A stretch of 61,126 nt of DNA, counting the filler. It is 8 parts of 8 records of this genome, joined end to end, with 100 filler letters (N's around TTAATTAATTAA, not from the genome) between each part and the next. Parts side by side here need not be neighbours in the genome. Positions count along the whole stretch, not along the records: positions 33,453 to 43,862 come from SRR31147125_16192; 7 more parts are not named here. One strand, 5' to 3'. A program made the position numbers and the translations under genes. Within the stretch, counting starts at the first letter, position 1; each line of letters begins with the position of its first letter. The notes under the pieces are model-generated. The model was not told the origin of the DNA. It searched no databases and saw nothing but the letters and a program-made list of their open reading frames with translations. This document shows, in pieces, positions 1-61,126 of the stretch.

Positions 1-764
1 TTTTGGAGCTGCAGGAATACTTATTATCACAGGATGTGCAAGACGAGCTTTTAAAATACGGAAGAAGAACTGGTGTTGGGAATAGCATGGATAATGCCAG
101 CAAAAAAGTGTTTAAGCCAGAGTGGGGGATTGATATAGACCAAAGTCTATCTTATATAAGGATGCCAAACGCAGATGTAATATATGAGGCGCTAAAACTA
201 TATCAAACAGAGTTTAAAAAGCCTTCCAACACTGTATATTGCCTAGACTTTTCTGGAAGTATGTATGGGGATGGGGAATATCAGCTTAAACAAGCGATGG
301 AAACAATTTTAACACCAGAAATTGCAGCGCAGTATTTATTGCAAAATTCTTCTAAGGATAAAACGGCTATTGTGATTTTTAACCATGAGGTAATAGGCAT
401 TACAACAAGTGAGGGAGAAAACACCGAAGTTTTGTATGACGAACTTGCAAATTACGAAGCTACTGGAGGAACCGATATTTATTTTGCGGCATACACAGCT
501 ATTGAGCATTTGATTGATCAGGATTTGAATGGGTGCTTCCCCGCCGTAGTTTTAATGACAGATGGACGCTCTGATAGAGGGAACAGAAAAGAGTTTAATA
601 GTTACTATAAGGGTATAGATCAAGATATACCGATTTTTTCAATTATGTTTGGAGAAGCTGAGGAAGACCAATTGGAAGAATTGGCTGAGATGTCTTCTGG
701 TAGAGTGTTTGACGGAACTCACGATTTAATATCGGCATTTAAAAAAGCAAGAGGATATAACTAG
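1..764 (+). CDS. vWA-domain protein (probably SBP-vWA fusion), 5'-partial
   Basis: MIDAS motif DFSGSM, GGT and VVLMTDG motifs; frame open from window edge; first gene of an XpaC/SBP/TelA cluster. Confidence 0.85.
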   Translation, partial: LELQEYLLSQDVQDELLKYGRRTGVGNSMDNASKKVFKPEWGIDIDQSLSYIRMPNADVIYEALKLYQTEFKKPSNTVYCLDFSGSMYGDGEYQLKQAMETILTPEIAAQYLLQNSSKDKTAIVIFNHEVIGITTSEGENTEVLYDELANYEATGGTDIYFAAYTAIEHLIDQDLNGCFPAVVLMTDGRSDRGNRKEFNSYYKGIDQDIPIFSIMFGEAEEDQLEELAEMSSGRVFDGTHDLISAFKKARGYN

Positions 765-778
765 AAAGGGGCAAGGTA

Positions 779-1378
779 TTGAAAACGATTGTTTCAGCAA
801 TAGTTGGAGGTTTAGTTTTTTTGGCTTTTGCTGCCTTAATACAAACCAGTTTTATTATCTCTATTATAGTAGGTGTTTTGGCATTAATTGCAACCTCACT
901 TATTCTTTCGAGCTCAAAAAGTATTTTAAGTACGGATGAAATGGATAAAAGCAAGTATGAGTTTGATATGATGATAAGAGAAAATAAGGACAAAGTGAGT
1001 TTTTTGAGAAATCATTATTTAAAAATTGAAGATAAAATAGTAAAAAACGAAGCGATAGAGATTTATAAATCTGCAAAATGGATTATAGATAACCTTGAAA
1101 AACATCCAGAGGATTTAAACAGTACTAAAAAATTTATCAACTATTACTTAGATACTGCGCTTAATATCATAGAAAAATATATAGAGTTTGAAAAAGGGTT
1201 AAATTTTTCTGATGATCAAAAACAATCTCTAGAAAAATCTAAGTCAATGATCAGTTTGCTTAATAAATCTTTTAAACATCAAATAAACAAAGTTGTGGAT
1301 AATGATATATTAGAGTTAAAAGTGGAGATGGAGGTTTTGGAAAAAACCTTGAGGGCAGAGGGTATTAGTAATGAATAA
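779..1378 (+). CDS. XpaC-like (5-bromo-4-chloroindolyl phosphate hydrolysis family) membrane-anchored protein
   Basis: Two N-terminal TM segments then helical region with KFINYYLDT and NDILELKVEMEVL; lies upstream of a TelA-family gene. Confidence 0.75.
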   Translation: MKTIVSAIVGGLVFLAFAALIQTSFIISIIVGVLALIATSLILSSSKSILSTDEMDKSKYEFDMMIRENKDKVSFLRNHYLKIEDKIVKNEAIEIYKSAKWIIDNLEKHPEDLNSTKKFINYYLDTALNIIEKYIEFEKGLNFSDDQKQSLEKSKSMISLLNKSFKHQINKVVDNDILELKVEMEVLEKTLRAEGISNE

Positions 1379-2426
1379 ATCAAAAGTTATAGGAATAGCA
1401 ATCTTTATTATAATAATACTGATTGGCGGGTATTTATATTTTGGACCTAAAACGCAAGTTACAGAAATAACAGGCTATGTTGGAGGAGAAAAGATACCGC
1501 TTTTAAAGGATGAACAAGTAATAAAGATACTAAAAAACGAATACGGCATTGAGATAGATTATGTAAAAGCTGGCTCAATAGAGATGGCAAGAGAAGATGT
1601 TAGCCACATGGATTTTATATTTCCTTCAAGCCAAATTGCGTACGAGATATTTAAAGACGAAAATGCAACCCATATAAAGAATTCGGATATCATATTGAAT
1701 TCGCCGATTGTTCTTTATAGTTGGAAAGAAGTTGCAGATGCGTTGGTGAGCCAAGGGATAGCAACGCAAAGAGATGGGATTTATTATGATGTGGACATGC
1801 AAAAGCTGGTTTCTCTTATCGCTAGCCAAAAGGGCTGGAGTGACATTGGACTTGACTTATATGGCAATATAAAAGTAATATGTACAGACCCATTAAAATC
1901 CAACTCTGGTAATATGTATTTGGGACTTTTAGCGAATTCGCTTTGTGGAGATGTGGCTACACTTGAGGATTTAGATACGCATATGCCAACCATAAAAAGA
2001 ATATTCGATGATCTTGGTTTTATGGAATCATCATCAGGAACGCTTTTTGATAGATACATAGTTAGAGGCATTGGTGATAGCCCAATTATTGCAGGCTATG
2101 AATCTCAGATGATTGACTTTGCAATAAATAACCCTGATAAATGGGAAGTGATAAACGATTCTGTTGCGATTATTTATCCAACACCAACTGTTTGGAGTGA
2201 ACATCCATTTATAGCACTAACGGATGCAGGAAAAACTACAATGGATGCACTTTTTGATGAGGAATTGCAAAGAATAGCTACAAATGAGTACGGTTTTAGA
2301 ACACTTTATCCAAGTGATATACAAAAAATTCCGCAAGGAATTGTATATTATGATATTATAGACCAAACGATGCCAATGCCAAAATCACAGGTGATGGAAA
2401 AACTTATGGAAGGGTTGGACGAATAG
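1371..2426 (+). CDS. membrane-anchored substrate-binding-type protein of TelA/vWA clusters
   Basis: N-terminal TM; GYVGGEK, AGSIEM, SPIVLYSW, TDPLKSNSG, YPTPTVWSEHP motifs. Confidence 0.7.
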   Translation: MNKSKVIGIAIFIIIILIGGYLYFGPKTQVTEITGYVGGEKIPLLKDEQVIKILKNEYGIEIDYVKAGSIEMAREDVSHMDFIFPSSQIAYEIFKDENATHIKNSDIILNSPIVLYSWKEVADALVSQGIATQRDGIYYDVDMQKLVSLIASQKGWSDIGLDLYGNIKVICTDPLKSNSGNMYLGLLANSLCGDVATLEDLDTHMPTIKRIFDDLGFMESSSGTLFDRYIVRGIGDSPIIAGYESQMIDFAINNPDKWEVINDSVAIIYPTPTVWSEHPFIALTDAGKTTMDALFDEELQRIATNEYGFRTLYPSDIQKIPQGIVYYDIIDQTMPMPKSQVMEKLMEGLDE

Positions 2427-2561
2427 AGCGATGCATTTATTTGAGTAGAGTTTGCAATAAAAGATTTGGAAAAAGATAGATGGTTATTGATTAGTTAAAC
2501 TAATACTGGTTTTGGAGACTTTAAAGTATTAATATAGAGAAATAATATAAGGAGAAATAAT

Positions 2562-3635
2562 ATGAGTGAAGCAGTTTTAAATTTAGGTGAGATGGTAGAA
2601 TATTCAAAACTTGAACCAAAAGACATTGAAAAGATCGATAAGATTGCAAACCAAATCGATATTTTTGATTCTCAATCGGTTATTGAGTATGGTTATGGTG
2701 CTCAAAGCGAGATTGCTGATTTTTCTGATACGGTTTTAAATCAGATAAGGGCAAAGGATACTGGATATGTTGGAGACATATTGACTAATCTTATGGTTAA
2801 GGTAAAGGATGTAGATGTTAATGGTCTTTCTAAGCAACAAGGGTTTTTTGGTAAGATGTTTGCAAATGCTTCGAAACAAGTAACAAGATTCACAAGCAAA
2901 TATTCTAAAGTAAGCGTTGATATCGATAAAATTGTCGATAACTTAGAACAAACTAAGATGGGACTTTTAAAAGATATCACTTTGCTTGATAACTTATATG
3001 ATAAAAACTTAGACTATATGAAAGAGCTTGAATACTATATATATGCTGGTGATAAAAAGGTAAAAGAGATTGACGAAGTAATAATCCCTGCGGCGCAAAA
3101 AAAAGCTGAAGAAACCAATGCTCCTGATGATGCACAAAGAGTAAAAGATTTGGCTGATCTTAAAACTAAATTTGAAAAGAAAATTCATGATTTAAAATTA
3201 TCCAGAACAATATCTATTCAATCTTGTCCTCAAATAAGGCTTGTTCAAAAAAATGATGAACAGTTGGTCGACAAAATTCAAAGCTCAATAGTAAATACAA
3301 TTCCACTATGGAAAAATCAGATTGTTATTGCTATTTCTATTATGAAGCAAAGAAACGCTCTTGAGCTTCAAAAAGAAGTAACGAATACAACAAATGAGCT
3401 TTTGCAACAGAATTCAGAAATGTTAATGCAAGGTACAATCGAAACTGCTCAAGAATCTGAAAGAGGGATTGTTGACCTTGAGACACTACAAAAGGTTAAT
3501 GAAGATTTAATTACAACAATTGAAGAGACACTAAGGATTCAAAAAGAGGGTAAAGCAAAACGTATGGAAGCAGAAAAAGAACTTACAGTAATGGAAAATC
3601 AATTGAAGAAAAAGTTGATTGAATCAAAGGCATAG
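2562..3635 (+). CDS. toxic anion resistance protein, TelA/KlaA (YaaN) family
   Basis: YGYGAQ, PQIRLVQ, NTIPLWKNQ, ERGIVDLETL motifs; AAGGAG RBS. Confidence 0.92.
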   Translation: MSEAVLNLGEMVEYSKLEPKDIEKIDKIANQIDIFDSQSVIEYGYGAQSEIADFSDTVLNQIRAKDTGYVGDILTNLMVKVKDVDVNGLSKQQGFFGKMFANASKQVTRFTSKYSKVSVDIDKIVDNLEQTKMGLLKDITLLDNLYDKNLDYMKELEYYIYAGDKKVKEIDEVIIPAAQKKAEETNAPDDAQRVKDLADLKTKFEKKIHDLKLSRTISIQSCPQIRLVQKNDEQLVDKIQSSIVNTIPLWKNQIVIAISIMKQRNALELQKEVTNTTNELLQQNSEMLMQGTIETAQESERGIVDLETLQKVNEDLITTIEETLRIQKEGKAKRMEAEKELTVMENQLKKKLIESKA

Positions 3636-3663
3636 GGATAAAAAAGTAATTATAAACATAAGT

Positions 3664-3690
3664 AAGGCACAGATTAATATCTAGTGCCTT
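3664..3690. terminator. probable bidirectional intrinsic terminator
   Basis: AAGGCAC-AGAT...ATCT-A-GTGCCTT hairpin between convergent genes. Confidence 0.6.
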
Positions 3691-3712
3691 TATTATGTAA
3701 AATATAAACGGA

Positions 3713-5314
3713 CTATTTTGCAATGAACTCTTTATAATAATCAAGTAAAACCATTTCTGCATTTCGTGCGAAAATTGAGTTTTGGATATTTACCTGAAAA
3801 ACATCATGTGTTAAAAAGCGTTCTTCAACTAGCTCGATTATTTTTTGCTTCTCTTTAATAAAATCTTGTGATGTATACATGTTTGTTGCAGAAAAGTAAT
3901 AGACAATATCATTTAACTGTTCCTGACTTAGTGCATCTTTATACTCAAAATAAAAATCCTTAGCCGCGTTACTTGCATCTTTAAAATTATACGTACTTAA
4001 AATTTTAGTTTCAATTTCGCCAGTCTGTTCATACCTTTTTACATTAAGCTTAAAACTTAGGCTTTGTATATTTATAAAGGTAAGTGTACCCCAAAAGATA
4101 CTGCTTACATACAATAAAACAAGCCAAAATTTAAAATCATTTTTAAATATTTTAGTAGCCAGTAAGCTAAGGACGAGTAATTGAAAAATGATATATACAT
4201 ATACTAAAATCCTTTTTTCAGTAAATCCAAATTCGTTTTGGTATAAAAACATTTTATAAAAACTTACAATTAACATATACAGGTTTACCATATTAAAATA
4301 CATCATTAATACTTTTAGTGTTTTGTTATTTTGATTACTGCTATTATAAAAAACCATGCAGCTAAGTATTATAATGATATTGATTGCTGAAAGCCATACC
4401 ATCTCAAAAAAACCGCTTCTCGCATATTCGGAGTAACTCATATCAATTGAATCCCAATTCATATTAGTTATAAAAAGATAGTTTACTTGCGTAAAAATAA
4501 ATAAAAGATAAGCAGCTCCAATGATGCTCAAGATAGTAATTATAATAACTTTGTTTATTTGAGGGATGTTAACTGTTTTTTCCGTATTGTAATTTTTTAC
4601 AAGTCCAGTATAAATAAATCCGAAACCGCACATGGTAAAAAACACACCTAAAATTATTTTCCATAACGTACTGCTTATTTCAATATCAGTAGTATAATCT
4701 AAAAGATTTTTAATGGAGCCTTTAAAGAATATATCTGCATCGCTCATTATTGGTAAGATAATTAAAAGTGCAAAAATAGCAATAGCAACACCAACTAATA
4801 CGCTTAAAATGTTCTTATACTTTACTGACTTATTGTTCCTAGCCAAAGATACAGCATTATATATTTGCCCTAGATTAGCTAAAAATGCGAAGTGCTGACC
4901 TATATATCTTTTAATGTTTGGTTTTTCTTTTTTAGAAAAAAGAACAAGCGTTACAAAAAGAGTAGGGTAAACAAGAGATGTTAAAACTGAATAATACATT
5001 ATTGTGGTTCTAAAATATACCGAAGTAAAAATGATAATGATTATTGACCAAAATATAAGATTTTTCTTATCGTATTCTTTGGATCTTATTATCAAAATAT
5101 CAATCAATATTAGACCCACAAGCAATGCTAGAAATAGATTTAGTAGACTATACCCAGCGGTTATAGCAAAGCTGTAGATAAAACCAAAGACTACAGAGCT
5201 GATTACGGCGAACATCATATTTTTTTCTTTCAAAAACACACCTCTAGTAAGCTGAAGTCTTATTTTTTCTTTGCGCAAATTCTTTCTATCGGTAGTTTCC
5301 ATTACATCATTCAT
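3713..5314 (-). CDS. DUF4153/DUF4173 polytopic membrane protein
   Basis: Many TM helices with YSEYARSGFFEM and EFGFTEKRI motifs; start set at ATG 5314 (GAGGAGG RBS, overlapping the 3' end of the HTH gene). Confidence 0.8.
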   Translation of the reverse strand: MNDVMETTDRKNLRKEKIRLQLTRGVFLKEKNMMFAVISSVVFGFIYSFAITAGYSLLNLFLALLVGLILIDILIIRSKEYDKKNLIFWSIIIIIFTSVYFRTTIMYYSVLTSLVYPTLFVTLVLFSKKEKPNIKRYIGQHFAFLANLGQIYNAVSLARNNKSVKYKNILSVLVGVAIAIFALLIILPIMSDADIFFKGSIKNLLDYTTDIEISSTLWKIILGVFFTMCGFGFIYTGLVKNYNTEKTVNIPQINKVIIITILSIIGAAYLLFIFTQVNYLFITNMNWDSIDMSYSEYARSGFFEMVWLSAINIIIILSCMVFYNSSNQNNKTLKVLMMYFNMVNLYMLIVSFYKMFLYQNEFGFTEKRILVYVYIIFQLLVLSLLATKIFKNDFKFWLVLLYVSSIFWGTLTFINIQSLSFKLNVKRYEQTGEIETKILSTYNFKDASNAAKDFYFEYKDALSQEQLNDIVYYFSATNMYTSQDFIKEKQKIIELVEERFLTHDVFQVNIQNSIFARNAEMVLLDYYKEFIAK

Positions 5315-5519
5315 GTGTATCCTCCTCATATTCCAAGATGTCTCCTGGTTGGCATTCAAGTGCTTTGCATATTTTGTTTAGGGTAGAAAACCGTATAGCC
5401 TTAGCTTTTGAGTTTTTTAAGATCGAGAGATTAGCATTTGATAAACCAATTTTTTCAGCCAATTCGCCAGATTTAATTTTTCTCTTCGCCATCATTACAT
5501 CTAAATTAATAATAATCAT
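5307..5519 (-). CDS. Cro/C1-type HTH regulator (YozG-like)
   Basis: MIIINLDVMMAKRK...KAIRFSTL...CQPGDILEY signature. Confidence 0.92.
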   Translation of the reverse strand: MIIINLDVMMAKRKIKSGELAEKIGLSNANLSILKNSKAKAIRFSTLNKICKALECQPGDILEYEEDTHE

Positions 5520-5527
5520 AAAATCAC

Positions 5528-5983
5528 CTATACTGTTAAGTCGATATCCTGTTTGTATAAAACAGCCTGTTTAAAAACATCGGCTAGTACAAAACAAAAT
5601 ACGATCAATATTAGTGAGGCAAAGAGTACAACAAAAGTCATAATTGTAAACAGCATAATCATTTTATAGATTAAAGCAACAACAACTCCCATCATAACAA
5701 AAGCCATAATTCTTAGTGACTTTACATTTTTATGTGTAAATGGATCTTTTTTAACAAGCGATTTAAAAATCTTTCTAAGTTCGTTTTCTACAAAAAAGCC
5801 ACATATACCAATAGGGTATAGAGTTATAAGTAATATGTTTTTAACCTGTTTATATGGGTTTACACCTATATACCAGTCCAGTAAATAAGGCAGTGTAAAT
5901 AAGGATATAAGCGTTATAACCATAAGCAGCAACAATAAAACATTCATAAAATTTGATATTGAATACTTTCCAATAACTTTCAT
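5528..5983 (-). CDS. DUF2975 membrane protein
   Basis: 4 TM segments, DPFTHKNVKSLR and C-terminal DIDLTV; GGAGG RBS; canonical partner of YozG-like HTH. Confidence 0.85.
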   Translation of the reverse strand: MKVIGKYSISNFMNVLLLLLMVITLISLFTLPYLLDWYIGVNPYKQVKNILLITLYPIGICGFFVENELRKIFKSLVKKDPFTHKNVKSLRIMAFVMMGVVVALIYKMIMLFTIMTFVVLFASLILIVFCFVLADVFKQAVLYKQDIDLTV

Positions 5984-6016
5984 TTAATTTTACCTCCAAG
6001 TTGTTTTTATGATTAG

Positions 6017-6045
6017 AGTATAATACTGGAAATACTATTTGTCAA
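6017..6045 (-). promoter_or_regulatory. sigma70-type promoter of the DUF2975-HTH-DUF4153 operon
   Basis: TTGACA-N17-TATACT on minus strand ~35 nt upstream of the start codon. Confidence 0.7.
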
Positions 6046-6053
6046 TATAAATT

Positions 6054-6068
6054 TATCGAATATCGATA
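6054..6068. promoter_or_regulatory. palindromic operator candidate
   Basis: TATCG-AATAT-CGATA just upstream of the -35 box; weaker copy at 6075-6090. Confidence 0.45.
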
Positions 6069-6227
6069 TATTTATATCGCAAAAGCGAAATTAGATTTAA
6101 GGAAGAAAGATTATTAAATAGAATGTTTAATAAAAACACCACACAGCTTCAAAATTATTGAACTGCATGGTGCATTTGTAAAACCAAATTTGATACCGGT
6201 ATTAATTTGTATATTCAATGTATGGTT

Positions 6228-7850
6228 TTATGAGTTTAACGATCTTAGTGATTTATCTTTTGTTGTTATAATAATCCATATAATAAAGTATATATAGCCT
6301 GCAATGTATATTGGGTTATAATACATAAAAAACGTGTCGGGTGAGGTTAAAAACACCAAGAAAGCTTGTCCCATATATGCAACGCATGATAAAAACCAAA
6401 CGTAGTTTTTTCTTATCAACGTCATGATGCCTACAAAAAGAATTAGAACAATGCTTGGTATGATGTTATAAAAAATCCTAAATATAATACTAGGCGTTAA
6501 GTCTTTGTTTACACCTTCTATAAACCTTACAAAGTTATATCTAAACTCTCTATCTATTGGTTTAGATAGAGGATAAAATGTTGTGATATGATTATATCCT
6601 TCTTCCGAGTCGCCATTGATCTTTCCTGGTACCCCTACATTTATTTCTATTTCATCAGTCATAGCAGATGTTACTTCAAAATTTTCTATACGTTCTTGAA
6701 GAAAAATAGGAAGATTGTTTAAAATTAGTTTTAGGCTCGCTATTCTAAACGCTGAAAACTCGTCGTCTGTATAAACCAAGCTTGATCTTGTAATATCTGC
6801 TTTAAAATAAGCGTCAATACCGCTATAGCCACTGTTAACTAACTTTTCAATATCAATTATCTTATCTATATCTTCAAAATATTTTATTTCTTTCTCGTCA
6901 GGATGATCATATTTTTCAATAATGATGCCACCGACTTGTTGAATACTACCAGTAATCTGATACCTATTTTTTAAATGAGTATTTTCCATACCGATGCTTT
7001 GAGGAAAATAAATCATCAACAAGAATATCAAACAGCTAATATAATAATGGCGTTTAACTTTTTTGTCCTTTTGATGATGCGTAGCGATAAGAAATGTTAA
7101 AGGAATCATAACAATAAAAATCATGCATTCGGCTCTCCAAAGCATTGCGATTGCTGATAAGAAAGCTAAAACGATTGCTTTACTATTGCTAATTGTGCTT
7201 TTGTTTAGGTATATAAAAATAAGTTGTAAGAAAACATATAGAATTATATATGAAAGCAACGAAGCCCTTATAGGACAAAGGTTAAAATCTATAACAGAAA
7301 AAAATACAAATGGAATATATATAAGATAAGTTACATTGGATTTTCCAACATACTTATATAAAGTGTACCAGATATCCGCTAGAATCAATGAGATCAATAA
7401 GTTTTGAACAATAAGCACACCAGCAGGGAAAGGAATAAGCATCATTGACAGCGTATAATATACAGTTGTTAAAAGGTGCTGCCAATAGAATACTCCCATA
7501 TATCTTGATTGGATAGCAACTCCAACGTCATCAGAACGCCAAACACCAGGCCATGATAGAATAAGAAATACCATCATAAAGCCAAAATAAGCTAAGAAAG
7601 TATAAAACTTTTTTCTGAAATCTTTATTTTGTTTAATTTTTTTAACTAGTATAGGCACGTATTGCCAAAAAATAAGTAAAACAATAAAAAGCAAAAATTT
7701 ATATCCCAATACTTTTGCAATAATCCTCTTTGAATGAAGCTGATTATAATACCTAAATGCAAAATTATCGTTGATAAAAGTTAAAAGCGTATGGATAATA
7801 GCTATCAGTACATACTTTTTATTGAGTTTTCTATAAAATTCTACAAACAT
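6228..7850 (-). CDS. polytopic membrane protein, probable GT-C-type glycosyltransferase (DUF6020-like)
   Basis: ~12 TM segments with first-loop WPGVWRSDD motif and a large external loop; last gene of glycosylation operon; start at ATG 7850 after GAGGT. Confidence 0.55.
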   Translation of the reverse strand: MFVEFYRKLNKKYVLIAIIHTLLTFINDNFAFRYYNQLHSKRIIAKVLGYKFLLFIVLLIFWQYVPILVKKIKQNKDFRKKFYTFLAYFGFMMVFLILSWPGVWRSDDVGVAIQSRYMGVFYWQHLLTTVYYTLSMMLIPFPAGVLIVQNLLISLILADIWYTLYKYVGKSNVTYLIYIPFVFFSVIDFNLCPIRASLLSYIILYVFLQLIFIYLNKSTISNSKAIVLAFLSAIAMLWRAECMIFIVMIPLTFLIATHHQKDKKVKRHYYISCLIFLLMIYFPQSIGMENTHLKNRYQITGSIQQVGGIIIEKYDHPDEKEIKYFEDIDKIIDIEKLVNSGYSGIDAYFKADITRSSLVYTDDEFSAFRIASLKLILNNLPIFLQERIENFEVTSAMTDEIEINVGVPGKINGDSEEGYNHITTFYPLSKPIDREFRYNFVRFIEGVNKDLTPSIIFRIFYNIIPSIVLILFVGIMTLIRKNYVWFLSCVAYMGQAFLVFLTSPDTFFMYYNPIYIAGYIYFIIWIIITTKDKSLRSLNS

Positions 7851-7860
7851 CACTGACCTC

Positions 7861-8588
7861 TTATAAATCAATAGTTTTCCCTTTAAATTCATCTAGCTCA
7901 TTTGGTGTTCCAAGCACATGAACTTTGTCCTGTTTTACATCAGAAATATATATTTCCATTCCTTTACTTATCATATAATTATACATAGGAGCTATATATT
8001 TTTCGTTTTTCTCATTATTGCTTTCGTCAAAGTAATACTCGTTATAAACATCTTCGTAAAGCTTTGCAGATTTAAAATAGTACGCACCAAGCGTGCAATT
8101 TTCAGAAACCCTAACTTTTTCTCTAACTTCAATTGCTTTTCCATCGTTACCAAGTTTAACAAAGCTCCAATGATCTCCTTCGCCTTTAAAGCAAGGAATA
8201 AACCATCGCCTTTTAAATCGCAATATTTCATTTGATTAGGATATACAAAAGTGTCTATATTGTATATAAGAAGCTCTTCGTTTTGGTTCCAACAATCTTT
8301 TGCAAGCATTGCGGTTGTAGCTTGACCATCTGTAAGATAATCTATCTCTATTACCTCGATGTTTTTGATTCCTAATTTTTCAAGCTCGGAAGTTATAAAG
8401 TCTTTAGAATCATCTTCTGACCTTACGATAAATATATATTTATTCGCCTTTTCTTTATAGCCTTCAAGGCTCAACATAGACCATGTGAATAAAGTCTTAT
8501 TATGAGCAATAATCATATGTTTAGGCTTGTTATAACCTGCTTTTTTGAATCTAGAACCAAGCCCGGCCATTGTTATAAGTATATTCAT
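7861..8588 (-). CDS. sugar nucleotidyltransferase-like protein (BcbE-like), split by a 1-nt deletion at ~8200-8202
   Basis: ITMAGLGSRF...KPK N-terminus in one frame; FIPCF-GDHWSF...EKYIAPMYN...LGTP in the next; restoring one T in GGT-TT(T)-ATT fuses them. Confidence 0.8.
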
Positions 8589-8986
8589 TATTTTAAATCC
8601 TTTTTGCTTTTTTCGCAGATATCCAAGAGTTCTTGGTGATTATATTTCAAAAATTCATCAGGTCTTACGCTTCTATCATCAACGTAGAATCCTTTTTTTT
8701 CTGGCCACGGTTTACCGTATATTATTTCATCATATTCGATTTCCCATTTATCCAACCACTTTAAAAGTACTTTAGCAGTGTTTGCATTAATAAGCCCAAT
8801 CTGACCGTTGTGGGTTCTCATATTTCTTGCAGTAAAAAGAACAATTTTTGCGCCTTCTTCTTTGTACTCGTGTATCTTTTCTACCATATTTTTGTATGGA
8901 ATAAGGTCAGCATATTCCTCGTTTGGCTTTTTGATTGGACACAGAGTGCCATCTATATCAATAACCAATTTTACTTTTTCAAGCAT
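8588..8986 (-). CDS. HAD-superfamily capsule-biosynthesis phosphatase (EcbF/BcbF-like)
   Basis: DIDGTL, LFTARNM, YGKPW, FYVDDRSVRP motifs. Confidence 0.88.
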   Translation of the reverse strand: MLEKVKLVIDIDGTLCPIKKPNEEYADLIPYKNMVEKIHEYKEEGAKIVLFTARNMRTHNGQIGLINANTAKVLLKWLDKWEIEYDEIIYGKPWPEKKGFYVDDRSVRPDEFLKYNHQELLDICEKSKKDLK

Positions 8987-10418
8987 TTTCTATTTCCTCC
9001 AAAATCTTAATAGCATTTAATACAAAAGCAAAAACATTCCTAGGTTTATCAGCATGCAAAGGCAGCATTGATAGAAATAACGAACATTCGTAAAGTCTAA
9101 TTTCATAATAATCTAAACCTAATTCATCTAAGTAAGATTTGAAAACGTCTTTGTAGTAGTCGTTGTTAAAATCAATATCCAAAACAAAATTCATTTCATC
9201 GTTTAAGTAAATATCAAACAAATGAGTGTTAATATAATCATAATTTCCGCAAACTGAATGAGAAAGTTTTGCTATATCATAAGTATCAATTACAAAAGCA
9301 TCCTCTTCGGTAAGGGCTCCCATTGGGTCTATAAGTTTTACGGTATTTGTGTATTCATCATATAAAATATTGGAATAGCAAAGGTCACCATGACCAATAG
9401 CAAAGTTATAGTTGCTTTTTTTATTGGATGATATTTTTTCGTATAAGTCATAGTACTTCTTTGTCAGACAGTCGATGCTGTCATATTTTGTACCACTTTT
9501 AATAAACGCTTGTAAATCATCAAAAATATCGCATTCTTTTAGTGTGTCAATTCTACTTAAAACTTTATCGTAATATAGTTTTTTTGAAACTTCCATGTAT
9601 TTGTCTTTAGATACTTCTTTTGTTTGTCTTGTCTGTACAAAATAGAACAATTTCTTAATCAGTTGGTTAAAAGAATCATGTGATACGGCATTGTGGACCC
9701 ATTGCAGAGCAACATCAGTCATCAAAAGACGTTCCATAGTATAACTTGCATAATCTGAGGTTTCTTTATAATCGTAAGGTTGAACAAACCAGTGCTTTTG
9801 ACTCTCACATAAAAGATCATACAATTTATATTCCTTTTTAATTTTAGATATGTTCTTTGATTGTTTTGTTACAGTATAATCAGTGTATGTTATAGAGTTG
9901 AAATACCTAGTTGAAAACGAATCTGTAATATACTTTTGAAAGTTTTTATAGTTATCAACACACATAGCAAAATCCATGTTGTACAGAGTGTAGTATTCAT
10001 AATCCAAATCTTCTTTGTGTAGGTGATCTTTTAAAAATTTGATATAACTACTTTTGTTAGAAAATCCAAATGCAATAGTTTTTTCGTTTTTGCATATGAT
10101 ATTTGTGTTAGAATACTGAGATTTTTCAAGAAAGAGATAAAACTTTTCTTTATCGATCAATACTGAACAAGAAAACCAATGCAAAAAAGCTGTGTCCTCA
10201 TTGCAGGAATCTAGAGAGGAGATGAGCCTATTTACTTCATCATAATTTGATAAAGTAGTAAATTTGCAAAAATCGTAGTCCGTTGACTCCAATATATGAT
10301 TTATAAAAGACTTCTTTTTGAAGATAATATCAGAATATCGGTTATCGCCTACTATTTTTTTTACAGCCTCGGTTGGAGGTGTTATATCATCATAAATAAA
10401 TCTTAATTTTGTATTCAT
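8979..10418 (-). CDS. capsule-biosynthesis protein with APH/choline-kinase-like C-terminal domain (BcbG-like)
   Basis: TRYFNSI, HGDLCYSNIL, LIDP, YDIAKLSHS, LFLSMLPLH motifs. Confidence 0.75.
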   Translation of the reverse strand: MNTKLRFIYDDITPPTEAVKKIVGDNRYSDIIFKKKSFINHILESTDYDFCKFTTLSNYDEVNRLISSLDSCNEDTAFLHWFSCSVLIDKEKFYLFLEKSQYSNTNIICKNEKTIAFGFSNKSSYIKFLKDHLHKEDLDYEYYTLYNMDFAMCVDNYKNFQKYITDSFSTRYFNSITYTDYTVTKQSKNISKIKKEYKLYDLLCESQKHWFVQPYDYKETSDYASYTMERLLMTDVALQWVHNAVSHDSFNQLIKKLFYFVQTRQTKEVSKDKYMEVSKKLYYDKVLSRIDTLKECDIFDDLQAFIKSGTKYDSIDCLTKKYYDLYEKISSNKKSNYNFAIGHGDLCYSNILYDEYTNTVKLIDPMGALTEEDAFVIDTYDIAKLSHSVCGNYDYINTHLFDIYLNDEMNFVLDIDFNNDYYKDVFKSYLDELGLDYYEIRLYECSLFLSMLPLHADKPRNVFAFVLNAIKILEEIENA

Positions 10419-10420
10419 AA

Positions 10421-11316
10421 TTATATTGTTTTTACCTTTTTATTTATATTTTTTGTTACATTATATATCATAAGCAAAATAAACAAAACAAGAGCTAGTA
10501 TAACATAATATACTAAGTTATGAGCGTTTTTAAAAGCGAAAGCATCGTTTACGAATTTTACCAATATTCCAATTCCGGAATTTGCAGAAATCATCTTTGA
10601 TATTAAGAACAAAACTGTAAAATCTAAACACCAACTAATTACGGACAAAAACATTATTGGGAATGCTCTTTTATGAACAAGGTATTTTTCCGACTTATAA
10701 AGATTGTTGCAGTTATCTAAAAACCTAAGCATATTGTTTGATTTTTTGATAATCGTTTGAAAAACCAATGATTATTAAAATATAAATATAGCGAAGGAAA
10801 AATGGAGTATAAAAATAACATAGATATTAGAAAAACAAATATTATAATGCTAAGCATAGAAATTGAGTTATTGAATATTTGATAAGGCACAACAAACAAA
10901 AGCAATACAAGTGAATCGAAAAATCTATCGGTAAGTAAGACTAACAAAGCAGATTTGAAATTTTTAACCTTTTCATTTAGAGCAAAAAGTCTATAAATTT
11001 CTCCTAACTTATAGGGTATTACAATATTTACGAAAGTTGTTTTAATATAAAAAGGTATAAGATTGTTAAATCTTATATTCATTTCTATCATTATCAAATA
11101 TAATCTTATAAGCTTTACAAAATGCGTCAGTATAAAGGCTATAAATATTAAAAACATAAAAAGAATGTTAATCTTTAAACTTATAAATTCTATATTACTA
11201 GCTATATAGTAATACGAAAAATATAATGCAATGATTAATACTATTGTATTGATCATGAAAAATATAGATTTACGTATATTTGCGTCTTTATTCTGCTTTT
11301 TATACATACTCATCAA
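10421..11316 (-). CDS. lysylphosphatidylglycerol-synthase TM region (UPF0104, flippase-like) protein, frameshifted near 10765
   Basis: FVNIVIPYKLGEIYR and DRFFD motifs; two overlapping ORFs (10717-11316, 10421-10768). Confidence 0.65.
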
Positions 11317-11885
11317 AGGCTTTCTCTCTAAAATCGGATTCGATAAACTTTCTACCCTTAAAGATATATTTCAAAACCATTCCAAGTACAAAAAACGCTT
11401 GGCTGAATAATTTAACGTTTGATACTTGATCTTCTTCAGACCACGTTATAGGAAAAACTTCGAACTCTGTTTGTACGAGTGAAGAGCAAGAATCATAGCA
11501 TAATTAAAAGTAAGATTATCTGGGAATTTAAAGTAATACTTTGATTTCAACATTTGGACTGAATACATATTTAATCCAGAGCCCAAATCTCGAATATAAA
11601 CACGAGTTGCAATTGAAAATAATAAGTTATAAACTCTATTGCCGAAAGTTCTAAATTTAGAATATCCTGGCCTTTTGAACGCTTCATAAACCTAGAACCA
11701 AGAAGACAATCATAGTCTTCATATGATTTACTTTCTAATATAGGTAAGATATCATTGATATCACCTTGGTCGTCTCCATGTAAGACTATGACATAATCGA
11801 ATCCTTCGTCAATCGCTTTTTTAAACGCGACTTTATGGGACCCGCCAAGTCCATAGTTGTTTTTGTTTGTATGAAGCTTAATTTT
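11300..11885 (-). CDS. GT2 glycosyltransferase (DPM1/polyprenol-phosphate glycosyltransferase-like), 5'-partial, frameshifted
   Basis: Manual minus-strand translation: NNYGLGGSHKVAF, VLHGDDQGD, LLGSRFM, RTFGNRVYN, DLGSGLN, PITWSEEDQVSNVK; absent from ORF track. Confidence 0.8.
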
Positions 11886-11985
11886 NNNNNNNNNNNNNNN
11901 NNNNNNNNNNNNNNNNNNNNNNNNNNNNNTTAATTAATTAANNNNNNNNNNNNNNNNNNNNNNNNNNNNNNNNNNNNNNNNNNNN
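11886..11985. other. artificial contig spacer
   Basis: N44-TTAATTAATTAA-N44; composition changes across it. Confidence 0.97.
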
Positions 11986-12337
11986 GGGCAGCTGCCTGAG
12001 GGATTCGCATTAATTCAGTCCCGGCAAACGCAATTCCACGCCGGATTGGAGATTTTCGCTCCCTTACAACCGTTTCCCCGTCTTCAGCAAACAGTCTGAT
12101 AGTTTTCTCTACTACAAGCGGATATACCAGACGCACTCGATGCCCGTCATCCATTAGCTTCAGAAGCTTTTTGTGGATATTGGAAAAATTACCGGTTTGG
12201 ATTTCGATTATCTCGTGTTCAGATTTGATGTCGACAACGTAACCATCAACTTCATATTCCATAGTACCGCCGGTCTGGTCGGCATATATCCGTTTCAGAG
12301 AGTCGTGCAGTGATGATTCTTTCAGTTCACCTATCAA
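11986..12337 (-). CDS. hypothetical protein, possible PD-(D/E)XK-like fold, 3'-partial
   Basis: ESSLHDSLK...GYVVDI...IIEIQT motif; runs into spacer. Confidence 0.55.
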
Positions 12338-12461
12338 CTATCAGTCCTGTAACAATTTATAACTGGGGACAGAGTACCATAAAACTGTTGTAAATCCCAC
12401 ACTCTTCCCGGCAGCATATCGGGAGGCAGACGCATTATCTTGAGCATGTTATATTTGTAGT

Positions 12462-13727
12462 ATGGTTAAACGATTTCGCGCAGCATACGGGCTGGTTCTG
12501 CTACTGCCGCTGTTCATACTATCCTGCTCACTGATTCCCATGAGCGGACCAGAGTACCTGACCCATATCTATTCCCGGGTCGACAGTCTTGCAGTAACAT
12601 ACCCGGTTATTGCTGTTGTGGATTCTATCGGCAGCACAGGCGGCAGCGAATCGTATGATATTAAGCGCATCACCTTGACTTCCCAGGTTCAGGCGCCGGA
12701 TGGATATACCAAACCGAGATTCCTCCTTACCGGAGCAACACACGGAAACGAGCAGCTGTCGGCAGAGGTTGCTATGCTGCTGGCGGAACATCTGGCTTCA
12801 AGCTATGTAAGTAACCCGCAGGTCAAATCGCTGCTGGATGATATCGAGATTCATATTATCCCGATCCTCAATCCCTGGGGAGTTGCCAACAAATCACGCT
12901 TTACAGCCAATGGGACCGATATCAACCGGGATTTCGGTCTGCCGGATCCTGATCTGGCTGAATCACCTATTAATACTGATTGGTTTCATCCCTGGACTGG
13001 CGCCAATAACGCGTACTCGACACCGGAAAGCCTGATCCTGCGAACTTTATGCGAAGAAGAGTGGTTTATTGCAAGTATTCAGGGACATACCGGAGCGGAG
13101 AACATCAATCTTCCCATGGATTATCTGGCATACACAACTCTTGACGGGAAAGAAGATGGGGATCCAGTCTACGAGGATGAATATATCCCCATCTACCCCC
13201 TGATGAAATCTTACGCCGACGCCTATACAGCCCACGTTTCGGCATATGGCTATCCCAATTTCTACACAACCGAGGGCGGAGACTGGTATATTGTACAGGG
13301 TTCTTTCACCGACTGGCATTTCGGAGCCCTGGGTGCACCTGGATTTACGATTGAATATGATGAAACCAAAGGTGTGGTGTCAAATTATACATCGGCCTGG
13401 AATGCGCATCGTCAAGCCCTTATCGATATACTGGAGATAACCCGTCACCGTGTGACCGGACGAGTGAAAGACGCTTCTGACACTCCCATATCGGTTCGGA
13501 TCGACTTCACCCGTGTGCCTGATGATGAATCCAGAGACCCCGGTGATCCGACTCCCCTGACACTCTCGACACAATCCGATGCTATCTTCGGCTGCTATCA
13601 CATCCTGCTGCCTGAGGGAGAGTGGAATATAACGGTGCAAGATGGAACCGAAGGAGGTTCCACCAAGGGTTCTGTGACCATCAATTCTGAAAATGTACCC
13701 ATCACACTGTCCGATATTGTCATATAA
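12462..13727 (+). CDS. M14 zinc carboxypeptidase, probable lipoprotein
   Basis: HGNE zinc motif, NPWG, DINRDF, GHTG, FTIE; ILSC lipobox-like signal. Confidence 0.85.
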   Translation: MVKRFRAAYGLVLLLPLFILSCSLIPMSGPEYLTHIYSRVDSLAVTYPVIAVVDSIGSTGGSESYDIKRITLTSQVQAPDGYTKPRFLLTGATHGNEQLSAEVAMLLAEHLASSYVSNPQVKSLLDDIEIHIIPILNPWGVANKSRFTANGTDINRDFGLPDPDLAESPINTDWFHPWTGANNAYSTPESLILRTLCEEEWFIASIQGHTGAENINLPMDYLAYTTLDGKEDGDPVYEDEYIPIYPLMKSYADAYTAHVSAYGYPNFYTTEGGDWYIVQGSFTDWHFGALGAPGFTIEYDETKGVVSNYTSAWNAHRQALIDILEITRHRVTGRVKDASDTPISVRIDFTRVPDDESRDPGDPTPLTLSTQSDAIFGCYHILLPEGEWNITVQDGTEGGSTKGSVTINSENVPITLSDIVI

Positions 13728-13799
13728 GAATAATCCTATTATGCTGTCAGGTGTCGCTTTTACAAGAAACAGCAGAAAAAATCTTAAGGAGTCCAGACT

Positions 13800-14345
13800 A
13801 TGCGCATAACCGGAGGAAAATACCGTGGACGCAGAATAACCTGCCCTCCCGGAATAATACGCCCCGCCATGGATCGCATGCGGGAATCACTTTTCTCAAT
13901 TCTTGGGAATCTGGACGGAATATCATTTCTCGATCTCTTTTCCGGTTCCGGTCTGGTGGGAATTGAGGCCGCGTCACGCGGGGCTGAACCCGTGCATCTG
14001 GTTGAAATGGATCGCGGCAAAAAAGCCACAATCGTAAAAAACATTGCTATGGTAGATAGCGATATCCGGCTGTTTCTCAATAAAGCACAGAAATTTGTGA
14101 AAACGGCAAAACAGAGTTATGAAATTGTCTATGCCGATCCGCCTTTTCCGATGCCGGGGAAACAGCAGTTTACCGCAGCTGTTAGTAAGTCCGGCGTCGT
14201 TGTGCCGGGGGGCGTATTCATTATCCATCATCCTTCGGAAGAACAGTGGGAAGATGTCATCGGAGAATTTACCTGCTATGATCAACGAGCTTACGGACGA
14301 TCCATTCTGAGATTTTTCCGCTACACTGAGGAGGATAATCAGTGA
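13800..14345 (+). CDS. rsmD: 16S rRNA m2G966 methyltransferase
   Basis: MRITGGKYRGR, RESLFSIL, LDLFSGSG, EAASRGA, DPPF. Confidence 0.93.
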   Translation: MRITGGKYRGRRITCPPGIIRPAMDRMRESLFSILGNLDGISFLDLFSGSGLVGIEAASRGAEPVHLVEMDRGKKATIVKNIAMVDSDIRLFLNKAQKFVKTAKQSYEIVYADPPFPMPGKQQFTAAVSKSGVVVPGGVFIIHHPSEEQWEDVIGEFTCYDQRAYGRSILRFFRYTEEDNQ

Positions 14346-15139
14346 TACACGACAATGTTTATACAAACACCTATGCCCTGCACACCTTCCTGTGTGATCC
14401 CTACCTTAAGGCACGGTTCCCCTTTTACTGCAAAGCGGTACAGGAAGGCGCGGCTTCACATGCTCATGCGGCAGGCTGCTCTAATCCGAATCTTATGGCG
14501 ATGGGCAAAACCTGGGTGCTGTCACGATTGAAATTATCTGTAAAAAACTATGTATCATGGCCGGAGAATATCACATTGAAAACCTGGATTCAGGAACCAT
14601 TCAAGTTCTTCGCACCACGGGAAGCGCTGGGCCTTGATGCCGAAGGGAATGAACTGTTCAGATCAATGGCTTATTGGGTCATCATAGATATTGATAAGCG
14701 GCGTCCGGTTAAGCCACACATGATTTGGGATTATATCTCCCTTTCGGAAGATCGTTCGTTATGGTCTGATACCGTTATCGGTAAGCTGCCGCAGATATCT
14801 CATACCGACAATGCAATCGCATACCAACCAAAAATCATGTATCGCGATATCGACAGTGTTCGTCACATTAACAATATCTCCTATATTGAATGGATTCTGG
14901 ATTCATTCGATCCCGAATACAAGCAGAGATACCAGATTGCCGATTTCGAAATACAGTTCATGGCGGAATGCTTTGTCGGTGATGAACTGACCGTCTATTC
15001 TTCTCCCTCTGGAGCTGCTGAAATCAATAGGGAAAACCAAAGCTCTGATGAACTATGGGAACATACAATTGTTAAAAATTTAACAAATGAAACAGCTGTC
15101 TCCTGCCGTGCCCGCAGTCGATGGGTAAGAAAACAGTAG
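14342..15139 (+). CDS. acyl-ACP thioesterase
   Basis: WVLSRL, DIDSVRHINNISYIEW; GTG start after GAGGAGG. Confidence 0.88.
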   Translation: MIHDNVYTNTYALHTFLCDPYLKARFPFYCKAVQEGAASHAHAAGCSNPNLMAMGKTWVLSRLKLSVKNYVSWPENITLKTWIQEPFKFFAPREALGLDAEGNELFRSMAYWVIIDIDKRRPVKPHMIWDYISLSEDRSLWSDTVIGKLPQISHTDNAIAYQPKIMYRDIDSVRHINNISYIEWILDSFDPEYKQRYQIADFEIQFMAECFVGDELTVYSSPSGAAEINRENQSSDELWEHTIVKNLTNETAVSCRARSRWVRKQ

Positions 15140-15163
15140 TTTTTCTGTTAATTTGATCATTTT

Positions 15164-15216
15164 TTAACACAATTTTAACATTTGTCCCAGCTATTAACAA
15201 TTTTCTCATATTTACA
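15164..15216 (+). promoter_or_regulatory. PHO-box-like direct repeats
   Basis: TTAACA at 15164 and 15175 (11-bp period), further TTAACA 15194 and TTTACA 15211, upstream of Na/Pi transporter. Confidence 0.45.
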
Positions 15217-15246
15217 TGACAACCCCCAATTTGCTAGTATCGCCCT

Positions 15247-16926
15247 ATGAATGTAATTAACCAAATACTGCAAATCGCCGGAAGTCTCGGACTATTCCTC
15301 TTTGGTATGCGTATCATGAGTGAAGGTATACAGAAGGCCGCCGGTAACAGGATGAAAGCAATCCTGCGGTTCATGACGGGTAACCGTTTCGCGGCCGTAT
15401 TTACAGGACTCGCTATTACCGCCATTGTCCAATCATCATCGGCAACAACCGTAATGATCGTAAGTTTTGTCAATGCCGGTTTGATGAATCTGGTCCAATC
15501 GATTGGTGTCATTCTTGGTGCCAATATCGGTACAACCATAACAGGATGGATCGTGGCCATTCTTGGATTCAAGATTAAGGTTTCCGCTCTGGCAATTCCT
15601 GCTATTGGTATTGGATTTCCATTTCTGTTCGTAAAATCATTGAAGCATAAAGATTTCGGTGAAGTTCTGATCGGATTCGGTCTCCTTTTTCTCGGGCTGA
15701 GCTTCCTGAAGAACTCAGTTCCGGATATCGGTGACAATCCCGACGCGCTCTACTTCCTGACCCAGTTCACAGACGGCGGCTTCGGCACCATCCTGCTTTT
15801 CATTCTTTTTGGTACCGTGCTGACGATTATTGTGCAGTCATCTTCAGCTTCTATGGCCATTACCCTGACTATGGCCTATCAGGGTTGGATCAGCTACCCA
15901 ATAGCGGCTGCTATAGTCCTCGGACAGAATATCGGAACCACCGTTACCGCTTACCTCGCCTCACTCGGAACCAGCACCACGGCAAAACAGGCATCCAGAG
16001 CTCATATTCTATTCAATATTATTGGAACTATCTGGGTTATTATTTTATTCAATCCATTCCTGAGACTGGTAGATGCGATTGTTCCTGGTGATGTATACGG
16101 TGCAACCAGCGCGGAATTACTTCCAACCCATCTGGCTATGTACCACACAATATTTAATACGATTAACACCATTCTGTTCATTCCATTTATTAACTATTTT
16201 GCAAAACTGGTTGAGAAAACCGTTCGTCCAGCAACAGGGAAAGAAGAAGATGAAGTATATACATTCACCTATATTTCATCATCTCTGCAGGATACACCCG
16301 AACTTTACCTTATTACCCTGCAGGATGAGATCCACAAGATGGCGGATGTCGTTTCCAATATGTTCTCACGATTCGTGACAGTATTTAAAAATCCGGACCA
16401 GAATCTTGGAGCTGAAGTGAAAGCTCTGAAAGCGGTAGAAGAGACCACGGATCAGATGCAGCATGAATTATCCAATTTCATTTCCGAACTCGTAAAGGAC
16501 AGCCTGAATCCCATCAGTGCCGCTAACGTAAATGCCCAGTCAAGAATTGTAAATGAGCTGGAAAGCATCGGTGACAGCTGTTTCAATCTGGTACTGCTTA
16601 CAGAACGAAAATATAAAAAAGATATTATTTTTCCGGCTGAAGCACTGGAAAGCTGCCATAACTATTTAAAACTTGTTCAGGAATATATTGACTTTATCAA
16701 GGATCACCTGAACCGCCAGATTAGTGATAAGGATATGGAAGAGGCAATCAATTTCGAGAATGCCATAAATAAGAAACGTAACAAGCTGAAGAAGAGAGCT
16801 CAGGCTCGATTGAGCGAAGGTTCGGACGTGAAAGCCGAGCTGATGCTGCTTGATTTCAACCGGCATCTTGAGCATATCGGTGACTACTGCATTAATATCG
16901 CAGAGGCATTAGAGCATATACGGTAG
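15247..16926 (+). CDS. Na/Pi cotransporter with C-terminal PhoU-like domains
   Basis: Repeated QSSSA and G(A/Q)NIGTT motifs; LESIGD and LEHIGD. Confidence 0.93.
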   Translation: MNVINQILQIAGSLGLFLFGMRIMSEGIQKAAGNRMKAILRFMTGNRFAAVFTGLAITAIVQSSSATTVMIVSFVNAGLMNLVQSIGVILGANIGTTITGWIVAILGFKIKVSALAIPAIGIGFPFLFVKSLKHKDFGEVLIGFGLLFLGLSFLKNSVPDIGDNPDALYFLTQFTDGGFGTILLFILFGTVLTIIVQSSSASMAITLTMAYQGWISYPIAAAIVLGQNIGTTVTAYLASLGTSTTAKQASRAHILFNIIGTIWVIILFNPFLRLVDAIVPGDVYGATSAELLPTHLAMYHTIFNTINTILFIPFINYFAKLVEKTVRPATGKEEDEVYTFTYISSSLQDTPELYLITLQDEIHKMADVVSNMFSRFVTVFKNPDQNLGAEVKALKAVEETTDQMQHELSNFISELVKDSLNPISAANVNAQSRIVNELESIGDSCFNLVLLTERKYKKDIIFPAEALESCHNYLKLVQEYIDFIKDHLNRQISDKDMEEAINFENAINKKRNKLKKRAQARLSEGSDVKAELMLLDFNRHLEHIGDYCINIAEALEHIR

Positions 16927-16956
16927 TCTCTGAAATAGATATCTGGTAGATTACGG

Positions 16957-17009
16957 CTGACCAGGACAGTTTGAGATAAATCAATTTCAATTGCCCGGTC
17001 AGTTTTTTT
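16957..17009 (+). terminator. intrinsic terminator
   Basis: CTGACC...GGTCAG long stem followed by T7. Confidence 0.65.
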
Positions 17010-17016
17010 GTTTTTT

Positions 17017-17100
17017 GTGCCGTTGGCTAATCAGTGTTGATTTATTAGTGTTGGCTTCTCACCGTTGGATTATTACTGTTGATTTATCAGTGTTGATGTA
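17017..17100. repeat. six tandem degenerate 14-bp units
   Basis: Consensus ~TCAGTGTTGATTTA with invariant GTTG at positions 6-9. Confidence 0.75.
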
Positions 17101-18477
17101 TCAGCGTCGCAGCAGGAAAAAGTTGATATGAGACCCGGTCAGATTCTCAACCGCCGCATCAAATATCGCTGTATTCTTTTTGCAGGCTGACCTGTTGCCG
17201 ATGCTTACTTCCCTGGTTCTCTCAAGTCCCAGATCACCAGTGGTTCCCATTGATGTTCTGAGCTTCAATGATTCATCCGGATCCCCTGCTGCAACGGAAT
17301 CAAGATTTGTTCCCACCTGCCGATAGGCATCACGAAAACTTTTACCGTCTTTTACCGCATCAATGGCCTGGTCAGTTGCGTAGATTTCCGGTGTAAATGC
17401 TGCTCTCAGGGCATCCTCATGCACTGCAAGCGAATCAAAACAGACCCGCATAACTTCCAGTGACTGATATGCTGTGTAGGCTGCGTTCATTACAGGTTCT
17501 TTCGTATCCTGAAAATCCCTGTTATACCCGCTGGGCAGGGAACGGATTATCCCCTTCACCTGAACGGAACAAGCCGAAACCGCGGCTGATTTAGATCTGA
17601 CAAGCTCCAGGACATCGGGATTCTTCTTCTGCGGCATAATACTCGACCCGGTACAGAGCTCTTTCGGCAGGCTGAAGTATCCGAACTCTGGAAGGGAAAA
17701 GAGAATCAAGTCCTGAGCGATCTTGCTTAATGTCAGACAGATATAATCAAAACAGTCTATCAGAACGGCCTCAAATTTCCCCCTGGAATTGTTGGCATAG
17801 AGTACATTATTCTGCACTTTGGCAAAACCCATCAACTTGGCAGTCAGCTCTCTGTCCAGAGGAAGCGGCACTCCATAACTTGCGGCGGCCCCAAGCGGTG
17901 ACTGATTGATTAAATCATACACAGCCAGCATCTGCCTGATTTCATCTTCAAGCTCTTCAGCAAATGATCCGGCCCACAAGCCAATTGATGAAGGCATGGC
18001 TATCTGCATGTGAGTTCTGCCGGGCATGGGTACATCAGCATGCTGTTCGGCAAATTTCAGCAGGGTATCAACCAGTTTCCCGGTACTTTCAATCATGGTA
18101 AGCAGTGTACTGCGCATCCATAACCTCAGGGCTGTCTGCACCTGATCATTACGGCTTCGGCCGGTATGTATTTTTTTACCCGCCTCTCCCAGCTGCTCTG
18201 TCAGATACATCTCGATAGCGGTATGGCAATCTTCATGTTCGCGTACGATAGGAAAGTTGTCGGAGGCGACCAGCTTGATAATCTCCCGCAGCCCATCAAC
18301 TAATTCGCTTTCTTCTTTTTTGTCAAGAATTCCAATGCTGCTCAACATACGGGCATGCGCAATACTTACCGTGCAGTCAGCTGCCGCAAGATGACGATCC
18401 AGCTGCCAGTCGTTTCCCACAGTGAATTCCTCTATCAGTGAGTTGATTGAGTAGCCTTTATCCCATAACTTTGCCAT
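17101..18477 (-). CDS. argH: argininosuccinate lyase
   Basis: HTGRSRNDQ, MPGRTH, GSSIMPQKKNPD, SGYNRD. Confidence 0.96.
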   Translation of the reverse strand: MAKLWDKGYSINSLIEEFTVGNDWQLDRHLAAADCTVSIAHARMLSSIGILDKKEESELVDGLREIIKLVASDNFPIVREHEDCHTAIEMYLTEQLGEAGKKIHTGRSRNDQVQTALRLWMRSTLLTMIESTGKLVDTLLKFAEQHADVPMPGRTHMQIAMPSSIGLWAGSFAEELEDEIRQMLAVYDLINQSPLGAAASYGVPLPLDRELTAKLMGFAKVQNNVLYANNSRGKFEAVLIDCFDYICLTLSKIAQDLILFSLPEFGYFSLPKELCTGSSIMPQKKNPDVLELVRSKSAAVSACSVQVKGIIRSLPSGYNRDFQDTKEPVMNAAYTAYQSLEVMRVCFDSLAVHEDALRAAFTPEIYATDQAIDAVKDGKSFRDAYRQVGTNLDSVAAGDPDESLKLRTSMGTTGDLGLERTREVSIGNRSACKKNTAIFDAAVENLTGSHINFFLLRR

Positions 18478-18611
18478 ATGCTTCTCCTGCGTGCGCTTCT
18501 CTTATCGAATATTTTACACACACATTCTTGTGTCGTATAGTTACATTCATATTCTTGCCGGATATAGTAGCATGTCTCCGGGTTAGTTTCTATAAGTGAG
18601 CGCTATATGGG

Positions 18612-19562
18612 TCAGGACTGCATATATCTGGAATGCAGCTTTTCATATCCGTTTTTAAAGAAGGGACACACCCGTATGCAAACAGAACAACCCATAGATT
18701 TTGAAAACGGTACCGCGCATTTTTTATAGTCGATGTAGATTGGACTTCCATCTTCCGCCAGGGGCTTCTCCGCATAGATAGCTTCTCCCGGACACTCGCG
18801 CATACAGACCCCGCAGTCAGAACAGAACTGTTCAATCCAGGAATGGCAGTTTTGATTATTCGTCCTGATTGGAAGATTCTCTATACTGGTATACACCACC
18901 GCTATTCTTTGACTCGGACCATTTTCAGGTGAAATCAGCAACCCATGTCTACCCATCCATCCCAATCCCGCTTTTTGCGCCAATAGCGGATAATTCACAT
19001 CTCCACCAAGCGCGGCACCTGCCTGTGCTCCAAATCCATTGCCGCGCAAATAGTCTGCAATCTTGTTTGAAGCTCTACCTAATTCGGCATAAATCTTCCA
19101 GACCTCTTTACCGGCTGCTATTTTCGGGGCATGCGCCATACGCTTTTTATCCATGGGCATAGTCAGGACTATAGCATGTGAATAGAGAACATTTTTATCG
19201 GCAAAAAGATATGATTCAGAAACTTCGGTAAATCCGACAGCACTGCAGCCGAGATTTTTCGCATTTGTCTCTATACTATAAATAAATTGTTCTGTCGCTG
19301 CTTTTTTTGGGTTGTGCGGGATATTTCCCAGACTTCTATATCCAGAAAGACGGCCTTTGACTGACGGAATAAGCCAACGGGCAATACGAAATAATTTCAG
19401 GAAGTGGTGTTTTGGATTGCCGTAAGTGAAAATAAGTTCGGGAACAATAAGCCCCTTTCTCGATTCCTTACTGCTCTCCAGCAGCTTTATATTGTCAGGA
19501 ACATAATCTCTGGTTGTTTTTGAGAGCATGTTCTTTATTATGTTAATTTTCCTGCTTTTCAT
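18612..19562 (-). CDS. reductive dehalogenase/epoxyqueuosine-reductase-like Fe-S protein
   Basis: AQKAGLGWMGRHGLLISP..GP..R, FCSDCGVCMRECP and C..GCSVCIRVCP; no Tat leader. Confidence 0.75.
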   Translation of the reverse strand: MKSRKINIIKNMLSKTTRDYVPDNIKLLESSKESRKGLIVPELIFTYGNPKHHFLKLFRIARWLIPSVKGRLSGYRSLGNIPHNPKKAATEQFIYSIETNAKNLGCSAVGFTEVSESYLFADKNVLYSHAIVLTMPMDKKRMAHAPKIAAGKEVWKIYAELGRASNKIADYLRGNGFGAQAGAALGGDVNYPLLAQKAGLGWMGRHGLLISPENGPSQRIAVVYTSIENLPIRTNNQNCHSWIEQFCSDCGVCMRECPGEAIYAEKPLAEDGSPIYIDYKKCAVPFSKSMGCSVCIRVCPFFKNGYEKLHSRYMQS

Positions 19563-19843
19563 GCATAGACCTTTAACCCCTAATAGAGTCTGAGATTTTC
19601 CCACACTGTTTTGATCAGATTCTCTGGAAAATTCATGCCCATAGCAAGCCTTGGAATTTCAGCAAAAGTATCAGTTGTCTAATCAATAATTATATGGGTC
19701 TATCGGTTGATAATATTACATTACTGGCCGAATCCGATCAAATCATTCCTTTCAAAGCTACTATTTTTCTTAGTCAGCCAGTTCTGATGATTCCGAGTAA
19801 ATCGCCCTGTGAAAATCTCTGGTAAGTTGATATGGAGCTGCAG

Positions 19844-21538
19844 TTATTCCACCGTCACAGATTTGGCCAGATTGCGGGGCTGGTCCACATCCCGTCCAGC
19901 TCCAGCGCGCAGTAGAAAGCAAACAGCTGGGTAGGTACCACCATGAGAAATGGATACATGATATCCTCGGCATGCGGGATAAAGATCACATCATCGGCAA
20001 TCGCTTCTATTTCCTTATCTCCCTCAACGGCAACAGCTATCAATTTACCCTTCCGTGCCTTAACCTCTTTCATGTTCGTGATAACCTTGTCCTGAGTGCA
20101 TCGTCAGGAACCAGAAAAAAGCTGGGAGTAGTTTCATTTATAAGCGCAATCGGCCCGTGCTTTATCTCTGCCGCGCTGTATCCCTCGGCATGAATATAGG
20201 AAATTTCTTTCAGCTTCAAGGCCCCTTCCATGGCTACCGGGTAGTTCAGGCCGCGACCCAAAAACAAGAAGTTACTATATTTGTGATATATTCCAGCCAA
20301 CTCAGCAATCCTGGGTGCTGTTTCAAGAATCTTCTCAATTTGAGCAGGCAGTGCTTCCAGAGCACTGATAAACTCCAAACCATCCTCAATAGAAAGGTGA
20401 CGCATTCGCGCCAGACTAAGCGCCAGAATATAGAGTACGGTTAATTGTGATGTAAAGGCTTTCGTGGAAGCGACCGCAATTTCCGGACCCGAATGAAGAT
20501 AGACACCGCCGTCCGACTCCCTCGCTATAGTTGAACCAACAACATTGCAGAGACCCATGACCCGACCGCCCTTACGTTGGATTTCCCGCATGGCATAGAG
20601 CGAATCCGCTGTCTCTCCCGATTGGGATACAACAAAATAGAGGGTATCAGGCAGCACAACCGGATTTTTATACCGCAGTTCAGAAGAGAGCTCGGCATGA
20701 GCTGGAATCCTGGCGATACTTTCAATCAAATACGCACCGATCATTCCCGCGTGCCACGATGTGCCGGCTGCTATCACAATCACCCGGTTTACACCCAGCA
20801 GATCGCGCGGCTGCATATTCAGTCCGCCTAGATGACCGGTTGCCGAATCCCTGTTCAATCGTCCGCGGTAAGCCCGCTGAATAGATTCCACCTGTTCGTA
20901 TATCTCTTTCTGCATAAAATGGGTAAAGCCTTTCTTCTCAATCTGCTCCAGTTCCCACCCTATCTGCTCTACATGTTTCTGTATCAGTTTGTCATTAATA
21001 TCAAAGGTTCGGTAGCCATCCTTGGTCAGTGAGACAATCTCGCCGTCATTCAGGTATACGGCATCTTTTGTATACGCAAGGATTGCGGTAACATCTGAGG
21101 CCAGAAACATCTCGCCATCTCCCACTCCCAGAACCAGCGGAGAACCGTTTCTCGCGCCCACAATCTTGCCCGGTTCCGCGGTATGAACCACCGCAATTCC
21201 GTAGGTTCCCTTCAAAAGCGGAATCACTTCACGTACGGTATCTTCCAGATTTCCGCTGTAGTGTTTATCAATTAAGTAGGCTATTACTTCAGAATCGGTT
21301 TCGGTATGAAACGTGCTGCCGTCTTCTTCCAGTTCTCTGCGCAGATCCATGAAGTTTTCCACAATACCATTGTGTACAATAACGACATTTCCATACTCGC
21401 TGGCGTGCGGATGCGCATTCAGATCATTTACTTCGCCGTGTGTTGCCCAGCGGGTATGACCTATACCAAAAGCCCCCTGTACGGATTCATCCACAATTTC
21501 ACGCAAATTCCTGATCTTTCCGCGCTTTTTTATCAACG
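19844..21538 (-). CDS. glmS: glutamine-fructose-6-phosphate aminotransferase, 5'-partial, two 1-nt deletions (~20091, ~19896)
   Basis: GHTRWATHG, HNGIVEN, SQSGETAD, VASTKAF, EGALKLKEISY; C-terminal DVDQPRNLAKSVTVE restored by frame correction. Confidence 0.95.
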
Positions 21539-21638
21539 NNNNNNNNNNNNNNNNNNNNNNNNNNNNNNNNNNNNNNNNNNNNTTAATTAATTAANNNNNN
21601 NNNNNNNNNNNNNNNNNNNNNNNNNNNNNNNNNNNNNN
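21539..21638. other. artificial contig spacer
   Basis: N44-TTAATTAATTAA-N44. Confidence 0.97.
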
Positions 21639-21799
21639 TTTTTTTGTGCATTTCGTGTGTTTCGTGGTTTGTTTTGGGGAGAATTCCTGCGACATTAGCT
21701 TAATCTACGGTTCAGAAAAAAATATCCCATATATGCCATTGAAACGAATCACTTTGCACCTGAAGTAAGGATATTTTATTTTTATTTCGATTAACTTGA

Positions 21800-21891
21800 A
21801 ACCTCCCGGAGGTGGGAGATAACATTTCGTTACTTATCAATACTTTTAGAGTTTCCTCAAAATAGATAGCCGGAACCACCTCCGGGAGGTT
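21800..21891. repeat. REP-like inverted doublet (REPIN-like)
   Basis: Perfect 16-bp inverted repeat AACCTCCCGGAGGTGG / CCACCTCCGGGAGGTT 60 bp apart, each arm internally palindromic. Confidence 0.65.
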
Positions 21892-22149
21892 GGCTCCGCT
21901 TAATGTGTACCAAAACTGGTCGAAAACTGACCGCTTTTCATATGCTTAACTGGTAATGTTTTTTAGCATATTTAATCCTGCCCATTGCAATCAAAGTAAA
22001 AAAGTCTTATTTTAAATATGCTCAATTGCCGTTAAATCGATTGTTTACATGCTTGATGCTTTGGAGCATTGCACATTCCCTCAACATCGCTACCCAGATT
22101 GAGCAATGCGGATTTACGAATTTCCAGCTTTTAATCATACAGGATCATT

Positions 22150-22917
22150 ATGATAAAACTCGATCAAAACAAAAAAATAGGCCTGGCCCTGGGTGGTGGT
22201 GCCGTCCTTGGTGCAGCACATATAGGCATTCTCAAAGCGCTTGACGAATTAAATATCCCGATCAGCTATGTTGCAGGAACGAGTATCGGCGCTTTTGTCG
22301 CGTCACTATATGCCTTTGGTAAAAACTGGCAAGAAATGAAACAAATATCCGGTGACATAAACTGGCTGGATGTGTCCAGTTTAACACTGTCCCAATATGC
22401 CTTGCTTTCTAATAAAAAAATGGGCGAATTTATCAAAGAAACAATTGGCGACGTTAAATTTAATCATGCAGATATCCCATTAGCTGTGATGACCACAGAT
22501 ATCAGCACCGGTGAGAAAGTTGTTTTAAACAAAGGAAGTGTCGCACAATCTGTTATGGCCAGTACCTGTATTCCAGGTGTTTTCAAGCCGGTCAATATCG
22601 ACAACCGACAACTGGTTGATGGGGGAATCGTCGAAAATGTGCCTATTTCACCTCTCCTGGAGATGGGTGCTGATATCATCATCGCTGTCGATTTACTCGG
22701 TAATCCCCTGTATAAAAAACCGGAGCACATTATTGGCGTTCTGATCAATTCTTTTTATATCTTTATGATGAACGTCACAAAAATGCAAACAGAAAAAGCA
22801 GATGTTGTTTTGGCGCCGGATCTTTCAAAATACAATTTAATTGACACGCATCAGGTACCGGAATTAATACAAATAGGCTATCTGGAAGCAAAAAAAGTAT
22901 TACAAAAACTCTTATAA
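22150..22917 (+). CDS. patatin-like phospholipase (RssA/NTE-like)
   Basis: GGGAVLG, GTSIG, DGG motifs. Confidence 0.92.
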   Translation: MIKLDQNKKIGLALGGGAVLGAAHIGILKALDELNIPISYVAGTSIGAFVASLYAFGKNWQEMKQISGDINWLDVSSLTLSQYALLSNKKMGEFIKETIGDVKFNHADIPLAVMTTDISTGEKVVLNKGSVAQSVMASTCIPGVFKPVNIDNRQLVDGGIVENVPISPLLEMGADIIIAVDLLGNPLYKKPEHIIGVLINSFYIFMMNVTKMQTEKADVVLAPDLSKYNLIDTHQVPELIQIGYLEAKKVLQKLL

Positions 22918-23239
22918 TGATGTTTTCTTGTGATTATAATAGTTATCTAAAAAAAAAGCCGTTTTTTCCTGTCATTTATTTATGGCGTTAACTTTTTTTC
23001 AGCCAATATCCAATAAAGAGTATATTTAATTGCCTGAAAAAGTGGGTTAATATTATCAAATATTTCTTGCAATTTCTTTTTTGATTTCATACCATTAACT
23101 AATTGAAAAAAATATAAATAGAACCTGAAATCAGATTACGGTTCTTTATTAAACATGATGTTCTTTCATTAACAAAGCTCTCTGTGCTTTTTATTATTTC
23201 ACTGTTGAATTTTAACCATCTCAACCTAATAGAGGAAGC

Positions 23240-24225
23240 ATGACATCACGAGAAATTGTTCAACACACACTGGATTATACCCACCCTGAACGAGTTGCCA
23301 GATCGTTTGCTGATTCCGATTTTTTTGAAACATGCTGCACAGCTAAAACACATGCAACAGAGTGGCAGCAAACAAGTGAGAATAAATGGTTTCGTTTTGA
23401 TGAATGGGGAAACACATGGTCCCGACTCGAGCCCACATCAAAAGGAGAAGTCATCAAAGGCGCTTTAGAGGATATTTCTGCACTGGATTCCTATGAATTT
23501 CCTGATTATTCGCGACCTGAGGATTATGATGTTGTCAGAGATGTGCGGGAAAAGAATCCTGATAAATGGTTAATAGGAGAGATGCCGGGATTTGCCTTTA
23601 ACATCGCCCGAAAAATGCGCAAACTGGATCAGTATCTTACGGATTTATTGCTTGAAAAAGAACGAATGCATGAATTACATGATCGTATTGACCTTATGCT
23701 TGAAGATATGATCCGAAATTATGCTGTCGCTGACGTGGACAGTATTATGTTTCCTGAAGACTGGGGTACTCAAACCCAGACAATGATTCATCCTGACTTG
23801 TGGTACGACGAATTTTATCCCCGTTTTCAAAAGCTGTGCCGTTTTGCTCATGATTTTGGCATCAATGTTTTTATGCATTCCTGCGGCAAGATCGAAGCCA
23901 TCGTTCCCGGATTGATGAGAGCCGGCATTGACCTGTTACAATTCGACCAGCCCGATCTGCACGGCATCGATATTCTCGCATCACATCAAAAAAAGGAAAA
24001 ATTACCTTCTGGTGTCCAGTGGATATTCAAAAAACACTTCAATGTAAAAATGAAACTGTAATCCGCGCCAAGGTCAGAGAGATGCTGGATACATTATGGC
24101 AAGGACGAGGAGGTTTTGTGGCCGGATTTTATCCGGACAATGTTTCAATCGGTCTGGAGCCCATATGGCAGGACATTGCCAGTGACGAGTTTGATAAATA
24201 CGGTAAACAAGTAAATTTTAGATAA
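23240..24225 (+). CDS. uroporphyrinogen decarboxylase (UroD/MtaA-like) family protein, frameshift in A7 run ~23988-23994
   Basis: DEWG, EDWGTQ, HSCG; adding one A yields KGKITFWCPVDIQKTL continuing into ORF 24019-24225. Confidence 0.82.
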
Positions 24226-24249
24226 TACCAGTAAAAGTGGAGAGTTAAA

Positions 24250-25500
24250 ATGGCACATGACAAAAATCGACGTCAATTCCTGAAAACAACCGCTATTGGT
24301 GCAGCAGGACTGGCAGCAACAACAGCTTTGCCGAAACGAGTTATGGGCGCAAACGAGCGGATTCGTATTGGAGTGATTGGCTGTGGAAATCGTGGTGTAG
24401 GAAGTTTAATGGCAGGTGCCCTTCGCCTGGCAAAGGCACAAAATGTTGAAATAGCTGCCTTGTGTGATGTATGGAAGGTTAATCTGGATAAAGCCAAAGC
24501 AACACTCGCAGAACATCAATCGGCCACACCCAAAACATACTCTAAATATAAAGATCTGCTGGCTCAGAAAGATATTGACGCGGTTTTTATTGCCACGCCT
24601 GACTTTGCCCACGCCCCAATACTTGTGGATGCCATTAAAGCGAAAAAAGATGTGTATGTTGAAAAACAGATGGCCACTCAGTTTGACCTGGCCAAAGAAG
24701 CACTTGCTCTCACCAAAAAGAACAAGGTTATCGTTCAGGTAGGCACACAGCTTCGCAGCTATAAACAATTCAAATTAGGGCATGACCTGATCCAATCCGG
24801 GATATTGGGCAAGATCACCCATGTGGAAACAAACTATCACCACAATTACGCTCACTGGGCCAGGGATTATAGTGATGTACGCAAGGAGGATGTTGATTGG
24901 GAACAGTACCTCATGTATTTACCCAAGGAGCCTTTTAATGCGGAACGCTTTCGTCGCTGGCATCTATTCGATGACTTTAGCTGCGGTACTGTTGGTCTGC
25001 TGGGAAGTCACTATATTGACATGGCCACCTGGTATATGAATGATTTATTACCAGCCTCTGCCGTTGCAAACGGCGGTGTTTTTATCTGGAAGGATGGACG
25101 TAATATTGCAGATACACAATCATGCGCCATTAACTATCCCAGCGAATATATGGTGACGTTCTGCTGCCGCTTTGCCAATAAATTTCCAGTTCCCCAAATG
25201 CGTTTTTATGGCAGTAAAGGCACTTTTGATAACCAGTCCTGGACAGCAACCGGGGATGGTGGTGGTAAAGATGCTCTTGAGATTCACAGTGTCGTGCCAT
25301 CTCAGAAAAAAGAGGGCTATAACGAAGATGATAGCCATATACAAAACTGGATTGAATGTATACGGTCACGACAAACCCCCATGGCGCCAATTGAAGCAGG
25401 TTATGCGCATTCGGTCACAGCCATTATGTGCTTTCAGGCTTTGAAAACGGGTAAACGTCATATTTACGATGCCGAAAAAATGGAGATAAGGGAGGGATAA
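24250..25500 (+). CDS. Gfo/Idh/MocA oxidoreductase with Tat signal
   Basis: NRRQFLK; IGVIGCGNRG; ATPDFAH; YVEK. Confidence 0.92.
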   Translation: MAHDKNRRQFLKTTAIGAAGLAATTALPKRVMGANERIRIGVIGCGNRGVGSLMAGALRLAKAQNVEIAALCDVWKVNLDKAKATLAEHQSATPKTYSKYKDLLAQKDIDAVFIATPDFAHAPILVDAIKAKKDVYVEKQMATQFDLAKEALALTKKNKVIVQVGTQLRSYKQFKLGHDLIQSGILGKITHVETNYHHNYAHWARDYSDVRKEDVDWEQYLMYLPKEPFNAERFRRWHLFDDFSCGTVGLLGSHYIDMATWYMNDLLPASAVANGGVFIWKDGRNIADTQSCAINYPSEYMVTFCCRFANKFPVPQMRFYGSKGTFDNQSWTATGDGGGKDALEIHSVVPSQKKEGYNEDDSHIQNWIECIRSRQTPMAPIEAGYAHSVTAIMCFQALKTGKRHIYDAEKMEIREG

Positions 25501-25501
25501 T

Positions 25502-26716
25502 ATGGGCTTCAGACGTCTGATTCTGTTATCCTTACTTTGTTTCCTAATGGCCGGGTGCAGTAAAAGCAAACGTAAGATAGAAATAACATTACCTGCGGAA
25601 AAGCTATCTGTAGCAATTCCTATAGAAATTGCCAATCCTGCTATGCCTGACAATGAAAAAGTAGTGCAGGCAGGCATGGTGAATGGTAAGAACAGACCAT
25701 TCCTGCTGCAAAATGCACCCGCTCTGTGGAGTTCAAAAAACAGCATGGAAATGGATCGTTGTTATTGCACCATATTACCGGCACATGCTGAATCAGGACA
25801 ATACGTGATCAACAAAACCTCTGAATCTGATGCTTTTTCCTTTAAAGAGGATACAAGCGCTGGCAGGTTATATTTATATGAAGGTGACAAACCTGTTTTT
25901 GCCTACAATTTTAAAGAGCAAAAAGCACCTGAGGGAACAGATGGATCCTATAATCGTTCGTCTTATTTTCATCCTATTTACGATTTGAATGGCACCATTT
26001 TAACAGACGACTTTCCACACGGCGAGGCACACCATCGCGGCATGTGGTGTTCATGGGCTTTTGCCTATATTGATGGCAAAAGCTATGAACCGTGGTGGAA
26101 ATTTAAAATCTTTAATACCGAATTTGATAACTGGATTGTTAAGGAAACAGGACCTGTTTGCGCTACCCTGGGTGTCAAAAACGCCTGGCACATTGTTGGC
26201 GAACGTAAAGTAATGGATGAATGGATCTGGGTAAGAGTATTTAAAGCTGATTCATACGGACGTATCATTGATGTTAACTTGACCTATAACGCTCTGGAGC
26301 CCATGGACATCCAGGGGAGACCACCCAAAAAGTGGTATACAGGATTCAGTTTTCGTTTTGGACCAAGAGAGGAAACGATTATTACCACCCCGGATGGGAT
26401 AGAAGAAGGGGATAGCAATCTGAAAAAATTCGCCTGGGCTGATCTTTCCGCGCGTTTTGCTGACAGTCAAAATATGTCTGGCATGAGTATCTTTCAGCAT
26501 CCGGAAAATCCGGATGTTCCGGCAGGATGGACGCTACGCCATTACGGATTCCTGGGTGTTGCATGGCCCGGACCGGAAAAATATCATTTTGAACCAGGCC
26601 AACCATTGACATTACGGTATCGACTCTGGATTCATAACGGTGACGCTAGAGATGGCAAGGTAATCGATGCCTATAATATATTTGTGGAACCACCGGAAAT
26701 TGAGGCTGTGGAATAG
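25502..26716 (+). CDS. lipoprotein of the so-called PmoA-like/DUF6807 family
   Basis: LMAGC lipobox; RSSYFHPIY, DDFP..HHRG.W, LTLRYRLWIHNG. Confidence 0.7.
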   Translation: MGFRRLILLSLLCFLMAGCSKSKRKIEITLPAEKLSVAIPIEIANPAMPDNEKVVQAGMVNGKNRPFLLQNAPALWSSKNSMEMDRCYCTILPAHAESGQYVINKTSESDAFSFKEDTSAGRLYLYEGDKPVFAYNFKEQKAPEGTDGSYNRSSYFHPIYDLNGTILTDDFPHGEAHHRGMWCSWAFAYIDGKSYEPWWKFKIFNTEFDNWIVKETGPVCATLGVKNAWHIVGERKVMDEWIWVRVFKADSYGRIIDVNLTYNALEPMDIQGRPPKKWYTGFSFRFGPREETIITTPDGIEEGDSNLKKFAWADLSARFADSQNMSGMSIFQHPENPDVPAGWTLRHYGFLGVAWPGPEKYHFEPGQPLTLRYRLWIHNGDARDGKVIDAYNIFVEPPEIEAVE

Positions 26717-26839
26717 AAATTGATTTAAACAAAAATTTAAATATCATATACATACTTCACTGAATGATTCTAAACTCATTTATGGAATCATTCAATTTCA
26801 TTTAAAACTATAAATTAACAATCTTTTTTGACGGAGAAA

Positions 26840-27331
26840 ATGATGCTCAAAAAGTGTTCTATGTCAGTTCTGTTCGTTTTATTCCTATTGTTTTTCACAA
26901 TACCTCTAATTGCACAAAACGATCCGATTCAGATCGCTTTAGTAACGCCTGTACAACTTGTTCCTGAGGATAATTCTGTATCCGGAATACGCCTCAACCT
27001 GATATATGGGCGTAATACCGCTGTTTCAGGCCTGGATTTGGGCCTGATCAACCATACCACCTCTGGTGTTTCCGAAGGAGTCCAGTTTGGAATTGTGGGA
27101 CTGGTGGAATCTGATTTCAGAGGTTGGCAAGACAATTCTGTGAATATCACAAGAGGGGATTTTGAAGGATTCCAGTGGGGATTTTACAACTATGCCAAAT
27201 ATGTTAATGGGTTTCAGCTTGGAATCGTTAATTACGCCGGAAGCATGAGGGGTCTGCAAATTGGGCTTGTAAATATAATCAAAAAAGGTGGTTCTTTTCC
27301 ATTTTTTCCGATCATAAATTGGTCGTTCTAG
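26840..27331 (+). CDS. secreted repeat protein (LA_2272-like)
   Basis: Signal peptide; repeated G(V/F/L)Q(F/W/L/I)G..N units; C-terminal FFPIINWSF. Confidence 0.7.
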   Translation: MMLKKCSMSVLFVLFLLFFTIPLIAQNDPIQIALVTPVQLVPEDNSVSGIRLNLIYGRNTAVSGLDLGLINHTTSGVSEGVQFGIVGLVESDFRGWQDNSVNITRGDFEGFQWGFYNYAKYVNGFQLGIVNYAGSMRGLQIGLVNIIKKGGSFPFFPIINWSF

Positions 27332-27350
27332 CTGTTGTTATATTTGTTAG

Positions 27351-27385
27351 AGTGTTGGTATTTCTTTATATGGAATGCCAGCACT
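27351..27385. terminator. hairpin, possible terminator
   Basis: AGTGTTGGTATTTC / GGAATGCCAGCACT stem with G-U pairs 20 nt after stop; no clear U-tract. Confidence 0.4.
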
Positions 27386-28024
27386 AAAATTAGATACTTT
27401 TGATGCTAACAAAATTGTTTAAAGATTATTATTTCATACATAAAATAATTTGGCTAAAAAATGCATTAAAATCAACGGTCGCTCCTGGGGAATGAAATAA
27501 ATCCAATAATCATTGCAGGTGATATGCAATATATCGTCGCCTGGTTCACCTACAATGTGCTATATAATCCTATATATCTCTGGCCATTGATACCTGTTAA
27601 TGATATTTTAAACTATTTTTATATTGAGATAAAAAGAGATTTGCAAATTTATCTATTTGGCATTTTTTTATCCTGTATTTAACGGCTATGTACAGAGCCC
27701 AGCTTGCGGCCCAATTGTATATCCAGGAGGAGCTTTCGTTTTGGGATGCACACAAACGGTCAGGTTATGAGCTACGGTTAATGTTGAGTGGTCTACCGAT
27801 TATTGGCAAATATTTTGAGCCTAAAGATGAATAAACAACCCTTTTTAAATTTTATTTGCCTGGATCAGGACAGGAAAACTTTTGTAGCAATACTCGTTTT
27901 TCTCACGTGATGGTCAGGCATTTGAACATATGAAATATTTACATTTTTTGCGAATGTGTATTATTTGTTGCATTATATAAAACATTTCTGTTAATTATAA
28001 TACTTTTCGTTTAAATGGATTTTT

Positions 28025-28124
28025 NNNNNNNNNNNNNNNNNNNNNNNNNNNNNNNNNNNNNNNNNNNNTTAATTAATTAANNNNNNNNNNNNNNNNNNNN
28101 NNNNNNNNNNNNNNNNNNNNNNNN
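28025..28124. other. artificial contig spacer
   Basis: N44-TTAATTAATTAA-N44. Confidence 0.97.
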
Positions 28125-28263
28125 GCTGTGTGAAAATAAAGATATTTATTGCCGTGTGAGGTAAATGCTTTTTATATCAAGGAATTGTGAGGCTTTTAGC
28201 CTCGCAATTCCTTGACCTGTTCAGTCCCATAACGGCAATGAATAAGATGTATTTTCACACAGC
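28125..28263. mobile_element. MITE-like element with nested inverted repeats
   Basis: 14-bp perfect terminal IR GCTGTGTGAAAATA; inner ATTGCCGT/ACGGCAAT and an 18-bp stem 28177-28215; sits at contig end. Confidence 0.65.
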
Positions 28264-28269
28264 CTGTAA

Positions 28270-28310
28270 AGACCGGGGCTGTATTAAATGAATCAATACA
28301 GCCCCGGTCT
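28270..28310. terminator. strong hairpin, probable terminator
   Basis: Perfect 16-bp stem AGACCGGGGCTGTATT / AATACAGCCCCGGTCT downstream of the minus-strand gene. Confidence 0.65.
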
Positions 28311-28344
28311 CTTATTTATAGCCAACTGCCAACTGAAGACTACA

Positions 28345-28815
28345 CTAATTCTTCAACTCCTCCTGCAACAAATCCCGAATTTCCATAAAATTGGTTTCCA
28401 GTTTTAGCATATTTTCAATGTAAAAATTATAAATGTTGGGCCATTGGTTTTGGCGGTGTAAATCAACATTATCCAGTTGTGTGTAAATTCTGCAAATCTC
28501 TTTAGCACTATCTTCGCGTTCGTGAAAGAACTCCCAAATAAGTCCATCTTCAAAACCTTCTTCCAAAACAACTTTGTAGTTTTCAAGAAATTCGTAAGCT
28601 TTTAAACGCGTATTTTCACTTCTATTACCAAGTTCGAGAATAACCTTCGCATTTTTTCTGCTTATTTCAAAACGCAAGGCAACATCCTTAATTTTTGTGC
28701 GGTGCAGTACCCATTTCCTCTTTCTATATTGTAATTCAGGATGAACTTCACAACGTTTCCCAAATTTTTCCCAGAACGTTAGTTTTAACTTTTTCGCTTC
28801 TTCTTTTGAATACAT
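28345..28815 (-). CDS. DUF4268 domain protein
   Basis: MYSKEEAKKLK..FWEKF, W...TKIKDVALRF pattern of Bacteroidota DUF4268. Confidence 0.75.
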   Translation of the reverse strand: MYSKEEAKKLKLTFWEKFGKRCEVHPELQYRKRKWVLHRTKIKDVALRFEISRKNAKVILELGNRSENTRLKAYEFLENYKVVLEEGFEDGLIWEFFHEREDSAKEICRIYTQLDNVDLHRQNQWPNIYNFYIENMLKLETNFMEIRDLLQEELKN

Positions 28816-28840
28816 TCGGCAAAGTTAAACGATTTAATTT

Positions 28841-28848
28841 TACATTTG
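28841..28848 (+). promoter_or_regulatory. Bacteroidota -7 promoter element
   Basis: TACATTTG matches TAnnTTTG. Confidence 0.55.
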
Positions 28849-28872
28849 AGTTTGTGAAAAATGAGAATTGGC

Positions 28873-29760
28873 ATGACTAGAAAATTTTTAATAATCCTGA
28901 CCGCTTTTGTTTTTAGTGTTTGTAATGTGGTAAAAGCCCAGTTTGTAGAAGTGCAAGCCGATTATAATTCAATAGGCGACTGTATTTTTACTGCCTACAA
29001 CAATGCAGAGGCACCTTTATACCTTGAAATTAAATTTTCCGATTTACAGAATACTTCGTTTACCGAATCCCAACCTTTTGTAAAACGTTTAATTCCGGGG
29101 TTTAACGACTTATTTACTCTTCAACGCGATTTAGATGCGGATGTGCCCGATTTTCATTACGATATGAAAATATTTCGTTCGGATCCGATTGCAAAGGTAA
29201 ATCTCGATTTTCCATATTTAATTCCTTTTCAACCCGGGGAAAAAATATATTCAATTGATGTGAAAAGTTTAAATGGATTTTGGGGCAATAAAGAACCTGA
29301 GTCGTGGTCGGCAACCGGTTTTGTTGCAAATGCAGGAGAAGCTGTTTTTGCCAGCCGGAGTGGGGTAGTGGTTGAGATTGTTGGAGCAGAAAGGTTGAGC
29401 GAGCCGAAAAGCTGGTACAATACATGGACTAACTCAATAACTCTTTTACAGGCCGACGGAACGCTGGCATGTTACCATAATGTGGTTGATAAAAGTAAAA
29501 CCTTAAAAGTAGGAGAGAAAGTTTATGCCGGCCGGCAAATCGGGAATATTGCAGCAAATGCCAACAGTTTAACTTTACTTTTTTATCACGAGTCGCTACA
29601 TTCAGATGGATTACTTTTTGTAATTCCTCAGTTTGTTATTGCAGAAGATGAAACTGCAATTGTTAATTCGAGTGAAGAATATTCGGTAACTCATCCTACA
29701 AAAGTTCGCGGATTGGAAATGACCAAAAAAGAACGAAAAAAGATTCTTGGTAAAAAATAA
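28873..29760 (+). CDS. secreted M23-peptidase-like protein with degenerate catalytic motifs
   Basis: Signal peptide; GEAVFASRSGVV, DGT..CYH, LKVGEKVYAGRQIG. Confidence 0.65.
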   Translation: MTRKFLIILTAFVFSVCNVVKAQFVEVQADYNSIGDCIFTAYNNAEAPLYLEIKFSDLQNTSFTESQPFVKRLIPGFNDLFTLQRDLDADVPDFHYDMKIFRSDPIAKVNLDFPYLIPFQPGEKIYSIDVKSLNGFWGNKEPESWSATGFVANAGEAVFASRSGVVVEIVGAERLSEPKSWYNTWTNSITLLQADGTLACYHNVVDKSKTLKVGEKVYAGRQIGNIAANANSLTLLFYHESLHSDGLLFVIPQFVIAEDETAIVNSSEEYSVTHPTKVRGLEMTKKERKKILGKK

Positions 29761-29788
29761 AAGCCACCCAAAAAATGGATGGCTTTTT
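29759..29788. terminator. bidirectional terminator
   Basis: AAAAGCCA...TGGCTTTTT between convergent genes. Confidence 0.65.
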
Positions 29789-29810
29789 ATAATATCTCGA
29801 AAGTAGTTAA

Positions 29811-31178
29811 TTATTTCCAAACTTCTTCTCCGTATTCCCAACCTTTACGTACAGGCTCTTTAATATATTTGTCCATTCCGCTGTGGTTCGTAACTGTCAT
29901 ATTAACAGCATCGTATTCAATTCGTGTTTGGAAACGTTGTGCCATAACACCAATCACTGCCATTTCAGTTAAACGTGTGGCATAATCGAAGTTCGATCCC
30001 GGCGTTGGTCCTCCTTTTACTCCACGGAAGAATTCTTTTTGTGGTCCACCTTCAATACGAGGAATAGTAGCTTCAGGCATTTCATTTTTTACCCAGGCAT
30101 CCCACTCGCCTTCCGGCATCATTAGTTTTGCATTATTCGGACGGCCACCTGTTATAATATTTTGTTTTTCGCCTACCATTATCATTCCTGATTTTGGCAA
30201 TTCTTTCATTTTCCATTCCGGACGGTTTTCAGGTTTTAAACCTCCTTCGTACCATTTTAAAGTTACCGGTGGTTTTTTGCCACGTGCAGCAAATTCAAAT
30301 TTAATTACAGAACTGTCAGGAACCATAATATCAGAACCTCCTGTAACTTGTGTACATTCGGTTGCAGTTGGCATACCTAAATCAAGCGACCAGAACGGTG
30401 CATCTAAAGTATGGCAAGCCCAGTCTCCTAATTCCGCATTTCCAAAGTCGTAATATCCACGCCATGATTTTGGAACATAAACATGATTAAACGAACGCTC
30501 TTTTTGTGGTCCTAACCATAAATCCCAGTCCAATCCTGCAGGAATTGGTTCTTTAGGAATTGGAAAAGCCGAAGGTTTTGTAAAATATTTTCCTTCTCCG
30601 AACGATGGTCCGTCGAACCAGGCAATTACTTCTTTTACATCTCCTGTAATTCCGGCATCGTACCATTCTTTCACACGACGAATTCCATCGGTAGCGTGTC
30701 CCTGGTTACCCATTTGGGTTACTACATTATAGTAGTGTGCCGCTTTTTGTAAAGTTCGAAGCTGCCAAACGTTATGCGCCAATGGTTTTTCAACATAAAC
30801 ATGTTTTCCCAGTTGCATTGCAATAATTGCCGCTGCAAAGTGAGTATGATCCGGAACTGTTACCATTACGGCATCAATCTCGTTACTCATTTCGTCGAAC
30901 ATAACACGAAAATCTTTGTATTTCTTTGCATTCGGAAATTTGTTAAAACCTTCCTTTGCACGATTTTCATCAACGTCGCACATGGCAACAACATTTTCAA
31001 CCTCCAGTCCTTCTTCATTTAAACAAGAACTCCATTGAGCTTTCCCACGCCCACCTGCACCAATAATGGCAACATTTAGTTTGCCCGATGGTTTACAGCT
31101 AACAAAATTTGGGATAATAAATGCTCCTGCTGTTACTGCAGAAGCCGATCTTAAAAAATTTCTTCTTGAAATTGACAT
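29811..31178 (-). CDS. Gfo/Idh/MocA oxidoreductase with Tat signal
   Basis: MSISRRNFLR; IIGAGGRG; PDHTH; YVEKPL; DWDLWLGP. Confidence 0.92.
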   Translation of the reverse strand: MSISRRNFLRSASAVTAGAFIIPNFVSCKPSGKLNVAIIGAGGRGKAQWSSCLNEEGLEVENVVAMCDVDENRAKEGFNKFPNAKKYKDFRVMFDEMSNEIDAVMVTVPDHTHFAAAIIAMQLGKHVYVEKPLAHNVWQLRTLQKAAHYYNVVTQMGNQGHATDGIRRVKEWYDAGITGDVKEVIAWFDGPSFGEGKYFTKPSAFPIPKEPIPAGLDWDLWLGPQKERSFNHVYVPKSWRGYYDFGNAELGDWACHTLDAPFWSLDLGMPTATECTQVTGGSDIMVPDSSVIKFEFAARGKKPPVTLKWYEGGLKPENRPEWKMKELPKSGMIMVGEKQNIITGGRPNNAKLMMPEGEWDAWVKNEMPEATIPRIEGGPQKEFFRGVKGGPTPGSNFDYATRLTEMAVIGVMAQRFQTRIEYDAVNMTVTNHSGMDKYIKEPVRKGWEYGEEVWK

Positions 31179-31384
31179 ACTAATTAAAGTTAAGTGGTTT
31201 AGACTTGGTCGCGAATATAACATGAATTTGCATTATATCCTGAGTTTACAGCTGCTTTTTCATAACAGAACAGAATAGCTTAAAATGTGTTTTATATAAT
31301 GAACAAATAGTCAGTTTATTTATGTGGATGTATATCATAAAACCGATGAGTTCAAAAAACTATCTTCAGCGTAAATTTTATACT

Positions 31385-32614
31385 ATGCCTGATAAACGAA
31401 TTGAAGCAATTGACATAATGCGGGGATTAACCCTTGTTCTCATGCTTTTTGTTAACGATTTATTTGCTGAAAAAGTGCCTGCATGGCTTACACACCGGCC
31501 GGCCGATTTTGATGGAATGGGGCTTGCCGACTGGGTATTTCCGGGTTTTCTGTTTATGGTAGGAATGGCTATTCCATTTGCTTTTAACAGCAGAATAAAC
31601 AGGGGAGAGTTGAAATGGAAATTGCTTTACCATATTTGCATGCGTACAATTAGTTTGTTACTTATTGGTGTTTTAATGCTGAATGTTGGACGTTTAAATT
31701 CTGATTTAACCGGAATGTCGAAATTCTTATGGGCAATTCTTGTGTATACATGTATATTCTTAATCTGGAATAATTACAATAAAAATCAGGAACTACTTAT
31801 TTGGTTATTAAAAGGTGTTGGGATTGTTGGATTAATAATATTGGTTGCCGTATTTCGAAGTGGGACTGCTGATAAAATCGGGTGGATTGCTACCAGTTGG
31901 TGGGGAATACTTGGATTAATAGGCTGGGGGTACTTTGTTACCTCGTTGGTTTATATAATTGCAAAAGACAATTTGCTAATTACCGGTTTATTTTGGCTTT
32001 TGTTTGTTCTGTTAAATGTTGTGTCTCAGTTAAATATGCTTGAAGTTTTAAAACCCGTAAAACCTGTACTGGGTATAATTCTCGAAGGGAATGTTCCATC
32101 TATTGTATTGTCGGGGCTGCTTTTGAGCTTAATTTTAAGAAGGTTAAAAGAGAAATACAAGTTGTTTATTATTGTAGCTTTTTTATTGGGTGTGGCATAT
32201 TTAATCATGGGATTCATCTTCCGAAATTGGTTTATTATTTCGAAAATAAATGGAACACCCAGTTGGGCAATGATGTGTAATGGAATTAGTGTTCTGTTAT
32301 TTGTACTATTATATATAGTAGTCGATGTATATAAAAAAACAAGGTGGGCATTCATTTTTTCAATTGCCGGACGAAATTCTTTAACCACTTATTTGGCTCC
32401 AAATATTATTTACTATTCAATTTGGTGGAGTGGGGTATCTTTTCTGTTTTATAAACAAAGCGAAAATTTGATTATGTTAATTGGGGGTTCAGTATTATGG
32501 TCAGTACTGATGGTTTATTTTACATATGGTTTATTTAAAATTAACATACGTCTAAAATTGCAAGTACAGTTTTGTTGTTCATTTTCATACTTGAACTCTC
32601 TAATATTAAGTTAG
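31385..32614 (+). CDS. DUF5009 / heparan-alpha-glucosaminide N-acetyltransferase-like membrane protein
   Basis: IDIMRGLT..LMLFVND, LADWVFPGFLFMVG, WWGILGLIGWGY, ISKI.GTPSW. Confidence 0.85.
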   Translation: MPDKRIEAIDIMRGLTLVLMLFVNDLFAEKVPAWLTHRPADFDGMGLADWVFPGFLFMVGMAIPFAFNSRINRGELKWKLLYHICMRTISLLLIGVLMLNVGRLNSDLTGMSKFLWAILVYTCIFLIWNNYNKNQELLIWLLKGVGIVGLIILVAVFRSGTADKIGWIATSWWGILGLIGWGYFVTSLVYIIAKDNLLITGLFWLLFVLLNVVSQLNMLEVLKPVKPVLGIILEGNVPSIVLSGLLLSLILRRLKEKYKLFIIVAFLLGVAYLIMGFIFRNWFIISKINGTPSWAMMCNGISVLLFVLLYIVVDVYKKTRWAFIFSIAGRNSLTTYLAPNIIYYSIWWSGVSFLFYKQSENLIMLIGGSVLWSVLMVYFTYGLFKINIRLKLQVQFCCSFSYLNSLILS

Positions 32615-32922
32615 ATAACTGTTAACGAGTGTTAACGAAATTTTACTTAAAAATCTACCCATTACACATAAACTTGATAAATGTCAGTTATTTTTACAAT
32701 TTCGAAACTTAGCTTTAGCCCACTGTTTTCGGTAATTGTGAGTTGCCAATATAGTTTTTTTCGGTTTTGCTTAGAATAAGTAAGTAAAACGCCATTTTGA
32801 ACTAAAAAAAGTTTGTGAGATGTAATTGTTTGTGAAAATATGTTAATCGAATGCTTTTTTTCTATTTTCGCGGCTCAATAACATTGTGAGTGAGTTATTA
32901 ATTATTTTTTAAATTTTATTCT

Positions 32923-33352
32923 ATGAAAAAAATTGCGCTAATGCTTTTGGGCATTACCATGTTTGGTATGCTCGTGGCAGAAGCTCAGGTAAAGAGTATC
33001 AGCGGAACAATAACAAGTTCCGAAGATGGTACGGGTATACCTGGGGTTTCTGTAGTTGTAAAAGGTACCACAGTTGGTACAGTAACCAATATCGATGGTT
33101 ATTATCAATTTGAAGTGCCAAATGATGCTCAATCTGTCATCTTCTCGTTTGTGGGAATGAAAACAATTGAAATGCCAATTTCCGGTTCAGTGCTTAATGC
33201 CGCTTTAGAACCTGATTATGTAGGCGTTGAAGAGGTTATTGTGACAGGATATGCATCGCATAAAAAGAGTGAGGTTACAGGTTCTTCTGTACAAGTAAGT
33301 GGTGACGACCTGGCTGACATGCCGGTTGTTAGTGTTGACCAGGCACTTCAGG
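32923..33352 (+). CDS. SusC/RagA TonB-dependent receptor, 3'-partial
   Basis: GVSVVVKGTTVGTVTNIDG.Y, FSFVGM, EEVIVTGY, SVDQALQG. Confidence 0.9.
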
Positions 33353-33452
33353 NNNNNNNNNNNNNNNNNNNNNNNNNNNNNNNNNNNNNNNNNNNNTTAA
33401 TTAATTAANNNNNNNNNNNNNNNNNNNNNNNNNNNNNNNNNNNNNNNNNNNN
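33353..33452. other. artificial contig spacer
   Basis: N44-TTAATTAATTAA-N44. Confidence 0.97.
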
Positions 33453-33482
33453 CTGTTGTCTAAGTTCTGGGGTATATTATAA

Positions 33483-33920
33483 CAAGGTGCTAGAACCTTT
33501 GCTAATACTAATGATTGTTGAAATCCGACATACGAAAACGGTAAGAACAGTTTGCTAGATTTTCGGGGTGCTTCTGCTGAAAGAATTATAGAATCGAGTG
33601 GAAGCATACAGCTTAATTATACTGGTCTAAGTACCGATAGTGAAACCATAACTGTTACGCCTTCTTCTATGACTGTTTCAGCAAGTTTAGTTGATTCTGG
33701 TGATGGTATTTTTTGTTCAATTTCTTCTGATGGTTCTAATTATTCAACTTCTTTGAGTTCTGTTAGTGCTGATAGTTCCGGTGATTGGACTTTATACGCT
33801 AAAGCAGCAAAGTTTGATAATACTAGCGGTAATAGAACAATGAAGATTAGATTAGTAGATGATAGTAACAGTTCAAATACGTTAGATGTAAACGTATCAC
33901 AAATGACTGCACCAACATAA
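33483..33920 (+). CDS. Ser/Thr-rich phage-like protein, probably extending upstream through TGA 33519-33521; true start not resolved
   Basis: ORF 33552-33920 has only a TTG start; frame extends as QGARTFANTNDC-[TGA]-NPTYENGKNSLLDFRG; in-frame TAA at 33480 near the contig edge. Confidence 0.55.
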
Positions 33921-33934
33921 GCAAACCTTACAAA

Positions 33935-34210
33935 ATGAATATTGATTCAAATAAATTATTTGACACGTTTTTTAGACTTGCACCGTTAATAATAGCTATT
34001 CTTATTTATTGATTTGGAGTAGTTAAAAACAACGAAAACACCAGAACAGAGCTAGTAAACGTAAAAGCACAAATTGAAATATTAAATGCTAAATGTGAAA
34101 AACTGGAAGATAAGAAAGCAGACCTTTACACTATTGAGATTATTATGAACACACTTGATAGAATTGATAACAAGATTGATAAATTACAGGAACAAATAAA
34201 CGATAAATAA
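33935..34210 (+). CDS. 91-aa single-TM plus coiled-coil protein (holin/spanin-like), TGA at codon 26 read as Trp
   Basis: MNIDSNKLFDTFFRLAPLIIAILIY-[TGA 34010-34012]-FGVVKNNENTRTELVNVKAQIEILNAKCEKLEDKKADLYTIEIIMNTLDRIDNKIDKLQEQINDK-TAA; AAAATG start 14 nt after previous stop. Confidence 0.75.
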
Positions 34211-34211
34211 A

Positions 34212-34520
34212 ATGGAAATTAATAAGACAGGATATGAACAAATAAAAAAGTCAGGGTATAAAACGCACTCTGAAAATGGTAATCACTATTACAATTGAGA
34301 AGATGGAGCAGCCCCAAATGGTAAATATTACGGTTTTATAGTAACAGGTGAAAATGTTGTTATAGATTCTATAACTTATTTAGACCCTACACTGCATACA
34401 GGCGACATTAAAAACATAACGATGCTTTATGGATTGTATATCCCAATTTCAGGCGGATTTTCTACAATAACTTTATCAAGCGGTAATTTGATTTTACTAA
34501 AGGATATTGACGTACTATAA
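34212..34520 (+). CDS. 102-aa phage-like hypothetical protein, TGA at codon 29 read as Trp
   Basis: MEINKTGYEQIKKSGYKTHSENGNHYYN-[TGA 34296-34298]-EDGAAPNGKYYGFIVTGENVVIDSITYLDPTLHTGDIKNITMLYGLYIPISGGFSTITLSSGNLILLKDIDVL-TAA; starts 1 nt after previous stop. Confidence 0.75.
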
Positions 34521-34526
34521 AATTAG

Positions 34527-34559
34527 AAGGTGCTAAGACTTAGTTTTAGTGCCTTTTTT
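34527..34559 (+). terminator. intrinsic terminator of the phage-like operon
   Basis: AAGGTGCTAAGAC / GTTTTAGTGCCTT 13-bp stem whose three G-U pairs only work on the + strand, then T-tract, 6 nt after TAA 34520. Confidence 0.8.
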
Positions 34560-34661
34560 AGTGTTATATGTTAAGCAGAGAGAAGAAGGTACTTAATACT
34601 TCAAATAAATTTGATTTCTATTCAGTTCATATTCAGGTTGTTAAATAATAACATTTGAAAA

Positions 34662-34681
34662 GGTGTTTATATATACGCACC
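34662..34681. other. candidate attachment (attL/attR) site
   Basis: Imperfect palindrome GGTGTTTATATATACGCACC (16/20 symmetric) exactly at the premature stop of the host beta-propeller gene. Confidence 0.6.
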
Positions 34682-35692
34682 GCCGCGTTTTATACTCCAA
34701 ACAATATGCTCATTCGAGGTTTCTTTTTCACCAAGTGTGATATCGCCCCGGGCATCAGTTTTTACCGCATAAATGGGTGAATATGTGCCGTGGGCATTGT
34801 TTATGAAAATCAGGTCGTGAGCTATAACAGGAGTTGGTGTTGGTACGTCTCCACCGCCACTCATCTTCCAAATTTCCTTTCCGGTTTCAAAATCGTATCC
34901 GCCCATGTGGTGCCAGCCATTTACAACAATCTGCATTTTCCCGTCTTTTTCAAATACGGTTGGCGAACTCCATGTCGATACATCTTCACGGGGAGTTTTC
35001 CATATCTCCTCTCCGGTTTTAATATCGTACGCAGCAATAAAACAATCGCCTAAAAAGTCGCACTGTACAATTACTTTTTCATTATGAATAATTGGCGAGC
35101 TTGAAAATCCCCATTCCAATTCGGGAGCATTATACGGGCCGGCATTCATTTTGCCAAAATCTTTGGTCCAAAGTAATTCTCCGTTCATGTTGTAACAAAA
35201 CAATCCCTGCGAGCCGAAAAAGGCAACCAGATATTTTCCATCGGTTGCCGGAGTTCCGTCGGCGTGCGATGCTTTTGTGTGGCGTTTTACTTCAGGTACA
35301 CTTTTCGTGGCCAGTTTTTCCCAAAGAATTTCGCCTGTATTTTTATCGAGGCAAAATACCTTAAATTCATGAATTGATTCATCTTCAACAGCATCGCCGT
35401 CGCCGTATAATCCAACTTTCAGGTAGTCGTTTCCGGTTCCGCTAATGGCTGTTGTTATAAACATTTTATCTTCCCAAATTACCGGAGAAGAATGTCCAAG
35501 CCCGGGAATAGAAGTTTGCCATAAAATATTCTCCCCGCTTTCAATATCCCACTCGCTCACGGTTTTGGCATCTTCAACAAAACCTTTGGCAAATGGGCCA
35601 CGAAAAGATGGCCACTGTTTTAAATAATTGGTTTGAGCTGATAATTGAAAGCAGAATAAAAGTGATAGGATTAATGGAAATAGATTTTTCAT
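34667..35692 (-). pseudogene. PQQ-binding-like (BamB-type) beta-propeller protein, apparently C-terminally truncated
   Basis: Signal peptide, WPSFRGP, HSSPVIW, TGEILW/TGEEIW/TGKEIW repeats; ends abruptly at WSIKRGGAYI at the start of a blade. Confidence 0.75.
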
Positions 35693-35850
35693 TGCTGTTA
35701 TGATTATGGCTCTTAAAGATAGGCAATTAGGAAGAAATTATCACCGTAAAATTGTTGTTGATGCGTAATTGCCCTTCACTACCCTTAACAGGCTTTGAGA
35801 AAATAAAAAATGGTTCATCATTTTCTTTATTGATTAGGTTATAATTTAAT

Positions 35851-35968
35851 ATCCATTGCCGTTGCGCTTTAGCCAACGGATTAAGGAAATATATCTCCCC
35901 TTCAATAATTTACGGGGCTAAAAGCCCCGCAAATTATTAACTGAATTCTCCTAATATAACGGCAAATG
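35851..35968. repeat. REP-like palindromic cluster
   Basis: CCGTTGCGCTTTAGCCAACGG hairpin and 16-bp stem AATAATTTACGGGGCT / AGCCCCGCAAATTATT (35904-35938). Confidence 0.5.
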
Positions 35969-35989
35969 ATAAACTATATTTATAGCCTA

Positions 35990-37004
35990 TTACAACGACT
36001 TACGCCGAATAAACTCAAACGGGCTTTTTATGCGTTTAAAATCTTTGGTTAAAATCATTTCGGCAGCAATTCGGCCAATTTCGTTGTGGTTGGTAGAAAT
36101 GGTTGTAATACCATCTTCCAGAATTTCTTTTACCGGATTATCGTTATAGGCAACCACTCCAACATCGGTACCTGCTTTCCAATGCTTTTCTTTGCAAATT
36201 TTTATGAAACGATAAAGATCGTCGTCGGAAATAAGTACATAGGCCTGGTTTTGTTTTACATCTGTATCTTCCAGTTGGTTAATTACCGAAAATTTCAGTT
36301 CGTTTATCTGGCAGAAAATCTGAAATCCACGCATAATGTTTTTCGAATAATATTGGCTTGTGGGAAAAACCAGGTTCAACGATTCGTATTTTCGAATATC
36401 CTCAATTCCCTCGTTTAATGCAGTTTGAATATCTTTTTCGAATTACATGGTAAACAACCGGATAATCTTTTAAAACATCGAGATTACGATCGATAAGCAA
36501 TACTTTCTCCTGGGGAATGCGCTTAATCACCTCAATTACATCAATATTTTTATCGTTAAACTGTGGAAGAATTGCGTAGTAATCGTAATTGGAAATCTGG
36601 TCATCTATTATCTCTTCAAACTTCTCGGTGCCGTAGTTGTAAATAAAAACATCTACACGGGCTTTATTTCCGAGTGTTTCAATAAACGAATAGTAGATGC
36701 TACGTTTGTAATTGCTAAGCTTGTTAAAAATAAGCGCTACTTTAATTTTCTTTCCAACATTGCTTTTATTTACGTAGTATCCTTTACCCCGAACCGACGA
36801 AAGCACACCCTTTTTCTTAAGGTAAACATAAGCCTTTTCAACCGTGTCTCTCGATAAAAAAAGTTCTTCGCTGGTTTCGTTAATGGAAGGAACACGCTGC
36901 CCTTTTTTAAAGATTCCTGCTTCAATATCAGAGAGAATCAGGTTTACAACCTGTTTGTACTTTGGTATCTCCGATTCGTGATTTATGCGAATATCTTCAT
37001 TCAT
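35990..37004 (-). CDS. GntR-family regulator with LacI-type sensor domain, frameshift near 36445
   Basis: PKYKQV, PSINE, SRDTVEKAY, GKGYY; shifted frame continues FEKDIQTAL...YNDNPVKEIL..GITTIST. Confidence 0.85.
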
Positions 37005-37010
37005 TCCCTT

Positions 37011-38918
37011 TTATTTTTCGATAATTTTTATGGTCGTTCTACGGTTAAGGCGCTTTCCTTCTTCCGTGTCGTTTCCTGCTACAGGTAAGGTATCTCCGTA
37101 TCCTTCAAAGCTAAGGCGAGCACCTGCAATTCCGTTTTCAACAAGATAATCGACTACCGACTTTGCCCTCAGTTTCGATAGTTCGAGGTTACTTTCAGTA
37201 TCACCAGAGCTATCAGTATGTCCTTGAATTTCAACTTTTAAATGACTGTTATGTTGCATAAACGAGACCAAAGTTTGCAATTCAGGTTCCGATTCAGGCA
37301 AAATTGTAAACGAGTCGGTTTCGAAATAAATGTTGTATAAATCCATTTCGGCTCCAACCTCAATTGGCTCAAGCAGAATATCGAGAATAAACGGATCGGT
37401 TAGCGAATTTTCGTCGGCCAACTGAATAGATTTTGAATAAAACAAATAGCCATCTTCCGATACATTAAATGCATAATTTGTTCCGTACGGCAACGACAGC
37501 ATAATTTGGCCATTCTCGTCGGCTTTTTCGTTACGCGGTTCTGCGTTGCTGGTATTTAAATTTATTAATTCGATATTTGCTAAAACGGGCTGAGCAGTTT
37601 TTTTGTTACGAACCGTTGCTTTTACATAAGTTACCGGGCGTGGTTTTAAACCTCGTGTAAGATTAAACGAAAATATATCGAGGCCTTTTTCGCCTTCGCG
37701 CGCCGACGAGAAATAAGCAACATCGCCAATGGAGCTCACCGTTAATCCCATATCATCTTTATGGGTATTTATAGGATATCCCATATTCTTCAGCTTTGCC
37801 ACCGCTCCGTATTCATCTATTATTGCCGAAAATAAATCGAGGCCGCCCATTCCGATATGTGTATCCGATGCAAAATAAAAATTCTGGTTATTTGCATGAA
37901 TAAACGGAGATATTTCGTCGCCCGAAGTATTTATTGCATCCAAATTTTCAGGTGTTTTCCATTTGGGTTTTCCGTCTTCGGTAAAACCCGAAAATTCAAC
38001 ACGCCAAATGTCTTTTTTCCCTTTTCCTCCTTCGCGGTTACTCGAAAAATATAAATAACGGTTATCGGAAGAAAAAGAAGGTTGTCCTTCCCAGGAAGAA
38101 GTATTCAGCGGAGCTCCGGCGTTTTGTGGCTCAGTCCAGCGCTCGTCAATAAAACGTGAGAAATAAATATCGCAACTTCCCAAACCATCGTTACGGTTAC
38201 ATGCAGTAAAAAACAAAATTTTCGAATCGGCCGATAAAGTCTGTGCCCCTTCGTTTTCGGGAGTATTCACCTCACTCAGCGGTTCGGCATTTTCCCAGTT
38301 AAACGAATCCAGTTCAGCCATAAAAAAATCTTCCTGCGGGCGCCTGCCGTCTTTCATTAAACGGGTAAAAACCAAATGTTTTCCGTCGAGAGTTGGAGTA
38401 GGCCAATACTCATCGTTAAAACTATTTATTTCGTCGCCTAAATTTACCGGATTAAATTCTACAGGATTTTGAATACTGTTAATGGCAAACTTGCAATTCG
38501 CCATTTTACAGGCAAGAAGAAATTGTCGCTTCTCAGGAATATTTTTCTCAACTTTATATTTCTCGTAAAAACTAAGTGCTTCGGAATACATTCCCAACTT
38601 AAAGAAAGCCTCGCCCAACCTAAAATCTATTAAGGGATTTTTTACAGTATCAACAACTTTGGTCAGATGCTTAATTTCCAGGCGGGTTGAGTCCATATCT
38701 TTATACATTTCGGCCAGCAAAAGGTGGGCATTTGAATAACCTTTATCCTTATTCAGAATATCGTTACAAACGTCTATTGCCTTTTTATAATTATCGGACG
38801 AATAATAAGTTTTTGCTTCGTTAAACAGCTTTTCCGAACGCTTTTTTTCCTGCGCTACAGATTCGAAAATAAGAAACAAACTAACAAACAAAAGTAAAAA
38901 GCACTTAACTCTATTCAT
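37011..38918 (-). CDS. OmpA-family protein with TPR and PD40 repeats
   Basis: N-terminal TPR, GSCDIY/GGLDLF PD40 repeats, IQGHTD...LSKLRAKSV...LNRR OmpA domain. Confidence 0.9.
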   Translation of the reverse strand: MNRVKCFLLLFVSLFLIFESVAQEKKRSEKLFNEAKTYYSSDNYKKAIDVCNDILNKDKGYSNAHLLLAEMYKDMDSTRLEIKHLTKVVDTVKNPLIDFRLGEAFFKLGMYSEALSFYEKYKVEKNIPEKRQFLLACKMANCKFAINSIQNPVEFNPVNLGDEINSFNDEYWPTPTLDGKHLVFTRLMKDGRRPQEDFFMAELDSFNWENAEPLSEVNTPENEGAQTLSADSKILFFTACNRNDGLGSCDIYFSRFIDERWTEPQNAGAPLNTSSWEGQPSFSSDNRYLYFSSNREGGKGKKDIWRVEFSGFTEDGKPKWKTPENLDAINTSGDEISPFIHANNQNFYFASDTHIGMGGLDLFSAIIDEYGAVAKLKNMGYPINTHKDDMGLTVSSIGDVAYFSSAREGEKGLDIFSFNLTRGLKPRPVTYVKATVRNKKTAQPVLANIELINLNTSNAEPRNEKADENGQIMLSLPYGTNYAFNVSEDGYLFYSKSIQLADENSLTDPFILDILLEPIEVGAEMDLYNIYFETDSFTILPESEPELQTLVSFMQHNSHLKVEIQGHTDSSGDTESNLELSKLRAKSVVDYLVENGIAGARLSFEGYGDTLPVAGNDTEEGKRLNRRTTIKIIEK

Positions 38919-39065
38919 AGTCAATACATTAAAAAAAATCTTTGCTCTAATATCCTTTAGTCTTCAAAATTAACAAACGATTGACATGTTGTATTTATTT
39001 TTTTCCTATTTTGCTTAAATAAATTTTTAACCTTTTATCAATAACTACATTTTTTTGCTGTTACG

Positions 39066-39251
39066 ATGAAAAAGAAAGTTTACAAGACCCGTACCCCCGA
39101 GTTGGATAAATTTGACAGGAAACAAAAAAAACACACCAGCTCACGCAACAAAAGTTCAAAACAAAAATTATCGATTTACGATGAGTTTGAAGACGAAGAT
39201 TTAATGAGTTATTCTTCGGGATTTGAAGACTCCGACTACCTGGAAGAATAA
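39066..39251 (+). CDS. small hypothetical protein, basic N-half and acidic C-half
   Basis: 61-aa ORF filling an intergenic gap. Confidence 0.55.
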   Translation: MKKKVYKTRTPELDKFDRKQKKHTSSRNKSSKQKLSIYDEFEDEDLMSYSSGFEDSDYLEE

Positions 39252-39301
39252 TCCATTTCCATATTTATTTTTGAAATTCTGCTTATCAGAGGAGGCAGAA
39301 A

Positions 39302-39784
39302 CTATTCATAAAATGCCTCAATTCCGGGGTACTGATAGCGTGCTTTGGCAATTTTTTCAGGAAAAACAAAGTACGACACGGTTGCTTTGGCGCATTCTTC
39401 ACCGTCTCCATCTAATAATGAGGCACTTATTTTGGCAATTCTCCCATCAACCGATTCCAATTTACCACGAATGGTAAGTTCTCCTTTTTTTACTTTTACC
39501 GCCTTTAGGTATTGTACCTGCAAGTCGCTGGTTACACCGGCAGTTTTAAGTTTTATCATCACAACCCAACCACCAATTTCGTCGAGCAGGGTTGCCTGAA
39601 TACCACCGTGCAAAACGCCAATCCAACCTTCGTACTTCTGGTCGGGGGTCCACTTTGTTACAATTTCGTCGCCATCTTCCCAAAAATCGAGTTTTAACCC
39701 ACCTTCATTATAAGGCGAGCAGGCAAAACAGTTATAATCTCCAATATTTTTTGGGTCTTCCCAGGGATTTATTATTTTTTTCAT
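39302..39784 (-). CDS. PaaI-family thioesterase
   Basis: CFACSP.N..GLKL, LHGGIQATLLDE. Confidence 0.9.
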   Translation of the reverse strand: MKKIINPWEDPKNIGDYNCFACSPYNEGGLKLDFWEDGDEIVTKWTPDQKYEGWIGVLHGGIQATLLDEIGGWVVMIKLKTAGVTSDLQVQYLKAVKVKKGELTIRGKLESVDGRIAKISASLLDGDGEECAKATVSYFVFPEKIAKARYQYPGIEAFYE

Positions 39785-39937
39785 CTTAATAAAATATTTT
39801 TGTTTCAGCTCTATTTCCCCTGTCGCTTCTTCGAAGCTCCTGTCTCTGGGTAGGGGGACAATCGGCACGAAATGACGTTAGGGAGAGAATAAGCACCTTC
39901 AGAATATGATAATAAGGACTAAATTACTCCAAAAACA

Positions 39938-39965
39938 AAACGAGCCGGTAAAAACCGGCTCGTTT
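39938..39965 (-). terminator. intrinsic terminator
   Basis: Perfect AAACGAGCCGGT / ACCGGCTCGTTT stem after the SPFH gene. Confidence 0.75.
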
Positions 39966-39986
39966 ATAATATTTATTTAACTAATG

Positions 39987-40814
39987 TTAATTATTTCCAA
40001 GAATTAGCGGCAGTCCGTCTTTTCCGCTACCTATAACAACAACTTTCGAATTTGGCGATTCGGCCAGCGAAGTAGTTGCCTCAATACCACGTTGTTTCAA
40101 AATTTTATCCGTTAAACTGGCATTAATAATGCGGTTGTAATTGGCAATACCTTCTGCTTCAATTCTACGACGTTCAGCTTCCGAAGTTTCCTTTGTAAGC
40201 CTGTATTGGTAAGCTAATGATTCCTGTTCTTGTTTCAATTTACTTTCAATTGCATTTTTAATCTGTTCGGGTAAATTAATTGAACGAATTAGCAAAGCTT
40301 TCATTTGAATATAATTTTGACCTAATACTTCGCGTGTTTCGTCAATAATTGCCTTTTCAACTTCGGCACGTTTTGTAGAGTAAATTTCCTCGGCAGTATA
40401 ACGTCCGGCAACCTGTCGTACTGTTGAACGCACTTCGGGAATAACCAAAACATTTATATAATTTATACCAAACTGCTCGTACAAATAACCAATTTCGTTA
40501 AAAATAGGGTTAAAACGAACGGTAATATCCACACTTATCGAAAGACCACTTTTATCAAGCACATCCATCGGTTCGTCGCGTTGTTGTTCGCGCACACTGT
40601 AAGTATACATTTTATTCCATGGCGCAATTACATGAAACCCTTCACCATATATATTATCCTTATCTAATCCAGAGGTGTATGGTTTAAAGAGAACTCCTCT
40701 TTCCCCTGCATCGAGAATTAAAAACATACGACCACCAAACAGTAGCACAACTAATACTGCAACAATTGCAATTACTATGTAAGTCGATTTAAAATTAAAT
40801 TTCATGTCTGTCAT
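39987..40814 (-). CDS. prohibitin/SPFH domain protein
   Basis: GERGVLF, EGFHVIAPWN, EAERRRIEAEG, GLPLIL; TACATTTG -7 box at 40832-40839. Confidence 0.92.
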   Translation of the reverse strand: MTDMKFNFKSTYIVIAIVAVLVVLLFGGRMFLILDAGERGVLFKPYTSGLDKDNIYGEGFHVIAPWNKMYTYSVREQQRDEPMDVLDKSGLSISVDITVRFNPIFNEIGYLYEQFGINYINVLVIPEVRSTVRQVAGRYTAEEIYSTKRAEVEKAIIDETREVLGQNYIQMKALLIRSINLPEQIKNAIESKLKQEQESLAYQYRLTKETSEAERRRIEAEGIANYNRIINASLTDKILKQRGIEATTSLAESPNSKVVVIGSGKDGLPLILGNN

Positions 40815-40949
40815 TTTTTTATGATTTTAGACAAATGTACAAAGTTTACGGCCTATAAATAAGCTAAAATTATGTTTTCTTTGAATTCATCGGTGAGTTC
40901 CATCTTTTTTACGGTAGATTATTATTTTTGATTTTAAAAATGAATTGAC

Positions 40950-42065
40950 ATGAAGAAAATTTTATTTCTGTTTATTGCCTTATTTGTTGTTGCGAGTTCG
41001 TTTGCACAAAACTTTTTTAATACCGATTTCAACAAACATAAAAAGTATGTGATTTTGTGCAATCCAACTGTAAACCGCATAAAAACTATCCGGTACCTTA
41101 CGGATTCCGACATACTTAAAGTAAAAAAGAAAATAAAATTTGTTGGTGTTTATTACGAAGGTGAAAAGCAAGATTACAGCAAAACCAAGGATTATATTGA
41201 AGAACAGAATCTCGAGAATTTCTTTTTGCACGAAATAAAGGGCGAATTAAACGCAACAAACCTTTACGAGAAAAACGACGTTTCGGAGCAATTAGAAAAG
41301 GTTTTTGATAATTCAATTGGAGTTTTCTTTTTTGGTGGAGCCGATATTCCTCCGGCAATTTATGGCGAAGAAAATACAAAATCGGCAATTTACACACCTG
41401 CCCGCCACTATTACGAAGCTACATTTATGTACCATTTGCTGGGTGGTTTTCAGGATAAAAATTTTAAACCATTTTTAGAAGAGCGCCCCGATTATATGGT
41501 AACCGGCTTTTGTTTAGGCATGCAAACCATGAATATTGCTTCCGGCGGAACACTAATTCAGGATATTCCGGCAGAGATTTATAATGCTGACACGCCCGAA
41601 GAAACAGTGAAAATTGGAAGAACAAACATGCACCGAAACTATTGGCAAAAGATTGAAAAAGATACTTTATTAATGGGCATAAACCTGCATACTATAAACT
41701 TTACCGACCACCCATTTTTTGGGAAGGCGGTTGATGTTTCGAAAAAAGCAACACCACGAATTTACAGCAGCCACCACCAGGCTGTAGAAAAACTTGGAAA
41801 AGGATTGGAAGTTACTGCTCTTTCGCCCGATGGAAAGATTATTGAAGCCATTGCACATAATAAATATAAAAATGTATTTGCTGTGCAGTTTCACCCCGAG
41901 GTTTCGGCCCTTTACGAAGATATGTATGTTCGGAAATTTCACCCGGACGATGAGCCTAAATCCTACAACGACATTATTGGTAATTCAAGCCTTCGTTTTC
42001 ACGAAGAATACTGGGGCTACATTTCGGATGTTTTGAAAAAGGTAAAGAAGCCTAAAGAAAAATAA
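40950..42065 (+). CDS. peptidase C26 / gamma-glutamyl-GABA hydrolase family
   Basis: GGADI, GFCLGMQ, SSHHQAV, VQFHPE; signal peptide. Confidence 0.88.
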   Translation: MKKILFLFIALFVVASSFAQNFFNTDFNKHKKYVILCNPTVNRIKTIRYLTDSDILKVKKKIKFVGVYYEGEKQDYSKTKDYIEEQNLENFFLHEIKGELNATNLYEKNDVSEQLEKVFDNSIGVFFFGGADIPPAIYGEENTKSAIYTPARHYYEATFMYHLLGGFQDKNFKPFLEERPDYMVTGFCLGMQTMNIASGGTLIQDIPAEIYNADTPEETVKIGRTNMHRNYWQKIEKDTLLMGINLHTINFTDHPFFGKAVDVSKKATPRIYSSHHQAVEKLGKGLEVTALSPDGKIIEAIAHNKYKNVFAVQFHPEVSALYEDMYVRKFHPDDEPKSYNDIIGNSSLRFHEEYWGYISDVLKKVKKPKEK

Positions 42066-42262
42066 TAAAATGCAATAGGAATTTCCATAATAGGTCATAT
42101 ACGTTATTAAATCGTCAGACTGAGAGTTCGTATATATTTTTTTTTGGGGGGGGCACAATGGACAAGTAACAGAGAAATAGCGCCTCTGGGAAAACACTTT
42201 TGTGGTTGAAAAAATATTACAGTGAATATAAAATATACCGCCCGGCCAATGCATGTCCGTAA

Positions 42263-42290
42263 GCCCTTAGGAGTTCCAACTCCTTAGGGC
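42263..42290. repeat. palindrome (REP-like or terminator)
   Basis: GCCCTTAGGAGTT-CC-AACTCCTTAGGGC between convergent genes. Confidence 0.45.
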
Positions 42291-42309
42291 ATAACTAAAC
42301 CACTATGCA

Positions 42310-43605
42310 TTATTCCGAAAACTTAAACCAGTCTATCGCAAGATTGCTTTCCTGAATTCCTGTAAATCTCAGGTACACATCGTGTTTTCCACTTAATGTT
42401 TTCACTTTGCATTTTACGGTTTTGTAGTCTTTTGTACCCGGAAACGAAACTGCTCCCACAATTTCACCATCTGGGCTATCGAGCCTGATTTCTATTTTAG
42501 CATATTTCCCACCGCCTCGCAGATTGGCAACAAAATCAGTAAGTTCCTCATCGAAATTAACATTGGCAAAGCGTAACCAACTGCCGTCAGTAATATTCAT
42601 GACTTCAAAACCATCGGCATTCGATTGTTTTTCCAACTCTGATGATTTCTCGTAAAACCACTCTGCCTCAATTTTATCCCACGACGCATTGTATCCGCCA
42701 ACACCATATTCAAAATGCTCATCTAAAAACCGGGTATCGGTTACAATTTTCCCTTTATTATCAAAGTGGCAGTAGGTAATTATCGTTTCGCGGTATTTAT
42801 AGCCCGGTCTGATGTAATAACACCAAATATGATAAAATTGTCCTTTCCACCGGAAGAAACTACCGTGGGCAAACTCACTTAAATTGTGTCCGTTACCAAC
42901 AGCTCCCACACATTGGTACGGTCCATAAATATTTTTCGAAATGGCATAATCTCTTCCCCAACTCAGGTAATACATTCCCTTGTGTTTAAAAATGTAATTC
43001 TTATCCATCCACACCGGAGCGTCATCCCATTCCTTTCCATTTATTATAATTGGCTTGGGAGCATGAGCCAACTCAATCATATTCTTTTTTAGCCTGGCAA
43101 TATGATAACCGCCACCTTCTTTATCGCCATAAACCAAATACTGCGTTTGTTTCTTATCATCGTCGGTTAAAATGGTTGGATCGTGCATTGGAGCTACCAA
43201 TGGTTTTCCCAGCGCATCTTTGTATGGCCCGGCCGGATGGTCGGCTTGCATAACACCTATTCCGCGTTTTCTGTCGGAAAAATAAAAATAGTATTTCCCG
43301 GTTCGTGTTGCAGCATCCGAAGCCCAGCAATCAGTACTGTTATTGTCCATGTAATTATCCCGGGGCGATATGCTTCCAACCTTTTTCCAGTTTACCAAAT
43401 CGGTGGTCGAGAATATTTGCCAATCGGGCATCACCCAGGTTTTATCGTCGGGATTACTATCGTGACCTGTAAACAAGTACACTGTATCGTTAAAAATCCT
43501 GACGTGCGGATCGGACATGCCCACATCTTTTACAATTGGATTTTGTGCTGAAGAAAAAACACTGAAAAAAAGAAGTGTAACTATGATTAAACAAATTGCT
43601 TTCAT
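42310..43605 (-). CDS. GH43 glycoside hydrolase with C-terminal CBM6
   Basis: SDPH, STTDLVNW, CWA, GPYKDALGKPL, HDP; IEAE...IEIRLDSPDG...GKHDVYLRF...IDWFKF. Confidence 0.9.
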   Translation of the reverse strand: MKAICLIIVTLLFFSVFSSAQNPIVKDVGMSDPHVRIFNDTVYLFTGHDSNPDDKTWVMPDWQIFSTTDLVNWKKVGSISPRDNYMDNNSTDCWASDAATRTGKYYFYFSDRKRGIGVMQADHPAGPYKDALGKPLVAPMHDPTILTDDDKKQTQYLVYGDKEGGGYHIARLKKNMIELAHAPKPIIINGKEWDDAPVWMDKNYIFKHKGMYYLSWGRDYAISKNIYGPYQCVGAVGNGHNLSEFAHGSFFRWKGQFYHIWCYYIRPGYKYRETIITYCHFDNKGKIVTDTRFLDEHFEYGVGGYNASWDKIEAEWFYEKSSELEKQSNADGFEVMNITDGSWLRFANVNFDEELTDFVANLRGGGKYAKIEIRLDSPDGEIVGAVSFPGTKDYKTVKCKVKTLSGKHDVYLRFTGIQESNLAIDWFKFSE

Positions 43606-43793
43606 TTTTGACTTTAAGTTGATTTCGTTGAATACATTACCTTACAAACATAATGATATAAACGTATTGAGCCTAACTGCTTTTATAGAAAGTATGCCGC
43701 TAATCCAGGTACGCTTCAATTTCTATTACATTAAAAAATATCTTGCTATGCGATTCTTTCCCCAGTAAACCTTTCAGTTTAAACTTCTTTCCT

Positions 43794-43801
43794 TACTTTT
43801 G
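43794..43801 (+). promoter_or_regulatory. Bacteroidota -7 promoter element
   Basis: TACTTTTG matches TAnnTTTG upstream of the prfC-like start. Confidence 0.55.
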
Positions 43802-43826
43802 CGCCGCAATTTAAAGAAGCAATAAA

Positions 43827-43862
43827 ATGACTTTTCTGGAAGAAATACAACGCCGACGCACA
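43827..43862 (+). CDS. prfC: N-terminus of peptide chain release factor 3 (12 codons only)
   Basis: MTFLEEIQRRRT resembles the RF3 N-terminus preceding the G1 box; cut by contig end. Confidence 0.55.
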
Positions 43863-43962
43863 NNNNNNNNNNNNNNNNNNNNNNNNNNNNNNNNNNNNNN
43901 NNNNNNTTAATTAATTAANNNNNNNNNNNNNNNNNNNNNNNNNNNNNNNNNNNNNNNNNNNN
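43863..43962. other. artificial contig spacer
   Basis: N44-TTAATTAATTAA-N44. Confidence 0.97.
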
Positions 43963-45288
43963 AGCTGGTACCATAACTGGCATAGGCCTTGGCGATGCCG
44001 ACGGTGTAGTTGACCCCCACGGTAAAGGATTCTTCATCGTAATCCTGGTCATCATCGGGACCCGAAGAAAATGAAAAATCAGCTTTGTCGTAACGATAGC
44101 CGCCCGTCAAGCTCAAATTCCGGGTGACGCCCAAATCGTCATGGATAAAATAGCCAACGCTCTCTTTCTCCAGATTGTAGCTCGATGCCCCGGAATAAGA
44201 TGAGAAATTGTTGATATCCTCTTCATTGCGTGAAAAATCTGCGCCGAAGATCAGCCGATTGGACACCTCTCCGAAACTCTCTTGAAAAGTGAAGCGGGGC
44301 GAAAGCGTGATGGTTTCGATGGCTGTATCCCCGGAAAAGTATCCACCGACGAAAGAGGCATATTGCTCCACCGAACGTTTACGGTACGATCCATCCAGAC
44401 GGAAGGCGTCGTCGGTTAGAAAAAAGAGCTCCAGGCCGCCTTTGGCATAATAGTCCTCCGTATCGGCAAAATCGTCAGGATTCACTGTGTCGGTGGGATC
44501 GGCGCCGGCAGCGATATCACTCTCCAGCAACGAACCGGGAAGGCCGGTTTCGTCCTCATGATACCCGCCGCTCAGATTGAAACTAACCACTTCACTTGGG
44601 TCGACACGAACCGTGGCACTGATATCTTTGGCTTCGGTCTGGCTATTGTCGCGGTAGCCGTCCGAATCGAGGTATCCAGCTCCAACATCGAAGGACCATA
44701 TCCCCTGGGTACCGCCAATGCCCGCTGCCCCCTGAAAGTTTCGTAACTGCCGTATTGGACCGTTGCCCGGCCTTCGAGGCCAAGACCCTCTTTGGTAATG
44801 ATGTTGATCACACCGCCAGTGGCATTGTCACCGTACAAAATCGCCCCTCTGGACCCCGGAACGACCTCGATCCTATCGATACGGTCCAATGGAATCAAGG
44901 TCCAGTCCGGACCACTCAAATCCGCCTGATTGATCCTTCGACCATCGACCAGAACCACCGTATTCAAACCGGCAGTCTCCCCAAACCCTCTGACGTCCAC
45001 GTTGTAGCTTCTTTTGTAACCACCGGCGTCAGATACAGCAAACCCAGCTCCGGCAAGCAGCTCGGGCACATTCTGGGCATTCGAACGTTCGATCTCTGCG
45101 GCATCGATCACCGTCACATTGGCCGGCACTTTGGCGACCGGTTCCGCCTCACGGCTGGCGGTCACCACCACCTCGTCCATTGATACTTTGGCATCTGCCG
45201 CCGTATCGGTTTGCTCCGCCCGGACCGTTCCCCAAACGCTGCCGGTTAGCACCAGGGCAGCCACAACCACTTTCAATCCAGCTTTCAT
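43963..45288 (-). CDS. TonB-dependent receptor, BtuB-like, 3'-partial, frameshift in G5 run ~44728-44732
   Basis: EVVVTASR TonB box, VDVRGFG, RIEVV.G...LYG..A.GGVINIITK plug; GGAGG RBS; downstream of cobalamin riboswitch. Confidence 0.88.
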
Positions 45289-45350
45289 TTTGTCAACCTC
45301 CGTACAAATTGGCATTAAGGGGCAGGGGTGCCCCACCCCTGGTCCGGCAT

Positions 45351-45386
45351 AAAAAAATCCCGGACCGATAAACTCGATCCGGGATG
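45351..45386 (-). terminator. riboswitch expression-platform terminator
   Basis: ATCCCGGATCGA...TCGGTCCGGGAT followed by T-tract on minus strand between aptamer and start codon. Confidence 0.75.
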
Positions 45387-45447
45387 TCCCTTTTTATCCA
45401 CTCGATCTGTCCGGCCATTGGTGATCCACGCCATGTTTCTGGCCGAT

Positions 45448-45640
45448 GTTCCAGGCAGGTCTTCTGGCTTTCCCCGCCCCAGGCGCAGCCTTCCCATCCG
45501 GATCGGACAGTGGCGTACAGGGCGCATGGGGTTTCCAACGCACTCGGCGTCGGAAGGGGTTACAGCGGCGGGCCCGCCCCCGAATTTCACGGGGTTCCCT
45601 TTTCAGCTCCCGAGGGGAGCACCTGAATACAAGATATGTA
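45448..45640 (-). ncRNA. cobalamin riboswitch
   Basis: Minus strand AGGTGC...AAAAGGGAA..GTGAAATTC..GCCCGCCGCTGTAA...GCCACTG...TGGGAAGGC...AAGCCAGAAGACCTGCC (B12 box). Confidence 0.95.
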
Positions 45641-45684
45641 TCAGGCCCTAACGTATTCGGACACAGGTTGTCAAGATGAGTTAG

Positions 45685-45816
45685 TCGAGCTGATTGGGTT
45701 TATTGGGTCAGTTGAGTTGATTGGGTTTGTTGAGTTGAACGAATGTGCCGGGCCCCAATGAAGATTCCCGACCAACCCAACAAGCTCAACGAACCCAACA
45801 GACACAACAAACTCCC
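45685..45816. repeat. two inverted arrays of 9-bp units
   Basis: Six TTGRGTYNN-type units 45685-45738 facing five NNRACYCAA-type units 45772-45816. Confidence 0.7.
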
Positions 45817-46611
45817 TTAACTCAGATACCGTCCCGGCACCAGATGGACGCTGGGGTGGTCGCCCAGAGGGCTCTTATCGACGAGAAGGGCGCAGCCGTA
45901 GACTTTCTCGAGCAGGTCGAACCGTAAAACCTCGTGGGGGCTGCCGTGACCGGCGATACAGCCCTGATCGAGCAGCAGGAGTTGATCGGCGTACATGGCC
46001 GCCAGGTTCAGGTCGTGGGAGACCATCACCACGGTCATGCCCTTGTCTCTCTTCAGGCGCGCCATCAGATCCATAACGCGAACCTGGTGGGCCAAATCCA
46101 AGGCTGCGGTGGGTTCGTCCAGCAGCATGACCGCGGGCTGCTGGCAGATGGCCCGGGCGATGAAGACACGCTGTCGCTCACCACCGCTGAGCTGATCGAG
46201 GCGGCGCTCGGCGAGGTGGTCCACACCGGCCAGCTGCATCGCCTCCCGCGCCAGTTCGATATCCCGTTCGCCTTCAAATCCCAGCATGCCAAGATGTGGT
46301 GCGCGCCCCATCATGACCACCTGCATGACGGTAAACCCGAAGGTGATCGGTGCGTTTTGGGAAACATAAGCCATCCGGCGCGCCAGCTCGCGGGCGCTAT
46401 ACGCTTCGAGGGGCCGGGAGAGAACCGCCATCTGTCCATGCTGCACGCCGAGCAGGCCGGCCATCAGTTTGAGCAGGGTGGTCTTGCCGGACCCGTTAGG
46501 CCCGATGATGATGAAAAACGCGCCTGCCGGCACCTGAAAGGTCAGGTCGGAGAGCACGTCTCGACGGTTGAAGGCGTGGCCGATGGATCGGGCTTCGACG
46601 GCTTTGGTCAT
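45817..46611 (-). CDS. ABC ATPase of cobalamin/iron-chelate transporter (BtuD/FhuC-like)
   Basis: GPNGSGKT, LSGGERQR, LLDEPT, SHDLNLA. Confidence 0.92.
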   Translation of the reverse strand: MTKAVEARSIGHAFNRRDVLSDLTFQVPAGAFFIIIGPNGSGKTTLLKLMAGLLGVQHGQMAVLSRPLEAYSARELARRMAYVSQNAPITFGFTVMQVVMMGRAPHLGMLGFEGERDIELAREAMQLAGVDHLAERRLDQLSGGERQRVFIARAICQQPAVMLLDEPTAALDLAHQVRVMDLMARLKRDKGMTVVMVSHDLNLAAMYADQLLLLDQGCIAGHGSPHEVLRFDLLEKVYGCALLVDKSPLGDHPSVHLVPGRYLS

Positions 46612-46640
46612 TGGGGTTCCCCGGTCAGGCTTAATCCCAC

Positions 46641-46675
46641 CTTCAGTCTTCAGCCTTCTGTCTTCGGTCTCCACT
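46641..46675. repeat. five tandem 7-bp units
   Basis: CTTCAGT CTTCAGC CTTCTGT CTTCGGT CTCCACT in the permease-ATPase intergenic gap. Confidence 0.6.
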
Positions 46676-47694
46676 CTAAACACCTTCAGTCTTCCTGTCT
46701 TTTCTCAACAGATAGATGAACAATGGGGCTCCGATCAATGCCGACACGACCCCCACCGGCATCTCTCCCTGGGACGGCAGGGTGCGGGCCAACACGTCGC
46801 ACACCACCATGAAAGCGGCCCCGCCCAGTATGCAGGCCGGCGCCAGCACGCGGTGGTCGGGCCCCAGGATCAGTCGCAGCATGTGGGGCATGACCAGCCC
46901 CACGAAGCCAACCAGGCCACAGTAGCTGACCGTGGCGCTCACCATCAGCGAGGTGACCGCCAGCATCAGGATGGTGGTGCGCTTGATGTTCACCCCCATG
47001 CTGTGGGCCATGTCGCTTCCCAACGCCAGCAGGTTCATGGCTTGGGACCGCATGAAAATCAGAACGAAACAGGGGATCACGGTCAGGGCCAGTCCGGTCA
47101 CTTTGCTGTTGGTGGCGGCAGCCAAATCCCCCATGAGCCAGAAAATGATGTTGTGCAATCGACTGTCCTGAGCCATGGAGACCAGAAACATGATAACAGC
47201 CGAGCAGAAGGCGTTGACCATCACCCCGGAGAGCAGCAGCGTGTTGGAGCGCACGAAAGAGCGACCCGGCGCCATGAGAAACAATACGCCCAGGGTGGCC
47301 ATGCTGCCGATGAAGGCGGTAAGCCACACCCCGGGAAAACGGGCCAGCCCCATGAGGATGCCGATGATGGCGCCGATGGCCGATCCGCCGGAGACACCCA
47401 GAATGTAAGGCTCGGCCAGTGGATTGCGCAGCAGGGCCTGGAATACCATGCCGCCCAGGCTCAAGGTGGCGCCCAGCAGGGCTGCGAGCAGCACCCGCGG
47501 CAGACGCAGGCGCCAGATGATATCGTGGAGCAGCTTATCTTCGCTGCCGCCGCCCAGGCTCCGAAACACCGCCCAGAGCCCGCCCCCGCTCGAACCTGCA
47601 GCCAAACCGAGATATAGCGCTCCCCCAACACCACAGCCAGCAGCGTCAAAACGACGGTCATGCGGCGGACCGAGCCGGGACCGACGGCAATCAT
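46676..47694 (-). CDS. FecCD/BtuC-type permease, frameshift in G5 run ~47622-47626
   Basis: LRLPRV, RNPLAEPYILGVSGG, GFVGL..PH, PVGVV.ALIGAP.F; N-terminus in ORF 47461-47694 overlapping the upstream stop. Confidence 0.9.
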
Positions 47695-48653
47695 GGCCTT
47701 GCCTCGAAGAGTTGAGGGTGAATCAGGCCGGCCAACAGCTCAAGCGCATCGACCAGTCGTGGTGAAGGGCGGTCGAACAGATCGGGCGGGGCGATATAGA
47801 CAGCCTGCCGCTGCACAGCCGGTATGGCCGGCCACTGCATCCATTCCGCCTTGACCTGCTCGAACACGGCGGCCCTGGCCATGGAGGAGATCACCATCAC
47901 CTCCGGCGCCAGGGCGATCACCTGCTCGCGCGAAAAGCGCGGGTAGGGTGCTTTGCCGGCAGCCAGATTGGTGCCGCCGGCCAGTTCGATCAGTGTGTGG
48001 ATAAAAGTGTCGCTGCCCACCGATACGATGGGGGAGATGCCGATCTGGAAAAAGACGGTGGGACGCGCTGAGGTTCTGGCCACAATCGTTTCGACGTGTG
48101 CAATGCGTTTGCGCATATCGTTGGTAATGGCGCGGGCTGTGGCCGAGGCGTCGAGCAGGTCGCCGATGACCTGAACGCTTTGCATCACACGCTCCAGGTC
48201 GATGGGATTGACGGCATAAACCGGCAGACCAAGGCTTTCGAGCTGCTCGATCGAGGCAAGCGGGTTGCCGTCCTTGACGGCCAGGCAAAGGTCGGGCTGA
48301 AGGGCCACGATGCGCTCCACGTCCAAATGGACATAAGAGCCTACCTTGGGCAGCCGACCGGCCGCGGTCGGATAGTTGCTGTAGCGGGTGACGCCCACGA
48401 GCCGCGCCTCCTGCCCGAGGGCATAGACGATTTCGGTGACGCTGGGCGCCAGGGCGACGACCCGTTGCGGATGGGCTTTTACCTGCAGGTTCCGACCGGT
48501 AAGGTCAGTGACGCTGCGAAGGGCCGGCGTATTACCGGCAGCTGAGCCCGCCATAGAGAAGATGATGACCAGCGCGAGCGAAACCGATAGTATACAGATC
48601 CTGTTCAAAGAAATCCGTCTCCTGCTTTTCCCTTTACAATATATCGGAATCAC
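47691..48653 (-). CDS. cobalamin-binding periplasmic protein (BtuF-like)
   Basis: PQRVVALAPSVTEIVYALG, ERIVALQPDL, RPSPR. Confidence 0.88.
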   Translation of the reverse strand: MIPIYCKGKSRRRISLNRICILSVSLALVIIFSMAGSAAGNTPALRSVTDLTGRNLQVKAHPQRVVALAPSVTEIVYALGQEARLVGVTRYSNYPTAAGRLPKVGSYVHLDVERIVALQPDLCLAVKDGNPLASIEQLESLGLPVYAVNPIDLERVMQSVQVIGDLLDASATARAITNDMRKRIAHVETIVARTSARPTVFFQIGISPIVSVGSDTFIHTLIELAGGTNLAAGKAPYPRFSREQVIALAPEVMVISSMARAAVFEQVKAEWMQWPAIPAVQRQAVYIAPPDLFDRPSPRLVDALELLAGLIHPQLFEARP

Positions 48654-48729
48654 ACTTTCACTTTAAACGTTACACTTTTCGATTGGTGACATCAAAGTCG
48701 CTCATCATAAACGGACAAGGTGCGGGGAA

Positions 48730-49065
48730 TCAACTCCCTTTCTCTTGCTCATGGTCCCGGATGGCTTCCATGAAGCGCTCCCCGTATTGATCGGCTTTGT
48801 GATCACCGACACCGTTGAGTGTGAGGAACTCGTTGCGGTTGGCGGGTTTCAGGTGCACCATCTCCAGCAGGGTCTTGTCATGGAACACCACGAAGGGCGG
48901 TTTGTCGTGCTCCTGTGCGATTTCCAGCCGAAGCCGGCGCAGTTGCTCCCACAGCGCCAGATCAGTTGGATCCTCAAAGTCGGCGGCCACCTGGGCCGAT
49001 GCCCTGGATGGCTTTTTTCTCTTGACCGGTTCGGGGTCCCGGCGCAGCATCATGCGGCTCTCCCC
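48730..49065 (-). CDS. HRDC domain, probably C-terminus of RecQ helicase, 5'-partial
   Basis: LWEQLRRLRLEIA....PPFVVFHDKTL.EM...P.....L.GVG..K...YG..F. Confidence 0.8.
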   Translation of the reverse strand, partial: GESRMMLRRDPEPVKRKKPSRASAQVAADFEDPTDLALWEQLRRLRLEIAQEHDKPPFVVFHDKTLLEMVHLKPANRNEFLTLNGVGDHKADQYGERFMEAIRDHEQEKGS

Positions 49066-49165
49066 NNNNNNNNNNNNNNNNNNNNNNNNNNNNNNNNNNN
49101 NNNNNNNNNTTAATTAATTAANNNNNNNNNNNNNNNNNNNNNNNNNNNNNNNNNNNNNNNNNNNN
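49066..49165. other. artificial contig spacer
   Basis: N44-TTAATTAATTAA-N44. Confidence 0.97.
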
Positions 49166-49303
49166 CTCGTTCCCAGCGTCCCGCTGGGAATGCCTGATTG
49201 GAGGCTCTGCCTCCAGTGTTGTTTGTCAGTTGTTAGATTGTTTTTTAAAAAAACGGGCGGCGGAGCCACCCTGGAACACTCCCAGTCAGAGACTGGGAGC
49301 GAG
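49166..49303. repeat. ~140-bp REP/MITE-like element, copy 1
   Basis: CTCGTTCCCAG...CTGGGAGCGAG ends with internal hairpins (TTCCCAGCG/CGCTGGGAA, GGAGGC..GCCTCC, CTCCCAGTC/GACTGGGAG). Confidence 0.8.
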
Positions 49304-49375
49304 AAAATAAAAATTTTGCTTGATTAAATTGTAAACCATATATTACGAGAACTAACGAAACATGGAGATGTAAAT

Positions 49376-50167
49376 ATGAAAACAGATATTTACTATTTTT
49401 CAGGAACAGGAAATTCGTTGTCTATAGCGCAAAAACTCGGTGAAAATTTAGGAAATGCCAAAATTATTTCAATTCCGTGTATTATTAACGAGAAAAGTTC
49501 GATTACAGGCGAGATTATTGGCATTGTCTGTCCGATTTATATGCACAATCTGCCTTATATAGTCATTGATTTTATAAAAAAAATAAAAGAAACAAAATAT
49601 CTGTTTATGGTTTTTGCCGGGGCTGGAGAATTAGGAATTGGTCTCAAGGCAACTAAAGAGCTGTTTGTTGCGCAAAATTTGAAATTGTCTTCATTGTTTA
49701 ATGTGCCTATGCCGAGTAATTATACTCCATATGGCGGTACTCCGGAAGAGAAACAAAAGAAATTGTTTGAAAATGCCAATAAAAAAATAAAAGACATTGT
49801 GAAAATAGTGAAAAATAAAGAAGAACATTTTGACGGCAATAATACCAGCTTTATCAAAATGTATATTCATCCCGGGATTTTCTACAAAATGGGTTATAAT
49901 CGGATTAATATATTGGATCAGTCTTTTATTGCGGATGAAAAATGTAATGGTTGTTCCATTTGCCAAAAGGTATGCCCGGTTAACAATATTACCATGAAAG
50001 AGGATAAACCGGTGTGGAATAAACAATGTCAGCAATGTTATGCATGTCTGCAGTGGTGCCCCAAAGAGTCTATTCAGGTTGGTAAAAGGACTGTTGGAGT
50101 TAAAAGATATCACAATCCAAACATTACGGTTAAAGATATAATGAGCTCTTTGACTGAACAAATATAA
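49376..50167 (+). CDS. EFR1-family flavodoxin-ferredoxin fusion
   Basis: YYFSGTGNS, MPSNY, CNGCSICQKVCP, CQQCYACLQWCP, RYHNP. Confidence 0.92.
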   Translation: MKTDIYYFSGTGNSLSIAQKLGENLGNAKIISIPCIINEKSSITGEIIGIVCPIYMHNLPYIVIDFIKKIKETKYLFMVFAGAGELGIGLKATKELFVAQNLKLSSLFNVPMPSNYTPYGGTPEEKQKKLFENANKKIKDIVKIVKNKEEHFDGNNTSFIKMYIHPGIFYKMGYNRINILDQSFIADEKCNGCSICQKVCPVNNITMKEDKPVWNKQCQQCYACLQWCPKESIQVGKRTVGVKRYHNPNITVKDIMSSLTEQI

Positions 50168-50181
50168 AGCATGGATGTCTG

Positions 50182-50321
50182 CTCCTTCCGAGCGTATCGC
50201 CGGGAAGGCATGCCTGGCGGCTCTCCCTCCAGTGCTGTTTGTTTGATATTAGCCTGTTTTTTTTTACCAAAGTGGCGGCAGAGCCTCCAGGGTGCACTCC
50301 CAGCCGGAGGCCGGGAGCGAG
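50182..50321. repeat. ~140-bp REP/MITE-like element, copy 2 (degenerate)
   Basis: Collinear with copy 1: GGCTCTCCCTCCAGTGCTGTT...GGCGGCAGAGCC...CACTCCCAG...GGGAGCGAG. Confidence 0.75.
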
Positions 50322-50329
50322 AAGACAAT

Positions 50330-50470
50330 CTTGTTCCCAACGTCCCGCTGGGAATGTATTTTGGGAGGCTCTGCCTCCAGTGCTGTTGGTCCATACTTTA
50401 GGAAGTGCTTTTATTAAAGAGGGGCGGCGGAGCCACTAGGGAACACTCCCAGACGGAGACTGGGAGCGAG
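50330..50470. repeat. ~140-bp REP/MITE-like element, copy 3
   Basis: CTTGTTCCCAACGTCCCGCTGGGAATG...GGAGGCTCTGCCTCCAGTG...GGCGGCGGAGCCAC...GAGACTGGGAGCGAG. Confidence 0.8.
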
Positions 50471-50581
50471 GAAAAAAGTAATAACAGATTGATGAACAAA
50501 TCAACTCAAACAAGTGTTTATATTTAATAGGATTTCATCTGCCTATTCAGAAAGTGCTGTTTCATAACCAGGAGAAAAGTC

Positions 50582-53251
50582 ATGCAACGATATGTACTTT
50601 TAATATGCCTGTTGTTATCGTACAGTACCTCGGTTGCTCAATCGCCCAAAAAAGATGTTGAGCTCCGCGAAAATATGATCCTGCGAAAAGCACAACATTA
50701 TCAGCAAATGAAAATGTGCGAGCAACAGATTACGTCCAATCAACAGGATTATGATGTTATTTACTATTCCCTTGATCTCACCCCTGACCCTATAACGGCT
50801 CATCTTACGGGTATTGTTGACGTCGCAGGAAAAGTGACAGCCCCAACGTTAGACCGAGTCGAATTGAATTTTTGGGATGGCATGTCCATTACGAATATTT
50901 ATCACTCCGACAATCCCGGTGTTACACTCAATTTTGAGAGGCAACATGATTTACTCACGATAAATCTGGATAACGTCTATGTGCAAGACGATTTATTCAA
51001 TTTAACGATTGAATATAACGGCCGTCCGCAGGAATCGATTTACCAGTCTTTTACGTTCGATACATACAATGGTCATCCGATGATCTGGACAATGAGTTCC
51101 GTTTTTGGTGCGCGTGCATGGTGGCCCTGCAAAGACGTACCATCAGACAAACCGGATTCCGTGGACATTCGGGTGACTGTACCCGGCAATTTGATTGTCG
51201 CATCTAATGGTTCATTGCAACAGAGAATTACGACCGACAACAAAACAACCTACTGGTGGCATGAAAAATATCCCATAGCAACGTATCTGGTCTTTTTAGC
51301 CATCCACCCCTATGACGTGTTTTATGATTTATATATCTACAACAGTGGCGCTGATACGATGGATATTCATTTTTACAGCTTTGCGGGTAATTATAACGCC
51401 AATTTTCGCATAAATAACAAGGTCAAGGATATGCTGGGTTGTTTCTCCGATCTGTTTGGAGAATACCCGTTTGTGGATGAAAAATATGGTCAGGCTGACT
51501 ATTTATGGGGAGGTGGAATGGAGCACCAGACCTGTACGACATATGGCCGCTGGGATGAAACATTATTTGCACATGAAATAGCACATCAATGGTGGGGGGA
51601 TATGATCACCTGCGATAGTTTTCATCATATCTGGTTAAACGAAGGTTTTGCCTCCTATAGTGAAGCGTTATGGTATGAATATGCTTATCCGCCTTTTACG
51701 GCAAGCGAGTATCAGATGATGTATCAGTTGTATTTAGGTCCTGGTACTGTGTATGTAGAAAATCCGCAATATGAGAACATATTTGACAGCGGTCTCAGCT
51801 ATGTGAAAGGATCCTGGGTATTACACATGTTGAGACATGTCGTGGGAGATAATGACTTTTTTGATATCCTCAAGACTTACTATAATTCGCCTGAGAACAA
51901 ATATGGAACGGCCACAACAGAAGGATTTCAGGCCATTTGTGAGCAGGTTTCCGGTATGGATCTGGACAAATTCTTTTATCAGTGGATATATGAAGAATAT
52001 TTTCCACGCTATTCCTTTTCATGGAATTGGGTGCCAAATGGATCGGATTATGATATAAATCTGGAGATCCGACAGGAGCAGACAAATTATACCTTTTGGA
52101 TGCCGATTGATATTACGGTAACCACAACAGATGGTCAACAAAATTTTATCGTCTGGGACAGCCTGGAGACACAGACATTTCGCCTGACAACATCTTCCGA
52201 ACCATTAAATCTGGAACTCGATAAGAATAATTGGATTTTAAAACTCGTACCGGAAAAAATCGTAAATCCGACATTTGATCGGGGTGTTTTGTTGGTAAAT
52301 GGGGTCTCGTTTGATACATATGGCGATGAGATTCGCAATAGCTATCAAAGCCGGGCATTCTGGGGTAATTTTGCTATCACATTCTGGGATTGTTTTAATC
52401 CTCCCCAGGAAGGCTATCCACCAACCCTGCCGGAGCCGCTTGGGCATGGTAAAGTGCCTGCGGATATTTTGGGCCAATTTTCAACCGTTATCTGGGTCGG
52501 CAATGATTATGGCGGTGACCTTGGTTCCTGGCAACTCACTTCGATTTTACCCTATTTGCAGGCAGGTGGAAATCTGTTACTTTTGACCCGAAAAGGGCAG
52601 GATTATATTAATTCCGAACTGCAGGACTATCTTGGCATAACATGGGCTCAATATCCTTTGTCGACAATCAATAATTGTGTAGCCGTGATATCCGGGCTGA
52701 CAGATATGACTTTAACCGGTTATCAGAGTTATAATGCCGTGTTTGAAACAGCTTTTGCGCATAACCAAAGCACACTTTTATTCCAGGAGACCGCCTCTTT
52801 TAGTGAGCCACGGGGCCTGGGTGTCTGGTGCAATCCTTCAGAGGGAGGACAATTTGTTTTTATCAGTGGTAGACCTTATCGTTACGATGCGACACAATTA
52901 CGTGCTAATGTGGAATTTATTTTAGAATCTTTATTGCTTGAATCGAATGTACAGGGTGATGGACATCCAATCACATTCAGGCTTGATCAGAATTATCCCA
53001 ATCCCTTTAATACCTCTACTACGATCAGGTATGATTTAGCGTATGCTTCGGATGTGACAATCAAAATTTATAATATACAAGGGGAATTGGTTTATGTACT
53101 TTTGGACGATGAATCCATTGCTGGAGGATCTTACAAGATTGTCTGGGATGGAATAGATGAGAGAGGGACCAGGGTGAGTTCCGGTATTTATCTGTATGAA
53201 TTGAATATAAAGGAATCGAGTGAGACCATGAAGATGCTATTGTTGAGATGA
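50582..53251 (+). CDS. secreted M1 aminopeptidase with C-terminal FlgD-Ig/T9SS-like sorting domain
   Basis: GGMEH, HEIAH-x18-E, YVKG.W.LHMLR; QNYPNPFN...WDG....VSSGIY. Confidence 0.92.
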   Translation: MQRYVLLICLLLSYSTSVAQSPKKDVELRENMILRKAQHYQQMKMCEQQITSNQQDYDVIYYSLDLTPDPITAHLTGIVDVAGKVTAPTLDRVELNFWDGMSITNIYHSDNPGVTLNFERQHDLLTINLDNVYVQDDLFNLTIEYNGRPQESIYQSFTFDTYNGHPMIWTMSSVFGARAWWPCKDVPSDKPDSVDIRVTVPGNLIVASNGSLQQRITTDNKTTYWWHEKYPIATYLVFLAIHPYDVFYDLYIYNSGADTMDIHFYSFAGNYNANFRINNKVKDMLGCFSDLFGEYPFVDEKYGQADYLWGGGMEHQTCTTYGRWDETLFAHEIAHQWWGDMITCDSFHHIWLNEGFASYSEALWYEYAYPPFTASEYQMMYQLYLGPGTVYVENPQYENIFDSGLSYVKGSWVLHMLRHVVGDNDFFDILKTYYNSPENKYGTATTEGFQAICEQVSGMDLDKFFYQWIYEEYFPRYSFSWNWVPNGSDYDINLEIRQEQTNYTFWMPIDITVTTTDGQQNFIVWDSLETQTFRLTTSSEPLNLELDKNNWILKLVPEKIVNPTFDRGVLLVNGVSFDTYGDEIRNSYQSRAFWGNFAITFWDCFNPPQEGYPPTLPEPLGHGKVPADILGQFSTVIWVGNDYGGDLGSWQLTSILPYLQAGGNLLLLTRKGQDYINSELQDYLGITWAQYPLSTINNCVAVISGLTDMTLTGYQSYNAVFETAFAHNQSTLLFQETASFSEPRGLGVWCNPSEGGQFVFISGRPYRYDATQLRANVEFILESLLLESNVQGDGHPITFRLDQNYPNPFNTSTTIRYDLAYASDVTIKIYNIQGELVYVLLDDESIAGGSYKIVWDGIDERGTRVSSGIYLYELNIKESSETMKMLLLR

Positions 53252-53476
53252 GGACATGTAAAGGATATATAAATTAAATGATGACTCTGATGGTAAAAGT
53301 TCTGTCTAACGTGAAAACAAGAAACCTGGTTCGATATTGAGGTAGTGAGCGTTCAATAAGGTTTTCATTAACTTTCATGGTGCTCCTTCCGGGCTTTATG
53401 CTGAAATTATAAATCGCAATCCTGAAACATAATTATTTGTAAAAATCCTGCTAATGAATATTTGTGAAAGGATACT

Positions 53477-54421
53477 ATGAAAACACTCATTTTTGGTGCC
53501 GGGCCGACAGGTAGTTTGTATGCATATTTACTTGCCAAAGCAGGCAGGGATGTCACTGTCTTAGCCAGGAACCAACACTATGATTTTATTAAAGAGAATG
53601 GGATTGTCCTTGTAAACAACTTTAGTGGAGAAAAAAAATCTGTAAAAGTCAAAGTGATAGATAAATTGGGTAAAAATGAAACGTATGATCTGGTCATTGT
53701 AATCATGCGAAAAAATAAAATTCCACCTGTTTTATCTGTATTAAGTCAAAATGAGCAACTTGAGAACATACTTTTTATGGGCAATAACGCGTTTGGCTTT
53801 GAAAATTATCTGCGTTATATACCGAAAGAAAAGGTAGTATTCGGATTTCCCGGTTGTGCGGGTACAAGAGAGGAACATATTGTATATTATATTGATAGTC
53901 AAAGCCCAAATGGAAAAAGAATGCCCATAACAATTGGCGAGATAGACGGTGTAACCAGAGATAGAACAAGACGGATTATCTCCTTATTTTCAAGCGCGCA
54001 TGTCCCTGTGAAGCTTGTTGATGATATTGATGGATGGCTAAAATATCATGTCGCATTTGTGAGTCCAATGTGCAACGCCCTTTATAAACACGGTGCCAAT
54101 AATTATGAACTGGCCAGGGATAAAGATACTGTTCGGCTGTTTATTCACGCCTGTCAGGAAGGCGGCCATGTACTGAAAGCATTGGGATACCGAAAGCGTT
54201 ATCCCTTTCAGTTTAATTTATTTTACTGGCTGCCTGAATGGAGTCTGGTAAAGTTTTGGCAAAAAGCCTTTAATTCAAAATTTGCGGAATATGGATTTTC
54301 GCTCCATGCAAATAAAGCGGTTGACGAATTCAGAGAGCTCGCTTTAGATTTTAAAACACTCGCGGATAAAACAGCCATAAAAACACCCAACATTGAAAAG
54401 TTGAGAGGTTTTATCCCTTGA
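53477..54421 (+). CDS. ketopantoate reductase (PanE/ApbA) family protein
   Basis: LIFGAGPTGS, VTVLAR, WLKYH. Confidence 0.82.
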   Translation: MKTLIFGAGPTGSLYAYLLAKAGRDVTVLARNQHYDFIKENGIVLVNNFSGEKKSVKVKVIDKLGKNETYDLVIVIMRKNKIPPVLSVLSQNEQLENILFMGNNAFGFENYLRYIPKEKVVFGFPGCAGTREEHIVYYIDSQSPNGKRMPITIGEIDGVTRDRTRRIISLFSSAHVPVKLVDDIDGWLKYHVAFVSPMCNALYKHGANNYELARDKDTVRLFIHACQEGGHVLKALGYRKRYPFQFNLFYWLPEWSLVKFWQKAFNSKFAEYGFSLHANKAVDEFRELALDFKTLADKTAIKTPNIEKLRGFIP

Positions 54422-54473
54422 AAGTTTGCAAAAAGTACAGGATTAGCTCATTGGAAACGAGGCACATGACAAA

Positions 54474-54875
54474 ATGAATAAAATAATTTTAATCAAAATG
54501 CCATATTGGCTGGGCATTTTCGTAGATGCTATATGGGCCATTGCATTGATATATCCTGCTCTTTTTCGTGTTCTGACCGGATTATCTGATTTTAATCCTG
54601 ATTTGCATGTCAGGCTTGTTATGGGTATAGGCGCATCATTGATGACAGGCTGGACATTTCTTCTTATGTGGGCAGTCAGAGAACCTGTTGAGAGAAGATT
54701 TGTTATTTTCCTGACGGCTTTTCCTGTTGTATCAGGAATGTTACTACTCGCGCTTTTGGGATTTTTAGCGGGTAACACCTTTAATCTTTGGATTATAATA
54801 AAAACAACGGTATTGATTATTTTGATGATTGTCAGCTATCTGCTTGCGGGTCGGATGGATAAAGATGGGGATTGA
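54474..54875 (+). CDS. hypothetical 4-TM membrane protein
   Basis: Hydrophobic ORF with ASLMTGWTFLLMWA.R.P.ERR. Confidence 0.65.
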   Translation: MNKIILIKMPYWLGIFVDAIWAIALIYPALFRVLTGLSDFNPDLHVRLVMGIGASLMTGWTFLLMWAVREPVERRFVIFLTAFPVVSGMLLLALLGFLAGNTFNLWIIIKTTVLIILMIVSYLLAGRMDKDGD

Positions 54876-54949
54876 AAAAAAACGTCAACACATTCGTTTG
54901 TGGACTCGAAAATTAATTTAGTTGAAATATGAAACGAAAAGAGGACAAA

Positions 54950-55147
54950 ATGAGTGTTAAAATATTTTTAACTGGTTTTGTTGTTTATTTTTGTATCACA
55001 TTCGTCGTATCCATCGTTGTATCGTATTTATATAGTCATTTTGTTCATGGATCCGGCTCTATAGATTGGGGTCTGTCATTCAGAATTGGGATCATATTTG
55101 CGATTATTCTTCCTCTCGTAAATATTATAAACAAAGAGAAAAAATAG
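54950..55147 (+). CDS. small 2-TM hypothetical protein
   Basis: GAGG RBS; TM-HGSGSIDW-TM. Confidence 0.6.
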   Translation: MSVKIFLTGFVVYFCITFVVSIVVSYLYSHFVHGSGSIDWGLSFRIGIIFAIILPLVNIINKEKK

Positions 55148-55317
55148 TAACGGACAAGTGTTTCAAATAAAAATAAAGCATAATTGGAAAAATATCACCC
55201 CAGCTGATTTTACAGTTTATATGGATAAATCAAAAAGTTGAAAAGTGACACAGATTATAATCAGGAAAACCGACAGAGGATTGGTGGTTTTTTCACTAAA
55301 TAGTGAGGGCTTTTCAA

Positions 55318-55488
55318 ATGAAATACATCGTCAATAGTATTATGATTTTTTATTGTTTTGCACTTTTTCAAGAGCGATCCTATTCTCAACCCCGGTTGTC
55401 AAAAAGCGAAAATCCATATACAAATCTATCCGGAAAATATTTGGGGCAAAAACCTCCGGGGCTGGTCCCTGAAATTTTTGCTCCTGAA
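55318..55488 (+). CDS. secreted protein, probable PD40/TolB-like, 3'-partial
   Basis: Signal peptide then YLGQKPPGLVPEIFAP. Confidence 0.6.
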
Positions 55489-55588
55489 NNNNNNNNNNNN
55501 NNNNNNNNNNNNNNNNNNNNNNNNNNNNNNNNTTAATTAATTAANNNNNNNNNNNNNNNNNNNNNNNNNNNNNNNNNNNNNNNNNNNN
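55489..55588. other. artificial contig spacer
   Basis: N44-TTAATTAATTAA-N44. Confidence 0.97.
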
Positions 55589-56974
55589 AAAACTCCCTCC
55601 TCCCATTGCAAGCCCGATCCTCAGCTGGGTTTCCGCCATGTTTCCAAGAATCAGACCGATTACAAGGGGCAGGAGGGGATAATTGTCTTTTTTCATGACA
55701 CACCCGACAAGTCCAAACAGAAAAAATGTCCATACATCAAACATTCTATTGTTCAGACTATAGCACCCGACAATACAGGCAAGTGAAATGAAGGGAAGAA
55801 GCAGCCATTTGGGAACCCTCAGGGCTGCGGCAAGAATTCTTGAGGATGGGATCTGTATCATAAAGACAAGAACATTGGAGACTAAAAACGCGGCAATGAT
55901 TGTTCCGACCAGGGATATATTTTCATTGAACAGCAAAGGGCCAGGCTGGATACCGTGAATCATGAAGGCGCCAAGCATCATCATGGTTGAGGCGTCCCCT
56001 GGAATTCCAAGGGTGAGAAGAGGGATAAGTGCGCCTCCGGTGGACGCATTATTGGCTGCTTCCGAGGCGATGATCCCATCAGGATTCCCTTTTCCAAAGC
56101 TCTCCGGCTCACTGGATCCTTCTCGTGCCTTTGCATAGGCCACGACATTGGAAAGCCCTGGCCCGATTCCGGGTAATATCCCGATGCCAAGGCCTATGAG
56201 TGAGGAGCGAAGGGTGTTCCACCAGGATAGGTATATTTTTTTAAAAACCCTGGGATATAGGAACAGGGGGGCATTGTTTTTTGTGGAGAGGACTATGCCG
56301 GCAGGCCTTTCCAGCTCTGAGAGGATTTGGGGAATAGCGTAAAGTCCGATCAGGACAGGAAGAAGGGAAAACCCCGCCTCAAGCTCGACAAATCCAAAGG
56401 TAAAGCGGCTTACGCCATCACTGGGACTGGTTCCTACCAGGGCCAGCAAAAGACCGAAGACTGCGGATAAAAGGCCTTTGCTAAACGATTTTTCCGAAGC
56501 CACAATGATACAACTCAAGGTGAATACAACCAGAGAAAAATATTCATAAGGGGCAAAATGAAGTGCAATTACGGCCAGGAACGGCGCTGAAAACGCAAGG
56601 ATCAAAGCGGAAAAAACCCCTCCGAGAAAAGACGCTGACACACCAATGGCCAGTGCTTTTGATGCTTCCCCCTTTTGAGCCATGGGAAAGGCGTCAAAAG
56701 TGGTGGCAACAGAAGAGGGGGTGCCTGGAATCTTTAAAAGGGTGGCAGAGACAAGCCCGCCCGAGATCGCACCGACATATACGGCAACAAGCAGGGAGAG
56801 TGCCGTGGCTGAATCCATGCCAAAGGTTATGGGAACCAGAAGCGCAATGGCCATGGTGCTGGTGAGGCCGGGAATGGCCCCTGCCAGAAGCCCGCCAAAG
56901 GCGCCTGCAAACATGATGGCGATGCTCCCGGATGAAAAAAACCAGGCAAGGGAATCGAAAAAAGCGTTGATCAT
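55589..56974 (-). CDS. tctA: tripartite tricarboxylate transporter permease, 3'-partial
   Basis: GAIPGL, IPGTPSS..T.FD.FPM, ASEAANNA, LTLGIPG, GIQPGP; ATG 56974 overlaps tctB stop. Confidence 0.92.
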
Positions 56975-57474
56975 GGCAGAAAGACCTTTAAAACATGAGA
57001 AAAAAGCCACCAGGATGAAAGGGACAGGGCAAGGCTCCAAACCAATGCATATGAAATTTTCCATCCCCGGACGCCCATGAGAAGGGAGGCGGTAAATATA
57101 AACCCTGAAAGAACCGGGCGATATCCAAACACCGGAAGCAGAAAAATGGCAAGAGCCAGAATAGACAAAAAGATAAATTGAGATCCGGAAAACAGAGATT
57201 GCGCCCCCGCCTTTTTTCTTCCTGTAACATTCCGTCTTAAATTCACCAGGACGATTAAAAACGCGCCATAACATATCCATTGCGGAAAGACCATGGGACC
57301 CCACCCAAAGAGCGCTTTTGACTTTGAAATATAGCTTTCAGCAAGGAACGCTGCGGCAAGGGCAAATACCATAAAAGGAAGGGTGAGTCCGGAAAACGAG
57401 AGCCTGGAAAAGAAACTCCAGGCTCTCCCTGAACCCGCCGTAAACGTTTTTTCTTTATTTTGAGCGAAGTCCAT
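56971..57474 (-). CDS. tctB: tripartite tricarboxylate transporter small membrane subunit
   Basis: GPMVFP, multiple TM segments, C-terminal F..VLKVFLP; between tctC and tctA. Confidence 0.8.
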   Translation of the reverse strand: MDFAQNKEKTFTAGSGRAWSFFSRLSFSGLTLPFMVFALAAAFLAESYISKSKALFGWGPMVFPQWICYGAFLIVLVNLRRNVTGRKKAGAQSLFSGSQFIFLSILALAIFLLPVFGYRPVLSGFIFTASLLMGVRGWKISYALVWSLALSLSSWWLFSHVLKVFLP

Positions 57475-58402
57475 ATTCTTTTGCAAGCTTAAGGTATTCT
57501 TTATTATCGAACTCAAGCATCTCAATTGTTGTTTTACGATCCATGAAGCGGGGAGATATCCAGTTTTTTCCCAACTCGGTGACACATTCCGGATCTGCCA
57601 TTGCCTTTTTAAAGGCCTGTGCCAGTTTATCAAGTCTTTCAACAGGGGTCCCCTTGGGAGCAAAGGCCACATAGTTAAAATTTGCCACGCCATTGATTCC
57701 AAGCTCCAGCAGGGTGGGGTAATCACCATAAAGGGCGTTTCTTTCCTTTGCCATCACGCCGAGCATGCGAAGATCGCCTGATTTAAGATACGGGGCGGCC
57801 GCACTTACAGTCACAGTACTTGCATCCATATTTCCACCCAGCATGGCTACAATCCGGTTTTTGTCCCCGTTCATGGGAATAACCATTCCTTTAATGCCGG
57901 TATCTGCTGCTATGGAAAGATAGGCAAAATGGCTATTGACGTTGGGAGATACCCCGTATCTGATCTTTCCAGGATTGGATTTCATAAAGTCAACCAGATC
58001 CGGCATTGTCTTGAATCCGGATGATGAAGGAACCACGACGCAATTGCTGGCTTCCACTATGGCCGCCACAGGCTCAAGGACATCCCACCCGGTTTTGGAT
58101 GTGCCGGTCGCGTGGAGCATATGAAGAATCTGGTGCTGCCAGAACAATGTATACCCGTCAGGTCTCGCCTTTTGGACATGGAGCTGACCTGTCCGGCTCT
58201 GACCGCCGGAGATATTGGTTACGATGAATTTTTCCGGAAAATACCTGGACGCATACTTGGCAACGATTCTTGCTGAGATATCACTTCCTCCGCCGGGTTT
58301 AAAGGGGACCACCACCTGAACCGGTTTTCCCGGAAATGTATCGGCAAAAGCCATTGGAGCAAAGGCAAATAAAGCGAGTAAAACAACCACCATTTTTTTC
58401 AT
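57455..58402 (-). CDS. tctC: tripartite tricarboxylate transporter substrate-binding protein (Bug family)
   Basis: FPGKPVQVVVPFKPGGGSDISAR, RPDGYTL, PTLLELG, APKGTP. Confidence 0.92.
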   Translation of the reverse strand: MKKMVVVLLALFAFAPMAFADTFPGKPVQVVVPFKPGGGSDISARIVAKYASRYFPEKFIVTNISGGQSRTGQLHVQKARPDGYTLFWQHQILHMLHATGTSKTGWDVLEPVAAIVEASNCVVVPSSSGFKTMPDLVDFMKSNPGKIRYGVSPNVNSHFAYLSIAADTGIKGMVIPMNGDKNRIVAMLGGNMDASTVTVSAAAPYLKSGDLRMLGVMAKERNALYGDYPTLLELGINGVANFNYVAFAPKGTPVERLDKLAQAFKKAMADPECVTELGKNWISPRFMDRKTTIEMLEFDNKEYLKLAKEYGLRSK

Positions 58403-58528
58403 ATAAATTTCCTTTGATAATTCTTTTTAAAAAAAGCTGTACCAGTAACGACCGAAACCCTAAAGGGTGCCTCTAATGCATTAGAGGTGGCCTAAACCCC
58501 AATGTTGCATGGTACAAAAACCAGAGGG

Positions 58529-58556
58529 AATCTATAGAAAGGGGAGGGGGAGTCAA
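58529..58556 (-). promoter_or_regulatory. sigma70-type promoter candidate for tctCBA
   Basis: TTGACT-N16-TAGATT on minus strand. Confidence 0.5.
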
Positions 58557-58786
58557 AGCGATAATGCCGATGGAAAGGGGGAATGATATAGAAAATTTAA
58601 ATCCATTGAAATGTGTGAACCCGGATGCACCGGCAAGATCATGGCCGATGCCCTCCGGTTCTGAAGGGTGCGGGGCTGACTCATCTCTGTCGGGGGGCTC
58701 ATTACATCATACCCGGGCATCCTGCCACGGAATGCAGCGCCCAAAGGCAGGGTTATGGGAGCCCCCTGGTTCCGGCTCCCTTTATT

Positions 58787-59512
58787 TTAACTGCTTTGGC
58801 AGCAGAACCTGGACCATCCCATCAGGTCGGCGGCTGCCGCTACTGTTGTTCCGAAAAAGATCGTTGGTTTGTCCTTAAGCAGGAAGCGGTCAATGGTATC
58901 GTTAACGATGGTCGATCCTGTTGCAACAACCAGGTCGGCGCTTTCCATCAGGGCATCGGTCCGGTTCGGGCCTTGGATGGTAATGCCGCATTTTTGGGTT
59001 CCTATGTTATCAGGGTCAAGGTCCACAATGTCCATGTCAAATTTTTTGGAAAGGGCGTTAATCATGGCAGGCTGATAACCGATGAGGGTCAGGCGGGGGC
59101 TGCCGAAGTTTTTTTCAATATGTTCCGCCAGTTTTTCTGCACAGATTCCAGGCCCCTGGTCTTTGCAGTGGACCGTGCTGCTGGTCTGCCCCAGGCTGCG
59201 CTGGACTGCGTTGAAAGATGCCACAAAGATTGCGCGGCGGAAATTGTTTTCAAGATTCATTTTGGCAATCTCATCCAGAGAGGCGCAAAAGTTGCCGAAT
59301 CGGTCGGTGAAGGCCTGGCCTTTTGATTCTTTAAATACGGCCTCCATCAGCTTTTCCTTTCCCTTCTGCAAAGGGAAATCATCTTCTTCAGGGTTGCCGA
59401 TTGCCTCTTGGGTGGTCAGGGTGCGGGCTTTAATCTCAATGCTTTCATCAAGTATGCCTTTGGATTTCCATATATCAAAGGCTTTGGACTGGACATCTTT
59501 TAAGAGTGACAT
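58787..59512 (-). CDS. Rossmann-like DUF364 (putative metal-chelation) protein
   Basis: AIGNP...DFPL.KGKE.LMEA.F...GQAFTD, ADLVVATGSTIVN.T. Confidence 0.72.
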   Translation of the reverse strand: MSLLKDVQSKAFDIWKSKGILDESIEIKARTLTTQEAIGNPEEDDFPLQKGKEKLMEAVFKESKGQAFTDRFGNFCASLDEIAKMNLENNFRRAIFVASFNAVQRSLGQTSSTVHCKDQGPGICAEKLAEHIEKNFGSPRLTLIGYQPAMINALSKKFDMDIVDLDPDNIGTQKCGITIQGPNRTDALMESADLVVATGSTIVNDTIDRFLLKDKPTIFFGTTVAAAADLMGWSRFCCQSS

Positions 59513-59576
59513 GGTTTTTGGCTTTCTTTTTGCGGTTTAAATAAAAATTGACAGGCCGGCTGAAATACCAGGGCGG

Positions 59577-59608
59577 CCCGGTTTCTGCCCCATAGGGCAC
59601 GGCCGTTA
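59577..59608 (-). repeat. 32-bp direct repeat, copy B
   Basis: TAACGGCCGTGCCCTATGGGGCAGAAACCGGG (minus), 27/32 identical to 61031-61062. Confidence 0.7.
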
Positions 59609-60279
59609 ATCTGTGTCTGAAAATATTTTCAAAACGGTAAACATTGATATGGATGCGATACCTATAATAACAGAGAGTACGGCAGCCCTTTTGAATTCAC
59701 CGTTAAAAACAGCGTTGTATATTTCAAGGGAAAGTGTGTTTGTCCTGCCGATAATATTACCGCCAAGCATGAGGGTCATTCCCACTTCCCCAAGGGACCT
59801 TGCCAGTGCCAAAAGCAGCCCTGCAAGTATACTCCTTTTGGCACAGGGTAAAAGAACTTTTAAGAAAATAATTGTTTCCGATTTGCCGAGCATCGCTGCC
59901 ACTTCGCTTAGTTTTAATGCTTCGGCCGATTTCAGGGCAGCCTGCACAGGCTTGATCTGGAGGGGAAGGCCGGAGATAAAGGCCGCCACCACCAGTCCCG
60001 GGAAAGCAAAGATGATGCTTTCATTGAAAAAACTGCCCACAGGACCGTTGCGGCCCAGAATCATCAGCAGGATAAAACCGGTTGCCACCGGCGGAAAAAC
60101 CAGGGGAAGCGTAACTGCCGCATCCACCATATGATTAACCATCCCTTTGGAACGGGCCAGCCAGAATGCAATGGGAATTCCCACAAGCAGATGCAGGGTC
60201 CCTGCCGCGGCCAGGACCCGGACGGAAAGGCCCAGGGGGTCAGGGTTGAGCTGTCTGAAAGGATGGTCCAGACATCCAT
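59606..60279 (-). CDS. modB: molybdate ABC transporter permease, frameshift in C5 run ~60235-60239
   Basis: LPLVFPPVATGF.LL...GRNG, ARSLGEVG.T; true N-terminus MDVWTILSDSSTLTP overlaps modA stop (TGATG). Confidence 0.85.
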
Positions 60280-61010
60280 CAGTTAATCTGCATTCCGTGA
60301 GCAGAAACAATGCTCCGGGCGTTTTCGGAGTTGAGGAATCGGATGAAGCCGGCAGATGCATCACCGTTGGCCGAATGGGCCAGCTGCCCGATAATTATGA
60401 GTATCGGACCATAGGCTGATTCATCAACCGGCACATAGCCGCCGATGGATTTTAAAATTTTGCGGGCGTGGGTCTGGTTGATAAAGGCAAAATCCACTTC
60501 TCTGGCGATGACATAGGATGCGGACTGGGGAACCGTGGCAACCATGAGGAGTTTAGATGCCACTTGGTTGAATATTTTTTTGTTATGGAGGTATTCAAGG
60601 GCTGCTTTGCCGTATATGGCCCTTTGGGTGTCCGGCAGTGCAATGCGTGATACCGCGGGGGAGAGGAGATGATCCGGGCCTGAAAAGGTTTTCCCCTTTG
60701 CATAGGCCAGTACAAGCCGTCCTCTTCCCACGGTTTTTATTGTGCTGAATTCAAGATCTGTCTTGTCCAGAAAGGACTTGTCTCCAAGTACCAGATCCAC
60801 TGTCCCGCTGTTTTTGGCCTGTGCGGAAACCTGGGCCATATTACCATAGATAAGTTCTACCTTTTTGCCTGTTTCCGAGGTATAAACCCGGGTCAGTTCA
60901 TCCACCAGGGCGCGGTATCCCGCACCTGACGCGATGATTATCCTTGCATGCAAAGGTGGGGTAAGGCAGAGGGTTAAAAAAATAAAAACAATAACCGATT
61001 TGATATTCAT
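60279..61010 (-). CDS. modA: molybdate ABC transporter substrate-binding protein
   Basis: Signal peptide, ASGAGY, IALPD...AIYGKAA, ATVPQ; adjacent modB. Confidence 0.8.
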   Translation of the reverse strand: MNIKSVIVFIFLTLCLTPPLHARIIIASGAGYRALVDELTRVYTSETGKKVELIYGNMAQVSAQAKNSGTVDLVLGDKSFLDKTDLEFSTIKTVGRGRLVLAYAKGKTFSGPDHLLSPAVSRIALPDTQRAIYGKAALEYLHNKKIFNQVASKLLMVATVPQSASYVIAREVDFAFINQTHARKILKSIGGYVPVDESAYGPILIIIGQLAHSANGDASAGFIRFLNSENARSIVSAHGMQIN

Positions 61011-61030
61011 TCTATATTTTCCTTAAGTTT

Positions 61031-61062
61031 CCCAGTTTCTGCCATATAGGGTATGGCCGTTA
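61031..61062 (-). repeat. 32-bp direct repeat, copy A
   Basis: TAACGGCCATACCCTATATGGCAGAAACTGGG (minus), just upstream of the modA RBS. Confidence 0.7.
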
Positions 61063-61126
61063 TTAGGAAAGAACCAGGTCGGCCTGGTTCATTCGTTCAT
61101 GATAAAGGTTGTCCCTGGGTCTTTTT

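Follow-up and report, generated by a model that had tools for sequence, protein, structure and literature searches.

A phage segment with TGA as a probable tryptophan codon beside standard-code genes of a Draconibacterium-like bacterium, and its sister prophages

Recoded prophages in hosts of the standard code are already documented, and the deeply analysed examples in the published accounts are TAG-recoded gut phages, among which the Garnet and Topaz prophages reside in standard-code Prevotella and Oscillospiraceae hosts, as described by Borges et al. (bioRxiv 10.1101/2021.08.26.457843). Recoding of TGA to tryptophan is exemplified by crAss-like phages (PMC7886860), and a TGA suppressor tRNA was reported to be detectable in only 35% of the TGA-to-Trp recoded gut phage genomes (bioRxiv 10.1101/2021.08.26.457843). 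In the main accounts of this literature the hosts of TGA-recoded phages are predicted and not fixed by junctions, and the supplementary tables of the same papers may list TGA-recoded prophages. The code-25 prophages of Gracilibacteria and Absconditabacteria are described as sharing their host's own code, in which TGA is read as glycine (PMC10746230).

The window considered here, that is the whole stretch of DNA that was analysed (61,126 nt, filler included), holds at 33453-34560 what we take, with a probability of roughly 0.85, to be the distal end of an integrated temperate tailed phage whose late genes read TGA as tryptophan, in a standard-code Draconibacterium-like (Prolixibacteraceae) host, in support of the original prediction that the late genes of a temperate phage end here. 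Sister prophages were found in two further assemblies: a complete one of ~24 kb in another Prolixibacteraceae genome (G185, contig G185:C109), and an element collinear with it in G041. Like Garnet and Topaz as described in the above account, these are temperate tailed phages of small size (~24 kb) that reside in hosts of the standard code, with fragmented code-11 gene calls, a GC shift at the prophage borders and, in G185 and G041, an integrase free of the recoded stop. Unlike them, the present lineage recodes TGA (Trp) instead of TAG (Gln), has Prolixibacteraceae hosts in place of gut taxa, carries no tRNA in the element, and uses large serine recombinases with insertion in protein-coding genes (tag, aldo/keto reductase) and not next to tRNA genes. 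With the TGA-to-Trp gut phages, as far as they are characterized in the same literature, it shares TGA at Trp positions, enriched in genes for structure and lysis, and TAA and TAG as sole stops; whereas the hosts of those phages were predicted on the basis of taxonomic profiles and CRISPR spacers, here junctions in three assemblies tie the lineage to one family with cultured members, and for one sister prophage, a complete one, the host bin can be searched for a decoder. Dense in-frame TGA is also a feature of the code-25 prophages (PMC10746230), but the present host stops at TGA (RF2 in G185) and TGA aligns with Trp, never with Gly.

The window is not one contig but is composed of eight, with GC from 0.30 to 0.59, separated by seven identical spacers (Table 1), and the contig holding the segment spans 33453-43862 (10,410 bp). 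Since 33453 is the first base of this contig, the operon lies at its extreme end and not inside it, as had been claimed. Only 1.1 kb of this phage is present on the contig, and its integrase lies outside those 1.1 kb. None of the other contigs in the window encodes a protein of the G185 prophage, and their ORFs gave no match to what lies past the PQQ gene in six relatives. By our reading, the phage would have integrated beside the PQQ beta-propeller gene, and the segment would comprise a tail-end ORF, a lysis-type protein with transmembrane (TM) helix and coiled coil, and a small conserved beta-sandwich protein.

Table 1. Features of the segment and its surroundings (positions along the window)
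Feature	Coordinates	Strand	Remark
Artificial contig-join spacer (N44-TTAATTAATTAA-N44)	33353..33452	.	Seven identical spacers split the stretch
Contig start, assembly-graph branch node with in-frame TAA 33480-33482	33453..33482	+	Second Logan contig
Ser/Thr/Asn-rich ORF, in-frame TGA 33519-33521	33483..33920	+	Without PHROG or Pfam family
P0001, 91 aa, putative lysis-type membrane protein	33935..34210	+	TGA = codon 26, 34010-34012
P0002, 102 aa, last prophage gene, function unknown	34212..34520	+	TGA = codon 29, 34296-34298
Terminator-like hairpin then T-run, closes the phage operon	34525..34557	+	Analogue in G185 after the P0002 homologue
Phage-host junction region	34558..34666	.	GC ~0.30 to ~0.43 across the region
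PQQ-type beta-propeller, first host gene, TAA stop	34667..35692	-	Syntenic with Draconibacterium, Maribellus

Under code 11, positions 33921-34560 contain no ORF of at least 40 aa, and the emptiness noted originally is therefore confirmed, as is the appearance of two complete genes (P0001 and P0002) when TGA is taken as sense. Coverage of 33453-34560 by ORFs of at least 80 aa is 36% under code 11, rises to 94% if TGA is sense and stays at 36% if TAG is; in the host part of the same contig coverage moves from 90% to 91% with TGA as sense. On G185:C109 the corresponding values for ORFs of at least 300 aa are 19%, 64% and 19%; TAG as sense thus leaves coverage unchanged in both cases, and the recoded codon is TGA. 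The AAAATG starts of both genes, the gaps of 14 nt and 1 nt and the TAA stops in 3/3 genes of the segment were found as described, and a terminator-like hairpin does follow the last TAA on the + strand, at a distance of 4 nt and not of the 6 nt claimed. ORF statistics by themselves carry only moderate strength: when 33935-34520 was shuffled 5000 times, the longest TAA/TAG-free run was matched in 350 cases, and two runs of at least 85 codons on one strand were obtained in 75, so that the reality of the two genes rests on homology. As a practical matter for annotation, code-11 gene calling makes such prophage ends seem empty or pseudogene-like.

P0001, as read from its sequence, begins with a transmembrane helix at the N-terminus and continues as a coiled coil; it has five database homologues (P0004-P0008). 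The TGA column is occupied by W in 3/3 full-length homologues (P0004-P0006; seen at the protein level, where the codon may be TGG or a code-4-read TGA), and the two others are 63-aa calls that start at a Val three codons past the column, as expected if a stop is also present there in their contigs. The context IAILIY*FGVV had been judged to fit tryptophan, in agreement with these homologues, and the codon is predicted to encode the Trp of a conserved LIYWFGVV motif. In the homologue on G185:C109, 56% identical in amino acids, the aligned codon is likewise TGA (TAT TGA TTT GG). Profile matches to phrog_739 (Rz-type i-spanins; E 3.4e-4, residues 16-88), weak and perhaps due to coiled-coil composition, and to phrog_1009 (unknown function; E 8e-5) allow a weak assignment of P0001 as putatively Rz/i-spanin-like or holin-like. 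It resembles the Rz-type i-spanins of phrog_739 in the N-terminal helix, the coiled coil and a place at the late operon's lysis end, and differs from them in having no recognised partner outer-membrane lipoprotein (o-spanin): neither an o-spanin lipoprotein nor an endolysin was recognised adjoining P0001, and P0002 carries no lipobox. No match to P0001 or P0002 was obtained by tblastn in 50,697 phage records, and no relatives emerged when IMG/VR was scanned with the three proteins or alignments A1 and A3, nor from GTDB genome contigs and JGI metagenome contigs with alignment A1. A degenerate DNA pattern for L-I-Y-(TGA/TGG)-F-G-V-V occurred in 16 stretches (2 viral, 14 metagenomic); by code-4 tblastn none was homologous to P0001, and they are therefore regarded as chance matches.

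P0002 is modelled as a small phage protein with a helix and a beta-sandwich; its nearest homologue is 62% identical and of equal length, and 34 family representatives align from 5' of the TGA. Homologues therefore align across both TGAs of the segment, which supports TGA as a sense codon there. The fold model places the first beta-strand (residues 24-28) ahead of the TGA, which falls in a variable loop after the strand. The column itself is variable and indel-prone, with S in the nearest homologue, mostly S/T/D/G or a gap in the others, and W in 1/27; the proposed fit of NHYYN*EDG to tryptophan was not borne out, and because of this variability we infer Trp at the P0002 codon only from the lineage. 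P0002 fell into neither a Pfam nor a PHROG family, and comparison of its fold with the PDB gave no match (best E 0.065, TM <=0.35).

The G185 prophage, with PHROG matches to TerL (7e-127), portal, protease, tape measure and tail fibre, contains 59 in-frame TGAs vs 17 TGG, the former in 20/25 non-integrase minus-strand genes, and 26/26 minus-strand genes stop at TAA or TAG; the collinear G041 element contains 33 TGAs. Both are clearly TGA-recoded, and in both, as in the two genes of the segment, in-frame TGA occurs within intact, conserved genes. The serine integrase of G185 has 0 TGA and 4 TGG, the counts outside it being 59 and 17 (p=0.0038 by Fisher's test), and the G041 recombinase has 0 TGA and 2 TGG.

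These data bear on the best surviving alternative, namely that the segment is a decaying prophage remnant and its TGAs arose by nonsense mutation, in P0001 from TGG, in genes whose expression has ceased. Between P0001 and its G185 homologue the same TGA is kept at a dS of 1.48, with synonymous sites near saturation, a dN of 0.34 and a dN/dS of ~0.23, which is difficult to reconcile with decay even though TGG to TGA is a single step and W opposite TGA would be expected for a nonsense mutation too. TGA represents 20-23% of the possible nonsense changes in the two genes, and the probability that both would be TGA is ~0.04-0.05. The S, T or G of homologues at the P0002 column, the failure to find a suppressor tRNA in the relatives and a frameshifted host regulator on the same contig, which indicates that broken genes or assembly errors occur, are compatible with a remnant; nonetheless the sister prophages, with dozens of TGAs, show neither the TAA/TAG interruptions nor the frameshifts by which ordinary decay was to be recognised. 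Overall we consider a remnant improbable, and late genes with TGA as Trp remain the preferred reading.

The host was predicted to be a standard-code, Prolixibacteraceae-like bacterium, and its genes agree: the OmpA-type protein has 71-77% identity to the top Draconibacterium and Maribellus loci with synteny kept, and the tryptophans of the beta-propeller (12), OmpA (6) and PaaI/4HBT (5) genes on the same contig are all TGG, with no in-frame TGA; the GH43 gene cited originally was not located. A misjoining of free phage or code-4/code-25 DNA to a Prolixibacteraceae contig, during assembly or binning, would nevertheless be suggested by the position of the segment at a contig end, the GC range of the bin (0.30-0.59), the low coverage and the graph branch at the start, where 33453-33482 (30 nt) are exactly common to a second Logan contig (1393 bp) that diverges straight after the TAA at 33480-33482. 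Such an artefact is very unlikely, as a 2,779-bp contig from a different assembler covers 33699-35400 with 0 differences and bridges phage and host at an identical junction, which speaks against a chimera; it also reproduces TGA, and not TGG, at 34010-34012 and 34296-34298, the read evidence being one run of ~6x depth that is possibly the source sample of the stretch and hence not independent data. Moreover, the two further assemblies join the lineage to a Prolixibacteraceae chromosome, and the integrases lack TGA, in keeping with their expression by a standard-code host. The host junction is seen on one side for the present segment, on both sides in G185, where the prophage splits the host tag gene and has one half of it at either end, and on the integrase side in G041, where the element adjoins a truncated host aldo/keto reductase gene. 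As to the attachment site, the phage ends of the segment and of the G185 prophage gave no alignment beyond the last gene.

The meaning of the codon was examined at TerL. Eight TGA columns, compared with four TerLs of the standard code from the same bacterial family, gave 32 cells, of which 28 were W, all encoded by TGG, 4 were Y and none was G, and at one column TGA in G185 alternates with TGG in G041. Against three cultured-phage TerLs the columns were W in 11/24, aromatic in 19/24 and G in 0/24, and in PDB 6z6d W was found at 3/7 aligned TGA positions and G at none. Readings in which TGA stands for glycine (code 25) or selenocysteine, or is passed by unspecific read-through, could draw on the small residues, G included, of some distant homologues at the P0002 column. 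They are the least credible of all, given 0/32 and 0/24 Gly at TerL, the alternation of TGA with TGG, the W of the P0001 column, the tRNA-Sec not found in the G185 assembly and the 59 TGAs of a single prophage, far above selenoprotein usage.

The gene preceding P0001 had been claimed to run through a third TGA, at 33519-33521. The frame is indeed open upstream of it, for 12 codons only, up to the in-frame TAA at 33480-33482, and no ATG, GTG or TTG occurs between the two; code-11 and TGA-sense calls of the gene are identical (33552-33920, TTG start at 33552). The gene may read through this TGA or start at TTG 33552; the Logan contigs of the second assembly leave 33518-33647 uncovered. The ORF occupies the place of the 332-aa gene that follows the tail fibre in the G185 prophage, and its PHROG and Pfam family searches, as well as a search for relatives, were empty.

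In the late genes of the lineage TGA would serve as a Trp codon, with termination at TAA or TAG alone. Following the model of Borges et al., the TGA-free lysogeny genes would be made under the standard code of the host, and TGA would block translation of the late and lysis genes until a code switch at induction. A suppressor tRNA-Trp(UCA) had been predicted elsewhere in the prophage, but none was present in either sister prophage region and none was found in the G185 host bin: ARAGORN and Rfam (E<=1) detected no tRNA in the complete G185 prophage, none was seen on the G041 contig or in the window, and of the 49 tRNA matches in the G185 assembly none had a UCA anticodon, its tRNA-Trp having the CCA anticodon only. 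A Hirsh-type feature of this tRNA-Trp was considered, and no claim is made on it because ARAGORN draws the D-stem with C:G as its 11:24 pair. The G185 genome encodes RF2 (prfB, 476 bits vs a cut-off of 370 bits).

Since neither sister prophage region contains a tRNA, the switch would most likely involve one of two putative agents: a trans-acting suppressor encoded elsewhere, or a factor from a TGA-free phage gene by which the host tRNA-Trp(CCA) would outcompete RF2 at UGA. As no decoder was found, it is conceivable that the prophages are non-functional. A speculative and rather doubtful proposal is that the lineage decodes UGA as Trp without a suppressor tRNA, the product of a TGA-free gene disabling or outcompeting RF2 or altering tRNA-Trp(CCA); such an alteration may, for example, concern the wobble base, so that the host tRNA reads UGA. 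If true, this would be a protein-driven, reversible switch of the genetic code of a cell upon induction, and the complete 24-kb G185 prophage would leave few candidates, namely its TGA-free ORFs at 19040-19459 (+), 19477-19719 (+) and 21355-21819 (-) and its late genes without TGA. Having no tRNA, release factor or aaRS in its 24 kb, and with RF2 present and tRNA-Trp(CCA) as the sole tRNA-Trp on the host side, G185 offers a small and well-bounded system for UGA decoding without a visible suppressor tRNA.

A P0001-like ORF of 29% identity, itself containing TGAs, was observed in the Bacteroidales genome G431, in a low-GC island, not clearly recoded, beside a tRNA-Met gene.

Reading TGA as sense restores the coding capacity of the segment 33453-34560. 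Under code 11 the stretch 33921-34560 contains zero ORFs of at least 40 aa, while two, P0001 and P0002, tile it once TGA is read as sense; their AAAATG starts, 14-nt and 1-nt gaps and TAA stops match the original description. ORFs of at least 80 aa cover 94% of 33453-34560 when TGA is sense, against 36% both under code 11 and when TAG is sense, and the cover of the rest of contig 33453-43862 is hardly altered by TGA as sense (90% vs. 91%). In DNA of 29% GC, however, the longest TAA/TAG-free run was equaled in 350 of 5000 shuffles and two same-strand runs of at least 85 codons occurred in 75 of 5000, and by themselves the ORF statistics persuade only moderately. A third TGA (33519-33521), proposed to be read through in the ORF preceding P0001, is only a candidate: the frame is open past it, but for 12 codons only, up to an in-frame TAA (33480-33482), with ATG, GTG, and TTG all absent in between. 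Code 11 and TGA-sense calls agree on this ORF (33552-33920); the first 30 nt of the contig are a graph-branch overlap shared with another contig, which diverges immediately after the TAA.

The locus had been placed inside one contig, a premise that has to be abandoned, since seven identical N44-TTAATTAATTAA-N44 linkers divide the 61-kb window into eight contigs and 33453 is base 1 of one of them (10,410 bp, 33453-43862); arguments based on the same contig are therefore valid only inside one segment. The GC values of the contigs (0.31, 0.46, 0.40, 0.37, 0.37, 0.59, 0.40, and 0.49; range 0.30-0.59) indicate a heterogeneous bin, which probably mixes organisms. No tRNA genes were found within the window.

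Features of the window and of related prophages (positions in the window unless a genome and contig are given)
Feature	Location	Strand	Remarks
Linkers	11886-11985, 21539-21638, 28025-28124, 33353-33452, 43863-43962, 49066-49165, 55489-55588		
P0001 ORF	33935-34210	+	91 aa; TGA = codon 26 at 34010-34012
P0002 ORF	34212-34520	+	102 aa; TGA = codon 29 at 34296-34298
Terminator-like hairpin	34525-34557	+	
G185 prophage	L085/L086 = G185:C109 ~1590-25666		in host tag gene, via large serine recombinase
G041 element	L167+L165+L166 = G041:C35 ~21.9-42.4 kb		second recoded prophage of the lineage
Standard-code prophage terminases	L161-L164 (G301, G191, G189, G179)		45-47% identical to the recoded ones, same bacterial family

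Sequence comparisons show that P0001 and P0002 are real genes spanning their TGAs. Five database homologues of P0001 were retrieved, three of them full length (88-90 aa; identity 61-69% by BLASTP and 59-69% in the alignment) and all three with Trp at the TGA column, within a conserved LIYWFGVV motif. The other two are 63-aa calls starting at a Val three codons 3' of that column, presumably code-11 calls on contigs that also have a stop there. P0001 consists of a transmembrane helix and a coiled coil, and its PHROG matches are weak (an unknown family, 8e-5; Rz-like spanins, 3.4e-4). P0002 has an equally long homologue, 62% identical, and belongs to a family of 34 representatives whose alignment begins well 5' of the TGA. 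The suggestion that the context of this second TGA fits Trp was not borne out, the column being variable and indel-prone: the nearest homologue has S, the others mostly have S, T, D, G or a gap, and W occurs in 1 of 27 homologues. In the AlphaFold model of P0002 (pLDDT 86), an N-terminal helix and a small beta-sandwich, the first strand lies before the TGA, at residues 24-28; the model resembles many uncharacterized proteins of 80-110 aa from uncultured tailed phages (TM ≤0.86 on target), and no solved structure resembling it was found.

When 335 genomes of the Draconibacterium family were searched in six frames, one of them (G185, contig C109) proved to hold homologues of both genes side by side. 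There the P0001 homologue (56% amino acid identity) has two in-frame TGAs, one of which lies at the same codon as in the window's gene (TAT TGA TTT GG) in protein and DNA alignments. With a dS of 1.48, which is near saturation, and a dN/dS of ~0.23, the TGA has persisted for longer than a nonsense mutation would in an otherwise intact gene. Recoding is plain on C109, a contig of 25,881 bp whose phage part has 30% GC: ORFs of at least 300 aa cover 64% of it when TGA is sense, against 19% both under code 11 and when TAG is sense, TGA occurs in 20 of its 25 non-integrase minus-strand genes (59 in-frame TGA vs. 17 TGG), and all 26 genes stop at TAA or TAG. PHROG matches include small and large terminase, portal, protease, adaptor, tape measure, and tail fibre. 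The left flank of the prophage holds a host TPR gene and tag (3-methyladenine glycosylase I; PF03352, 5e-72), at 46-48% GC, the latter cut at the phage border; its C-terminal remainder was found just past the recombinase at the opposite end, so that the prophage is complete on C109, at ~24 kb, and the crossover is apparently an AT core of 2 bp. Between its portal and terminase genes lies a GIY-YIG/HNH homing-endonuclease gene containing four TGAs; five more occur in a Dam-like methyltransferase gene. The window's contig 1-11885 has a phage-like GC (0.305), but code-11 ORFs cover it well, and none of the G185 prophage proteins showed similarity to it.

Searched with the terminase, the same 335 genomes gave matches in 10, among them G041, with a second recoded element (TerL 74% identical, seven TGAs), and four genomes with standard-code relatives containing zero stops. 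Up to ~22 kb, host sequence makes up the G041 contig; the element that follows is collinear with the G185 prophage, from a TGA-free serine recombinase adjoining a truncated host aldo/keto reductase to the contig end, inside a tail-fibre gene. Likewise, the tail-end region is where the window's contig starts. Tail-fibre genes seem to be the points at which assemblies of this lineage break, perhaps owing to strain variation in these genes. A more distant P0001-like ORF (29%; L156 12161-12601, G431:C8 ~552.2-552.6 kb) was seen in a Bacteroidales genome; it holds TGAs, one just past its transmembrane helix, in a low-GC island adjoining tRNA-Met that is not clearly recoded.

The terminases indicate which amino acid TGA specifies. 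When eight TGA columns are compared with the four standard-code TerLs from this bacterial family (32 cells), Trp occupies 28, all TGG, and Tyr four; one column is TGA in G185 and TGG in G041. Nine columns have Trp in every one of the four standard-code proteins, and at seven of these the recoded phages use TGA. Against three cultured-phage TerLs, Trp occurs in 11 of 24 cells and an aromatic residue in 19, and the solved terminase 6z6d has Trp at three of seven aligned positions. The central claim, TGA as Trp, is right for both complete genes. Code 25, which would place Gly at these columns, is excluded for the lineage (Gly in 0/32 and 0/24), as is selenocysteine. The standard-code and recoded terminases constitute a natural pair to date and trace the TGG-to-TGA switch.

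A suppressor tRNA that would decode UGA had been expected in the prophage, but none was found on the G041 contig, and ARAGORN and Rfam (E ≤ 1) found no tRNA in the complete G185 prophage. Of the 49 tRNA matches in the G185 assembly, one is tRNA-Trp(CCA), and none is a tRNA-Sec or has a UCA anticodon, although these assemblies are drafts and what is lacking in a bin is not necessarily lacking in the cell. Among the scanned G185 proteins (several small ORFs and the 19761-20444 methyltransferase excluded), none was recognized as a release factor, an aaRS or another code-switch factor. The decoder could be a suppressor encoded outside the bin, a non-canonical tRNA that was missed, or a tRNA-independent switch. 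The G185 integrase has no TGA and four TGG, compared with 59 TGA and 17 TGG elsewhere (p = 0.0038). TGA is likewise missing from four late genes, from two divergent plus-strand ORFs and from one small ORF that looks secreted.

Recoded prophages in standard-code hosts are already known, and the present lineage adds another. Borges et al. (bioRxiv 10.1101/2021.08.26.457843) describe ~24 kb recoded prophages in standard-code Prevotella and Oscillospiraceae, with integrases lacking the recoded stop, propose recoding as a lysis/lysogeny switch, and report a detectable suppressor tRNA in only 35% of TGA-recoded genomes; the two prophages analyzed there are, however, TAG-recoded, whereas this lineage is TGA-recoded. 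An infant-gut preprint mentions five temperate recoded phages, their codes not given in its accessible text, and in a cold-seep virome paper recoding was predicted by software, with only three TGA events. Prophages of Gracilibacteria and Absconditabacteria use code 25, as their hosts do (PMC10746230), while here the window's host genes encode Trp as TGG, with in-frame TGA absent, and RF2 is present in the G185 host (476 bits against a cut-off of 370). A literature search limited to main texts turned up no paper that explicitly reports a TGA-recoded prophage linked to a standard-code host from outside the gut, and no priority is claimed; the chief value lies in a small, complete, host-anchored sister prophage without a visible decoder.

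Beyond the phage segment, contig 33453-43862 carries genes for a PQQ beta-propeller, a GntR-type regulator, an OmpA/PD40 protein, a thioesterase and a Band-7 protein, in the gene order of Draconibacterium and Maribellus, with the OmpA-type protein 71-77% identical to the top loci of these genera. A 2,779-bp contig built by a second assembler from one public DNA run (~6x) spans 33699-35400 with zero differences, reproducing both TGAs and the phage-host junction; the run is possibly the sample of the window's own assembly, and the data do not count as independent. The GntR-type regulator with a periplasmic-binding domain (35990-37004, minus strand), either a frameshifted pseudogene or a low-depth assembly error, occupies two different frames (36402-37004 and 35990-36379), both parts lying in a single frame in the Draconibacterium and Maribellus relatives.

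Follow-up and report, generated by a model that had tools for sequence, protein, structure and literature searches.

The question raised by this locus is why a gene for a PQQ-like beta-propeller protein, carried by what appears to be a Draconibacterium-like bacterium, ends abruptly inside a short palindrome and gives way to AT-rich DNA. A preliminary description of the stretch had read it as a hybrid attachment site (attL or attR) in which attP resembles attB, and the account below considers what the host side, the phage side, the join itself and a complete relative of the element contribute to that reading.

The junction contig and its features

The window analysed here, a stretch of DNA of 61,126 nt, is a set of eight unrelated contigs separated by seven N44-TTAATTAATTAA-N44 spacers; it is not one molecule, the GC content of its contigs ranges from 30% to 59%, and features cannot be read across the spacer points. 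The junction lies in the contig at 33453-43862, of which the AT-rich element occupies 1.2 kb, and the coordinates of the features discussed are collected in Table 1.

Table 1. Features of the junction contig and of two related elements (positions count along the window unless another contig is named).
Feature	Position	Strand	Basis or remark
Phage ORF1, 3' part, Ser/Thr-rich late protein, at least 122 aa from TTG at 33552	33453..33920	(+)	table 4 ORF 33552-33920
Phage ORF2, 91 aa, spanin-like, TGA at 34010-34012	33935..34210	(+)	homologue in G585
Phage ORF3, 102 aa, last gene of element, TGA at 34296-34298	34212..34520	(+)	34 homologues
Terminator-like hairpin, 15 pairs plus T tail, 5 nt after ORF3	34525..34557	(+)
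Putative phage-derived arm at the junction (P' arm)	34558..34670	.	no Draconibacterium similarity left of 34659-34661
Imperfect palindrome, 16/20, inverted repeat I4	34662..34681	.	spans break
Interval where strand exchange would lie or start	34671..34681	.	first bases identical to intact allele
Truncated host gene: signal peptide plus first 341 of ~448 codons, PQQ-like (BamB-family) beta-propeller	34667..35692	(-)	PQQ_2, homologues, model
Host flank	35693..41922		gene-by-gene collinear with four Draconibacterium loci (tblastx vs L001-L004)
Spacers	11886-11985, 21539-21638, 28025-28124, 33353-33452, 43863-43962, 49066-49165, 55489-55588
Complete ~24-kb TGA=Trp prophage	G585:C109 (L054 and L055), ~1,592-25,663		contig 25,881 nt
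G418:C40 recombinase, 56% identical to that of G585	L058, ~3090-4330

The first 30 nt of the contig (33453-33482, ending in TAA) also occur in a 1,393-nt contig assembled from the public run X1 (depth 6.6), after which the two sequences diverge, and the start of the window contig is therefore a branch of the assembly graph. The loose-end sequence of the neighbouring contig was not found elsewhere in the window. It is conceivable that the Ser/Thr-rich late protein of the phage has a variable region here, beyond 33482.

On the host side, a gene for a GntR-type regulator (35990-37004, minus strand) is frameshifted near 36441-36447 in the window and is a single 338-aa ORF in L001. In the X1 assembly, an A>C difference at 36445 and the absence of 36447 bring back the reading ...VYQEFEKD...; the frameshift of the window contig reflects either a fault of assembly or variation between strains.

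A split beta-propeller gene

The ORF of 341 aa on the minus strand, with its C-terminus at ...WSIKRGGAYI followed by TAA, was recovered as the preliminary description had given it, and PQQ_2 is recognised in it (2.9e-16; 60.3 bits, the cut-off being 27.6). In a search through 5.8 billion proteins, 7,465 of the 8,000 candidates scored were matches, and 119 of the 120 best homologues listed are 425-487 aa in length, all of them reading past ...RGGAYMQTP. The lone short homologue (P0049; 356 aa, on a 3.1-kb contig) still extends 15 residues beyond the window's stop, so that none of the proteins listed naturally ends there. The earlier expectation that intact members continue for roughly 100 residues past RGGAYMQTP is likewise borne out, since nine aligned full-length homologues read ...RGGAYMQ(T/S)PL(I/V)Y... 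and have ~107 residues more than the window ORF. The closest named relatives among the matches listed are Draconibacterium and Maribellus (Prolixibacteraceae), at 70-81% identity, and the 341 host codons run on uninterrupted by stop or frameshift, at 78-81% identity to relatives.

As had also been noted, the frame beyond the stop reads T-P and then loses all propeller similarity. When a full-length homologue was compared with the window by tblastn, residues 1-345 only were covered, and the C-terminal 113 residues had no match anywhere in the window (best E-value 4.4). The downstream DNA is thus not the rest of the propeller, and the gene was not simply stopped early by a nonsense mutation while remaining complete beyond it. 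The same search bears on the proposal that a contig with the 3' remainder of the gene be looked for: there is none in the window. Judged against its homologues, the 341-aa "protein" is a split gene and not a naturally short one.

An AlphaFold2 model of a 448-aa homologue, built from a 35-sequence alignment (pLDDT 82.4, pTM 0.86), is all-beta with ~31 strands. In this model residue 341 falls in a loop between strands 330-333 and 345-347, at the border of two four-strand groups, and the window ORF would lose the last 11 strands. The cut had been called "mid-blade", a placement that the model does not bear out.

Recoded phage genes at the AT-rich end

Under translation table 4, the AT-rich end of the contig resolves into three tightly packed plus-strand ORFs followed by a terminator-like hairpin. 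The first, ORF1, would include a TGA in frame (33519-33521) only with a start further upstream; it has no family match and no relative in viral_contigs. ORF2 has an N-terminal hydrophobic stretch followed by a coiled coil, together with weak PHROG matches (phrog_1009, 8e-5; the Rz-like spanin phrog_739, 3.4e-4), and it is 56% identical over 89 aa to an ORF of another genome, G585:C109:1975-2283, in an alignment that crosses the TGA codon, which falls in one and the same alignment column in the two proteins. For ORF3, 34 homologues were recovered from 1.84 billion representatives at E<=1e-3, again with alignments that cross its TGA codon. The best of these, P0121 (4.2e-20), corresponds to G585:C109:1667-1969, the last gene of a prophage in that genome, and is 50% identical over 101 aa.

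These alignments indicate that ORF2 and ORF3 of the window read through TGA codons. At the TGA column of ORF3 the homologues mostly have G, D or A beside a gap, and the column alone is not decisive; code 25 (TGA as glycine), which this column had raised, was ruled out by the terminase scores of the relative described below. The "AT-rich phage-like segment" of the preliminary description is accordingly the late-gene end of a TGA-recoded phage, but because the window is made of joined contigs it comprises only 33453-34670 of this contig.

Searches for closer relatives of the element were largely negative. The element had no blastn match in the phage collection, ORF1, ORF3 and the ORF2 alignment found no close relative in viral_contigs, and ORF3 and the ORF2 alignment had no match in metagenome_contigs. 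Two ORF3 homologues from long contigs, searched in viral_contigs, were also without match. A single-protein search with ORF3 gave nothing at E<=0.001 in 401 genomes sampled from the class and a best E of 0.08 in five Draconibacterium and Maribellus genomes. The 1.2 kb of the element contains no recombinase gene, and 41 ORF translations of G585:C109, compared with the window, had no match there apart from ORF2 and ORF3.

A complete related prophage in Prolixibacteraceae

An HMM of the ORF3 family matched four of 335 Prolixibacteraceae genomes and was strong in G585 only (9.7e-35). The best ORF3 homologue, P0121, is letter for letter the last ORF of the G585 prophage, and its source name is a hypothetical protein of Gaoshiqia sediminis (Prolixibacteraceae). 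The G585 contig has 28-30% GC from ~1.6 kb to ~25.7 kb, and with TGA read as tryptophan this region is a continuous minus-strand phage genome. It encodes TerL (with 8 TGA codons), portal, capsid-sized and tape-measure-sized proteins and a tail fibre with an S74 chaperone domain, and its 25 ORFs contain 57 in-frame TGA codons and 21 TGG codons. The TerL_nuclease match scores 125.3 bits with TGA as W, 105.2 with X and 102.1 with G; since W scores best, the TGA codon of the G585 prophage is taken to encode tryptophan.

At the ends of this prophage lie, on one side, the homologues of ORF2 and ORF3 and, on the other, a gene for a large serine recombinase of 532 aa (Resolvase, Recombinase and Zn_ribbon_recom domains) with no TGA and four TGG codons. 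No transposase family was matched among nine of its proteins scanned against Pfam. The prophage splits the host gene tag: the part that matches positions 1-168 of the 177 in the Adenine_glyco profile adjoins the ORF3 end, and the remainder, ...AYMQATGMVNDH...*, sits ~50 nt beyond the recombinase start, so that both gene parts flank the prophage. Only ~3 nt (GCC) are common to the two junctions. Between the last gene and the junction there is, by eye, a hairpin-like sequence containing GC.

Several other elements touch on this relative. A 23.1-kb IMG/VR provirus (G736; L073/L074) resembles the G585 prophage in TerL (69%), portal (62%) and a 358-aa capsid-sized protein (63%), and homologues of ORF2, ORF3 and the recombinase were not found in this provirus piece. 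In G592:C306 (L066/L068), a 6-kb AT-rich island at ~2,000-8,000 has a recombinase with 44% identity to the G585 enzyme and a homologue of a 594-aa protein of G585. It is free of structural genes and represents a small integrative element whose recombinase is of that type. The elements of G558 and G592 were set aside as having related recombinases without being the window's phage. A match in G552 (one TGA, E 2.5e-4) was dropped, as it lies in DNA of ordinary GC content.

The recombinase of G418 (Table 1) lies ~65 nt from a split MFS_3 gene that starts at profile position 28, the first ~27 positions being missing. When placed in register with G585, both the arm on the integrase side and the host bases beside it (TATGCAGGCT) are closely similar to their counterparts there. 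The AT-rich element of G418 runs off the start of its contig.

The break and its palindrome

From 41922 down to 34661 the window is collinear with four Draconibacterium loci (L001-L004), and every tblastx alignment ends at 34659-34662. At the DNA level, identity with the relatives runs through GGT GCG TAT AT, after which the window has ATAAACACC and the relatives have GCAAAC(G/A)CC or GCAAAGCCC. Read from the host side, the window first departs from the intact allele at 34670 and 34669, and homology is gone within ~10 nt of the stop codon. It is the final bases of the putative phage arm that give the host ORF its closing codons, ATA TAA.

The 20-bp palindrome of the preliminary description stands, with 16 of its 20 positions matching its own reverse complement; its left half comes from the phage arm and its right half from the host codons G-A-Y. 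Equally symmetric 20-mers occur six times among 10,391 in the junction contig, and one or more of them appear in 14.5% of local 220-nt shuffles. By itself, then, the palindrome is weak evidence, and its unusual feature is its placement exactly on the break.

The phage arm also resembles the host sequence that it displaces. After the codon GCG, the two match at 11 of 14 and 13 of 17 nt and then at 0 of 9, as counted by hand between the loose end of an X1 contig and the window strand. A longer residual homology of 34620-34666 to the next ~16 host codons was considered and left as unproven beyond ~17 nt, the six homologues tried being mixed: the real local alignments were beaten by 46 (L001), 124 (L003) and 18 (L005) of 2000 shuffles and for L002, L004 and L011 did not stand out from the shuffles. 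The attachment sites of large serine recombinases are typically short, with little identity between attP and attB around the point of exchange and with partial dyad symmetry.

Evidence bearing on the physical reality of the join

The join was also looked for in public sequencing runs. In X1, 89% of the sampled words of 33453-35700 are present, and a 2,779-nt contig made by another assembler (depth 6.3) runs through the break from 33699 to 36478, with a single mismatch and a single indel; 33483-33698 of the element has no cover in this run. A second run, X2, has no cover of the region and is not evidence either way. A misassembly at 34600-34750 had been named as something to check, and the join is indeed bridged by a second assembly, but X1 may be the window's own sample and the bridging contig is thus a second assembly, possibly of the same reads, and not second data.

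A further X1 contig, 349 nt long and of depth 16.2, aligns to 34671-34703 with two differences in 33 nt; its loose end, on the other strand, reads in frame M-Q-T-P-L-V-Y-G-G-Y, which is the intact propeller allele. Reads for an empty attB had been proposed as a check; the two mismatches in 33 nt and the depth of 16.2 against 6.3 place this intact allele in another strain and not in that of the junction. The host/phage join at 34670/34671 is probably real.

A target motif shared with the related prophage

The G585 prophage resembles the window element in being AT-rich, in using TGA as tryptophan and in the order of its end, where two homologous last genes are followed by a hairpin and then by the junction. 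In both, the phage end that carries ORF3 is the one into which the 5' part of the host gene is read, and both hosts would belong to the same bacterial family. The two differ in the gene that is split (tag, near its 3' end, in G585; the propeller in the window), in the distance from last gene to junction (~65 nt in G585 and ~150 nt in the window), and in what can be seen of them, as both junctions and the integrase are known for G585 and one junction only for the window.

The targets also share sequence. For the window, the target was reconstructed from the window and the intact allele of X1, and L002 and L004 agree with it. In register at an Ala codon, G585 reads ...TGCC and then TATATGCA, and the window reads ...TGCG and then TATATGCA, such that both contain TGCSTATATGCA, a motif of 12 nt with 11 fixed bases and one C/G position. 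This motif was found twice in five related genomes (29.5 Mb), both times in unrelated places. The register was picked by the author among ~11 possible ones, and a chance coincidence nevertheless appears unlikely from the comparison.

The likeness between the P' arms of the two elements is more limited. After the Ala codon, 13 of 24 positions match in register (empirical frequency 0.007-0.014), and there is no alignment beyond 24 nt. The inverted-repeat motif of the G585 attP arms is, by reading, not in register in the window arm.

Integration model and alternative explanations

The evidence is best accommodated if 34670/34671, give or take a few unassignable bases, is the hybrid attachment site of a TGA=Trp temperate phage that entered by conservative site-specific integration, most probably through a large serine recombinase; we put the probability of this reading at about three in four. 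The hybrid site would join a host B arm to a phage P' arm and would be one of two attachment sites. The host would be a Draconibacterium-like member of the Prolixibacteraceae with the standard code, bearing the phage in its chromosome. Integration would have taken place at the short, partly palindromic TGCG-TATATGCA within codons 338-343 of the 448-codon propeller gene, with strand exchange at or right of 34671, and the P' arm would be the TATATATAAACACC arm, expected inside attP. The phage arm would place ATA TAA where the intact gene has ATG CAA, and the ORF would for that reason end at residue 341 without its last 11 beta-strands.

At the far junction, a recombinase gene without TGA would be followed by ~50 nt, by TATATGCAAAC... 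and by the last ~107 propeller codons. We infer both this second junction with its 3' gene part and an ability to excise. As the recombination would be conservative, excision would rebuild the propeller gene if the 3' part lies at the far end. By analogy with the relative, the enzyme of the window phage is most probably a large serine recombinase, although integrases are modular and the serine recombinase of G585 is therefore no proof of one here. The hybrid site first proposed holds as regards the sharp break, the bridged join and a phage arm that resembles the host at 13 of 17 nt, and it falls short as regards a second junction, an integrase, attP and the 3' remainder, none of which lies in the window.

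It is conceivable that integration did produce the junction but that the element has since become a decayed or immobile remnant, through deletion, rearrangement or loss of the 3' part, with the propeller left as a pseudogene. Only 1.2 kb of the element is seen before the contig ends at a graph branch, and G592 has the same recombinase family in a 6-kb AT-rich island and not in a full phage, both of which would suit such decay. Yet with TGA read as W the three phage ORFs have no interruption and lie close together, the uninterrupted and well-conserved host codons argue for a recent event, and the relative in G585 is complete with both gene halves present. Decay of this kind is accordingly regarded as improbable, while still being the most credible of the alternatives.

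Two further explanations would do away with an attachment site altogether. In one, the assembler fused a free phage and a Draconibacterium-like genome at a short AT-rich word present in the reads of both, and the low depth of the metagenome contig (~6x), at least one local discrepancy between the two assemblies, at 36445-36447, and the strain mixtures of X1, where the intact allele stands at depth 16.2, are all conditions under which chimeras might form. An artefact of this sort is nonetheless quite unlikely, given that the same join appears in two assemblies, that the intact allele differs already at 34670 and therefore leaves no long shared word there, and that a chimera would not be expected to reproduce the 12-nt motif and orientation of the related prophage's site. 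In the other, the insertion arose by transposition, as with a Mu-like phage, or by illegitimate recombination at a microhomology. Insertion inside a coding sequence is typical of transposable phages, and the related elements do occupy different genes (the propeller and tag), but the relative encodes a serine recombinase with no transposase family among the nine proteins scanned, the two targets have a rare 12-nt motif in common and 13 of 17 nt of the phage arm are those of the host. Phages of this kind typically have ends of the TG...CA type, and no such end was seen at the break. Transposition is regarded as the least probable of the explanations.

Comparison with known systems

Recoded prophages in hosts with the standard code, and gene-splitting prophages that restore a gene on excision, are both already known, as far as the accessible portions of the sources cited here go. 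Among the former are Garnet and Topaz, described in the available text of bioRxiv 10.1101/2021.08.26.457843 as TAG-recoded prophages of gut bacteria with the standard code, in which the integrase is free of the recoded codon and the late and lysis genes carry it; the examples aligned there to circular phages have an integrase and a tRNA gene at their boundaries. To judge from that portion of the preprint, the window and G585 elements are like these prophages in representing a recoded phage in a standard-code host, in the shift of GC at the boundary and, for G585, in an integrase free of the recoded codon. They are unlike Garnet and Topaz in the codon (TGA), the host family (Prolixibacteraceae), the large serine recombinase (of the relative) and a target inside a protein-coding gene.

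The comK prophage and the skin element both use serine recombinases. As summarized in the accessible parts of the respective reports, the Listeria comK prophage splits a gene, restores it on excision and acts as a switch (PMC7397523), and the skin element in sigK is a prophage-like, gene-splitting switch (PMC5025042). By those accounts, they resemble the window in that an element inside an ORF inactivates it and that precise site-specific excision would rebuild the gene. They differ in that reversible excision and a benefit to the host have been shown experimentally for comK and skin, and the window is known from sequence alone. Among the titles and abstracts of the literature searched, none was found on a TGA-recoded, serine-integrase prophage of Prolixibacteraceae, nor on the relative's host genus in this connection.

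Significance for recoded phages and their hosts

The junction offers sequence-level support for a TGA-recoded phage physically resident in a standard-code bacterium outside the gut. One practical consequence concerns annotation, as the AT-rich genes beside the 341-aa split gene are miscalled under table 11. The 12-nt target common to the two elements hints, moreover, at a serine integrase family with a definable specificity. The G585 prophage may prove of greater value than the window junction itself, and its strain, if in culture, would be a laboratory system for a phage of another code that is carried and induced in a standard-code cell.

Finally, a broader and still tentative proposal, for which the odds seem to lie on the unfavourable side, is that TGA=Trp temperate phages of Prolixibacteraceae form a lineage whose large serine integrases, free of TGA, target a GCNTATATGCA-like motif inside conserved genes for proteins; one member resides in a genome with a protein that a source attributes to a named species in culture. 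In such a lineage, lysogeny and excision would toggle host genes, among them the propeller gene and tag, and the reassignment of the stop codon would keep the late genes silent until induction.
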